From: Podarcis filfolensis | Taxonomy: Eukaryota | DNA: 64,000 nucleotides | Direction: 5' to 3' (one strand) | Assembly (NCBI GenBank): GCA_964270895.1 | Contig: OZ185435.1 | In this document: piece by piece, positions 1-64,000 of the stretch | Position numbering within the stretch: the stretch's first letter is position 1 | Layout of the letters: each line of letters starts with the position of its first letter | Program-made: the position numbers and the translations under genes | The notes under the pieces: generated by a model | The model's database searches: none | What the model was told of the DNA's origin: nothing | What the model saw: the letters and a program-made list of their open reading frames with translations, nothing else

Positions 1-105
1 ACCATTCAAAGAGAAGGCACTCTCAAAGATATTCAGAAATCAGAATCCGAGCTCTTTGAACACTGGAAAACACTCATGAATCGACAGGACCAAGATCTGG
101 AGAAG
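1..105 (+). CDS. ABCC8: ABCC8/SUR1 exon (human exon 23 equivalent), 5'-truncated by the window edge; end of NBD1
   Basis: Frame 1 reads [35 protein letters not shown], matching SUR1 [35 protein letters not shown]. The only phase-compatible donor is AAG|GCCAGT (GC). Confidence 0.93.
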
Positions 106-2056
106 GCCAGTTTTGTTTTTCTTTAGGTTTACATTACCTGAAGCATTTGTAGTTCAAAAATATGGAATGATAAATGAAATTCAAATGAATAGCAGGACAG
201 TCCAGAATCCAGCAGGGAAGAACAAAGTGGGGGATCCATCCCATTTGTGCCAACCAGGATGGCAGTTAGAGATGGGGCAGTTGTTTTGTCTTCCTTCCTG
301 TGCCAGCTCCAGGCTGGGGGTGCAGAAGGGTCCAGATCGGAACCTTCTCTGACAAATGGACTAGCTTTTAATCAAATATATCCATCACTAGCCTTGCCTG
401 TTTTGAAGCCATACACCAGCTACCACCAGCAGGAACACTGCCAGACAGAAGCTATGTTCACATTAGTAATTTCCCCCTGCTGCATTTCAAGCCACAATTG
501 CACAGTGTTGTTCACATCAAAGAAAGGTTGGGAAAGCATTCCCCTGGTGTGTGTGATCTTTTTGGTGTGTGTGTCCAGAACACACACCCCAAAAAACCCC
601 TCCTATTCATTAAGCTGTCATCTGCACATAATGTGCTGACCTGCATATGTGAGATGACTTACTCTACATCTACCGTAGTTTTCTAGTCAGATTGAAGCTA
701 GTTTGAGAAAAAACACATCGAACAGCAGCTTTTGTCAAGTAACTACAGGATCGATGTGGATTGTGGCAGCATCACATGCACACAGTCTCAGAAACTAGTA
801 ATGGGAGGACACTTGATATCAAGTAAGCGGTAATCCGAACATACCCAGAGATAGCTTCTCATTCACCTGTGGGTGTAACAGGGGGCCTCTGCAGAGATGA
901 AGTCCCCCTGCTTGCCAGTCTGCAGCAGCAGAGGCCACCAGAATGTGGAAGAGGGGTCCCCTCTAGTGGCACATATCATGAGTTATGCAATAATCCTTCA
1001 TCACACAATTTGTCAAGGGGGGTGTTATTCTTCTGTATGGTCTGTACCTGAAACCACGTTTGAATCAACCTTCCCAAAGAGATGTTCTTGCATAAGAAAA
1101 CTGGAATTTGACCATAGTAAATAAAAGTAAGGTCATAACATACGAAGAAGAAGAAGAAATTGGTTGACTTAGGATGCAGTCCAAGCCATGGCCTCGGACT
1201 AGAGCTTAACAGAGTGGTAGGACCTCAGCCCTGCAGCTGACACCAGGCAAGGTGGAAGGCAGCAGGAGGGAAATTGCTGCAACAACCTGGGAGTGGCAAA
1301 AGAATCGAGCCCAAAATGAGCCTGATGCCATCATGTAATGCAGTGGAACCAGCTTGGGAATCAGTGGGTCCTGGGCAGCCCCTCCCCTGCAATACCCCAT
1401 TTCAAAGTATTATGTGGACTGCTGCCAGGACACCACCCTTTTGAGATAACACCCTTTCAGGACACCTCTGCCCCATCCATAAAGGCACACTAGCACAAGG
1501 GGGGTTTGCTCTGCAGTGTCCTGTATTTAATGTTTACATATTGGGAAAGATGTTTAAAATGTGAATACTGAATAGAAGCAGGACGATCAGAGGTGTGGTG
1601 CCAACAGACCTTTGTAATTGATTATTTTTTTAATTAATCAGTTGCCTGAAGTAACTATCCCTATTAGCTAGAACTCTCTCTCTTACTCAGTACATTATCT
1701 CTCATTTGTGAATTATGCTCACCCTCTTGGCCATAGCTAGGTATAATCTGATTGTTGTTAAACTTAGCTGTGATGCTCCAAACCCTGGTGTTGAAATGCA
1801 TATCCTGATCTCTTAATCTTAGTTAATGGCTGAGCTGCCATTATGTCTGCTTCACCCTCAAGTGATAGATGGCATTGGCTATCTTGAGAGCCTGGTGTGT
1901 GTATACCTAAGGGATTACTAATTCATGACAGTTAAATGCATTTCACTCGCTTCATTTCTAACAGCAGATTGATTTGAAAATATAATTGTTTGTAAACAAA
2001 ACCTTTAAAAATGAAAAACCTGTACACTCAGTGTCACTTGTTTCTCCTGCTTTTAG

Positions 2057-2156
2057 GAGACCTTAATCGAACGAAAAGCTGTATTAGACAGGACAAACCT
2101 CCAAAGGACAAAGAATTCTCGAGAAACTCTTCTCCAAGATGAAGAAGAGGATGAAG
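2057..2156 (+). CDS. ABCC8: ABCC8 exon 24 equivalent (NBD1-TMD2 linker)
   Basis: ttttag|GAG acceptor; ETLIERKAVLDRTNLQRTKNSRETLLQDEEEDE; 100 nt; G|GTGAAG donor, phase 0 to 1. Confidence 0.9.
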
Positions 2157-3335
2157 GTGAAGTTGTATTCCAAACAGGACTTTTCTGAATAATTTTTTGT
2201 CATTCTGTCCTTGACAATAGTTCACAAGGCCAATAAAGTATTTTTGAACTGCTTATGTACAAGTCGAAGGTATTCTTTGTTTGCTAGCACAAGTTTAATA
2301 GGAGATTCTTGTTTCAGCAGAACTAATTTTAACTGCACGTTAGAGCCATAATTGAACGTTCATGCACATGTAGGTATTTATTTCATTGTGAAAGACTTCA
2401 GAAGTAATACAAGGGTCACTTTTTTTGTGGACTGCTAAGATTGGATTACTCCATGCATCTATAAATCATGGTGTCCCGAGAAAATTCTGAAGATCTGTTA
2501 AATAATTTAAACACTCTTTAAATGTGAGAGTAATGTGAGAATAATGAATGGCTAGTCAACAGACCTTCTACTATTTTACTTTTTTTTTTTTTGAGAGCTT
2601 TTATTTTCTATCATAGAATTCTTAAGCCACCACATTAGTGGTTTATCCTTGAAAGAAGGAGCCACTGGAATCAGTGTAGATGTGTTAAAATATCCTCTCT
2701 TTAGATTTGTATCAGTGCTTTAGTCTGTCCGCATTTACATACTCCTTTGTATACATTTGAATATACGCACAAAACACCTGAAAATATCTACATAATATTT
2801 TGAGCTTTTCAGTTCATGTGTCTACTCACCCCACCTACCATGCATAGAGCAAAATGGACAAACTGGAAGAAATCTGTTACATACTTGCTTGCTAGTAAGC
2901 CCCCTTGAACCTGGGCCTTGTTGTGAATAAAAATGCAAAGATTAAACATGCTTGATCACCTCTGGAAGTAGTTTAGCCCTCTATATGTTGTTGGACTACA
3001 TTATCCTTGAGCATCAGGGCTAGGTCAGCAATTAGCCAGTACTGCTGCTCTGGCAGCAGCAGGGCAGATGACGATGGCAAGGCAGCACTTCCCATTTTGC
3101 CTCAAGTGGAGAAATGGGACATGCTGCCCCTATGGAGCATTGACCATGCTGGTTGTGGCTGATGGGAATTGTTCCAGCCACTTCCTGAAGGCCGCAAGTA
3201 AGCTACTTGTGGTCTATGGGCAAGAAATGCTAGTCCTGTTTTTCCAGGACTTAACGTATTGTTAGCACTACATAAAGATGAGGGGAGAAAGGTAAGATTT
3301 TCCTAGAAGGATTACAGTACAATATTCCTTTACAG

Positions 3336-3583
3336 ATGAAATTCCAGAAAGTGATGACGATGACAATCTATCTTCTGTCCTTCACCAAAGAGCAAAGATG
3401 CCTTGGCGAGCATGTGGGAAATACCTTAGCTCAGCAGGATTCCTCCTCTTGCCTTTGCTGGTTCTTTCACAGCTCCTAAAGCATTCTGTTATGGTGTCCA
3501 TTGACTTCTGGCTGGCACAGTGGACATATGATGCTATTGCTTTCAAGGTGGGGCCCACAGAGAAGAACTGCTCTGTTTGTGAG
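3336..3583 (+). CDS. ABCC8: ABCC8 exon 25 equivalent (acidic linker, first TMD2 helix)
   Basis: tacag|AT; [35 protein letters not shown]...WLAQWT...NCSVCE; GAG|GTATGG donor. Confidence 0.95.
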
Positions 3584-4962
3584 GTATGGTGCCTTCTAAG
3601 ATCCCAACACTGATCTCTTGAGTAAGATCTTCCTAGTTTTCTGCTCAGGTATATACTATACAAAAGTCATATGCTCTCTGAAGTTGTTTACATTTCAAGT
3701 GGTGCTTGAAAATAGCATGAATAGAGAGTACTACTATGTTTTGTTTTTTTCTGGGATGTAGCATTCTAGCTACTGCAAATGGTTTAAAAAGAAGTATTTT
3801 ATGCATTTGGAGTACTGTTGCAATGCAGTCTTCAACCATTTTACTAGGGAGTAAATCCCATTGAACTCAATGGGATTTCCTTCTGAGTGACATTTTAGGA
3901 TTGCATTATGAATCTATAAAATCACATATTTCGTCATGCGAACAAGAGAGCACAAGTATTTTGAACACGGAATGTGGATATATAGGGCTGCCACCAAACA
4001 TGGTATCTCAGTGTTTGTACTCACAATTTTCTGTAAACATCTATTGAAATTCTTTCATGGCATGACCTCATAATGTGAGTTCCCCTTCTGCAGCCCTACA
4101 TCACTATTAATCATAATTAACTCATCAGAAGAGTTAAGAATTGAAGCAACCATTACAGTTATATTTTCTAAAACTCTTTCATTTTCCTGTACAACCATTA
4201 TTCTCAACCAAAGAATTATATCTTATGTAAATTGCAATGGCATGGAAACTCTGTCTGTGTTAATAAAAAAGACAGAATCGATTCAAAGAAGATCAACATA
4301 ATTAAGTTACTTGTTTCAAGGAGGGATTAATTGTTCATGTGAGTCAGATGTGATGCTGGCATTATTTAATAAAAAAATGTGATTGAATCATTTCTGGCAA
4401 TTTGTGTTTTATAAATAAGCAATCTATTTTATTTAAACTCTTAGGGTGATAGCCAAACTCTGCACAAGCAGACTTCTACTTGGGCAATTGAACCTCCTCA
4501 TCCTCCTTCTCCCCACTGTGCCCCCAATCTGCTCTAAAAGATCCCCAATGCTCCAGAGGAGATTTGTGGGGCCATAGCAGACAGCAGTGGGGAGGAGAAG
4601 AAAAGGCTGTCTCCTTGCAGAAGCAGAAGTCCATTCCACTGACGGACTGACATAGTCTGCTCTTCTGCACAGTGTTTGAGGATAAGTAACAACTAGATGT
4701 GCATACTAGCCCATTTCTGTTATAGTCATTGTATTTTAAATGTTTAATTTCAAGCATTGCCAAATTATATATCTGTATCTTAGCAAACCTAAAGTCTAAG
4801 TGCTGAAGGCTTTATTTTCATAAATATGAAGAGAGACTGAAGTAAGTACCGTAGCTATGTAGACAGGTAAATGGGAAAATACCCTACAGTTATTAATCCT
4901 GCAATTCCGACAAGTTTTTTGTTTTTTGTTTCACCATTTTTCTTCTCTGTCCTCTCTTTTAG

Positions 4963-5129
4963 GAATCCAAGTTTAATCATTCTCCTTATACAATAATATT
5001 CAGCATTCTCTGTTGCCTTGGAATTATATTATGTCTTGTAACATCAATAGCAGTAGAATGGACCGGTTTAAAAGTTGCCAAGAAACTACATTGTTTTCTG
5101 CTGAATAAAATTATTTTGGCCCCGATGAG
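4963..5129 (+). CDS. ABCC8: ABCC8 exon 26 equivalent
   Basis: ttttag|GAA; [43 protein letters not shown]...ILAPMR; 167 nt; AG|GTATTC. Confidence 0.95.
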
Positions 5130-5451
5130 GTATTCTACTATCATGAAATTCAAAGATAATGTTGTGATAACAGTTGTTTGTTTTGTTTTTGGTGCACCCA
5201 AAGATCCCAAGGGCGAACTGCAGTAGCATAGTGTTTCTTGTCCAAAAGGCTTTTACTAAGCAAACAAAAACATTGATAGACCATATGAATGGCCTTCTCA
5301 GCATCCTATTCTAACCCAGAGTTCCCATCCATTATTTCCAGTTTAATCCGATATACCATAATCCTATCCTAATCCATAGTTCATAACCCTAAAGATCAGT
5401 ACATCTTCATCCAGTCCCACAACAATCACTCAAAAAATAATAATAATATAT

Positions 5452-5667
5452 CTCCATGCAAGTAGATAAATAGGTACTGCTCCGGCGGGAAGGTAAACGG
5501 CGTTTCCGTGCGCTGCTCTGGTTCGCCAGCAGCAGCTTAGTTATGCTGGCCACATGACCCGGAAGCTGTACGCCGGTTCCCTAGCCAAGAAAGCGAGATG
5601 AGCGCCGCAACCCCAGAGTCGGTCACGACTAACCTAATGGTCAGGGGTCCCTTTACCTTTACCTTTA
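5452..5667 (+). mobile_element. Sauria-type SINE, 3' portion with (ACCTTT)n tail
   Basis: Reverse complement of the copies at 47.5 and 51.1 kb; ends ggtccctttacctttaccttta. Confidence 0.85.
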
Positions 5668-6157
5668 TCTCAGTGCAACTACATATTACACTGCACAAAT
5701 GTATTACTGTCCTATCACAGAATCATAAAATTATGGCACTGGAAGGATGCAAAATGCTAAAAAAAGATCAGTCACTCCAGTCCCCTACAAATGCAATTCA
5801 TATAATTGTTAGGAGGAGAGAGCTCTAGGTGTATTGTAAGAGATGTTCCTCTAACAATTATAATTTGCCATAGTTGTCTTGCCCGATCTATGTCCAGTCA
5901 GTGGTGCATGCTCTCAGGGTGGGGCTTTGACATACAAGTGCCCTCAACAGAGTGAGCTCCAAAACTCAGTAGGGCTAGGCTAATGCATTTTGAAATAAAT
6001 GAAGTGATAGACATTTCCACAGAGATAGCCACTGTGATGCACTCCAATTGTCAGGGGTGATGAGAATTGTAGTCCAGCAACAACTAGAGGCCACCACACT
6101 GTCTACCCCATCTTACCATCTATAGGGAGAGGGGCACCATAACAAGATTTGAAGTAA

Positions 6158-6259
6158 TACACATTAGCATCTAAAGAGGGAGTAAGAGCATTAACTCTGG
6201 AACCTAACATTAGATCCAAGGGTTAATGATCTTACTTCCTCTTTAGATGCTAATGTGTA
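6158..6259. repeat. About 100-nt near-perfect inverted repeat flanked by TA
   Basis: TACACATTAGCATCTAAAGAGG pairs exactly with CCTCTTTAGATGCTAATGTGTA, and the stem extends to about 44 bp. Confidence 0.85.
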
Positions 6260-7346
6260 GTAGCATCTAAAGTCCCACTGAGTCCATTACTTATTCCTGC
6301 TGCAACAATCTTCCCATTGACCCTCTCAACAGTCTCCCAATGGACACTGTGGTATTCCGTTCCTTTAAATCTACTCTACTTTGAAGAGTAATCTAATGTT
6401 TCACTCTTCAGTTCGGAAAAATAGAGCCTACCATGGCTGTTTGATTACTGTGAGTTTATTTGGAATTGGTTTTAAACTCCTGAGACCTTTTATATCTCAA
6501 ACATATTAAAAGGGATTTTTACTGAACAGATACAGAGATATTCTCATGGAATACGGTGCCTTTTTACAGGCCTCAAAGAGGGAATTGCATCACAGTGTTG
6601 CACAGAAATCACTAGAGGCCTGATTAGGGTTTTGATTTCTAATTGTAAGGGAACATAGCATGAATAATGAGGACGAGGCAATTTTTCTTTGTTTAGTATA
6701 TTTATTATTTTGTGTTCCTGTTTATATTTAATGAAGAGATAAGTGACTTGATGGGCTGTAGCATAAAATGTGGAAAGTAAATGAAATGCTCCTATTCTAG
6801 ACTATTATGCCTTCTCCACAACATGCTATATTTTTAGATGAAGGGAGAATTCAGACATGCAATTTCCCACCAGCAATCTGAAGTCATATAATCCTCCCAT
6901 GTGCTTTCCTCTGAATTTGTGGATGGAGTCTTAGAACCATCATACCTTACCATTTAATAAAACATTAATATCACGCTAAGCTTACACTGTTTCACTTTTT
7001 GCTATTCATTTGACCTCCAAATAATTTGTTACTTGTGTGCAATTCTTTGTATCTTTGAATAGAAAACACTTTCTCAGTTTAATTGTATCATTCAGTTTGT
7101 GCAATGAATTGAATCTGATGAGTGATTCATACTTCTATAATATGTGTATATATTTGATAGTAGTTTAATTATCAGGAATTATATAAAGTTTATTTGATAA
7201 CACAAAAATATCTCATTCCCCAGTGTTAAACAGAGTTATGTGGAGTTTGGTATTGTTCGTAATCCAGAAATAACTGAAATAGACATTAAATCAGTTTTTA
7301 AATTTCTTTCAATGTCAAACTTGGTGGTCTCAATTGCCCATTACAG

Positions 7347-7416
7347 GTTTTTTGAAACAACACCCCTGGGAAGTATCTTGAACAGATTTTCAGCCGATTG
7401 TAACACTATTGACCAG
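7347..7416 (+). CDS. ABCC8: ABCC8 exon 27 equivalent
   Basis: ttacag|G; [23 protein letters not shown]; 70 nt; CAG|GTAGGC. Confidence 0.97.
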
Positions 7417-8853
7417 GTAGGCACACTTAAAAAAATAGTCACTAAAAGTAAATTCTGATTTCTTCCAGTCACATTCAGTGCAAAATATAATCTAAATGCA
7501 AACTATATTTGGACTATAGTTGAACAATATGAATAATGTTGCTATGGAATGATATTGAAGTATTTTATACATTGTAGCAATGCTGTCAGAACATTTTATA
7601 TAACTAATATAAATTTCCATGAGAAAATCCTTTAGAATAAATAAAAAAGGAGAACACCTCATTACAAGATAATGTAATTTGATACTAAAAATAAATAAAA
7701 AGCCTATGATACCTTCAGGGTCTGAAGAGCTACATCAAAGTACCTTTGCTAAAACTGTGGCTGTCTTTTTTTTTTTTTTTTTTTGCATCAGCCGATTTCC
7801 GTTAGCTTGACAATGACTGGCTTCAGAGGGAACACAAAACCATGGTTTGTGCTAAACTAAGAACCCACACTGTAGCATGAGCTTCCAGGTGTCCAGCAGA
7901 CAAGCCCTGCTTTTGTTTCCCATCTGTTCAGGACTCCACTTCAAAAATCACTCCTGCATTCATGGTGAAGCAGCCACAATGGCCCTAACTGTGGCCTGTC
8001 AGTTGTCTGCTATTTCAGATATAATAATATGCGAATTCCAGTTTCTTCTAATTTCAAACCACATTTCCAGACCCTGGTTTGTTCCCCCGCAAAAAACAAA
8101 CAAACCATGGTTATCTGGCAGGTTTGAGCTGGAGAAATCATGGTTTCTCATTACATCTGAATCCAGGCAATATGTTACTTACTTGCTTTATACTGAACTG
8201 TGCCTCGATCTTCTGCAGGACTTGCTTTCCCATGTGCATGACTCTATTCACCACACTAAGTACCATTGCCCTCATGCAAATTTGACTCAGAAACTGCAAC
8301 ATGTATATGATCATATTTCACTGTAGGAATAACTTCCCAATATTTCTCTTAAGCAGTTTATCACAAATTCAGAAGTAACAGGCTTCAGTGGCAGCCCTAA
8401 CTTTGTTCACCCCAGGAATACTGAATGTAGACACAGCAATAATTAATGGTTTATTCATATTAAAATAAGAATGACATTCAATTTTTGAATTTCCTAATGG
8501 GCTTTCAGGAGATTCCCAATTGGCAGCCCAGTCCTGTGCTATTAATTGTGCTATTAGTTGTTTAAAAATTCATGCAGACTAGTTTCTGCCTGAGCAATGA
8601 AGCTATACAAAGTCTCACCAAAATCCAACAGTCTTTTTACTGATATTATAATTATTATAATTATTAAATATTTATTGATTTTTTAAAAACCAAATATGAA
8701 ACACAAATCTAAAATTAACTATTCAGCACCATACATGGCCTTGTTTTGAAAGAGGGAAGAAAGAGCAAAAGGAACTGTTGATTTCATGGTAGCATTGATT
8801 TATTTTCATTGCACTTAATATTTATTGCTTTATTCTTGTGTTTATTTGCTTAG

Positions 8854-9011
8854 CACATTCCTGCCACCCTGGAGTGCTTGAGCCGTTCTACCCTGCTCTG
8901 TTTATCTGCTCTTGCTGTGATTTCGTATGTTACACCTGTGTTTCTCATAGCTCTAGTTCCTCTTGCTGTCATATGCTATTTCATCCAGAAATACTTTAGA
9001 GTAGCATCAAG
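8854..9011 (+). CDS. ABCC8: ABCC8 exon 28 equivalent
   Basis: cttag|CAC; [28 protein letters not shown]...[10 protein letters not shown]; 158 nt; AG|GTAAGC. Confidence 0.97.
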
Positions 9012-9350
9012 GTAAGCAATTCACAAGTATGTCACAGTGTATGAAAAATGGCTTGTTTATATGTAGGTATATGACTTTGTATTTATGTATATATAGAAGT
9101 ACAAATGGAAAAGATGGCACATCTAGCCCATGTTTGAATTAATGATTATCATCTTGCTATTCCTGGTAGCCCCTGCTTATATTTTCACTTTAGAACAAGT
9201 ACCGTTTTAGGTTTAGACTGCCAGTTTGTTTCCTGGTTAGACTTCTGCATTTTAACAGTTGCATTAACAATTAAATACCCAGTAAATAAAGCTTAATTTC
9301 TTATCGGGGGGGAAACTGACTGCTTTTTAAAAATAAAACATTGTTTTCAG

Positions 9351-9443
9351 GGATCTGCAGCAATTGGATGACAGTACCCAGCTCCCATTACTTTCTCATT
9401 TTTCAGAGACTGTGGAAGGTCTAACAACTATACGGGCATTCAG
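9351..9443 (+). CDS. ABCC8: ABCC8 exon 29 equivalent
   Basis: tttcag|G; [31 protein letters not shown]; 93 nt; AG|GTATTT. Confidence 0.97.
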
Positions 9444-10978
9444 GTATTTGTTTGGTTTTTAAGTTGTAAGGGTTTTCCAAAACTGCAAGGAATTTTGTAG
9501 TTATGTACTGCCTCACTCTATTTATGTATGAAGAATTTGGTAACTATAGATAACCACAACAAGCCCCATAAGACTCTAAATAATAGTGTCACTATTTACA
9601 TTACCATAGTGCTTAAAAGGTACCATACATTATAGAAATGGGTAATATATTTAAGTGCCCGAGTGTAGTCTTCCTCTAGTACCTTTAAGGGCACCTTCAA
9701 CATGGGTGGGCACATCCATCGCACATCTAAACCCGAACTTCACATATGCCCATGACATCATTCCACACTATTCCCCTGGTGCAGCGACCATGGCGCAATG
9801 GCGGAGCACCTGCATAATAAGTCCCAGCTGCAGCACTGGTATCTGCAGGTAAAAACCATAAAGTAGTAGGGGATGGGAAAAACCTCTCTCTGTTTGGAGA
9901 GCTGCTGCAAGTCAGAATGGACTGTGCTTTGCCCTGTCCTATGTCCTATGTTCAGCAGTCTTGTTCCCATATCTTGACACAAAAAGAATTGATGGAGAAT
10001 ATGAGCAGGGGGAGCTGTGTGCCACATGGCTCTAGTTTGGAATAAGGGTTGGGGAAGTTGTGCGTACTCTTCCCTAAGCAACTCCTGCCACCTCTGTCCT
10101 TTTCAGTGCCAAAACTAAATGGCACAAACTGTCTGTGTCAGTGAATTGCGCAAACACCGTTCATCACAGCATTTTTTTGGAAATTATAAAGTTTAGGTCT
10201 GGGGTGGAAACCCTCAGACAAGCCTCTCTGTTTAGCCCTTGGGACACTTCCCAGGCAACACTCCTCACCACGCTGCTCTATTTTTGCTTGAATGTGTCCT
10301 TGAAGTATGGCATGCCTCTTGCATGCCTGGATAGAGACTGGAGAGAGGTGTCTGTGGGCAGGCAGAAACCACTGACTTTCGCATGGCTCCAATGCAGCCT
10401 ACTATCCTAAAAGTCACATCCAATGCTCTACGTACAGATGGTTCCACAGTAGATTGCACTGCCCATTGTCTGCCCATGGCTGGCATGTGACCTCCATAGG
10501 TTGACCATGATAGCATGTCACCTTCAGGCTGAAAAAGGTTCCCCATCCTGACATAGGAAAAGCTGTCCCAATTAGCACGTCAAGATCACTGGTTGTGGGA
10601 TGTGTTTCCTTTTCTCCCATCTGCAAGCCTTGGTGCCCCAATGCTATAGCAACAAGTAGGCATAAAATGGGAAAGAGCCAAATTAGACATGAATCAGTAC
10701 GTTTCCATTTGTTTCAATTTGCACAAGGACACCATCTTACAGTATTTGTGTTGACTTGCACTGTGCCATCATAGCCTGCTAGCTATTTTAAGTTGTATAG
10801 AGAGGCTGGGGAGACCATAAGCAGCAAAATTAGTTCTATTTATATTTTAATTACTATGATTATCATATATTAGTTAGGCTTCTAGAATCAGCTCCTGCTA
10901 ATTGGCATTCTATACCACTATACCACTGGGAAAATTAAGTCAGCCATGTTCCATTATGTATTTAACTCATGACTTGTG

Positions 10979-11000
10979 ATATATATATATATATATATAT
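10979..11000. repeat. (AT)n microsatellite
   Basis: Direct inspection. Confidence 0.9.
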
Positions 11001-11953
11001 TCCAACCTTCTCCAGTTGAGAAGATAAAAATGTCTTTGTAACCATTAGCACAGGACTCCACAGAGCTTTGCATGAACAAAAACTTCCTTTGATATTGTCT
11101 ATAGAAGGCAAGCTGACACCTTGAAATTGCTGCCTGGCAGCACAAGCTCAGAATTTAGGCAGGCAAATTGAATTCAAAATAATTGATATACCTCTGACCC
11201 AGACAGAAGCGAGCATTTACCAGCTCCTGTGTTTTATTTACTGTCAAGCTATTTCATGTGCTATATTTAGGCACTTCGTTTCAGCTGCCTTACATGCAGC
11301 AGAAGTGACATTTGGATTCTAATCTCTCAGCAAAGTATTCAGATCTTGAGTTTCTAAAATTAGCTCTGAAACAGAACTAAATTAAAGAGCTAGATAGCAA
11401 ATCCTTGTTCTTCCTGACCCTCATGGCAGGTATTTTCAATTTGATCAAAATAGGCAAGGGGGAAAATGATTATATAATTGCAAATAAATCTTCATAAACT
11501 ATATTTTTATAATCCACTATGTCTGTATACTATTGCTGCTCAGTGCATGACCCTTCTACTTTATTTTATCTCAATTATTCACTATATGTAAATATAGCAC
11601 CTATTTGCTTATATCTGTGTAACAGTTCTGTAGCAGAGAATTAGAATTTAAATTAATGAACTCACTGTCACAAATGTACTTTTTTGGACTACTGACAATA
11701 TTTTGAAAACTTTCAACACACAGTCTTAAAACTTAGTTGTTCTTTGAATTCTAATCCTCCTTCTAATTGCTGACATGACTATAAATGAAAAGGCTGTTGT
11801 TACTTATATTTATTCATATAAAATCCACTGCTAGTTCCACAATTCCTTTCAAAAGAATCCCTTATTTTGCATAAGCAAGCCATAAAATATACCTTGCTAT
11901 TATGAATGGACATTCACACTAACATCTGGGTGTCTCTCATTTCTCTTTTATAA

Positions 11954-12151
<198 letters not shown>

Positions 12152-12820
12152 TAAAGGCTCCTGTGTCTTTAACAGTTGCATAACAACCAAATTCTCAATT
12201 GCTAAAGCTCAATAGGCAAAGCTTTATTATTATCCTGCTTGCCAGAGAAGTCTTAACTTCTGCTTGTTGCACATCAGTTAAATGGATCAAGACCATTATA
12301 AGAAGAAAAACTGACAATCCAAATTTGGCTTTAGTTAATACCATTGCAAATGGTCTCTGTAATGCAAATCTGGGAGTCTTTTTCAACCCAATGGCCACAA
12401 TCTCTCATGGGTATCTTTCCAGGTACTGCATGCCAGTAGTGAGAAGCACCAAATCCAAAAGGGGATGGGTCCACAGTCAAAAGTGGGTGGGATCAAAGTG
12501 CAACCCCCACACACACACTCATCCGCATACCATTCAGACAAATCCATCCTCACCCCATCAGTATGGACACTCCATTTGTGCAAATTTATCCAATTACTCT
12601 ACAGGGTTGAAGTATTATACAGTACTCACCTCAAGATTATCCTCTGTAATTGCCTCAATACTTGGCCTGGTCAAAAGATCCTTTGCTGACTGCCAAATGT
12701 TAGAACCTGACCAGCCTCAGTAAATCCAAAAGCCTAGTATTTGATTCTGAAGTTTCAGAAATAGTTAAAATATTGCTATCTCCTTGTGTGCTATGATGAT
12801 TTATATTACTTTTTTTTAAG

Positions 12821-12934
12821 GAGTATATTGGGGCATGTGTAGTGCTCATTGCAGCTGTTGCTTCAATTACGAAATCTCTCTACGATAACCTCTCTTCGGG
12901 TCTTGTAGGCTTGGGATTAACCTACGCTCTGATG
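12821..12934 (+). CDS. ABCC8: ABCC8 exon 31 equivalent
   Basis: tttaag|GAG; [38 protein letters not shown]; 114 nt; ATG|GTAAGT. The T and M in LTYALM are SUR1-type. Confidence 0.97.
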
Positions 12935-13579
12935 GTAAGTAAGTTTAAGAGGAGAGGCTCCAGTCAGGTGTTAAAGTTGACATTTAGTCTGCATTGGTTT
13001 CTGAAAATATGCAGCATAATATAGGCCTAAGCGTTTAGGTGCCTCAAGCTTAACAAACTGGCAGCTGGTGGCCAAACACTGTAACCATAAAAATTAGCTG
13101 GGGTAAATTTAAAGTGTATAATATCCCAATAGTTTTATTCCCATTAATAGTTTTATTCATAACAACTGACAGGCATTTGAGTGACCTAGAAGAGGGGTTT
13201 TTAAATGGTCGTCCACTAATAGCCCGTGAGCTTCATTCATGTGGTGTGCGGCATGGCTGTAAAAATTAAATTAAAAACCATACAGAATCTTGCACAACAG
13301 GCAGAAGAAAATTGCTACAACAGGCAGAAAAAAATATAAAGCGGTCTGTCAAGACCTTCTGCAATTTTGAAGTGGATCGTGGAAGGGTGGAATTTGGGAA
13401 CTACTGACCTAGAAGACTGCCATAGTAGTCAAATATTTAGACTTCTGGACAGATGGAAGCTCTTGTTTTCTTTTATGGGAGCAGACAGTGACAACTTTGA
13501 ATAATTTGAAGTGTTGGTTATGAGATTCTACCTACATTCTATACCAGTTCCAGACACAAATCTTAACTATTTATTCTAG

Positions 13580-13717
<138 letters not shown>

Positions 13718-13862
13718 TAAGTTGTAGAAAGGGCTTGGTAGTTGTTTAATTATTCCCACTTAAGTCTCATTAATAGCCATGAACTTTTAGAGAGCTATTT
13801 TTAAAGAAGCATGAACTTTTAGCAAACCAGTTTTCCACATATTATTTTTGTTTTGATTACAG

Positions 13863-13993
13863 CTCCAGCACAAATTCCTCAGAACTGGCCTGACCATGGT
13901 GAGATTCAGATACAGAATCTGTGTGTTCGCTATGACAGTACTCTGAAGCCTGTGCTAAAGCATGTCAGTGCCCACATCTCTCCTGGGCAAAAG
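13863..13993 (+). CDS. ABCC8: ABCC8 exon 33 equivalent (start of NBD2)
   Basis: ttacag|CT; [44 protein letters not shown]; 131 nt; AAG|GTAATA. Confidence 0.97.
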
Positions 13994-14125
13994 GTAATAC
14001 AAATGATCACTTAGAGTAATGACTTTAGCTGTCAAAAACCCATGAAAACTATATTGTTGAGAGTAGAACCATTCCTTATTTATTCCAGAATATCGTCCCT
14101 ATTTTAAACAAGTTGAAACAATATA

Positions 14126-14367
14126 CAGTGGTACCTAGGGTTACATATGCTTCAGGTTATATACACTTCAGGTTACAGACTCCGCTAGCCCGGAAATAGT
14201 ACCTCGGGTTAAGAACTTTGTTTCAGGATGAGAACAGAAATCATGCTCCAGCGGCGCGGCAGCAGCAGGAGGCCCCATTAGCTAAAGTGGTGATTCAGGT
14301 TAAGAACAGTTTCAGGTTAAAAACGGACCACCGGAACGAATTAAGTGCTTAACCCGAGGTACCACTG
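14126..14367. mobile_element. Tc1/mariner-type MITE, copy 1 (242 bp)
   Basis: TIR CAGTGGTACCT(C/A)GGGTTA, TA TSD, internal TTCAGGTTA repeats. Confidence 0.9.
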
Positions 14368-15276
14368 TAATCTCTTCCCTTCCCCCCCCCAAAAAACCCA
14401 TTGTTTTGATGTTCATGTAAATGTTTCCTATATTTACACTTTGGCAGCTGGATCCTAAGTGTGTTTACACTGAAGTAAATCTCACTGAGATCACTAAAGC
14501 ATGCTCTCAGGTAACCTTGCGTAGGATTGCAGTTGTAAAGTCATGCGTACATCTTCCAAGCCAATGGTATTATACAAGGAGATCTGATACCCAACAGAAA
14601 TACACACAGTTTTATAAAAAGGGTTTATAAAGTCAAATCTCTAACTAAGTCAAATTTGTAACCTTCCCACCCCTGCACCCTGCCGTCATCGTGGGCATAA
14701 GAAATTAAAACTTTAAAAATGGGAGGCTTGAAATGATAAGAGAAATAGCTCCAGTATCCCTGTTTTCAAAGTTTTTAGATCTATACTTTTTTCTAAAGTC
14801 ATTAAGTGGATGCATACTGCAAAGCAAGATCCCTCTCACACACAGACACACTGAACTGGATGCAAACTGGAAGTGCAGGATGATGATTTTGGCCAATTCC
14901 TCTTGCAGCCTCTACTGCTGCCTCCCACTGTTCTGGAGTCTACCCCAACCCTATGGAACAGTTTTCAGGGGGCTGCAGGGAAAAGGAAGAATCAGTGAAA
15001 AATGCTACTCTGCCCATTTATGTCAAACATGAGCAGAATTCCACTGAACACAACTCTGGATCCACCTCAGCTTATGGAGCAATAAGCACTGCTAGTAATG
15101 TAACTGTACCCCAAGCTGGTCATAAATTATCTGTCTTCTCAAGAAAACAAACAAAAAAAACCCCTTCTAGTCTGCCATTCGCATGTAGCATAACTTACTA
15201 CTGCTTGTGGCAATCACTCTGTACCTGTGTTTCCCATTCTATTGAATTAATATTTTCTTTGCCATTCCCATTATAA

Positions 15277-15417
<141 letters not shown>

Positions 15418-16046
15418 TAGTTTCATTTGTATCTGTGATCCTCCTGGCTACATTTCAAAAGAGGAGACCACATCTCCTTTTCCAGTTCCTGCCACACCCA
15501 TTTCCCAAGCTGACATAAAATACTATTTGACTTGGCTGTTTGCCATCTCCGACATAATACAGCAGAGCAAGGTGGTGATCCCCCCCCCCTTTTTTATATA
15601 TATATACAGAGTTACTGGTAAAAAGTTTACTTTCTGCATGGTAACTTATGTTTTAGCATGCTTGTACTGTTAAATATAGCTGTTTTTACTGATGTCAGTG
15701 GTAAAAAAAATTCAATTTTCTGCAGGTAATTGTAATATTTGAAAAGATTGCAGATTAATTATTATCTGTGTATGTAAAGATGACCTCAGAGTGTGAGTTG
15801 AGCGCCATCTAGTGGTTGAAAGCAAAAACCCTGCTCCAGCTAGAACTTTCAAAGCCTCTCTCTCCTTTAGAACTTGAGGATTCCAAAGGAGGGGGGCAAT
15901 GATTTTGCCTTCAACCACTAGGTAGAGCTCAACTCCCATACTCTGAGGTCAAATTTTTACATGTACAGAAAGCCCTTTTGCAGGTAACAAACCAAATGGC
16001 CTTATTCATGATGAGAATCCAAGGCTTTTCTGGCTAAGTGACGTAC

Positions 16047-16375
16047 TTAAGAATATAAGAACATGAGAATAGCCTGCCTGATTAGGCCAATGGCCTATCA
16101 AGGCCAGCATTCTGATCTCATAGTGGCCAACTGGATGACAGTGGAAAACCTGCAAGCAGGACCCCAACACAATAGCACTTTCCTAATCTGTGGTTTCCAT
16201 ACTGCCTCTGACCATGGAGACAGAGCACTGACATCATGACTGGTAGCCACTGGTAGCCCTCTCCTCTGTGGTTTTTTTGTCCATCAACTTATATGGCTTC
16301 AGAAGAGGAGTAAAGCCATCTAATTTGGTGGCAATGACAGCCTCCCATAAGAGCAATTCCATAGTTTAACTGCAG
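16047..16375 (-). mobile_element. CR1-like LINE 3' remnant
   Basis: taagaatataagaacatgagaatagcctgc reversed tail; related to the 47.2 and 23.4 kb remnants. Confidence 0.55.
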
Positions 16376-16594
16376 CTTGCATCCAGATACATAAGAGCCA
16401 CTTATTTCAGGCATTATAACCTGGGTGCCTAAATTTCAAGTCTTATATATCCATTTACCTACAGTGAAGTAAAGAGGGTTTAAGCTGCTGTACCTATAGT
16501 GGCATCCTGAGTGAGGTGAATGAGGTATATTGCTTTCTGGCTGAGTGCCTGTGAGATAGAGCTAGAAAAATAAGCCATGTGATGAAGCATATGA

Positions 16595-16735
<141 letters not shown>

Positions 16736-17217
16736 TAAGTGTTATAATCATCATGTAAGTAATTAGGCACGTTCGTGATTATGGCCTGCACTATCTGTCA
16801 CTGTTTGCAATTTGCATGGATTGCTGTTGCAAAATCACTGCTGGCTGCTGCTGGGACTTGCTGTTCCATCTCTCAAAAGGCAAAAAGGAATGTCTTCTAT
16901 AAGAAAAGGAGCCTGGATAACAATAATGGTTCAATGCATTGTTGTTTTGGATCCTCCCTGGGTCCAAAAATCACAATTCACTGGAAAGGCATTACAGAAA
17001 AGACAACTGCAGTATTTCTAGATGGATCCCTCCATCCCATTCTTTCAGTATGTTATGGTATACTGCTGGATTTTAACATGAAAATATGTGGCCAATTACT
17101 TGCTGTGTTTACCTGAACACAGCACAAATGATTTATAACACATGATGGTCTACTTAACCTTTCCCAATGATGTTTGTTACTTGGGTTACTGCAAGGCATG
17201 TACATTATGTATGTATA

Positions 17218-17540
17218 CTGTTGTTTAGTCGTGTCCGACACTTCGTGACCCCATGGACCAGAGCACGTCAGGCACTCCTGTCTACCACTGCCTCCTGCAG
17301 CTTAGTCAAACGCATGATGGTAGCTACGAGAACACTGTCCAACCATCTCGTCCTCTGTCGTCCCCTTCTCCTTGTGCCCTCAATCTTTCCCAACATCAGG
17401 GTCTTTTACAGGGAGTTTTCTCTTCTCATGAGGTGGCCAAAGTATTGGAGCCTCAGCTTCAGGATCTGTCCTTCCAGTGAGCACTCAGGGCTTATTTCCT
17501 TAAGAATGGATAGGTTTGATCTTCTTGCAGTCCATGGGAC
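17218..17540 (-). mobile_element. Bov-B (RTE) LINE 3' fragment
   Basis: Minus-strand translation LSILKEISPECSLEGQILKLRLQYFGHLMRRENSL plus the gacacgactaaacaac-type tail. Confidence 0.88.
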
Positions 17541-17726
17541 ATAGTCATAGTAAAAAACAAAACAAAGAAACCCACCCATGGTTCTCTTGCCAGACTGGCA
17601 ATATTTTGTGCCCTGTTCTTTAAAGTGCATAAGATACCAAGGCAATCATTACATGTGGCTGCTTACCTCAGGTGTCAAAAAAGCTAAATGGCTTGATGCT
17701 ATTTAGTTGTTTTTCTGTTTTCACAG

Positions 17727-17830
17727 ATTTAACCTGGATCCAGAAAAGAAATGCACAGACAGTATGCTGTGGGAAGCTTTGGAAATAGCACAACTGAAGC
17801 ATGTGGTGAAAGCTTTACCTGGGGGGCTAG
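17727..17830 (+). CDS. ABCC8: ABCC8 exon 36 equivalent
   Basis: tcacag|A; [34 protein letters not shown]; 104 nt; G|GTAATA. Confidence 0.97.
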
Positions 17831-18385
17831 GTAATAACTCCTTTACCTCTGAGGAAATCCAGCATTAAAAATATTGTTCGTTGAAGTTAAGCTGCATAGC
17901 ATACCTTTATTGGAAGTGAAATTGTAGAAAATACATTATACGTGATGCATTTATTTTTTTCTGTCCTGCTTTGATCTTGGTCAAACTGGTTTTCAACATT
18001 TCTTCAGCACTTCAAGAAGATTCCAGGAAAGACTTAAAATGAACTGGTTCACATGTAACATTAAATCCATGGTCTAGTGCAGGGGTGGGAACTGGAACCA
18101 CCCAGTGGGCCATATTGTTATCTCTCTCACTCCTCATGGGTCACATTTAGCATGTGGGTGGGGCTGCCCTGACAGTCACTTGACATCACAATGATGTCAG
18201 GTGACCCTGTTTTGCATTAAACTGTGTGCACTCTGCAAGACCCAAGTGCTGGCAATCTGAGCCAGCTGAGCCAGGTGGGCATGTCTTGACCATAGTGGCC
18301 TCACAGACTAAATGGGGAGACCTGGTCAGAAGTTACGCACGAGCCTGAATGAAGCCTTGCGCTTCCACACTCCACCTCTGTGTTG

Positions 18386-18523
18386 CAGCGATTCTCAACC
18401 TGTGGGTCCCCAGATGTTGTTGGACTACAACTCCCATCATCCCTGAACTTTGGCCTTGCTAGCTAGGGGTGATGGGAGTTGTAGTCCAACAACATCTGGG
18501 GACCCACAGGATGAGAAAGGCTG
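18386..18523. mobile_element. Palindromic MITE (arms of about 58 bp)
   Basis: cctgtgggtccccagatgttgttggactacaactcccatca is inverted almost perfectly within the element; a degenerate relative lies at about 29300-29420. Confidence 0.85.
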
Positions 18524-18942
18524 GTTTAGGGGGAAGGAGGCACTCAGAGATGGCTTGTCTCCACCCTCCGCCACGACAGGTAGGCTCACATGATGCAGCT
18601 GTAAAGACTTAGATAGGCAGAGGAGACTCCACACTAGCTCCTTCTCTCTTAGCATTTGGCTTCTTTCCCACTCTTCACTGTTTATTTCTTTTTGAAGCAC
18701 TACTTTGTTTTTTCTCTTACCATTTCTTCCTCTCAAGTTCTTTCCTGCTATTTCCTCTGCCTGAGCACGAGGCTCGTAGAGAAAGGCCATATGTCTAAAG
18801 AGAAAACAGTACTCAAAGAAAAGTCATAAGACTTGTGAGGTGCAGGTCCAAAGGTGCTGCTCCCCCACTACCTCAACAATTGCTGTTGAGTCTTAAGGCA
18901 CGTTGTCACTGGAACCCATATATTTTCACAGGTTTCCTCTAA

Positions 18943-19137
<195 letters not shown>

Positions 19138-19259
19138 TGAAAAGGAAGCAAAATTGTTAATTTCTTCGTGTTTTTTTTTAATTAGGTAGTTTGCACACAA
19201 TGTTTCTGTTTATGCATGTGTCTGAATTAACAAAAATATTTGTTAATCTGCTTATGTAG

Positions 19260-19322
19260 GAAAATATTCTTCAGAAGGTTGTAATGACTGCATTTGCTGA
19301 TCGAACTGTGGTGACAATTGCA
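19260..19322 (+). CDS. ABCC8: ABCC8 exon 38 equivalent
   Basis: atgtag|GAA; ENILQKVVMTAFADRTVVTIA; 63 nt; GCA|GTAAGT. Confidence 0.97.
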
Positions 19323-20645
19323 GTAAGTATTGTATTTTGCTGCTGAGATGCTTTTTTTGAATGTGTTGTACATTTTTAATACACCTGTAACATTATCATC
19401 AGCCTGGTCTGTTCGCTCTTGCTTCTAAAATGAGAAATTTCCTTTAATTTTCAATCAATTATATTATGTTTCTCACATCTGAATCAAGACAATTCTTCCT
19501 CCCGTAACAAAATAAAATGTTGCCAGTAAAATATTATTATTATTAACATTTCAGGGGGCTCAGTTACAATGTGTTTATAGCCATAAGATGTTTTTGTTTT
19601 AATTCAAGGAAACTCTTTGCAACAAACCAAAATGAAAATAGTCAGCTGTGATCCTGGGGACTGCCCAGAAGAGATTCTTGCCTTGGGATTTCTACAAAGC
19701 TCTTTCCCAGCAGCAGTTCCCAGATGTCTTGCTTGTGGTTTTTCTGTTTCTCAGCTAGCATGAACTGGGAGCACCATCTGGGAAAACTGCATAGAACCCA
19801 CTGATCATGACCTGCTATTATCTATTAACTATTTCAGCAGATGGCATTCTGAAATTGCAGGCTTGAAGAGCATTATTTCTGTGGATAAGAGTTTTTTTTA
19901 AACAATAAATAACAAAATCACTTTCCGCCATGGCTTGGAGGAGGGGGGGGGTCACCATGCCAAGGTGTTTACGGTATGCTGAACAACTTCTATCAGTACA
20001 GAAAGGGGACAGAGGATGTTGAGCACAAAGAGGGCTAAGAAGCTCCTAAAAAGACAGAACCTTCTAAAAATGAAGGATTCTTTTAATTTATTCCCTCACG
20101 TTGTGACTATGAAACAATTAAAATACAATAAAGAGCAGAATAAATAAATCAAATTAGCAAAATCAACAAGGGAGAGATGCTTCGAACCGAGTTAAGAAGT
20201 AGATTTTAAAAGAGAGAGAGATCAAGTCACATTTCACCTAAAGCTTAAAAGAGAGGGAGCCAACTGAACCTCTTTAGCAAGAGAGTTCCACAACAGAACT
20301 TTGTTGCTTCTAGAGTAACTATGCCTTTGTGGGTGGCAAGATTGGTTCATATGACAGGAAGCAGTCCTATAGACATTCTGGCTCTCTATTAGGGCTTTTC
20401 AGGTAAAAACCAGCACAAATTATGCCTGAAAACAAATGGAGAGCCAGTCCAAAAAGAAGCTTTATGGCTGCCTTGATCAATGAAGTGCTAATTAGATTCC
20501 AATGAGCAAAGAGGTTTTTGGCAGAACTGAATCATTTTTTTTCTCATACTTGTATTTTCTAATAATCTAAAAGTATATCTATCACAGATGGTTACATATA
20601 TAATTATAATTCTCATCCTATCTGTTTCATTATTATTTTTTGTAG

Positions 20646-20783
20646 CACCGGGTGCACACCATTCTTAATGCAGATATGGTTATTGTAATGAAGAGAGGAG
20701 TTATTCTGGAATATGACAAACCAGAGGTTCTTCTGGAACAAGAAGACAGTGTGTTTGCTTCTTTTGTCCAAGCGGACAAGTAA
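20646..20783 (+). CDS. ABCC8: ABCC8 last coding exon (exon 39 equivalent)
   Basis: ttgtag|CAC; [48 protein letters not shown]. Confidence 0.97.
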
Positions 20784-20852
20784 ATATAAATAAATTAAAT
20801 ATTTGCAAGTGCAATTTTATTATCCATTTTATAATTCAGTAAATTACCTGTA

Positions 20853-20858
20853 AATAAA
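20853..20858 (+). terminator. Candidate ABCC8 polyadenylation signal
   Basis: First AATAAA after the ABCC8 stop, 70 nt downstream, in AT-rich sequence. Confidence 0.55.
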
Positions 20859-23537
20859 AAGCAATTTAATAATATAGGGCTGAGTCTCTTCATTCTGGGG
20901 AGATGGGGGTCGGGACCAAAAATGGTTTACCTTTTAAGTATGAATACATTGTCCTGCTCTGTGAATTTCTTCAAGCAGTCATTTTTTTTTAGTAATTATT
21001 GCTTGTTTTTTTTTTTATTTAACCTGATTTATACCAAAGCTGTGTCACAGTGGATCAAACTATTACAAGAACCACTAAGGTACAGTTTAAACAATGAGGC
21101 TTTTAAATAAAGGAACAAACCCACCCCTTATCTGAAAGTTATCATTTCAGATAATACCATATCCAACCATCATTTTCTTATCCCTAAGCAGGAACAGGTA
21201 ATTCAAAAGGGAGATTTCATAACTGTATCAACAACATGTCCTTATGTGACCCTGTCATACAGATATGCAACACAGGTTAAGTGGACAATGGAAAACACTA
21301 TAAAAATGAAAACAGCCTCACAATCATAGGAGACAACTCCTAGGAACCCTGTCTTGTACACTCATATGATTTATGCACCTGTTTCATTGACCACATGCAG
21401 ACCAGGAGTCGGGATGGAATGGATGAGAATGTTTTCCACTTACATGTTCAAAGTCACACTGAAAAGTGTTTCAATTAATCAATCAATCAATGGATGTAGT
21501 ACTGTTCAGGGGTGGAGGGGAAGTATTAACAATTTCCCAGGTACAAAATATATTATAACCAGTGTTGGGGATCTGAACTATCTCTGTAACATAAATACAA
21601 CCTTGAGGAAAATCATGCGGGACACTACACAACAAATTAGTATTTCATACACAGGCACTGAAAATCAACTGTGCAGAGAGGCTGAAAGAAGCAATAAAAG
21701 TAACATCAATGACACCCCCTCTGAGCAAGAACCACAGGGCACTGGGATGATAGCTTCCCCTGCAGTGTGTGCCCATCTGCTCCAATATCTGAATCAACCA
21801 TGCTGATCCTCCACAAAGCTAAGATTTATGCTCTTGTGCTGATCAAAGCAAAAAACAAAACAAAACCCTGTTTGAAACTGACAAAATGAAGCATTACAAA
21901 GCAAATTCTTAGGAAGAATTACCTTCATCCTAACCTCACCCTCCAATTAGTTCATACTGAACAACCTATGTAATATTTTGAAAATACTGTCCCAGAAGAT
22001 TATGACCACAATTAATTTCATCAAGATCTAAGCACTTATATAATCTAATACAATATAAGTTAATGATGTGTTAATGACTAAAAAAACAATTGAGTAGCAT
22101 TCAACATTTATGGCTCAGAGTAAACCAAATGAAATTACTGGACCTGAGTAAAACTTAGTTGAAGGCAAAACCCAATATGTATACCCTGCTAGATTATATA
22201 TATTGCAGACTATTAATATTGTGCAAGAACCAACAAACTTCTAAAAGGCCAAACAACCTCCAATAATATAAATTCTTCTAGGAGATACTGCAATGAAAGT
22301 CTGTTGCTTCAGTGCTAAATCACAGATTACTATATTATAACATTTTTTAAAAATGGTATAATATACCTTTGCAATGTAAGCTGTTGAAAGTAGGTCTGAT
22401 GCACTCTCAAAAATAAATATTCTATAGCAAAATAAGGCTGAGTTACTTATGCACCTGCACAGGTGGTGATGTTAATTCTAATAAATTCTAAATTACCACA
22501 GGTAGCAGAGCACTGCACAAATTTATAACAGAAGATTTATGTATAAAGACAGCCCCAAATGCAATTAAATACTATTTTCTATCTCCCTTTGGGGGGTGCT
22601 TCTTAATGCCCTGCAAAATACTTCAATGGATATGTCTAATGTTAACTGTTTTTACCTTACTTGGAGTATATCTGTGTGCTTGGTATATAATCTTAAAATA
22701 TCCCTTCAGTGAGAGATGAAAAGAAGTGCCTGAACACTTAAAACATCTCAGCAGTCCCAAGGACACTAAAAATAATCAAGTAGCCAGAGAAAGCTCTTGA
22801 ACTTTACCCAGATCTTCTGTTCAGGAAACGGTCGTGGAGAGCTTGGGCAAACCAATTACCAGTGATAATGGGAACTGTAACATTTGTTAAACAAGGAAAC
22901 TAGCATTTTCACATCAAGAGACTGGTGCATAAAGGCAGGCGCGCACACACACACACACACACCTTCCTCTCACGTTCATTTTAATGAAGTTCATTCCCAC
23001 TGCTTCTGAGACCAAATGGAATAAGAGAACACCAACAAGTGAGCAAATATGCCACCACCTCCCTTTCCACATTAATCTGTGTGCATTCTTCCTCCGGGTG
23101 ATACACTAGAAAGGGGTAGGCACTCCTCCACTGTATAGGTCATGGGTGAGGAGCCTCCAGCCCACAGCCCAAATTTGCCCCAACACCACATGCACCTGCC
23201 CCACACACCTGAAGTTATATGTGACATCAGTTGTGGGACAGGTGACACAGCTGGATTTGCTACATGACTGAGTTCCCTATGAAGGATCAACTGTGTGGTT
23301 GATCCCTGAAGAAAGCAGGGCTGAGGTCACCTCTGAAGTGATCAGCTGTACAGCTGAGTTGATGGCCTCACTCTTGCTGACCTTGTCTAATCCTCTTTTA
23401 AGACATCCAAGTTGGTGGCCGTCACTACACCTAGTGGAAGTGAAGCCTGTAATTTAACTATGTGCTGTGTGAAGAAAAACTTTTTATCTTGTCTCCTGGC
23501 TCTTCCAACATTCAGCTTCATTGGACTGCCCTGAGTA

Positions 23538-23756
23538 CAGTGATACCTCAGGTTACAAACACTTCAGGTTACAGACTCCACTAACCCGGAAATAGTACCT
23601 CGGGTTGATAACTTTGTCCCAGGATGAGAACAGAAATTGTGCAGCAGCAGCGTGACAGGAGGCCCCATTAGCAAAAGTGCACCTCAGGTTAAGAACAGTT
23701 TCAGGTTAAGAACAGACCTCCAGAACACATTAAGTTTGTAACCAGAGGTACCACTG
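23538..23756. mobile_element. Tc1/mariner-type MITE, copy 2 (219 bp, more diverged)
   Basis: Same family, TA flanks, inside a CR1-like remnant. Confidence 0.85.
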
Positions 23757-24090
23757 TATTAGGGAACAACTCTATCCACGCCATGTTTAATCTCATATAC
23801 CACTTACTCACCATTTCTCAAAATAAAAAGCCCTAAATATTGTTACATTAGAGAGAAATTGCTCCAGACTTCCTCTCTATTCTGCACTACAGTGAGTGGC
23901 TGGTATTGATAAATAAAAGAGGCAGCTTATCTGAGCAGGTGCACTGAGCAAGAGTTCTAGGGCTCTTTGCATATGAACACTTGATCCCTCCTCCCCGTCC
24001 ATCCATCATGGCAGCTAGGAGGATGGGGATGTTTCACCTGGGAAAGACAAGGTTAAGGGGAGGAAGACAGATGGGCGGGGTATAAATAAC

Positions 24091-24138
<48 letters not shown>
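24091..24138. repeat. (TTA)n microsatellite
   Basis: Direct inspection. Confidence 0.95.
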
Positions 24139-24140
<2 letters not shown>

Positions 24141-24249
24141 GGAACATAAGAAGCTGCCTTGTACCACGTCAAAGCAACGGCCTAACTATCTCAGTAATGT
24201 CTACACTGGTTGGCAGCAGCTCTTAAGGGTTACAGCCAGGAGACTCCCC

Positions 24250-24799
24250 AGCCACACCTGGAGACGCCAGGGACCGGACGTGGGACCGGACGTGGGACAG
24301 TTAGCTGCTGTGCCAGGGCCTTGCCTAGGTGAGCGCCCAGGTTCCGTGCAACCCCGTGACCCTATGATCCCTTTTGTGCGCCCTGCTCCTTCGGGTCTTC
24401 TTGTGACTGCGCAGCCCCCCCACCATAATGGGTCTCCCTTGCGCGACAGCGCCCCCTGGCGAGCGTTCCGGAGAGTCAGATTCCCAAGCGCCGCCGCCAG
24501 CGGATTTGCCTCTGAACGCGCCTCCTCCGCTGCCGCCGGCTTCTCCAAAGCCGGCAGCTTAAGGCAGGCAGGCGATCCCGGCTTGCGGCGGGCTGGTTGG
24601 CTGCGAGAGCGAGCGGCGGAAAGCCGCCGCCTTTGCAAAAGCCGGCGAGGGCTGTGATTGGCGTGCGCAGCTGGGGGAGCGCGTCGGGCTTGCAGAGGCG
24701 GGCGGGGAAGGGGAGTCGGCCAGGGCAGGCGGAGGGGCGGCGAAGGAGGCACAGCAGCAGCAGCAGCAACAGCAGCGATGGCTCCCTCCGACAGCGTCC

Positions 24800-24836
<37 letters not shown>

Positions 24837-25800
24837 GGGCCGGGGGCTGTAGGAGGAGAGCGCAGGCCAGCCATGCTGTCCCGGAAGGGCATCATCCCAG
24901 AGGAGTATGTGCTGACCCGGCTGGCCGAGGATGTCCCGGATCCGTCCCGCTACCGCGCCCGGGAGAGGAGGGCCCGCTTCGTGGGCAAGAACGGCGCGTG
25001 CAATGTGGCCCACAAGAACATCCGCGAGCAGGGCCGCTTCCTGCAGGACGTCTTCACCACGCTGGTGGACCTCAAGTGGCCCCACACGCTCCTCATCTTC
25101 ACCATGTCCTTCCTGTGCAGCTGGCTGCTCTTCGCCATGGTCTGGTGGCTCATCGCCTTCGCGCACGGGGACCTCGACCAGAGCACCCGCCAGCTCCACC
25201 TGCAGCCGGGCGACGCCGCCGGGGGGGCGGAGGACTTCGTGCCCTGCGTGACCGACATCCGCTCCTTCACGTCGGCGTTCCTCTTCTCCATCGAGGTGCA
25301 GGTGACCATCGGCTTCGGCGGGCGCATGATGACCGAGGAGTGCCCCGCCGCCATCCTCATCCTCATCGTGCAGAACATCGTGGGCCTGGTGATCAACGCC
25401 ATCATGCTGGGCTGCATCTTCATGAAGACGGCCCAGGCGCACCGGCGCGCCGAGACGCTCATCTTCAGCAAGCACGCCGTGATCGCGCTCCGCCAGGGCA
25501 AGCTCTGCTTCATGCTGCGCGTGGGCGATCTGCGCAAGAGCATGATCATCAGCGCCACCATCCGCATGCAGGTGGTGAGGAAGACGGCCAGCCCCGAGGG
25601 GGAGGTGGTGCCCCTCCACCAGATCGACATCCAGATGGAGAACCCGGTAGGGGGCAACAGCATCTTCCTGGTCTCCCCGCTCATCATCTGCCACGTGATC
25701 GACAGGAACAGCCCTCTGTACGACGTGGCCCCCGACAACCTCCACCACCACGAGGATCTGGAAGTCATCGTCATCCTAGAAGGGGTGGTGGAAACCACGG
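24250..25800. promoter_or_regulatory. CpG island over the KCNJ11 promoter, leader and 5' two-thirds of the CDS; includes reverse CCAAT box (ATTGG 24657-24661) and GC boxes (about 24695-24712)
   Basis: Abrupt rise in GC and CpG density against the AT-rich flanks; boundaries approximate. Confidence 0.8.
24778..24852 (+). other. Upstream [11 protein letters not shown](A)11TGRGL containing (GCC)11 (24802-24834)
   Basis: GCG-ATG-G strong Kozak context; TAG at 24850-24852, 20 nt before the KCNJ11 ATG; preceded by a CAG-rich run (24752-24776). Translation not demonstrated. Confidence 0.55.
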
Positions 25801-26075
25801 GCATCACCACTCAAGCCAGGACGTCCTACTTGGCCGACGAGATCCTCTGGGGACAAAGGTTTGTGCCCATCGTGACCGAAGAGGATGGGCAGTACTCGGT
25901 AGACTACTCCAAGTTTGGCAACACTGTGAAGGTGCCCACCCCAAGCTGCACTGCCAGGCAACTGGAGGAAAACCAGAGCATCCTGGACAGCATCTCCTTC
26001 TCACCTAGGGGCACTATCAGGAAAAGGTCTGTCAGGTTAAAGCCCATGTTTTGCATATCCGATGAACCTTCCTGA
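24873..26075 (+). CDS. KCNJ11: Inward-rectifier K+ channel Kir6.2 (KATP pore subunit), intronless, 400 aa
   Basis: [20 protein letters not shown] start, TIGFGG filter, C-terminal RKR retention motif, single exon, immediately downstream of ABCC8. Confidence 0.98.
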
Positions 26076-29000
26076 CACATAGATTCAGCTCCTGTATCAG
26101 ACACAGCAAGCAAACAGGGGACCCCAATGTGTTATTCAGATTGTGGTTCCACAAGGTAGGTAAGATATCGTTTGGTGCAAGACAAATGTGTGATTCAGGA
26201 CATCTAAGGAAAACTGAGCTTGAATCATCTCCCTTTGACTTTCTTCTTTATTTGCACAAACACTTGGAGAGGATAAACAATCTGAACAGAAAGTCGCCTT
26301 TTTTGAGAAATCGTTTTCTATGTATTAAGTTGTATTATTTATCCATAGATTTGATATGTTTTTAACTCTTATTATATACAAGCATCTCAGTTCCAGTACA
26401 GTAGTAAGTTAAGTAGGCTTATTAATAAAGAAATAACTTATTAGTATTTATGATAAAGAAAGAGGCTGCATACACAAGGGTGCCTGTTTACACTGCAGTG
26501 CTTTATGTCTTAAATAATTATTTAATTTAATCCATAAATAATATTGCATGGTTTATTTTAATTGCACTGAACTAGGTGATGTATAATCTTCATTGGCACT
26601 CGTTAACTTTGTAATTAAATTCAACTGGAATTAAGTTAATGCCAAAAATATTAGACAATAATAGGATATAGTAGTTGCAGGTGGGGGTTCCAAACAGGAA
26701 AATGAAATGTCTTAAGTGTGTTTATTACTCTGTCACATCCAGCCTCCAAATCCTACATAACCTTATAAGCTTTTTATTAGTGCTGCCTGCTACTGAAATT
26801 GTAGGCGCATTCAGTTTTGACTCAGTTTAATTTGGACTAAGGAATTAGATCCTTCATCTTAATTCAAACTCAGCACCCAATATTGATCCTTCTGACGTGA
26901 ATAAGTAGAATGTCATTTTAAAATAGTGGACATTTTGTACAAAAATACTTTCTAAGATGATTTCTAATGTAACAGACAAATAAATAACAATATGCAAGCA
27001 GTATATTTACACACTCTGTACCCTTTAAATTCAAACCATATTTGTCAATAAATGGCAACAGCAAGATAAAGCCATTTGCTGGCAACACAATTTGCTTGCC
27101 TGCCTGTGATAACAAATCCAAACCTTCATGTGACAGCATCATCTATAAACTTGCAGTAATGTTCTTTGTTTTAATAGAGTTAGACAATACAAAAGACAGC
27201 CTAGTAGAAAGAGTGTCATTCTAGGGCTTTCGATACCCAGGCTTTCGATCTCCACTTACCCATAGGGTTCGCTGGATGACCTTGGGCCAGTCAATACTTT
27301 CAGCCTCACCTACCTCACAATGTTGCTGCAAGGAGAAAAGAAAAGAGAGAACCATTTGTACAGCGTTGAATTCATTGGAGGAGAGGCAGGATATAAAGAA
27401 AGTACATAAATTCCTATTGCCACTTATTTAGTACTGATTAATGGGGACAGCTCAGTGACTGCTAATAGAAAAATCACACTGAACCTAATTGTGGCATTTA
27501 CCACACCAAAAATGATAATGGATCTCAACTGACAATCAGAGACTAAATCAGTAAATGCACTTAGATTTTAACTAATTTAATACAAATAGATGCAATCAAA
27601 TTAAATCAAATTAAATCAAAATTCTTCAAACTGATCTTATTTAAGTTACTCGACTGAGTAACTATATCGAGTTATGGATCATATATGTATTAATCAAAAA
27701 AGGGGAGATTACATTATTTTACCAAATAAAACAGTGTGGGAAAAGGAACTGTAATTCCAAATGTAAAGTCTTAAATGCATGTTACATGAGCATGTATGTA
27801 CCTTTTAATACATTTGCATGCTTTTAAGATATTTGCTACACAAGCAAGTAGCTGTGCAGCCTCTGCACAATATCTAAACAAAAACAGTATGTGGCATGGA
27901 ATAAAGCAGCAAAACAAAGTTAATGGTTTTATATTCTGGTAACAGAAAAATTAAAAGCTACACATATTTTTTTAAAAAAACCAGTAGTTCTCAAATGCCT
28001 GTTATTATGATCACATTGTTTAATACAGTTGAGGATTGTTTTGATATCTCACCTTTATGGTTTGCTACATCTGTGTAATTTCTTCCAGCAATGTAAGTGC
28101 TCTTAATCTCCCATTTGATCTTTACAGCCTGCCTCTACTTATCCTTGTTTAATTGTAAAAATGCCACACAGATTTTGTTGATTTCAAATGAAATAAAATT
28201 GCTATCACTCCCTAAAGTGCCCTTATTCAGCATCAAAATGATGTTTGTAAGGTATACTGAAATGTAGCTTTAACATCTAGGCTGCAATTCATTAACCCAG
28301 AACACTTGGGTTTAAATTTATTTTAAACTGCTGATTGGGACAAAACAGGTTGTAATCTAATTGCACCTGTTTTGCCAATTTGTGGAATTGGTTTGCATGC
28401 TGAGACACTAGGGAGGTTGCCTTTAGTGGTACTCTAAAATGTAAGAGGTTGCTGTATTGTTGCTGAGTTAAACAGTGAGATTCTAAAACAGTTGTTAAAT
28501 CAAGCATGTGATATAATTCTCTCATAGGTCTGGATGAGGATGTGCATGAGCCTATTCATGCAACTTTTTGTGTCTCCACTTGCTTGAGGAAATCTATATA
28601 TTCATAGATTCCCTTTGTTCTGTGTATCATTAGCTGGGGAACACGGAAGGAGAAATTTAGAATAATTGCTCTCGGGGCCCAGTGCTACTGAGGCTGTCAT
28701 TGCAAGAGACCTGGCTTTGTATATTTGCAGAATGACAGATAGCCAAAGAAACGGATAGTCAAAAATATTATGACAGACAGGAATGACATTTGGGTCATTG
28801 CTGAATTTAAAATTTCCATTCTCTTCCTGTCATATTTTAAAGAAAAATGCAAAACTATAATGACAAAATATGTTAATACACATCTTGCTTCCCTTTGTTA
28901 ACAAATAAGTTGATAACTTTAGGCTGCTATCAGATATACACTTACCTGGGAGTAAGTCCCACTGAAATCAATGGGGTCTACCTCTGAGCAGATATGTGTA

Positions 29001-30896
29001 GGACTGCCCTGTTAATTAAACAGCAATAAATTTATTCCTTATGAATTCTGGTTACAGTATGTGTATTCCTTGGGTCCTTTATTTGAAGTCTTAATAACAA
29101 TATATTAATCCTATTCCTCCCTATGCACACTTATTCAAGGTTGTTTCCTTTTTTCCCATAATATCAGAGGTATCATTGAGGAAAGCAAGTAGATAGTCAA
29201 ACCATCTCTCCCCACATGTTTCAGGTCATATGTTGTGATTTCTCAGGGGTGCCTTCTCTGCCTTGCCAACTGCCTAGTTCTGTACCAGGTGTGAGGAGCA
29301 TTCGGCCTTCCAGATGTTGATGAACTACAACCCCTGCAATCCCTGCCCATTGGCCATGCTTGCTGGAGCTGATGGGAGTTGTAGTTCAGCAGTTCTGAAG
29401 GGCCCAAGGTTCCCCGGACCTGTTTTACATGCTCACAATATAGGTTGGGGCTATCATTCCTTCACCTCTACCAGCTATACAAATCACTGAACAATCTTTC
29501 AGGGTTAGGAAGCAATTCCTAACTGATCTACAAGTGGATATTGCTACATGCCAAAATGTAAGCCCCACTCACTATGCCTAAGTAAGTAGCACAAGTGTAT
29601 TCAATGTGCAAATGCAAATTAAAGCCAAGGGAGAAGGCTGTGGTATTGGTATGCTGACTTTGGTCAGTGGAAAAGAAAACTTGGATAACAGGGTTGTTTC
29701 AGCTAGGTCATTCCATTAGGTGGAGTAGGATTAGTTGCCTTAGATTTGGGATGTCATAAATGGGAAGCAAACAAAGTTATTTATTACTGTTGCCTTGGAT
29801 ACTGTGCACCTTGATGGGAGGAGAGTGCCATTCACTGCTCTCCTTCAGGCAGCAAAATGATTCTAGCCAGACCTAGAATGAGAGAAGTTGTTTTGGCGTG
29901 CAAGATGATTGTGGACACTGTGAGCACCTGTGAAGGATACTTATAAAGAGAGGCATTAGTGCTGGTGAATAGATTTTGTCACACTATATAAGGACTGGTG
30001 ATGAAGGATATTTTCAAAAGCTGTCCACAGGGACTTCTCCCTTCAAAACTAATGATTTTGAGAGAAGAATAAATACAGCCCATGGGTATCTTCTGGGTGA
30101 AGGGTTTGGCCCTCATAGCCATTTACACAGAAAAATATTAAAAGGAAGGAGCCAAGTTTTTTCCCATATCCCTTGTCCCAACATTTCCCAAGCCTGGCTC
30201 CTCCCTTCTCCTTCAGATAATTCTGGGCACCAGCTCTTGTCCTCCTTAGTTCAGGTATTAAAAATCCACTAGCAACCCATTCCTGATTTCTGGGGCTGCT
30301 GCAGTCAAAGCTCAAATGGCAGCAACAACAGATGGGTTCCTTTTCCACTTAATTCAGCTCATAACCTGCATCAATCCAATCCATAAGACATATGCACAAA
30401 ACCCCACAGTGTCCTTTTACATGTCCAGTGGGGAAACTGGTCATGTGAATCCAGCCTTACACTGTTTAATGTGTTGTGTTTCTACAGTTAGCATCTCTTT
30501 CTCCCCACCCCCCACCCCACCCTGGTCATTCAAAGTATTACTTTGCTGTAGCTCTTGTAACCTTATCAATTAGCTCAGTCCACAAGCCAGTTTAAGGCAT
30601 ACTCACCATCTTAGTTCCGTGTAAAGATGTACCTTTTTCTTCTGTTATGATGGCTTCTGTATTCTTAACCAGCTTAGTGATAGAAATTGAACAGAGGGCG
30701 TATTTGTCCTGAAACATCAAAGTGCTGTCAGCACAAAAGGTGGCAAATCTGCGAAGACTACCCCTGGCCCATTAAAAAAAAAAGTCAACTTGCTTTTCAA
30801 CTCCAATTCTGTACACACTTACACAGGAGTGAGTCCCACAGAACCTGGCACTAAGTACTTCTGAGTAGACAGGCACAAAGTTGCACAGTTAGTTGA

Positions 30897-30947
<51 letters not shown>
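30897..30947. repeat. (ATT)n microsatellite
   Basis: Direct inspection. Confidence 0.95.
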
Positions 30948-31590
30948 CAGAATTGATTCAGCCTCATTTAGACCAAAATTATTTTAAATCCAGACCTTCT
31001 GTGGGTTGTTGATCAGCTTGGTTTATTCCTGAACTTACTGTATTACAACCTCACCTGTCTGACTAGGGCATGCAAAGCCCCTGTAGAAAGTTTGGATAAA
31101 TGCAATTATAAATAGGTTTTATTGACTCAAATGCCCAAGTATCACGTCTCTGATAAATATATCCTCTACATGTAATGGGAACATGTCAAAGAAGGAAAGA
31201 AATATCAAAAAAATGTGCTTTAAATAAGATTGATTTAAACATCATTTCTGTCCTAAGGTTCTAATAAATGGCACGCAATTTGAATAAGAAAAATGGTTTG
31301 GAATATACCATCTCATGCTAAAATGAGAATTGGATCACATAACTTTTCATTCATTTCAAATTAATGGTCTTTTAAATGCAAGCCACAAATATGCTTTGAG
31401 GGATGTTCAGTGATTCATATTAACCTAATCTGAAAAAGCAATACAAATGCCATTGCAAGAAAGCACTAGACAGTGGTTTTATGAAACGTGGTTCTGGTGC
31501 CAAAAAAGCACACACAAATATAAATGTGAAATTAATTTCACACAGAAATAGGGTTGCCACTTCCTTTTTTCCTGTGCGAAACGTTGCAAC

Positions 31591-31716
31591 TGAGCATGAG
31601 ACGCTTAATCTCAGGGTCATGGTTTTGAGCCCCCCATTGGGGAAAAGATTCCTGCATTGCAGGGGACTGGACTAAATGAGCTTCGTAGTCCCAACTCTAC
31701 AATTCTATGCTCTTTG
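31591..31716 (+). mobile_element. tRNA-derived SINE with CR1-type tail
   Basis: tRNA-Lys-like anticodon arm (gagacgcttaatctc) followed by a ccaactctacaattctatg tail. Confidence 0.7.
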
Positions 31717-32493
31717 AAGCTTCTCTCATCACAGCATTTGCATGCCTGTTGATTTTGGATTTCCGTCCATGATGCACCTGCTAAATGCAAGAGTCCTGGC
31801 AGGAGGAGGGGTAGGAGCAGTCCCACCAAAACCTTCCCCCCCACCCAATGGGTTAGTAAGTCAAGGGATGAAAAAGAATTCCAGTGAGGAGAGGCAAACA
31901 CAATACAGACAAAGTTATATCAGTTTTTCATCAGCTTCTCTCAGTAAAGAAAAATATGAGCTTTTAAATCCCAATATAATGAAAGAAAAACCCAAGCTTT
32001 GCTACACTATAACTCTGTATCCAGGAAGGGTGATATATCCATGGAAGGAGGCTTGTGGAAACAGATCTCATTTCTAGATTGTGTATTTGAATGCAAAAAA
32101 GTGCTATATGAAATGCGGGGTGATCAACAATACTCACATCCAGCACCTAAGGCTGAAGACGTGGGCAGTGCCAAGGAGAAGATCAGCTATGCCAACTCTG
32201 ACAGCACTAATCTATTTGGAGTGTAGGGAACTGAATCCAGGCCTATCTGTTCTCCCTGTTGACAGCAGCAACTGTCCATTTAGTTCTGTTGCTGCAAAGA
32301 TCCTCATGTACATTAGATACATACTTCAAACTAGAAACGTAACTTGCCTTGATCCGTTAGATCAAGAGTGGGGCAAAAGATGGACAGTTAAACTATGCTT
32401 GGCAAAACAAGGCAGAATCTGTTGCTCTATCCTGCATACCTTATAACAACACCATGCAGAGGACCAGAGAACATCCCTCCTCTGAAAGATCTA

Positions 32494-32735
32494 CAGTGGT
32501 ACCTCAGGTTACATATGCTTCAGGTTACATACGCTTCAGGTTACAGACTCTGCTAACCCAGAAACAGTACCTCAGGTTAAGAACTTTGCTTCAGGATGAG
32601 AACAGAAATCGTGCTCCGGCAGCGCGGCAGCAGCGGGAGGCCCCATTAGCTAAAGTGGTGCTTCAGGTTAAGAACAGTTTCAGGTTAAGAACGGACCTCT
32701 GGAATGAATTAAGTACTTAACCCGAGGTACCACTG
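32494..32735. mobile_element. Tc1/mariner-type MITE, copy 3 (242 bp)
   Basis: Same TIR and TA TSD. Confidence 0.9.
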
Positions 32736-35484
32736 TATATGGTTGCATGGCACAACTGTGTGAGGATAGGCAGGAGTCACCTGTGAACAGTGAAGAGTTT
32801 CTCTTCCTCCAAGCAGAGGGGATAGAATGGAATCTAGGGCGCAAGAGCACAGGTACTCCCATTGCATCAGAGCTGGCAACCTTGCTCTCAGTTTGTTGAG
32901 CTCTGGCCTCAACTCAGTGGCATAGAGCCAAAGTTGGCATTTAATTGTTGGAGCCTTAAAGCTGCAGAAGTTCGGAACCAGTGCCATAAAGGCAAATCTG
33001 GCACCTCAGGAGCCCTTGAATGAGTAGCCAAGGCAGATTAAATAATGAGAAGTCAGATTTGGTATGGCCTTCACAAGGCAGAACATTTAGGAGAAAACTG
33101 AACACATTAAAAGTCTGTATCCTTCGCTGTGCATCTCCTTCACAGCAATATTTCAGCTCTGCTGGAACAAGCTGAAAGTCTGCCAACGGAGGAGGAGCTG
33201 ACTGAGGTGTCAGCACACACACACACAAATTAAACAGAGGAATTTTGGCTCCACAGAATTCAGCAAGACTTCCATTATTGCTTGCTTCACTAAAGACAGC
33301 ACTTCTGTGAAGGGCAGGAGGGAAATTCACAACTACTTGCCTCCTCATGAGTTACCAATGCAAAGAATCCAGGTTCAGTGAAATAAGATCACGGTTGTTC
33401 AAGCCTTTGGTATGTCCTCAAGAAGATCTCCATGTCAGAGAAGTGCCTGCCTTCAGTGAGCTGTCTCTTGGTAGCCTACTGAGTAGTACTAATAATATAT
33501 AATAAACACAAGGCTTGTTTATTACATAGCATTACTCAGTTTTTATAACCGCCTTTTATTGTATCTTTTATTGAACTGTTGCCTGCATAATGCTTGTTTT
33601 AGTACTGAAAACATCCCCACAAAGGTATTGTTCATAGTAAAATCATGCATTTGAAAATTTTATATAAATTTTATTCCTGGACTGCAAGGTTCCAATGCAG
33701 GTTCCTTCCACCTCCTGCATATGAAATATTTTCATAGCATTTTCGTAAAAGAAAATCATGAGGTTCAGAATAAAGGGACTCAAGAGTTTGAGGCTGCTGT
33801 TTTTATCTTGATTATTTCATCATTTATAGAGCATTGGCTGCTAGTTGCAAGTCTTAAAAGTAAGACAAGTAAACAAAAATATTTTCTTGATCTAAATCTG
33901 CTTGAACAGATTTAATGCAACCATCAGCCTGTGAACCAGATACAGCCCTTGAATATTTTATTTTTATTTTTATTATTATTATTTGCCTCCACAGAAATCT
34001 TTTCAGGTTGTAAGCGATTTCCTACTAATGTTTAAAATTCTGAAAGAGAGTGCCATCTAGCGGATTTCCCCTCCATTACTAACATACTATCATAGAAGAA
34101 GTGGAATCATTAAAAGTTCTACCTCCCTTGGAGTTTTACCGGTAAATGGTGCAGAGACTATCCTAAATGGAAAATGACTACCCCGAAGCATGCCTTACTG
34201 AGGCATCATTCTGGGGGACTAAAAATTAGGCGGGGCAGACAATGGAGAGAATTTTCAAGCAATCCTTGCACTCTGAGCTATGGCAGCTTTGCTTCAGGGG
34301 AAAACTAGTTGGGAGAGCCAGTTGGCAAATTCAAAGCAGTAAATGTTTAATGGACTCCCTCTATGATTCTGTGTACTATTTTTGATTCAGTAGCAAGATG
34401 GGATACATGTTACTAAATGGCATGCCCTGTCCCAGACACAGGCTATTAAAAGACAAGAAGAGATCGAGAAGGAATTTATGGAGATTGCAAGCTTCGTAAA
34501 TCTTCAGATGAGGGGAAACTGCAAACACCCATTCAAAGAGTGAAGCATGATCAACTTTTAAGGATGCTAAATCAGGTGTGGTGCCAGATTGAGGTATTTT
34601 AAATCAGCTACTTTCTACTTGCCTTTCAAAAAACAATGATGGGCATGTTAAGATGAGGGTATGTGTTTGGAACAGGGTTCTGACCTGATCCCTCCATGGG
34701 TGAATGGCTGCACTTGTATGAAGATGAATCATGCCATCCACAAACCATTTTAAAGTAATAACAGAATAGCCCATTCAAATGTTTAAAATCAGTTGGAATT
34801 ATGCTTGTTCTTAATTCTAACAGCACCAAGTCTCTTTTAAATAATGCTCCGAGCAGCCTACGCACAATAGTACAGAAAAAACCTAACCAATTGACATGAT
34901 ATGGAGTTGTGCATTTACAGGTACTTACAATTTTTGAAGCTACACAGACCCGTTTGTGTGTGTAGATCAAATGCCTAACTTGCATGAAACATCTGGAGCT
35001 ATGATAGTACATCCATTTCTAGTGCAACAGTCTCTTCTGATGTTATTTACTTTTACTGTATTCTGGTCCTTATTTGAAGATTAATGAAACTATTATCAGT
35101 AACCATTCTTAGCAATTCCAGAAGAACCATTGGCCTGATCCAATGGGCTCTTCTTATGTTTTTACTGTAATATCTGTCACAGCACTAATGGAAACTGCCC
35201 ACAGCAGGAAAAGATGTTAGCTTTTCATCACCTTTCAAAACAAAGTATTGAAATGAAAATTCTAAGAAACTGGAGAATGTTTTCAGTAGAGATTTAGATT
35301 CATTTTACCTGTTCTCACCATGAGTAACATTCAGAACTTACCAACTCCAGAATAGGTTTGCTGATAATTTTATTTATTTATAAAAGCATTTGCAAACAGA
35401 CATTGCATGAAAAATATAAAGGCAGTGTACAAAAATATTGCTGAGAGTTTGGGTGGGAGGGGGGTAGGCTGTATGCCTGAGTCC

Positions 35485-35642
35485 CAGTGGCGTAGCGTGG
35501 GAGGTGCAGGGGGGGCGGGCCGCACCGGGCGCAACATCTGGGGTTAGGGCAAATCCATGGGTTAGGGGGCGCAAATCCACGGGTTAGGGGGCGCAAATTA
35601 CTTGCCTTGCCCCGGGTGCTGACAACCCACGCTACGCCACTG
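35485..35642. mobile_element. hAT-type MITE (158 bp) with perfect 17-bp TIRs and 8-bp TSD
   Basis: TIR CAGTGGCGTAGCGTGGG; TSD ctgagtcc at 35477-35484 and 35643-35650. Confidence 0.9.
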
Positions 35643-35817
35643 CTGAGTCCATCCTACTTCATGGATCCCGCAATGATTCAATTGTTGGAATAACCAGGCC
35701 TGGTACCTGGCAACCTAACTATGCACTGCTATGGTAACAAAGGAAGTGGCTCTGTGTCAGAGGCCAAATGGGTGGGGGCCCCTACCTCAATGGTCTGTTA
35801 GTTAGAACGCTTCTCAG

Positions 35818-35960
35818 CAGTGCCTCTCTTTTTTTAAGGAAAAAGGATGCCAGTACTCACCATGAAGTTGTTACAGCATGTGCCACACTTTTAACATCTG
35901 AAGACAAAAAAGGCACCGGTACTGCATGCCCTTGAGTACCCCCACGGGGAAAAAGCACTG
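35818..35960. mobile_element. hAT-type MITE (143 bp) with 8-bp TSD
   Basis: Ends CAGTGC...GCACTG; TSD cttctcag at 35810-35817 and 35961-35968. Confidence 0.8.
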
Positions 35961-36425
35961 CTTCTCAGTCTCCTGATGTAGTAAACAACTTTTTCAGAAC
36001 ATCAGTCCGCCATGCTGTGAGCCTCTCCATCGTAGGCTCAGGTTGTATATATTTCTAAATAAGCCATATATCCTGAAGTCACTACAGTCTCTGCTATCCC
36101 TCATTCCAAAGAAAACCTGCGCCCCAGGTAAGCACCTGGAATCTCACACTGCTAGGAGATTGGGATGGCGTGCAACAATAAGCCCTACTAAACACAACGG
36201 CACTTACTTCTGAGTAAACCTGAATAGCATGACACTGTTGCGGTCTTCAATACTTTCAGCAAATGCTCACTACCTGTCCTCAAGGAGAAAACACTCACCT
36301 TGGGAATCAAGAAGGAAGGAAGGGAATTACAGGTTCAGTCCATGGCATCTTCAGGTAGACCCTAAGAAAGGGCTCTGTTTGAAACTCTACTGCCAGTCAG
36401 TATCAATAATACTAAGTGACCTGGG

Positions 36426-36495
36426 AAGACAGGAGTGCCTGGCGTGCTCTGGTCCATGGGGTCACGAAGAGTCGGACACGACTAAACGACTAAAC
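36426..36495 (+). mobile_element. 5'-truncated Bov-B 3' end with 12-bp TSD, inserted into a SINE remnant
   Basis: ccatggggtcacgaagagtcggacacgactaaacgactaaac; aagtgacctggg at 36414-36425 and 36496-36507. Confidence 0.88.
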
Positions 36496-37157
36496 AAGTG
36501 ACCTGGGCCAATAGTCTGACTCAGTATAAGACAACAAGGAGAGTGTTCATGCTCTCCTGAACATGACACTCAAGGGTGTGATAGAAGGCACAGAGCTCTG
36601 GGCTCGAGGGAGCAGAATCGAGGGAGGAAGCTTCCAAGAGTGACTATGCTGCCTTTAAACTGCTTTTTATTTGAGCAGGGGTGCTCCTTGCTGCAAGTGC
36701 TCACATCCATATTTGGCACCAGTTGTACATCTCTGAAGAGACACTTCTACAAGATGCTCCCCCACCCCTTTCTGCCAGCTGTCTAACTTCTGATCAAGGC
36801 CCCTGAAGATGAGCTCATTACTTGGGCAGGTTTGTTTGGGAGTAAGCTTCTGAAAACTGGATTTCAAGCCATTATGCAGGGTGGGGGGGAGGGACCCCCC
36901 CTACGTTCTCTAAAATAATAACATTCAACTTCCACTCTAAAAGTTCTCCTAAATCTGTGCCATGGCCACCATCCCTTACTCCCTCTAGACACTTAAGAAT
37001 TAGCTCTTATATTAAGCAAATATACCAACATTTGTTTGTTTCAGTATTATGGACAAGGTTACCTAGTTACTTCAACATAGTAATACGGGTTGCCCCTTTT
37101 CTTTCCATCCCAGTTAAGCCTTAACCAATGAGGTCACTGCTAGAAGCCTTTTCTATC

Positions 37158-37348
37158 AGACATAGAAACACAAAAGCTGCCTTACGCTGAGACAGACAAC
37201 TGGTCTATCCAGCTCAATATTGTCTACACTGACAGGCAGCAGCTCTTCAGGGTTTCAGGCAGGAGTGCCTCCCAACCCTACTTGAGAGATGCTGGGAACT
37301 GAATCTGGGGCCTTCTGCAAGCAAGGTCTGCACTTGAGCTATGGCCCT
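37158..37348 (-). mobile_element. tRNA-derived SINE of a second family (related pieces at about 24139-24275, 36375-36535, 54645-54770)
   Basis: Shared aagctgcctt...ctcaatattgtctacactgac.ggcagc.gctc core across the copies. Confidence 0.65.
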
Positions 37349-37697
37349 TCTTTTACCATTGAGCTAGGTCCTTTACTGATTTATTTAAGTGCAACTGTAT
37401 TTTTACTCCTTCCTGTCCTGCTCAACGACAACTCCTGAACTTGCTTTGCTGGCCAGTGCTCAGCTAGATATATCCACCAATTAAAATATCCTGACTCTCA
37501 GTCCCTCTTTTGTGTACTGAAAATTCTACCACTGTCCTGTTACAGCTTATCACTGAACCAGAGTGGAGACTTTCAACATCATCATCACCCCCCATACATT
37601 ATATTATGCTATACAGTATTTCATTATATTATAATTTCATTACATACATTACAACCTCATTAATATAATCAGGTTTTCTTCACATGGGGCTTCAAAG

Positions 37698-37830
37698 CAG
37701 GGGTGCCAACTTGAATAAAATCTTGTGAGAGCCCAGGTAAGCCCCGCCCTACATAATCAATCACATGACGCAGTGCACATACACCATTTGAATGGGAATG
37801 CCTATCAATTTTGTGGGGGCCCACAAAACA
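37698..37830. mobile_element. Probable hAT-type MITE remnant just downstream of the B7-H6-like stop
   Basis: Starts CAGGGGTGCCAAC, resembling hAT termini; right end not resolved. Confidence 0.45.
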
Positions 37831-37946
37831 GGATCGACAGGACCCACACACCTCATGGAAGCAAGCAGGGGATGTATGAAAGCAGCCTGCAGTAGATTTT
37901 TCCTGTGGTTCTTTTTGTATATTCATTGTCTTTATACAATGATTTC

Positions 37947-38263
37947 TCAAAGTTCTAAATCAAAGGTTTTATCCAAGGTTTCATCATTTGCAACTACATA
38001 AACTTCACATTTGATTTCATATTTTTTCTTATCTTTTTCGGTTGTAATGATCACATACGAAATAAAACCAGATCCATCGCCACAATTTTCATTCTGTATT
38101 TCATCATCAACTGGATATACTCCGTTAAACCAGCAAACAATGGCATCCTCTGCTCTTATTCCAGGTACAAAACAGCGAAGAGTCACCTCGCCTGTCTTTG
38201 GGTTGCTGGTGACACATTCTATCTTCATAGGCTGAGCTGGTTCTTCAACGGGGGGCTTAGAAT
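37947..38263 (-). CDS. NCR3LG1: B7-H6-like exon 9: terminal post-TM Ig C1-like domain 5 and stop
   Basis: ctctctctag| acceptor, phase 1; VTLRCFVPG...IVCWF...IKCEVYV...LDKTFDLEL-TGA. The summed CDS of 2553 nt is in frame (850 aa plus stop). Confidence 0.8.
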
Positions 38264-39369
38264 CTAGAGAGAGGGAATAGGAAATTGAATAGGAAACTGC
38301 TCTTGAAGTACATACCTGGAAGAGGCATCTCGCTAACATTAAGCATCCCTGATTGTGATGTTCAGTTTCCAATCCTTTGCATATTTTCCTCAAGTCAGAT
38401 AATTTGAACTTTCTGTTCACATTGCATTATGTCTGTTCCCTACCCAGCCACTGCTTAGTGCTGTGAATGGAAGCTACAGTCAAGACATTGGCAATTAAGG
38501 ATTAAAAAGGAATAGCAAGGCACTGGGGAACTAGAGTGGTTGTAAGAATGACTGACAGCAGTGGAGTGTAATGGATTGCTGGCTGGAGTCAAAGTAAGTG
38601 ACAGCTGTTGAGAATCTGTTGAGGATGGAAGATAAAGAACTGAACCAGGACAGGAGAGTGAGGGAAAATGAGATGGAGAGAATAAACACCTAGGTAAAAG
38701 GATAGCTGGAAAGAGGGCAGTTATGCCAAGTCAGGATATTAAAACTCTTACTATTTGGGATGTCAGGTCCCTAAATAAATACAAGGTTACAGTTTTATCT
38801 TCAAGCCCCAATATGTAGTTTTGTCTGGATGGACTTTTGTTCAGTTAAGCATATATGAATGTCTTTCATATGTCTTCAGTATCTTTTATAGGTTGCTAGA
38901 GACACAGTTATTAAGATATTAATGTTGGCATATAAATTCATAAACTACTTGTTTTAAAACTAATGTTTCACATAGTTGTTTTGTCAAACCTGTTATTGTT
39001 TTATGATTTTTATGATTTTTAAAAACTATCCAGTGGTATATAAATATATTGTCATACATTAAGCAGAATAGGAATGGCGTAAATAGAAGCATGACATGAG
39101 GAACTCCTCTGCACCCTTTCCTGTTTCCTTGTGCATTTCAGAGGGCTGAGAGGAGTGGTCACTGTGGCCACAAATAGTGGCAGGCTTTTATGCCAAAAGA
39201 AAGTTTGCAGATCCCTGCGTACAAGTTTTACAGAATGCACTAAGTTGATCTTTCAGATCATCCCTTATGAAAATAATGTGCACGTTTAGAGTAACTTAAT
39301 GGTCTGGTTGAGATGTAATGATCTCACTTTAATAAATAATGGTTTATAAGGCAGAGTAAAGGTTGTCCA

Positions 39370-39503
39370 TGGTTGGACAGTGTTCTCGAAGCCACAAACA
39401 TGAGTCTGACCAAACTGCGGGAGGCAGTGGAAGATAGGAGTGCCTGGCGTGCTCTGGTCCATGGGGTCACGAAGAGTCGGACACGACTAAACGACTAAAC
39501 AAC
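39370..39503 (+). mobile_element. 5'-truncated Bov-B 3' end
   Basis: Same 3' sequence as the 36.4 kb copy; imperfect TSD aaaggttgtcca / aaagattgtcca. Confidence 0.85.
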
Positions 39504-40420
39504 AAAGATTGTCCAAGTGCTCTCTTCTCCCACTACCTCCTCCAAGAAACATCTAAACAGTTTTCTGATTTTAACTGGGACTACAAACCAGGATATGAAA
39601 CCACTGAGTCAATGTGTCATGTACCTGCATTTTACCTACACGTGAGGTGCAATACTCACTTAAACCAACATGGTTTTTGTTCACTGGTAAAGTAGACACT
39701 CCTTCAAGGCTATCAAAGTAACCTTGTTTAAAAGAAGAAATAACATATTAGGCCTTGGGCAGGCATCATGTCACGTAACAGAAATACTTACAGCAAAAAT
39801 GCTACTCAACTGAATCAACACGCTTTCAACTGCAATTAGCCAACTGCCTTCCAAGGGTAGCATTTGGGGGGTTGCAGTGGGAAGAGATACAGTCAGAGCA
39901 ATATTCATGGAAAAAATTCAAAATCTAGTTCTCTGATGAATTCAAGACAAAATTTCTAAAACCAGGTGTGTTGTAAGAGCATTATGTTGACTTTTGTATT
40001 CATAACAACCAGATACACTTGTCTTCTGAAGAATATTATTAAATATGAGAAAATCATAAGCTACCCAAAAGACTACAAAGCCATCTTTCAGCCTTGACCA
40101 AGGGTGTATCTACACACAGGGGGGGAAACGCTATAATTAAATTATAAATAAAATTGTTATAACAAAAGAAAAAACTCTACGTAAAACACATAGAAAAGTA
40201 TTGTGCTCTACAGTGCCACCTGGTGTTCCATGTTTATAATGCATTTAAAACACTGTTGTTTTTTTACTAATGTAGCTGAGTCCTAAGTAACGGAAGTGCT
40301 TAATTGAGAAGAGGAATCACCTTTTCCCCCATTAGCAGTGTTTTTTGGGGGGATATGTCTGAATCCCTTACATAAATTCTGTACATTCTGCGCTGAAAAC
40401 ATAAAAAAAAAAGTTCTTAC

Positions 40421-40726
40421 CTTTCCTTTCCCACACAAAGCTTTTTTCTTTAAAATCCTGTGTTGCTTGGTGAAAAACTTCACATCTGATTGTCTTTTTG
40501 GAGTCTCTTCCTTTTGGACTAAACTGTAATTTGCTTACAAAATAACCTAACTTGTTTTCTCCAATCTGAACGTTCCTGGGATTGTCTTCAGATATTTTTT
40601 TCCATTCTTCATACCATGTCACTTTTATGTTGCAAGGTGCAAAATTTGATACGACCGTTTCCAAAGAGATGCTCTCACTGTTTTGCATTGGTGTTGCCTT
40701 TATTTCAGACATCTCAGGGCGGTGAA
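40421..40726 (-). CDS. NCR3LG1: B7-H6-like exon 8: post-TM Ig C1-like domain 4
   Basis: 306 nt, phase 1-1, catgtag| and G|GTAAGA; VVSNFAPCNIKVTW...FVSKLQFSP...IRCEVFHQA. Confidence 0.82.
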
Positions 40727-41562
40727 CTACATGGGGAGGAAAGGAAAGGATGTACTTGAAGTGACAATACAAGACAACAGGAACATAAAAAGATGCCTTA
40801 TACCAAGTCAGTCCATTAATCCATCTAGTTCAGCGTTGTTTACAGTGTCTGGCAGCAGCTCTGCACAGTTTCAAGCAGGGGATATTTCCAGCCCTGCCTG
40901 GAAATGCTAGGGACTAAACCTGGGATATTCTACTGCCCTTCCCCAATGTGAATCTATTCTATAACTTTCCTCTAAAAAATACAGGAATTTTATGAAGGAT
41001 TTAAATGTGTCATTGTTTAAATCACACTTCAGATCAGCAGGGTTGCAAGGATATTCATCTTCAATGAATATAGATCCGAGAATATGGTTTTTGATTTTCT
41101 AAAAACTTGGGGTGAACTAGTAACATCAGTGCCTATGTGTGAACATATGGTGTGGTTTTTGTTTTAGTTTTTATTAGATTTACCTGATTTTTCTATCAGG
41201 GAATCTTCAGAACTACTAAATGGAAGTCTGCAAGAAAGTTTGGACCTTCATAAAACAAACAAAACTGGCAGATATTAGGGACACATGACACCTAGTAGAG
41301 ACATGGCTATACGGTACACCTATCAGTCAGAGTACACAAACATGTCAAACCTCCCTTGTTGCAAAGGGAACTGCTTTATATCATAATACTACATCGATCC
41401 TCAATCTAATATACATTTTATTTTATGCAAACCACTTAGACATTTTTACAATCACTTAACAACATTTTTAAAATTAAGTGGTTTACAAATTTTGTTAAAT
41501 AAACAAGCTCAAATTGCCATTTGCCTAAAGTTGAAAGAACCCAAAGGATTCTCAGTACGTAC

Positions 41563-41874
41563 CTGGGAGCTTTAGATACACATCTCTAATAATGGGCTTT
41601 TTCAGGTCGCCATATGTCACACTGAAAATAATGAACTTATTATGATCCAAAGCAGTTGGTATCAGCTGGAGCTCAGAAGACAACTTCAAGCAGCCATTTG
41701 AGTCTTTGACTGGCCCCTCTGTGACCACACCTTTACTTATTTCAATACCCCCATCGAGCCATTGAATATTTATGTTGCTAAGAAAGAAATCTGTGACTTT
41801 ACAGGTTAGAGACAATGTAGTTCCATATTTAGGATAATTTGGTTCACACGTAATATCTGTAACTTTGGGGTAAC
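41563..41874 (-). CDS. NCR3LG1: B7-H6-like exon 7: post-TM Ig C1-like domain 3
   Basis: 312 nt, phase 1-1, tttttag| and G|GTACGT; PKVTDI...LSLTCKVTDFFLSNINIQWL...LSSELQL. Confidence 0.85.
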
Positions 41875-43003
41875 CTAAAAAATGCAGATGCAGAGAAAAC
41901 AAACAATTGAAAATATTAGTTTAAATTCAAAGAATGCTGGTACATCTGGTATTGCAAAACAGTAAATCAGAAGTGACAAATGGCAGATGGGGTGTCACAT
42001 TAGTATGTTACAGCAAAAGCTAGCCTAGTGTCACTTTATAACACATATATCATGGCATAAACTTTCATGGACTACAGGCTACTTCATATGATGCATGAAC
42101 TCCTATCCTCAGGGGATACACACATGGATATATACACACAGTCTCTCTCAAAAAGAGCTAGAGATAGGTTTGGAAAAATTACAGTTGCTTATCCTTTCAC
42201 TCTCACTACAACCCTGGTTGAAATTAGAGGATAGAATGAGCAATTAACACCACCGTCTTGTCAAAACTACCAAGTTTGCCTGGTTTAGATGTTATGGCTT
42301 CTCCCAATGAACTCTGGGAGTCAGATCTTTTGTAAAATCACAGGAATCTCAAAAAACTACAAATTAAAAGCTTTGCAGATTTAATTCAAATCCGCACAAT
42401 ACGGTATATGGAGAAATGATAAGAGTACGCATATAATGGCAGGGGAGCATTGGCAGTCTAACATATTCTAACATATCTGACATACACACATATATAATTT
42501 GTTATTAAATGTATATGATTATACATGGCTGTGTTTTATTCTGGTTGGAATACAAAGTGTGCCATGTTTGACCTTTTGGACTGAAACAGATGAGAGCTTC
42601 GATTTCTCATTTGATTCATGTTTTAAATTGGCTGCACTATAATGCTTGTCATGTTTGCAATTTGCCACTAGCCGACACTATAATTTTCCTACAAAGATGC
42701 ACATATCAGCTATAAACTTGCTTTGCTGATTTCACCCAGAAAAACTTCTAAACTAATTTTATGAATGACTTGACACTTCTGTGCAAGGACTCTCTGAGTC
42801 ATGTTTTCCATGGGACAAACCCACGATAGCATCACCTACTGACAAAGAGATACAAGTGATCTCTTTCAGTACAAGTTATCAAAGACCCACAACAAATACA
42901 GATACAGGAAACAACTCCATTATGTATTTCCAGTTTTATATAAACTATTTAGACAGGAACAACAAGTAGTTGTTCATTGCACAAGAACTTGCTGAGTACT
43001 CAC

Positions 43004-43318
43004 CTTTTAACATGAGTGGGTAACTATGTCTTATAACTTTTTTACAATGGTTGATTTGAACAATAAAGTCTACTGCATGGTCTTCTGGTTGAGGTATAAA
43101 AGATACTCTGCTTTTCTTGCAATACAGATTTGATCCTGGGTCCAGTTGTGGCTCCTCTGTGTTACTTTTAGCATCCAAAGGCTCATTATTGCCTCTTAGC
43201 CAACAAACGTCACACTCCCGTGGGCAGAAATCTTCTACTAAACAAGATAATGTGATGAGTTTCCCACACTCTGGTACAGGAGGCTCACATTCAATTTTGG
43301 AGACTTTGGGAGTACATT
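43004..43318 (-). CDS. NCR3LG1: B7-H6-like exon 6: post-TM Ig C1-like domain 2 (Cys-rich)
   Basis: 315 nt, phase 1-1, tttacag| and G|GTGAGT; PKVSKI...LITLSCLVEDFCPRECDVCWLR. Confidence 0.85.
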
Positions 43319-43755
43319 CTGTAAATAAATAAATAGATAAATAAATGTATACATACCAAAAAAGTGATATTATTAGCAAGTAGAATGCAACTGGAGAAGA
43401 TAATAAGTATGGACTCTCTTTTGTCCACATGAATTTCTGATCTGAAGAAGGCAGGGAGTACACAATCCCGTGCAGGCCTTATACCATGAAATGCTTTAAA
43501 GGTCATCACTTCGCCCTTCGTACGGGCTCACAAGTTATAAGAAACTAGTCAAACTGAATGAGATTAAGAGAAATAATCTCCACACAAGCCACCTGTGCTG
43601 CTTTCCCATTTTATCATTCACTTTTTGTAGACTGATCAAAGAGTTTAGCTACAATCCTGCATTGTTTCCCTTTGTGTATCATCATTGGCAGCAGAAAGTA
43701 TCCCATTGCATTCATGCAGCTCTCTCACCTTTCATCTGTTGACAGAATTCTTATA

Positions 43756-43997
43756 CAGTGGTACCTCGGGTTACAGACGCTTCAGGTTACATACGCTTCA
43801 GGTTACAGACTCCGCTAACCCAGAAATAGTGCTTCAGGTTAAGAACTTTGCTTCAGGTTGAGAACAGAAATTGTGCTCTGGCGGCGCGGCGGCAGCAGGA
43901 GGCCCCATTAGCTAAAGTGGTGCTTCAGGTTAAGAACAGTTTCAGGTTAAGAATGGACCTCCAGAACAAATTAAGTACTTAACCCGAGGTACTACTG
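43756..43997. mobile_element. Tc1/mariner-type MITE, copy 4 (242 bp)
   Basis: Same TIR and TA TSD; ends 65 nt from the donor of B7-H6-like exon 5. Confidence 0.9.
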
Positions 43998-44061
43998 TAA
44001 TAGCCAGTGAAATATGTAGTATTATTCTAAGTGATCATTTCAGCCCATCTTTCCTACTTAC

Positions 44062-44499
44062 CTATGACTTTAAATGGTATTATTTCAAAAGACAAACGAT
44101 CTGGAAAGGCCTCATGTCTAACTTCAAGTATAAGTTCAAACTCCTCCAGATGCTTTACATCTGGAACTATGTTGACTTTGCAGTAAACGTCAAAAGTGCG
44201 CCTTTGTTTTACTTGCAAAGCTGGATCAAAGGTAAACATGGTCTTCAAAGTCTTTTCAAGATCAGAACTTTCTTCTTCTTTTCCAGTGATAAGAGGCATA
44301 TCTTCTCCGTGTTCAATATTGCTGCCTGTCATAGTATTCCAAGAGCATAGTTTCAGTTTTTCATTCCTGCTTTGGAGTTTTAAGAAAAAAACTATTTCTA
44401 AAGGCTTTGGACGAAAGCCTTGCAGCAGGAACACCACCAGTGCTTCTTCCAAATGTTTCAATTCCTTATTTGCAGTTGCTGAAAATATCCCTGGTTGAA
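44062..44499 (-). CDS. NCR3LG1: B7-H6-like exon 5: post-TM degenerate Ig C1-like domain 1 with a large internal insertion
   Basis: 438-nt stop-free exon, tttatag| acceptor and G|GTAAGT donor, phase 1-1; LVVFLLQGFRPKPLEI and LILEVRHEAF resemble C1 B/C and F strands. Confidence 0.75.
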
Positions 44500-46904
44500 C
44501 TATAAAGAGCAAAACAAAGAATTTCAGGTGTAGAAACTTGTAGCAGTGTTACAAGTGATACTATTAGAACAAGTCATCTGTAAGAGGAACATTCTTGCTG
44601 CAGTTTACAACTAAGCATTATTTTTCCTTTTTGTAATTATCACATTCAGTCTATTGCAAATGCTAGTGACTGCTACATGGTGAATAGCGATGTATGCAAG
44701 ATGCTGTATCATAGATCAAGTGGCACAGTCCCTATTCAGAGTGCTTGAAGTACAGATAAGGTAAAGCATAACTGGAAGAAAAAGACAGTCCTGGATGAAG
44801 CGTTGGCTCAGTGAGATTAGGAAGAGTTTATTTTTGAGGTTAGGTTCAGTTGAGTATAGCAACAGCCTTACTAAAGAAGCCAGTTCAACAAAGACGGTTT
44901 AAAGCTTTAAAGGGTTGGGGGTGATATGATAGAAAGCCAGAAGGTAGGAGCAGGGATTTTAATAAGATGTTTGCAGCAAATGAATTTGCACAAAGAATCA
45001 TTCTGATTTGGAGGATAATTCCTTCCATAATTCCTCTGTGGCAATAAGACACTGAATAGTGACAGTTCAGTGAACAAAAAACCTAACAGCTTAATGTATT
45101 GTATTAAGTTCCATGTTCTCTTAAGCTCCAAAATGCTGGGTTTTGCAGCTGTTAAAGGTCACACCCTCAACAGAGGTGTTATTTAGACAATATGGATGGA
45201 TACGCAGTAGATGTCCTATGTTGTGATTAGTTCCACCTTAAGCAGAAGCCACCATGATATGTTATGTGTACCCATTAACACAGAATGGATGGAAGTGTAC
45301 TGGCTATGTGCACCTTTCCCACAGAATAATAAGAGTTTAAAAGAACCTTATGGTGATGTGGGGTGCTATCTTCAATCTATAAATCTTGCTCTCTCTGTGT
45401 GTGCCCTGGAAGCTTCAGTAAAGTTGCTTAGCTCACCAACCCGAAACAGTTCTTGTTTTAAGCAGTTGTTTTACCTGACACACACAAAATACACGCTCTA
45501 TATTTACACACTATATACAGGTTGCACAAAGGCTTTTCTCTCTTTGGTCCCAGAGGGTTTTGTGTAATTCAAAATCCTTGCTGAGCAAAATCCACATGCA
45601 AGCCTTCTTTTCAGATGAGCTCTCCTCAAAGTGTTTCACAATGATCCATCCCTTCCTGGTAACAGCCACTGACCCACAACCAATGCTCTAATCCGAGCCC
45701 TTTTATACATATAGTTGCATGCTTACTAAGGTAGCCATATTTTGAAGAGCAACAAAGAGAATGCTATGACGACTCTCGTTTTAAATATCTCTACTATATG
45801 TAGGATATAGAAGCTGTGATATATTGCTGAGGGGGACAGGTGAAGAGAAGAGGAAAGCAAGTCTATGTCTCATCCAGAAAGTATAGCCAGAGACATTTGG
45901 GCATATTTAAAAAATCCACCCGGACAGAAATTTTACCCCTGAAAAAGAGGACGTGTCCTGGAATAAGAGGACACATGGCAACCAAATCTGCCCAGTAAAT
46001 TGATAAAGAAGTCAAATTGAGCCAGGTGCATTTTTGAAATGAATCAGAGTGAGACAGCTTTTCCCTCACTAATGAAATTAACACACTAGCTATATTCCTT
46101 AACACCTTAAAGGTCATTCAGTCCAACTCCCTGTTCAGTGCAGGGTAGTCGCGGATTAAGCATTCCTTCTTACTCCTTTTGTACATATCCCACCCAAGTA
46201 TTTTGGTTAGCTTTGTAGCCCTGAATTAAGAATCTTGCAGAGTGTGCTATTTCTGTATCATGTAGAATGAAGCAAAAGAGCTGAGAAAGAGTGCTTTATC
46301 TGTGACAGGGGCTTGGACTAAATGACCTTCAGGGTTTATTCCAGGACTTACTTTATGTGGATGTTATTGGTTGCTAGTTGAGCACTTGCAATGTCAAATA
46401 GTAGCTTCAGTTGTATAGACTCCATGAGTCTTTTCTAGTGAGCAGATAAATCTGGGGCATAGGGCCACCACTCTGTCACTGACAGCCATCCATCTCCAAG
46501 ATAATGCTGAAGCTAGAACTAACCAGTTAGGACCTCTTGCATGCAAAACAGATGTTCTATCACTGAGTTATGGCCTTTCCCCAATTGATTCAGCAAAGAA
46601 ATCTTAGCCACTTAAAAGAAAAATTAGTCAAAATTCTTAACCACAGGCAAGGAGATTTTTTGGTGCCTGGCGCACTGGCGCCTAGGATTTTTTGAATACT
46701 GTCATTTCAGACCTAAGTTTACCAAAGATTAAGATTTCACAAAAGTACTAATTTTACTTTAATAATAATGAATACGTGCATGTATTATGTTTCATATTAA
46801 TCTATTTTTGTAAACCACCCTTAACCACCTTTGATGAATAGTATAGAATTCTCTTAATTGAAAAAATCAAATAATCAATTAATTAAATGTTTCCCATTAC
46901 TTAC

Positions 46905-47000
46905 TTTTCTTAAAGTACATTATGTACAGAATCACAGGAATCACACCAAGTAATAATAAAACAAGTATCACAGCCAACCAGGTAAAATTTGGTGGTGGTT
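46905..47000 (-). CDS. NCR3LG1: B7-H6-like exon 4: transmembrane segment EPPPNFTWLAVILVLLLLGVIPVILYIMYFKK
   Basis: ctctctttacag| acceptor and A|GTAAGT donor; 96 nt, phase 1-1; about 23 hydrophobic residues followed by KK. Too short for the ORF track. Confidence 0.88.
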
Positions 47001-47149
47001 CTGTAAAGAGAGAGAAATTGTTCTTGTTACTTATCACACAAAATAGCAAAATGTTTCAGCCTTGTTGCAACCTTTTGATGAGAAGTAATATTTCATATTC
47101 AGCTACTCAATCGTGGCAAAGTTATTTTAGCCCCATTTATTCCAACTGC

Positions 47150-48150
47150 ACATAAGAAAAGTCCTGCTGGAGCAGCCTAAAGACTAATCTGGTCTAGCAT
47201 GACTATAAGGTTTCCAAACTGGACATAAAGACCTCTTATATTGTTGTTTGCCAGAAAGTTATACTGTATTCAGAGGCATGCTACCTCTGATTTTGGAGGT
47301 AGCCATTGGTGGGCTTACACTGTAAACCCATCTAAGCTAATGGCCATCAACAGACCACCACATGGCAGTGAATTCTGTAAGTTAAGCATATGTTGCATGA
47401 AAAAGTACTTCTTTTTGTCTGCCCTGAACCTCTCACCGGTCAACTTGACTGGATGATCCCAGATTGTGTTAATGGAGAACTAATTTCCATCTATATCACA
47501 CATAAAGGTAAAGGTAAAGGGACCCCTGACCATTAGGTCCAGTCATGGCCAACTCTGGGGTTGCGGCGCTCATCTCGCTTTATTGGCCGAGGGAGCCGGC
47601 GTACAGCTTCCGGGTCATGTGACCAGCATGACTAAGCCGCTTCTGGCGAACCAGAGCAGAGCTCGGAAACGCCATTTACCTTCCCGCCAGAGCGGTACCT
47701 ATGTATCTACTTGCACGTTTGACGTGTTTTCGAACTGCTAGGTTGGCAGGAGCAAGGACCAAGAAACGGGAGCTCACCCCGTCACGGGAATTCAAACCGT
47801 CAACCTTCTGATCAGCAAGTCGTAGGCTCTGTGGTTTAACCCACAGCACCACCCGCATCCCAGATAATTATATCACACATAATTTTATACAATTCTAACA
47901 TGTCCCTTCCTCATATTTGCCTTTTTAAAAAAAAACTAAAAAGCCCCAAGTGCCATAACCTTTTCTCACTAAGGAGTTGTTCCATCCCTAATATCATTTT
48001 TGGTTGCCCTTTTTGTGCACCTTTCCCAGCTCCACAATAATCTTTTTAAGATGCAGCAACTAGAACTGTGCACAGTATTCCCATAGATTTGTATAAAGGC
48101 ATTACAATATATTTTATCCCTTTCCTTGTGATGCCCTAGCATGGAAGTCC
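47150..48150 (-). mobile_element. Old CR1-like LINE 3' remnant interrupted by the Sauria SINE
   Basis: Begins acataagaaaagtcctgctgg (reversed CR1-type tail) and continues on both sides of the SINE; boundaries approximate. Confidence 0.6.
47503..47861 (-). mobile_element. Near full-length Sauria-type SINE with 14-bp TSD
   Basis: AAAGGT tail, tRNA-derived head (B-box-like ggaattcaaacc on the plus strand); tatatcacacataa at 47492-47505 and 47869-47882. Confidence 0.9.
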
Positions 48151-48390
48151 CAAAGACTAATGCATTTGTAAGTACAATATGAATCTTTGGAGAAAGAAGG
48201 CTACATTTCAGAACATAGGGCAGAATTAGTGGAAGGTGCTGAAGGCTCCAGGGTGTGTGGGCAAATATCCCCTCCCCTTCTGGATCAAAAGCCCCTACAC
48301 TCATGGAAGTACACCAGTTGGATGTGACCCACTATTATACACAAACACACACACACACACACAGGCAGAAAAGGTCAACAGAAGGAATAC

Positions 48391-48717
48391 CTGTTACTAT
48401 CAAAGTGGCATTGAAGGCCTGCCGTATGGAAAATGATTTGTGTCCCACAACACAACTATAGACATTTCCATTATCTTGTAAAGATGGTTGTAGCCCCAGT
48501 TTACTGGTTACATTGAAAGTGCCATCTCCATTTTTCACAGGTACCCCTGTGCAAATATCATCTGCAGGTACAACTTCGTTATTCCCGCGTTCAGATTTCT
48601 TCTCCCAATGAACCTCAATCAAAAGAGGATAGAATTTATTCACTGTGCATGACAGGGTCTTCTCCTTGCCGTCTTCTAGTTCAACTGTCCTGGGAAACAG
48701 CTTTACTGAAGGTTGAG
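48391..48717 (-). CDS. NCR3LG1: B7-H6-like exon 3: extracellular Ig C1-set domain
   Basis: 327 nt, phase 1-1; AQPSV...LSCTVNKFYP..IEVHW...DGTFNVTSKL...YSCVVGH; both Cys kept; sequons NVT and NAT. Confidence 0.9.
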
Positions 48718-49959
48718 CTGCATGGAGATAATCAAAAGTGTCATTGTTTCTGTTTTTACTGCATTTTTATACAGTTTTTCAGACAAAAGCTGGTTGAAAG
48801 TGAAGTGAAAGTCATAGTTCATACTCCTGATTTCTCAGAAGGACATGGTCTAAATTAAAAACCTGGGTTGAGGGTTGTTTAATTAGAAGGAGATGGCTGG
48901 GGCAAGAGGCACAGAAGAGAAGTCCTGAAGAAGGTGTTTTGTGGGTCAAGAGGAGCTGTGTGCTATGAGTGGGAAGGGGGGAAGCCTACTAAGAAGGCTG
49001 GTCAAGAGTCTTGGTGGTAACAGAAGTGAACAAGAAGGAACTTGGGGGAAAATAATGGTGGAGGCAGAGAGCTAAAGAAAGGAGTCCAGGAGAATACCAA
49101 AATTGGGCAAAACTAGAGTTACAAGAGACTCTGCACAACTGGATGGAAAAAGCAGAAAGGTAAATGACGGACCTGAAGGGACCTGGTTTATTTTTCCCCA
49201 CCATTGATATGAAGGTATTTTTTTATTCCTCTGCTTTGTTATTTTTGTTGCTATTTATTTATCATTCTATTGTTTAAGTAGTTAAGCTGCCTTCATAGCA
49301 TTTTGACCCTGAAGGATACAGAACAAATTTTACAGGCATACATATATACATACATATATATAGGATCATTACAATTTAGAACCTAGACCCCGAGGAGATA
49401 ATTATGTCAGTGGCAGCTTCTATTGTTAGTGTAGCTTTTGTGATCTGGCAATTCTAAAAGCGCAGTGAGGGCAAAGAAGCAATGGGAGTGGACTTAACTT
49501 TCAAAGATTCATTTGAACTAACCAGCCAATTCTTTGGCTTCAAGTGTTTCAAATATATGTGATAATATCAGTCTGTCGAATAGAGCTCAGGTGTTGAGTG
49601 ACAACACCAAAAGAAGGCTACTAAGACACAAGGAGGAGATAGTAGCATGCAGAAGTAAAACAACAACTACAGGGGGAAATCTAAGGAGGCACCCCCCCCC
49701 CAAAAAAAGAGCATGCTTAGTAGCCACAAAATACTGACAACCTGTTGGGGATGGGGAGCATGAAAAATTGGGGTGATGAAGAGAGAATGCAATGGGGTAT
49801 CTTGGATACCACCTGAGTGGCTGGAGGCCTTAATAGGAGCACTCCACAATACAACGTTTTATGGCAGGTCCCACTTGGTATATAAGAAATTGCTTAGCAA
49901 AACTTTTAATGAGTCAGCTATACCACTCCATAACACAAAGTGACTTTTTTTTGAAGAGA

Positions 49960-50128
49960 TACACTTCTTAAGAGCTGTCTGACATTAGAACAGACTCCCT
50001 CAGAAGGTAGCAGACACTCCTTCATTGAAAGTTTTAAAGCAAAGATTGGATAGCCATCTGCCATGTATGATCTAGTAGAGATTCCCTTGGGATCCCTTCC
50101 AACTCTACAATTCTAGAGTTCTATGATT
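49960..50128 (+). mobile_element. CR1 3' end
   Basis: ggatagccatctg...ccttccaactctacaattctagagttctatgattc tail. Confidence 0.6.
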
Positions 50129-50487
50129 CCCAAGCAGGTGATTTATAGTTAAGAAATTTTGGTAGAAGTTTAACACTTTCCTTTCCTCTCACTGTACCAA
50201 ACCACCCCTACACGGTTCCAAACCTGCATCTCGGGGGGGGGGGGGCTGAAGCAGCTTGGAATGTATTTTGATGCCTGGGGGAAAGGATTAAACATGCTTC
50301 TCCCACCCCCATAGTTCACTGTTCTAAATTACTGTCTTGCAAAGTGACTTTTCTCTAAAGATGGGTGATATCACATACATTTCCTTATATAATGCTTAGT
50401 TAGACCTTAAAGCTACTGGGAAATTCTGAAATGTACAAGTTCGTTCTCTGTAAGTTTTCTACAAACTTGTGCAACATAAATACTTAC

Positions 50488-50838
50488 CAATTAGCTCTAC
50501 AACAGTGGTTCCTTCATTTGAATCTGGGGTAACAGTCACAGAACATATGTATATTCCTTCTTCACTAATCTGTATTTGGGGGAGGGAAAGTGCAGCATTG
50601 CCTTTTATCAGTTCACTTTCATCCATTCTTGCACCGTTTCTATAAGATGTAGGCACTCCAGAAACAATGGTGTACACTATATTTTCCGCTTCCTTGGAAG
50701 AAGGCTTCCAATACCACTCAACAGCTATTTTTGCGATCTTTAGCTCTGGAGTACTGTATTCAGAGATCTCACATGGTATCATCACATCTGTATCCAAGAC
50801 TGCCACCATCCGACTTTCCATTGTCACTTTCAGAGATT
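50488..50838 (-). CDS. NCR3LG1: B7-H6-like exon 2: Ig V-set domain
   Basis: 351 nt, phase 1-1; VMIPC...IAVEWYW...KGNAALSLPQIQISEEGIYICSVTVTP, resembling B7-H6 [33 protein letters not shown] donor. Confidence 0.9.
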
Positions 50839-51135
50839 CTTCGTAAAGAAAAAAAATAGCATTATTGCAAATAGTCTTTTGACCTTTCTAACAGTAGAAG
50901 GCTATGATTCATCACTGCCCATATTAAATGTATGGGAAACAAAATAGCTTTTTGTTTCCTATTGAATGGTCGGTGATCCTTTTCTGTGGCACTTAATACC
51001 ATTTTGACACCTGATTTTATACCTTATTTTGAAAGAGACCACAATTACCTTTATTTTGATACCAAAATAGGCCCAATCGGTTAAAAAATAAGTGAAACAG
51101 GAGGTTTTTTTCTGACACAGAAATTGCATTAGCCT

Positions 51136-51494
51136 AAAAAGGTAAAGGACCCCTGACAGTTAAGTCCATTTGCGAACGACTCTGGGGTTGCGGCGCTCAT
51201 CTCGCTTTACTGGCCAAGGGAGCTGGCTTTGTCCACAGGCACTTTTCCCAGGTCATGTAGCCAGCATGACTAAGCCACTTCTGGTGAAACCAGAGCAGCG
51301 CACGGAAACACTGTTTATTTTCCCGCCGGAGCGGTACCTATTTATCTTCTTGCACTTTGACGTGCTTTTGAACTGCTAGGTTGGCAGGACCTGGGACCAA
51401 GCAACGGGAGCTCACCCTGTCGCGGGGATTCGAACCACCAACCTTCTGATTGGCAAGCCCTGGCTCTGTGGTTTAGACCACAGCACCACCCGCC
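51136..51494 (-). mobile_element. Sauria-type SINE
   Basis: Co-linear with the 47503-47861 copy. Confidence 0.88.
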
Positions 51495-52377
51495 TAAATT
51501 GCGTGAAAATTTAAATTTTAAAAAAATTATCCTGCCCCCAATTTTAAACCAAAAAGTATTTTAAAAATAATTTGAGGTTATCTCATAGGTATCTACACAT
51601 AACCAAAAAAAAAAAAAACCTGAAGAAAATATAAGTTGTGAGAGCACATGGCACCAGGTGATTTGGTGTGGAATGACCCTTTTAGAAATATAGGGTTGGA
51701 TTCAAGTAACCTGATCCTCCAGTAGAAGCCAGCACCAGGGTTCCTGGTAGTAAAATGGGACCAAAAAACAAAAACAAAAACCATAGTCTCCTATATTTCA
51801 CCTGTGAACTTTGCTCTGATCTTTAACACTGGGGAATGGGCAGTCAATAATACTTTAGGATAGACAATGGCAAAATGTTGACGATCCTTTTCTTTTTCTA
51901 TATTTCATTTATGTTTGTGTAGCCTATATGGTTTTTAGCAATGAAAAGATCAAGCTGATGTCCTGTCACTAACTGTTATTAGGCTGTTGCTCTGGCTTGA
52001 GGGTTATTTTAATTTAGCGACTGGTTTTTTTCTTTCTCTTTCTCAACTTGAACTGTTTTTCTGGGATTCACAGTGCCATCTAGAGGCCAGAGAATTTCCT
52101 GTTGCTGAGTTAGGGCTTCTGGAAAGTCAACAGCATGCCAAAGGGCCAAATTTTAGCCAGGAATGACGGCTTGTTCATTTTTACACAAATTGCCAAAACT
52201 CCTGATGGGGTTACACTCCCTCTGAAGGGAGGTGCTTCTGGATTCACTGCTGTCACCTGAGGCTCAGGTGCCCCCAGTGGCACAGAGTGCCTTCCATCAG
52301 CTCCTGCTGCTGGCCCACCTGCACCCCCTGTCTGGACAGGTAAAGCCTAACTTCTGTTGCCTATGCTCTAGTAACCT

Positions 52378-53082
52378 CTAGGTTAGATGACTGCAACATG
52401 TTATAAGTGGGAGTGCCTCTGAGGATGGTTCAGAAACTCCAGGTGGTGCTCACCAGAGCAAGACAGTTTGAGCATATTATACTGATCCTGGCCCAACTGC
52501 ACTGACTGCCAATTAGTTTCTGGGCCCAGTTGGAAGTGCTGGTTTTGACCTACAAAGCCTTAAATGGCTCAGGACTGAAATACCTCAAGGACTACCTATG
52601 CCCACATGAACCAACCCAAACCCTATGATTGTCATTTGTGGCCCTTCTTCGTGTGCCCCTCTGTGAGAAGTCTGGAGGTTGGCAACAGGCCGTTTCTGTG
52701 GTGGTTCCCCACTTGTAGAATGCTCTCCCCAGGAAGGCTTGCCTGGTGCCTTTGTGACATATCTTTAGGTGCCAGGCTATGGGCATAGCCAGGATTTGTG
52801 GGGGGGCAGGACTTTTGTTAGGGGGCAGAACCAACGCGATTGCTCAGTTAAGCATTTCTATTGTTTTACCCCCTCCTTGGCTACGTCCAAGCGCCAGGCA
52901 AAAACATTCCTCTTCTCCCACGCCTTTGGCTATTTGAACCATCTATATGACCTGTGAGGGGGTTATTGCTTTAGTTTGTTACTATGTTATGTATTTTTGT
53001 GTTTTTATATTGTAAGCCGCTCTGTGATCCTCGGATGAAGGGCAGTACAATATAAAAAATTAGTTAATAAATAATAATAATA
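52378..53082 (+). mobile_element. L2 LINE 3' fragment with (AAT)n tail
   Basis: Degenerate ORF2 C-terminal motifs (LHWLP, VLVLTYKALNG type) and an aataaataataataa end. Confidence 0.75.
52778..52891. mobile_element. hAT-type MITE nested in an L2 fragment
   Basis: Imperfect TIR TATGGGCATAGCC / GGCTACGTCCAAG; near-TSD tgccaggc / cgccaggc. Confidence 0.65.
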
Positions 53083-53734
53083 ACGTGCCCCCTGTGGATC
53101 CAGACGGTAACGCAGCTGGTTGGCGGATTTAACACTCCGCTCTCAGGGATTTCTCCTCAAGCGCTAGAAATTAGCACACCGAGGGGGAAACTCCGCTTGA
53201 AACCAGCTGGTGGTTTCTCCCGCTTCCCCAATGCAAGCTGAAGAGGCCGGGTGTCCAGTCTGGATTCCGTTAAGGGTTTCTCTCTCCTTCCACACGCGTT
53301 ATGGCTCCAATCCGTGCCCCAGAAATACGTAGAGAAAACTCCCTAGTCTCCAAAGCACAACTGTATGTCGAGCCTAGTGGGCACCATTTCCGCGAGGAAG
53401 AGGCGCGAGGAGGAGCTGGGCTTTCCACGGAGGAGCAATTACAAAGCGCCCCCTTCCTCCTCCTCTGCTCCAAACAAGTGTCCCCCTTAGTCCGCCTTAC
53501 TCTCGTTAGTTAGCGTCCACCTCGCCCCTTGTCACAAAACTCGCTTCTCCAAGAGAGGGGGAGCGGGTGGCTCGCTTGTTTCCACTTGTTTCCCCCGGGG
53601 CGAGAGCGACCTCCGCGCTCTCTCCCCCAAGCAGGAGCCGAACTCACGGCGCGAGTCGCCCTGCGGCTGCCGAGCGGCCTTTAGAAGCAGCAGCAGCTGC
53701 AGCAGCAGCGACGCCCCTCGCCCGCTCTGTTTAC

Positions 53735-53825
53735 CTGCCGGCTGGAGGACGACGACGCCACAGAGGAACACCGAAAAGCCGTGCAGGAGGCACCTGCGGG
53801 CCGCCAACCCACCTCCCCAGTCCAT
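53735..53825 (-). CDS. NCR3LG1: B7-H6-like gene exon 1: signal peptide MDWGGGLAARRCLLHGFSVFLCGVVVLQPA
   Basis: ATG in CCCATGG context inside a CpG island; hydrophobic stretch; phase-1 donor GCAG|GTAAAC matches the next exon; symbol from synteny between KCNJ11 and NUCB2. Confidence 0.75.
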
Positions 53826-53904
53826 GGGTCTCGCTGGTGAGGCGCGGTTTTCCTTCCACGCGAAGAACTCGCCAGGGTCCCACAATCGACTTTCTCCTGT
53901 GAAA

Positions 53905-53917
53905 GGTTTCGCTTTCC
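53905..53917 (-). promoter_or_regulatory. IRF-E/ISRE-type motif GGAAAGCGAAACC
   Basis: Exact fit to the IRF-E consensus GAAA(G/C)(T/C)GAAA(G/C)(T/C), 80 nt upstream of the predicted ATG. Confidence 0.6.
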
Positions 53918-56900
53918 CTTATGAGATTGCGAGCTTTGGTTGTATTTGGACCTGACACAGATAGTGGACAGGCAGGGGGCAGCCGCGAAACTTAAAATCG
54001 CACGGAAGCTTCGCATGGTCAAAAAGTCAACTTCAACATTTCTCAGGCAGCTGAGGAGTGCTCACGAGTAAGCCGGGTTAAAATACAGGAGGTAAACAGA
54101 AAACCAAACAGGCACAGCACCTCAGCAAATCTCACAAATGGTTGACAGCTCAACTTAAGCCTAAGCTTGAGTTTAAGTAAAATCTCAACCCATAGCCCCC
54201 TACAGTCCTGAGTATTCAATTCATGCTCCAAGTCTCTCTTCCCCCCCATATAGGCTTCTGGTTTATTGTCTCACATTGACAACAAATAAACTCTGTGTTT
54301 TTCTCCAATTGCTGGTTGCTTCAATACATTTTCTGTAGTAACCAACCAATAAATGTAATAAAGATAATAATAAACGTTAAACATCCTTGTTTATGATCTA
54401 CAGTGTTATTGTTTTTAATTCTGCCAAACATAACAATGCTGCCACAACAATCACTGGAAGAAGATGCTCTTAGAGGACCCAAAGCAACTGACTATGAATT
54501 CAATATAATTTATACCTCATGTATACAAAGTAAGGGTGAAACAACATTCTGCATACAAATATTGCACTGGGAATAACACAGATATGTACAACTTTGTTAT
54601 ACTATGCATCTGTTGGGATGCCCAGAGCATCTTCTTTGCAGGTGGAAGGTCCCAGGCTCAACCCCAGCATCTCCAGGTAGGACTGAGGGAGACACTGCCT
54701 GCCAGTGTAGACAGTACAGAGCTACATGGGCAGTGGCTATGTGCCAAAGAACTCTTGCTGAAAAGTTTCAATGTGAGGCAGGGTGAAGGACAAGGAAACA
54801 TAGTCTCCATGTCATAAACCAAAAAGGAATTTAAAAACAACCTTCATGAGACTTGGGCCACCATCCTAAATATTCCTTTTTAGAGAAATGAGTGGCACTA
54901 AAAACAAATGAACAATACTTTGAAGAAAATGCATTTAGGAATGAAGCACCAAACCATGGAAATTATGTCTTATACCAAGTTTAGGGCTAATTTCTTTTAG
55001 CCGGGGAGACAAGAATGATTAAACCTGGGAATTTCACGATGCAAACCATGCCCAGCATCACTGAGTTCTGATCAGAAAACTTTGCAGGATAGGAATTTTG
55101 CCTCTTACCAAGGGAAGTGAACAATCTTTGCCAAGCTCTCTGTCCCCATACAAAAACAGTAACCATGTCTACTCAGAAGTCAGTACTCAATTTAATGGGG
55201 CTTACCCCCAGGCAAGTGGTTAGCATTGCAACTTGGTAATACTTTTTGTGTCATAGTTTTTTTATACTTGGGGGTGGGGGAAAGTCCCAAGCATAAGATT
55301 TGTTTATAAAACAAACAATTGAACAGAAGCTGCAGATTCATTTTTAATGTTAGATTAATAATACTATAGGAACCTTATTTTAATTCTTCCAGATACATTG
55401 GTTGTGTCTGATATCATCTGCATTCAGCATGGTCATAGCCTCTTATAAGCATTATAAATTATGAAGTAGTTTGAATAGCCTGGCCCATACACAGCCATGA
55501 CTGTGCCATATTTCCTTGTAGAACGTGGTTTGGCTCACAGCAGTGATAAACGAAACACCATAAATTCTGTATCCTGAACATTTTTAAAGCTTCTTGATTA
55601 TAAAATGCAATAAGCTTTTGGAATCATACTGCAACCCAACTTTTTATTTTTGTCATGTGATTTTATTTATAATCTTAAAAGAGGGATGTATGCCACATAA
55701 AATTTAATGACAGAATGCTTTTTTGGTCTGTATATACTTGTGAGGCCACAAACAAAATACAGAAGATAACTTTCCAACAATTTATTAGGTGAGCCTCAAG
55801 AAAGGATCACAACCTGTATTTAAGCAGCTGTCTAATGTACTGTTTCAAGTAAAACTGTAGAGAAATAGCTTTCCTCCGGGAACTTCTTTTGATTCTCATG
55901 TAGGGTCTCCTGTATGGGTAATATGAATTAAGTCATGGGTATCAGTCCAATAATCCTGTTCCATCGCACCTTGTATATAATCCAACTAGGAAGGCACTAT
56001 GCATGGTTGCAGTTGCCTCTGCTGGCTCTTCTACTGCCCATCGTGGGCTGTGGAAAAAGAAGTCTAGGGCTACAGAAAGACAATTCAGCCTATAGATCAG
56101 AACTACATTGCCATATTCATTTCAGGACCATAAAAAGGAAAGAGTGGCTGACACCGAGCAGGAGTAGGAGATGACAAGAAGCAAGAAGGCAAAATTCAGT
56201 TAAGATAATGGAACTTGAAAAAGGGAAGCACAGGACGGGTTCATAGGCCACTCTGACCATGGGCTGGTTCCATGGAAAGGCTGCCCACCTGGCCTCTCTG
56301 ACTCCAAGAAGCCACCTGTGTGTATTTGCTATCTGTTTTGAGATGTGCTCATATTATGACATTTGTGGTTTTATTAAAGGAGAATTTGGTGCATGGCAGT
56401 AGTCACACACTACCGGTTCATCAAGGGCAGGGAAAAAACCTGCACAGGTTTTTTCAAGTATCCACTACATGCTTAACAGTCTTATGCAAACTGTGCGCCA
56501 AATTCTCCTTCCCTAACTTTTGTATAGGGAAGGCCTGCCTTTCACTTTATCTCTGCAAATATAAATAATTCTGTTATAGCAAAACAGCCAATTTCCTGGA
56601 AACAGAAATCATTACAGTTGTTCAATATTTTAATAGCCACCTCCTATTTCTGCCCCATCAGCACAACCATCAGAAAAAAATACTGTCCTAAACGAATGTA
56701 GTTTTCAGACCTCATTTTTAAATACTTTGTATCCAGTCTTAATGCCACTGTCATTCCATTTGCTTCAGTAGTCTTTGAATCAAAATTCAAGTAGGAACAA
56801 CACAGGAATAAAGAATGCCTTTAGGAGTCATGTTCAAAGGATAAACTGGGTTTCAGCTGTAATGAACTGGATGCTTGTTTTTGAGCTAAAATGGTAAAGA

Positions 56901-58129
56901 ACTCTTAAAGCCATGTTGCTCTTAGCCAAGTTCACAGAAAAACAAAGGGTTATGTGGAAAAACTTGAATTATTATTGAAGATGCTGGCTTCAGGCTTCCA
57001 TGAAAATATCCACATCTAAACTGCATGCCTTTTAACGTTCAGGTAATCATACCCAGTGTTAATTAATTTTAGCTTAAACTCAGAATGCAGCTTCTGAGAA
57101 CTGCTGTTTGTAACATACTGATGATTTTCAAAGGAGTTGTTTACAGCAGGAGCCAAGCTGTTTTGTCCAGGAAAAGACAATGAGAGGTCTTTGCTCATTC
57201 TGCAAATACACTTTATCATCAAAAGAGCTCACTTTCATAGCTCATAAAGGGATAAATGCAACTGGCATATTATGAAAGGAAGTAGGACAAAAGTATCTTC
57301 TTCATAGCTGACTTGCAGGGGATGTAGCCAGCTGACACACTGCATTCGGTTTGCAACAATAAGGATGGCTAAATCAATACACTTCAAATTCACTATTTCT
57401 GTTGAAGGCTTCTTATACTGGCATTCCTAGGCATATTCACTATTGCCTATTACTCCCTGCTGCAATTAGACTTCCTTTTTTATGTGCAGAATTTATTGAA
57501 ATCAGATCACAGGTGGTTTCTATTCATTTGGTCTCAAAGACCAAAGAGATTGGGTCGGGGGAACCCACCCTCATTCACTACACCATCCTAAATTCCTGCT
57601 TTCCATTGTTGGCACTTTTAGGAAAATATTGTCATAGACTTGTGTCTTGATCAAGCAAACTTCCACTTTACACCCACCGACAATAAAGACTGTCGGCATC
57701 ATGAACATTTACAAAAAAAAGTAAAAGATTTGTGCCTCTTATCTTTTCCCTCATCAGTGAATCTTCTGGCAGATTATAAAACATATTTAATTTAACCATG
57801 AAGTAGGTGGAGATTTTCCAAGGCACAAATGATGGACAGCCAGCCAAATTACATTGAAGTCAAACAATAATGTTTTCCTGAGGATAAAATCTGGATGATA
57901 TCCTTAAATCTAGTTACAAAATTAGAATATTTTAATATACCCTTCTCACCTGAAAGATCGGCAGCTTTATAAACCTGCCTTGTATCATTTGTGCCTTTGA
58001 AAGTCTTCATGAATCCAATGATTTGAAATGGGGATTTTAAGCTCAATTCCCAATTTGTTTTTACTACTCTGAACACATCCCCTCCCACTTCTCTCCCAAA
58101 ACTATGGTACAAATTTGAGGCACATGTGG

Positions 58130-58254
58130 TTAAGGGTGAGACTGAACGTGATCTGATCCTGCAGCTGTTTCTTGTACTGGTATGCTTCCTGGTGGTAAAG
58201 GCTGACTGCCTCCCGCAGGATGATTTTGAACATTTCCAACTGGTTGTGATGCAG
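58130..58254 (-). CDS. NUCB2: NUCB2 putative last coding exon, P/G/Q-rich tail PASQPVGNVQNHPAGGSQPLPPGSIPVQETAAGSDHVQSHP*
   Basis: Strong acceptor tttgtgttacag|, phase 1 matches exon 13, open to TAA. Confidence 0.75.
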
Positions 58255-59018
58255 CTGTAACACAAAATACGAAAAACAAAGGTTAGTTCTGTTGAACAAT
58301 TACCTGGTAATCCAAATCTCAGAAAGTGTGGTTTTACATATTATAGTAGACTCAAATTTTACATGGGGGTTACATTACAGGGGGTTATGCATAAAGCTGA
58401 AATCACATATAGTCAAAACGTCCCCAAAGGTTATTAGAGCAGAACTCCACATATTTATGGTACTAGATATTTTTTTCCTTGCATAAAATCACCTTTCAGA
58501 GAACAAAGAAGGTCTGCAGTATTTGCTTGTTCATTTATGTGCAGTAAGATTTTATAGCTCCATTTTCAATGGTATTTTCAATTTCAATGGTATTTTCCAT
58601 TTTCAATGGCTCTCTTTTATGAAAATGCATCTTTCCCCCCCTCTCACATACAAAGACACACTTGCCCAAATTATATCTCTCTCTTTCATGTACAGCTGCT
58701 AAGAGATATATTTGGAGTTTGTATGAAAGGTGCCCCTATTTCATAGTAAAACATGATAGATTCTTTCATTTGAATTATCTGGCAAGGAAAGTATTTGGGT
58801 AGGGGTTTAGTTTCAGGCATCCAAGTGTTCAAACATGTTACATTCCAATCTAATGGGTTGGAAGGCTCCTTCTCTTATTTGCAGTAGAATATTAAGTGCA
58901 AAGCTATAAATTTGGTTCTGAATCGCACTGAGGGCATAAATAGTTTTTCTCACAAGCAATGAACACCATCATCAATAATATGTGTGTGTGTGAGAAAGAG
59001 ATTAATTAATTTACATAC

Positions 59019-59100
59019 GTGGCTGGAATTTCAGTTCTCCACCCGGTCCCGAAGGAGGATGTCCTTGCTGTAACTTCTTCTGTTCCATTTGTTGGACAGC
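59019..59100 (-). CDS. NUCB2: NUCB2 exon 13 equivalent
   Basis: AVQQMEQKKLQQGHPPSGPGGELKFQP; 82 nt; C|GTATGT. Confidence 0.95.
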
Positions 59101-59186
59101 CTGTTGGGCAGTTACAAACGTACATGGAATGAAATGGAAAATAGGTAATCCAAGGTGTATCGGGGTGTTAATTTCATGCAATAAAG

Positions 59187-59187
<1 letters not shown>

Positions 59188-59230
<43 letters not shown>
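59188..59230. repeat. (TA)n microsatellite in a NUCB2 intron
   Basis: Direct inspection. Confidence 0.95.
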
Positions 59231-59232
<2 letters not shown>

Positions 59233-59445
59233 TTGAATATGAACATCCATATAGTTCTTGTGTATCACAGTAAAGTCTGCAACAAAATGCCTTCTTAAAT
59301 AAACTCAGCTTTGCATGGATTCTTCTTTTCTCTGGAACAAGTCCTCCCAAATCCAATAATCTAGTTCAGTACTGTGCAACATGCAGTAACTTTACAGTTC
59401 TTTAACACAGAATATCACCAGCACTTTATACTGCTGCTAAAAAAA

Positions 59446-59580
59446 ATTGCACTGGCTGCCAATTAGCAACCAAGCTATTTTTAAGGTGCTGCTATTGGTA
59501 CAGGTACTGGTGTATAAAGCCCTATGCAGCTTAGGACCACAATACCTAAAAGATCACTCCAACCTTTTGAGGTCTGGTAT
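59446..59580 (+). mobile_element. L2 LINE fragment in a NUCB2 intron
   Basis: LHWLPISNQAIFKVLLLVQVLVYKALCSLGPQYLKD. Confidence 0.75.
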
Positions 59581-59729
59581 GTCTGAGCAGCAGACCAAAC
59601 TAACATGCATTCCAAAGACAGTATACTTTCAGAACAAGAAATGATAATTTGTTCTGTTCTTACTAAACAATAAATACAATGAATTCCGTATCTATAACCA
59701 AAGGAAATTTGCAGCTATTCAGATGGTAC

Positions 59730-59900
59730 CTGCTGGAGTTCTTGTCTCTGAGCTTGAAGGTGGTCGTGTTGCCTCTGTAGTTCTTCTTTCCTTTTCTGAA
59801 GTTCTAGTGCTTGCTTGTTCAGTTCATCTTCTTGCTGGGAAATGTGACTTTCAAATTCCTTCAGATCCTCTTCAGTGAAGACCTGTTGTTGGTCCAGGGT
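59730..59900 (-). CDS. NUCB2: NUCB2 exon 12 equivalent (leucine-zipper coiled coil)
   Basis: TLDQQQVFTEEDLKEF...LQKRKEELQRQHDHLQAQRQELQQ; 171 nt. Confidence 0.96.
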
Positions 59901-61227
59901 CTTAAAAACAACAGGAATAAAGCACAAACCCCTCAAAGAAGGTTCAATGTTGAAAAAATTAAGAAGCAATTCACAAATTATTCTATAGACCCACCTTTTG
60001 AAATATGTGTGCAAGATACAATATTTTTTATGATGATCCGAAGTTTTGATAAAGAGCAGCATTTTACACTAGCTAAATTCTTACCAGAAAGGGGGGGGGG
60101 GTAGAATAGCAAGGTTCCTCAAGCGCCTCTCCTTTTTCTAACAAGTTCCTGATCTTTGTCCATGCACAATTCACACACCTTGACAGGAACTTGACTTTGA
60201 AAAGACTAAGGGTCTGCCCATTGGAGTGATAAGGAAAATCATCAGCCTGCAGCATTACCTAGCTTTTCCCCACAAGAGGGTCCACACAGGACCTCCTGCC
60301 AGCAGAAACACTCTCCCCAGGAATCTTCTGTATAGGAAGATCTGTGCTTTTTAAAGACAGTTGACAACATCAGACTTTCAAGAAGTGATCATTTGCTGAA
60401 CAGTGCACACACAATACAGGAGCAGTATGCTCACACCTTTTGGTGCTGTATGTTTTCCTCTGCTCCTTCACACCCCCACCTTCCTACATACATAAGCCGT
60501 GGTCCAGAAAGTGCCACCCCCACTTTGTTTTAATGTATTTATGTGAGGAATTTTGGGGGGGTTGGTTGGTTTTGTGTTGCTTTGTGTTGCCTTGAGCAAG
60601 ATAAAGCGACTAATAAGTTTAATAAATAATAAGAATGGAAATCTGCTTATGCATATGGATTGTATTTGTGGTAACAGTGCAATTATCTGCTCTATGCTGC
60701 TGGGCTTGAATTTCCCCACACTCTTTCTCACTTAATGTGAAGTGCAACAGAATCTTGTTTGCCAAAGAGAACTCCTTCTGTGCTTATAGAGATATTACTG
60801 TAAGGAAGACAGCTTCCAAGCATACAGGACAGCATTACAGCACTTAACAGTTCTCAGTTTCTTTCAGGATCTGGGAAGAAATGGCATAAACCTGACTTTA
60901 TAAAAAAGATAACACAATTCTCTCTCTGTATTTCCAATATAAATCGCTGACTGCTCTGTTCAAAGAATACTGCAGTCAAAATGCCTGTGCTTATTCTATT
61001 TCAAATGCATGCACAAACATTAAGATTGTCCCATAAAGTAGCATATGCACAGTGTCCTTGGACTCACTGTTCAGATTTTATTTTGATAAAGTCGCTAATA
61101 ATTAAGCACAGATAAATACAACAAAGAAAGGGGGAAGAGAATCAAAGGCTTTAGACAAACCGACTACTTGTGGTTTGGGTCAGGATGGTGGTTGCAGCAT
61201 GTTCTACTTTAAAAATGGCCGGATTAC

Positions 61228-61317
61228 CTCCCAGCTTTCTGGCTCCAAAAACTCTTTTTTCTCTGTAGCTCTCAAGAATTCTTCCAAAGTCACTAACCGG
61301 TCCTTGTTGATGTCAAC
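61228..61317 (-). CDS. NUCB2: NUCB2 exon 11 equivalent, EF-hand 2
   Basis: VDINKDRLVTLEEFLRATEKKEFLEPESWE; 90 nt; GAG|GTAATC. Confidence 0.96.
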
Positions 61318-61880
61318 CTTTTATAAGAGGTACAAGCGGATAAGCACACTTTAGGTCATCAAACTTGCATTTGTATCCAGCATTTCAAAAGATGAATCAG
61401 CACACAGTATTTTAATGTTACAGCACAGGCACCGCATTATTCTGAGGGGGAAATGATGACTGAAAACAAAGTCGTCAGTGTGGCCAAATGAAATCCCCTC
61501 CTAAAACACTCACTCACAGCATAATCCAATGCATGTTTACGGTACTCAGAAGTAAGTCCTAATGTGTTCAAAGGGCTTCTCCTATGTAAGGTCCACACAG
61601 TTAATTCTTGAGAGTTCTTCAAAAGCTTGGATTCCTCACTGAAAATACTATACAATGTTACCAAGCAACTATGTGTATTTCATCCAGTCCTAATTTTTTA
61701 ATGTCTAAGGGTCAGAATGCATTAGTGCCCACCACAAGGGACACTGCCATCCTAGTGATAACATTTTAGAATTGCTTGTCACTGTGACTGTCACCATCCT
61801 TATGTGAGAATTTCATATTCCCACTAGCAGCTGCCTGGAACAGACCAGGGATATAGAGACATTAGGGTGTGAAGTGTGTG

Positions 61881-61882
<2 letters not shown>

Positions 61883-61922
<40 letters not shown>
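61883..61922. repeat. (GT)n microsatellite in a NUCB2 intron
   Basis: Direct inspection. Confidence 0.95.
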
Positions 61923-61925
<3 letters not shown>

Positions 61926-61995
61926 AGATGAATGTGGTAACAAAAGGGTTTTGCCTACTACAATTATTTATAAAAGAGTGATGTTTTGGCCTCAC

Positions 61996-62088
61996 CTCAT
62001 TCATGACATGTTCTCTCATTCGTAGCCTCTCTTCTTCCATTTCTACCATGTCATCTTCTTCATTTTTGGGATCATAGACTTTCTCTAG
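61996..62088 (-). CDS. NUCB2: NUCB2 exon 10 equivalent (acidic region)
   Basis: [31 protein letters not shown]; 93 nt; canonical AG/GT. Confidence 0.97.
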
Positions 62089-62766
62089 CTAAAACAGAAG
62101 CAAATACATCACTGAACATAAGGAATATGCTTGAAACAGATTATCCATCCCTGTTATTGTTTAACTATATAAATACGTCAAACAGAGTTGGCTTCTGTTT
62201 TCAAATCAAGAAATTACTGCTTTTTATGCCAATGTACAATACATATTGGTACAAAATCAGTTTGAATTGAATTGAAGTCTTTTGGCTTATCCTCTTCAGA
62301 CTGGACCAGTATATCAACTTTCCAAATTTTGAACTTATCAAGACATTTGGGCATTGGTCCACTCTGTATGTACAGATATGTAAAAGCCCCTTGCATTTCT
62401 ATGCCTAGACACTGGAAATATGCATGCCAGGTAGCTAGTCCCAGCCTGAATATGAAATCAATAGCTAATTTAGTAAATGGCATCAGTTCCTGGTATGAAG
62501 TTTTTATGTTTTGCCCTTGCATCTATAGGTTTTAGCAATGGACTTTCAAAGTGTTGAAAGTAACTATCTCATATTGCTCCCTATTCCAGAATATATTGTT
62601 TTTCCTTGAATAATTGACCTGGGTTTTTTTAAAAAAAATATTTAGGCTTTAACATATCTTTGGTGGATACATAAATATTACCAGTGCTGCCATTTTTATA
62701 TAGACAGAAGCCCTTAAATATCAACTAATTGTAAGGAAGAGTTTCCATGTAATGTGCATCACATAC

Positions 62767-62825
62767 CTCTTTAGTAAACAGGGCTTCTAACTCCTGCTCA
62801 TCCAGAAAATGATCATTATTGACAT
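62767..62825 (-). CDS. NUCB2: NUCB2 exon (human exon 9 equivalent), EF-hand 1
   Basis: tttatag|AT; DVNNDHFLDEQELEALFTKE; 59 nt; GAG|GTATGT. Confidence 0.95.
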
Positions 62826-64000
62826 CTATAAAAAGTATAATGCATATAAATATAGAACACCGAAGCATTAGCACACTCATGCACACCAGGTCTAATTCAC
62901 TTGTAGCACACTACAATTCCAACTTGATTAATCTAACATAATATTTTAGCACAGCACATTTATTTTTCTATTTAGCTACTGACCAGACTGTTGCTGTTGA
63001 CTATTTGGTTTTGAGTTCTATTAGCAAAGAAAATCTAGAGGCATTGACAATTCTGCTCTTCAGGCTTCCATTCTCTTATAATGAAATTGGAAACCAAAAC
63101 ATAGCTCAAAATAAAATCTTAATACATAAATAGCCCTTTAATATATTCAAAATTCATACATTGCCTCTCTTTACCCTTCTCCCCTTGATAAGATCCCACT
63201 TAGCCACACCTATATTGAATCATGTTTATCTGCATTAAATCATGGCAGCTTGACTTTTAATAATTAACTTTTGAAGCAAGGGCCTGTTAAACAAGGGTGT
63301 GAACATCCATGACCTTTGTCTTTGTCTTTGTCTTTCAGTGCCTAACTGCTGTTTAGAAATTGTTGGTGCTACTTAACTTAGAAAGGAATTAACTATCTGT
63401 CTCAGATACTATTCTTTATATGTATCTGCTTCAGATCTGTCCAGCCCTGCACATTTGTCACAACACCATAATGTTGATAAAGTCACTTTGCCACACACAG
63501 CCATTGTGCAACTCTAGGGTGTAATAGCAGGGATAAACAGAGAACAGAAATGAGGAGGGGTTAACTCTCAGTCCCATTTCCTGATATTTTACAGGTTCTT
63601 TAGTCCCAGTGGCTGGAGGGCAGCTGGGACAACCTTGCCCAGACTTACTTGCTAACAATAACAGCAAAAGAGGGTTTTACTTTGCAGAGCATAGCCTTAT
63701 AAGCTCTGGCCCATTTGCCCAGATCTGAGTATCGATTCTTTAACAGTTTTGGAAATTCTGCTTATTGCAACTTTAAAGAACCTTCAAAAGACTGAGTAAT
63801 CTGTCCGGTAGGTGATGTATAATTACCAGACTAGTTTTCAAGTCCTCGAAAGGGTGATTGCCATGAGTTTTAAAAATACAAGGCAAGCTGAAAATGAATC
63901 TAAGTTGTAGTCCTTCTTCAAAATATTATTATTTTCTTCCTCAGTATGGACTCCAGACTGTTGAGGTAAATAGTGCCAGAATGTAAATAAGTGCAACAAG

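Follow-up and report, generated by a model that had tools for sequence, protein, structure and literature searches.

B7-H6 (NCR3LG1) is a ligand of NKp30 that is displayed on stressed and tumour cells as an immune "kill-me" flag, and work on it has been almost wholly limited to humans. The human protein consists of a signal peptide, an IgV and an IgC1 domain and a single transmembrane (TM) helix, followed by a tail described as Gag-related, with ITIM/SH2/SH3-type motifs; its gene adjoins KCNJ11, in convergent orientation, on the NUCB2 side. In the related butyrophilins, such as BTN3A1, a B7-related V-C ectodomain is combined with a folded intracellular B30.2 sensor, and in integrin beta-4 extracellular-type modules (FnIII, Calx-beta) form a long cytoplasmic scaffold whose location and partners have been shown experimentally. 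Titin and obscurin contain cytosolic, disulfide-free Ig sandwiches of the I-set, with hydrophobic residues at the canonical Cys sites. To our knowledge, C1-set domains are otherwise found only outside the cytosol. In Ig heavy chains, and in the shark UrIg2 chain (VJ, nine C1 domains and a TM), every C1 domain precedes the TM (PMC12227049).

Within the window, the whole stretch of 64,000 nucleotides that was analysed, lies a gene that is probably the orthologue of NCR3LG1/B7-H6 from a lacertid (Podarcis-like) lizard and retains the ancestral 'long' form. In the best explanation its main product is a single-pass type I protein, probably with a cytosolic tail.

Structure and identity of the gene

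Nine minus-strand exons (Table 1) splice to 2553 nt, corresponding to 850 codons and a TGA without internal stops, and encode in order a signal peptide, an IgV domain, an IgC1 domain, one TM and five Ig-like domains. All nine-exon junctions are GT-AG and in phase 1, with good polypyrimidine tracts and donors that are mostly GTAAGT or GTGAGT. The splicing confirms the nine phase-1 exons and 850-aa ORF of a previous sequence-only reading, which had, however, overlooked a 63-nt exon between exons 8 and 9 that brings the likely product to 10 exons and 871 aa. This mini-exon was located by tblastn of the Lacerta protein, occurs in RefSeq models of Lacerta and Podarcis as well, and has an open frame and the splice sites ...cttttaaacaag/GT (acceptor) and A/gtgagt (donor; slashes mark exon boundaries). 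Two AATAAA signals are found 561 and 1275 nt downstream of exon 9.

Table 1. Coordinates of the B7-H6 exons and of the neighbouring genes in the window
Feature	Position	Strand	Description
Exon 1	53735..53825	minus	ATG and signal peptide (30 codons + 1 nt), donor CAG/gtaaac
Exon 2	50488..50838	minus	IgV; Pfam V-set 34.2 bits
Exon 3	48391..48717	minus	ectodomain IgC1; Pfam C1-set 57.6 bits; Cys-Trp-Cys intact
Exon 4	46905..47000	minus	stalk, single TM helix (Kyte-Doolittle 3.15), KK stop-transfer; phase 1-1
Exon 5	44062..44499	minus	tail domain T1, 146-aa Ig-like sandwich with disordered acidic loop
Exon 6	43004..43318	minus	tail C1-set domain, class T4; Pfam C1-set 28.5 bits
Exon 7	41563..41874	minus	tail C1-set domain, class T5; Pfam C1-set 41.7 bits
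Exon 8	40421..40726	minus	tail C1-set domain, class T6; Pfam C1-set 33.5 bits
Mini-exon between exons 8 and 9	39660..39722	minus	63 nt, phase 1-1; disordered Ser/Thr/Asn-rich linker
Exon 9 (10th)	37947..38263	minus	last tail domain: Cys-Trp-Cys, conserved A-strand Cys, then TGA
KCNJ11	24870..26072	plus	Pfam IRK and IRK_C
NUCB2-like exons	58.1-62 kb	minus	coiled-coil; recognised by eye only

The assignment to B7-H6 was borne out by the ectodomain, whose best solved relative is human B7-H6 (PDB chains 6yjp/3pv6/4zso, E 7e-37, the next being B7-H3 at 5e-24, in one search direction); human B7-H6 is also the top PDB sequence match of the IgV domain (E 7e-12). The product of exon 1 is 80% identical to the N-terminus of Lacerta agilis NCR3LG1, and the protein shares 97% identity with a RefSeq model from Podarcis raffonei. 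The B7-type layout of signal peptide, IgV, IgC and single TM, common to this gene and human B7-H6, is apparent from Pfam, Kyte-Doolittle hydropathy and an AlphaFold2 (AF2) model of the 97%-identical Podarcis protein. The position between KCNJ11 and NUCB2, likewise proposed earlier, agrees with the human locus, KCNJ11 being convergent with the B7-H6 gene and the NUCB2-like exons lying upstream of it.

Fold and conservation of the tail domains

Whereas the human tail comprises about 170 aa, some 580 aa follow the TM in the lizard protein, and instead of the short Ig-free tail of described B7 members they form a linker and five folded Ig domains of C1 origin (other species outside the mammals have 5-8). 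The presence of five Ig-like domains beyond the TM, as first proposed, is supported by Pfam for exons 6, 7 and 8, which exceed the C1-set cut-off of 21 bits, and by family HMM and AF2 for exons 5 and 9; the latter two give no Pfam match and 14 bits, respectively, and are also Ig-like sandwiches (exon 9, family HMM 59 bits). Modelled alone, T1 reaches a pLDDT of 86 and a pTM of 0.81, and its Foldseek matches are Ig domains; an ESM Atlas feature search with T1 gave nothing meaningful. The AF2 model of the Podarcis orthologue shows seven confident sandwiches and one helix (residues 268-285), with pLDDT values of 85-93 for the five tail domains and below 50 for the linker (746-772). The top PDB sequence matches of the tail domains are IgA/IgG/IgM constant domains and UrIg2, with Ig heavy-chain constant domains nearest to T5.

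The canonical B-F Cys pair and C-strand Trp are complete only in the last tail domain. At the Cys-Trp-Cys positions T1 has F-F-L, Phe replacing both the B-strand Cys and the C-strand Trp, T4 has C-W-V and T5 C-W-F, with Val and Phe in place of the F-strand Cys, and T6 has T-W-C, with Thr in place of the B-strand Cys. The patterns are conserved as CW[MVI] from sharks to lizards (T4), as CWF (T5) and as [IVT]WC in all species (T6). These three domains have lacked one canonical Cys ever since the common ancestor of sharks and tetrapods, its partner being conserved at 95-100%. T2 and T3 retain the canonical pair with 100% conservation, the last domain does so in most cases, and the Cys-Trp-Cys of the ectodomain C1 is present in all species examined.

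The sequence-only reading had placed the architecture in a reptile system, but it is no reptile novelty: RefSeq predictions with V-C1-TM and 5-8 C1-like domains were found in chimaera, sharks, rays, coelacanth, frogs, salamanders, turtles, crocodilians and squamates, in more than 40 species. This distribution of predicted proteins indicates that the long Ig-tailed B7-H6 is the ancestral gnathostome form and not specific to reptiles. T1 directly follows the TM in proteins of 770-1180 aa retrieved by phmmer, the last tail domain is a conserved C-terminal domain from sharks to lizards, and the TM exon with its basic flank is conserved in every species, over more than 400 My. At all depths of divergence, tail and ectodomain show about the same degree of conservation, as in the Latimeria-Callorhinchus comparison (38% versus 39%). 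The Callorhinchus UniProt entry V9K7L7 (1079 aa), which we take to be derived from de novo assembled polyA transcripts, includes TM and tail, and the kiwi model retains V-C1-TM and half of T1, so that T1 and the TM share one reading frame there too. In the full-text literature searched, which did not include the two papers closest to the subject, by Flajnik et al. 2012 (PMC3709836) and Ohta & Flajnik 2015 (PMC4594805), no account of such a tail in B7-H6 outside the mammals was found, so an earlier description is possible.

Two ancestral tail domains were lost in lacertids, and no remnants of them were found elsewhere in the window. Together with a dN/dS of about 0.99 for the tail as a whole when the window is compared with Lacerta agilis, and the lack of a canonical Cys in four of the five tail domains, this loss could suggest that exons 5-9 are decaying, functionless relics of duplicated C1 exons that are open only by chance. 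However, where 10.2 frameshifts would be expected in the lacertid tail exons from the rate of indels in introns, there are none (P 3.6e-5), neither of the two lacertids compared has a stop in them, exon 6 is clearly under purifying selection (pN 0.020), and the pN of T1 (0.128) lies above the neutral rate measured in introns (0.0565), pointing to selection rather than drift. All five domains are, moreover, modelled as folded, and the frameshift and stop test, combined with the shark-to-reptile conservation, makes such pseudo-exons so improbable that we consider this explanation effectively refuted. Judged from these comparisons, the lacertid tail ORF is clearly maintained by selection.

Membrane topology and isoforms

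Beyond the signal peptide, no segment other than the TM is strongly hydrophobic, each orthologue has a single TM followed by basic residues, and no second TM that would return the tail to the lumen was detected in the lizard protein or in about 45 orthologues, in agreement with the sequence-only reading. With a cleaved signal and a single TM, a product that contains the TM should have its five tail Ig domains in the cytosol, a position that follows from the single TM rather than being proven. Indirect support is given by the unpaired half-cystines of T4-T6, kept since sharks, which may be signs of a reducing environment, and by N-glycan sequons, which over 28 species are enriched in the ectodomains (79 observed, 55.6 expected) and at chance level in the tails (113 versus 117.7), a contrast that would favour a cytosolic tail. 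Only this contrast is usable: sequon depletion as such was dropped as a sign of the cytosol, the tails being at chance level, and the 0 sequons of the lizard tail against 2.9 expected are a weak indication. Amino-acid composition is ambiguous as topology evidence, since the tail is richer than the ectodomain in Cys (3.1% versus 2.2%) and also in His. The C-terminal '-DLEL' was rejected as an ER-retrieval signal because, by eye, it departs from the KDEL-type pattern.

The TM exon is in phase 1-1 and can be skipped in frame, and since all exons are in phase 1 a soluble all-Ig isoform is possible. The annotated isoforms Bombina X2, Hemitrygon X6 and Varanus X2 lack precisely the TM exon, and Lepidochelys X6 lacks both TM and T1; the isoforms Alligator X2 and Podarcis X2/X3, also considered, differ at the N-terminus and not at the TM. 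The earlier proposal of a cytosol-facing tail thus retains its single-TM logic, but the same domains may also be secreted. It could even be that transcripts with exons 5-9 leave out the TM exon as a rule, yielding a soluble V-C1-(C1-like)5 protein with all Ig domains luminal or extracellular, and that mRNAs with both TM and tail are minor or artefacts of 'longest ORF' models. The fully kept Cys pairs of T2 and T3, the mostly kept pair of the last domain and the high Cys content of the tail would fit such an oxidising compartment, as would the usual location of C1-set domains. Still, we consider predominant secretion rather unlikely, given the retention of the TM exon and basic flank in every species, the lone half-cystines at 95-100% in T4-T6, unusual for secreted proteins, and the sequon contrast. 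Most annotated isoforms, including all those checked from Podarcis, Zootoca and turtles, keep the TM with the tail, and in kiwi the TM was kept even though the gene was shortened.

Protein-database searches and contig look-ups returned no lizard transcript across the TM-T1 (exon 4-exon 5) junction, the Logan contigs L003 and L004 being genomic. A salamander polyA transcript (L002, 3.5 kb, with a polyA signal) extends from T1 to the last domain without the TM exon at its 5' end; its first 85 nt, ahead of the T1 exon, are non-TM sequence containing an in-frame stop. This start, the stop that read-through of the exon 4 donor would meet after two codons, and short turtle 'NCR3LG1-like' models that end just past 'KKIPP' could indicate two units fused by annotation, namely a short membrane B7-H6 and a signal-less, soluble, tail-only cytosolic protein from an intron 4 promoter. 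We find this improbable: intron 4 contains no leader-like exon with a credible donor, T1 lacks a conserved initiator Met at its start, and the exon 4 donor (AAA/gtaagt) and the acceptor of exon 5 are both strong sites in matching phase. The fused form was, furthermore, modelled independently in the more than 40 species, and probably occurs in the de novo shark transcript, and intron retention may be all that lies behind the 5' end of L002. A downstream gene with its own leader was discarded on the same ground, as no combination of ATG, hydrophobic peptide and credible phase-1 donor is present in intron 4.

Possible roles and related designs

For the membrane-bound form with a cytosolic tail, we propose that the signal peptide would place the IgV-IgC1 unit, a predicted NKp30-ligand-type module, outside the cell, that the TM helix and its KK flank would stop transfer, and that the five remaining C1-derived Ig-fold domains and the disordered linker would be made and folded in the cytosol. 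The tail might then be a folded intracellular docking or sensing array, coupling the state of the cell interior to display, clustering or turnover of the ectodomain, by analogy with the butyrophilin B30.2 domain, and skipping of the TM exon may in addition give the soluble all-Ig isoform annotated in other species. A role of the tail as scaffold, sensor or decoy, as suggested previously, is pure conjecture. More tentatively, and as something possible rather than probable, C1-set domains may have been cytosolic for more than 400 My as the ancestral B7-H6 tail, the array sensing or docking stress or pathogen factors and controlling NKp30-ligand display; birds and mammals would have lost or replaced it, and the burst of change in lacertid T1 would reflect intracellular conflict.

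As in butyrophilins, such a tail could report the cell interior to a lymphocyte receptor ('inside-out'), and this is the mechanism that we favour for it. Pfam detects no B30.2/PRY-SPRY domain in the exons of the lizard gene, whose intracellular modules are C1-like, and the resemblance is thus one of working and not of membership. The integrin beta-4 tail would be a precedent for a long cytoplasmic scaffold of extracellular-type modules, but belongs to another fold family with no sequence relation, and the location of the lizard tail is read from sequence.

If the ancestral B7-H6 has a conserved cytoplasmic Ig array, cytosolic use of C1-set domains would be seen for the first time, which would suggest that B7-H6 was originally an inside-out reporter, like butyrophilins, and that the mammalian tail replaced an older device. 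If it is the secreted isoform that matters, species outside the mammals would possess a long, soluble chain of the NKp30-ligand type, likewise undescribed. The orthologues from shark, frog, turtle, alligator and lizard offer a direct experimental handle, with clear predictions on topology and isoforms.

In C1-set kinship, exon-per-domain organisation and phase-1 structure, the lizard tail agrees with Ig heavy chains and UrIg2. In contrast to these, the lizard TM exon lies between the first C1 domain and the other five, and most tail domains are without one canonical Cys, whereas the C1 domains of Ig heavy chains and UrIg2 retain the disulfide. With hydrophobic residues at canonical Cys sites, T1 and T4-T6 resemble instead the Ig sandwiches of titin and obscurin, although the lizard tail domains score as C1-set and not I-set, and are part of a membrane immune ligand.

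Gene model and genomic setting

The B7-H6 gene itself is already known from public gene predictions, many of them named NCR3LG1. The protein encoded in the window is 96.9% identical to XP_053248709.1 of Podarcis raffonei and about 95.5% identical to the NCR3LG1 models of Podarcis muralis and P. lilfordi, and among solved structures the best match to its ectodomain (IgV and IgC1) is human B7-H6 (E 7e-37), with B7-H3 far behind (5e-24). The sequence-only reading had joined nine exons, all in phase 1, into one ORF of 850 aa, and these exons are correct: they have GT-AG borders with strong polypyrimidine tracts and mostly GTAAGT or GTGAGT donors, each junction splits a codon after its first base, and once spliced they give 2553 nt and 850 codons without internal stops. 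It had missed, however, an additional 63-nt exon, uncovered by tblastn with the Lacerta agilis protein, which has a good acceptor and a GTGAGT donor, codes for a linker joining exons 8 and 9, and is also included in the Podarcis RefSeq models. The full product is likely encoded by 10 exons and 871 aa long. The window is free of N runs.

Pfam identifies a V-set domain in exon 2 (34 bits) and C1-set domains in exon 3 (57.6 bits) and in exons 6, 7 and 8 (28.5, 41.7 and 33.5 bits, for a cut-off of 21 bits); exon 9 reaches only 14 bits, and the 146-aa exon 5 has no Pfam match. Apart from the signal, exon 4 is the sole strongly hydrophobic stretch (Kyte-Doolittle 3.15), and is followed by KK. AlphaFold2 (36-sequence alignment) gives the domain encoded by exon 5, T1, nine strands in an Ig-like sandwich and an acidic loop that is disordered (pLDDT 86, pTM 0.81). 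Foldseek retrieves only Ig domains for T1, with TM-scores around 0.6, and the T1 profile shows weak similarity to C1 domains of Ig, TCR and beta-2-microglobulin over their A-B-C part. For exon 7, the nearest solved sequences come from the constant domains of Ig heavy chains and from shark UrIg2. The model of the full Podarcis protein presents seven confident beta-sandwiches and one helix, at residues 268-285, corresponding to the TM; residues 746-772, encoded by the 63-nt exon, form a disordered linker.

KCNJ11 lies tail to tail with the B7-H6 gene, and exons for a NUCB2-like coiled coil and C-terminus, resembling the 3' part of NUCB2, are found upstream of B7-H6 on the same strand; they were recognized by eye, and Pfam was uninformative. 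This arrangement agrees with the human gene order NUCB2-NCR3LG1-KCNJ11. The NUCB2-like last exon matches at 100% identity the final 41 aa of a 297-aa Podarcis raffonei RefSeq protein annotated as 'NCR3LG1-like' (P0114), whose residues 1-256 correspond to the B7-H6 signal-V-C1. Given the arrangement in the window, no linear transcript could have this exon order, which points either to a duplication in Podarcis raffonei or to a chimeric or back-spliced model.

Features of the B7-H6 locus and its neighbours, in window coordinates
Feature	Position	Strand	Remarks
Stretch upstream of KCNJ11	24-26 kb		very GC-rich (63% GC), rich in Arg and Ala repeats
KCNJ11 (Kir6.2) ORF	24870-26072	+	intronless; Pfam IRK and IRK_C at 24.9-26.1 kb
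Additional 63-nt exon	39722-39660	-	phase 1-1
Exon 5 (T1)	44062-44499	-	compared with L001:10232-10669 (Lacerta agilis locus)
(TG)n microsatellite	48341-48365	-	intron 3, ~25 nt downstream of exon 3 donor
NUCB2-like exons	58.1-62 kb	-	coiled coil and C-terminus
NUCB2-like last exon	58133-58255	-	phase-1 acceptor; stop at 58130-58132
NUCB2-like ORF	59011-59268	-	
NUCB2-like ORF	59715-60062	-	
NUCB2-like ORF	61813-62049	-	

Distribution and maintenance of the Ig tail

A phmmer search with exon 5 alone against 1.84 billion representatives returned 26 proteins, many of them of 770-1180 aa and matching at residues about 290-435, right behind a TM. With species names taken from cluster look-ups and from a second search with the alligator tail, long-tailed proteins were identified in squamates (Lacerta, Zootoca, Podarcis, Pogona, Pantherophis, Varanus, Rhineura, several geckos and skinks), crocodilians (Alligator, Gavialis), many turtles, amphibians (Ambystoma, Lissotriton, Pleurodeles, Xenopus, Bombina, Rhinophrynus and other frogs), Latimeria, and cartilaginous fishes (Callorhinchus, with several paralogues, sharks and rays). 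The tail is thus present from cartilaginous fishes to squamates, and its initial placement in a reptile NKp30-ligand-type system was too narrow. An iterated family HMM counts 7 or 8 tail domains in cartilaginous fishes, coelacanth and amphibians, 6 in crocodilians, turtles and geckos, and 5 in lacertids, which are without the alligator domain 423-524. No long-tailed protein was found in birds, mammals or teleosts by these searches, which reach proteins of similar length only. In the kiwi Apteryx rowi, NCR3LG1 isoform X2 (P0094, 310 aa) comprises V-C1-TM and the first half of T1 before a stop, with the T1 B-strand Cys replaced by Asn, and its end resembles the leftover of a truncated avian Ig tail.

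Multigene B7H6 clusters have been reported for sharks and frogs, and the paralogues observed here agree with this: a single 15.6-Mb contig of Callorhinchus milii carries several long-tailed paralogues of 1106-1309 aa (P0008, P0011, P0021, P0026 and cluster members), and Xenopus, Mixophyes and Lissotriton likewise have several long-tailed proteins each.

Ectodomain and tail are conserved about equally at every depth in four pairwise comparisons, with identities of 64% and 60%, respectively, between Alligator and Chelonoidis, 43% and 39% between Alligator and Latimeria, 39% and 38% between Latimeria and Callorhinchus, and 51% and 51% between Callorhinchus and Heptranchias. At shorter range, 5.65% of aligned bases differ between the introns of the window and those of Lacerta agilis, and indels occur at 7.75 per kb, 79% of them not multiples of three, whereas the 1.67 kb of tail exons show two indels, both in frame, and no stops, that is, no frameshifts versus 10.2 expected (P 3.6e-5). 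In the same comparison dN/dS is 0.26 for the ectodomain and 0.99, though heterogeneous, for the whole tail, within which exon 6 is constrained (pN 0.020, below the intron rate, P 0.005). The absence of frameshifts and stops from the tail exons, together with the constraint on exon 6, indicates that the tail is maintained. That it is a decaying relic is effectively excluded by its deep conservation and by the lack of frameshifts and stops.

Side of the membrane and isoforms

In all family members a single TM comes after the ectodomain C1, with basic residues next and a conserved '(K/R)K-(I/V)-P-P' that opens T1. The single-TM topology of the sequence-only reading stands, as a second hydrophobic segment was looked for and is absent from every family member, so that the tail of any TM-containing product must be cytosolic. 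The best-supported reading is that long-form B7-H6 is a type I ligand with an ancestral tail of serially arranged C1-derived Ig domains on the cytosolic side, and with an optional soluble isoform produced by skipping of the TM exon.

Two further patterns lend this placement indirect support at the sequence level. The ectodomain C1 keeps Cys-Trp-Cys in all species, and the tail has a class-specific cysteine pattern traced to the shark-tetrapod ancestor: T1 is missing the F-strand Cys, T4 (exon 6) has C-W-[M/V/I], T5 (exon 7) C-W-F (C-W-C in amphibians), and T6 (exon 8) [I/V/T]-W-C, with the remaining half-cystines 95-100% conserved. Unpaired core cysteines are usually selected against in secreted proteins, and half-cystines that stay unpaired over hundreds of millions of years would be expected in a place without disulfide formation. 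In addition, N-glycan sequons are enriched in the ectodomain (79 observed versus 55.6 expected) but at chance in the tail (113 versus 117.7), counted over 28 species that are non-independent samples. In the tail encoded in the window itself, sequons are missing altogether and domains behind the TM have lost disulfide pairs. On the other hand, several features run counter to a cytosolic tail: the canonical Cys pairs of T2 and T3 are preserved wherever these domains occur, the last domain mostly retains its own pair and has an invariant extra A-strand Cys, and Cys is more frequent in the tail (3.1%) than in the ectodomain (2.2%). The extra A-strand Cys, in the motif I-x-C-x-P, recurs in T4 and the last domain, where it is 100% conserved (columns 903 and 1344 of alignment A3; window exons 6 and 9), and is also found in window exon 7; an inter-domain bond, an inter-chain bond and metal binding are candidate roles.

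The main rival explanation is that the tail functions only in a secreted isoform. Every exon is phase 1-1, so leaving out any one of them preserves the reading frame, and RefSeq isoforms lacking exactly the TM exon are annotated in Bombina bombina (X2), Hemitrygon akajei (X6) and Varanus komodoensis (X2), while in Lepidochelys kempii X6 both the TM exon and T1 are absent. Such TM-skipped isoforms would be secreted, and all of their Ig domains would lie outside the cell. The TM is retained in all Podarcis, Zootoca and turtle isoforms checked. The Callorhinchus entry V9K7L7 (1079 aa) contains both TM and tail; its sequence was not found in the contig index. Its probable source is the set of polyA transcripts that the elephant shark project assembled de novo (PMC3964593).

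A reading of the locus as two genes is less likely. In a salamander run, a spliced 3.5-kb contig ending with a polyA signal (L002, Logan SRR10305542) extends from T1 through the last domain, and starts 85 nt upstream of T1 with non-TM sequence containing an in-frame stop, which may represent a retained intron 4 or an internal promoter or start yielding a tail-only protein. Positions 1-131 of this contig, inside which the stop lies, differ from both the TM exon and the C1 exon. Contig look-ups retrieved no cDNA-type contig for lizards.

Possible role of the tail and rapid change of T1

Ig domains that follow the TM in non-mammalian B7-H6 are nowhere mentioned in the full-text literature covered, a partial set with the likeliest sources outside it, nor is the Ig tail mentioned in the accessible parts of reviews and evolutionary papers. 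If its cytosolic placement is confirmed, the tail will be of high interest. We infer that it could dock or sense partners inside the cell and regulate display of the ligand. A model for such a function is offered by the butyrophilins, which are related to B7 and carry an intracellular B30.2 sensor, and a parallel by integrin beta-4, in which extracellular-type modules serve as a cytoplasmic scaffold.

In lacertids, T1 appears to be under positive selection, judging from the window and Lacerta agilis sequences: pN is 0.128, against 0.0565 for introns (P 4e-7), with a pS of 0.065, so that amino-acid change is about twice the intron base change. This fast change would fit a conflict with pathogen factors. 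T1 is also the part most divergent between the window and Podarcis raffonei; outside lacertids its rate is not unusually high.
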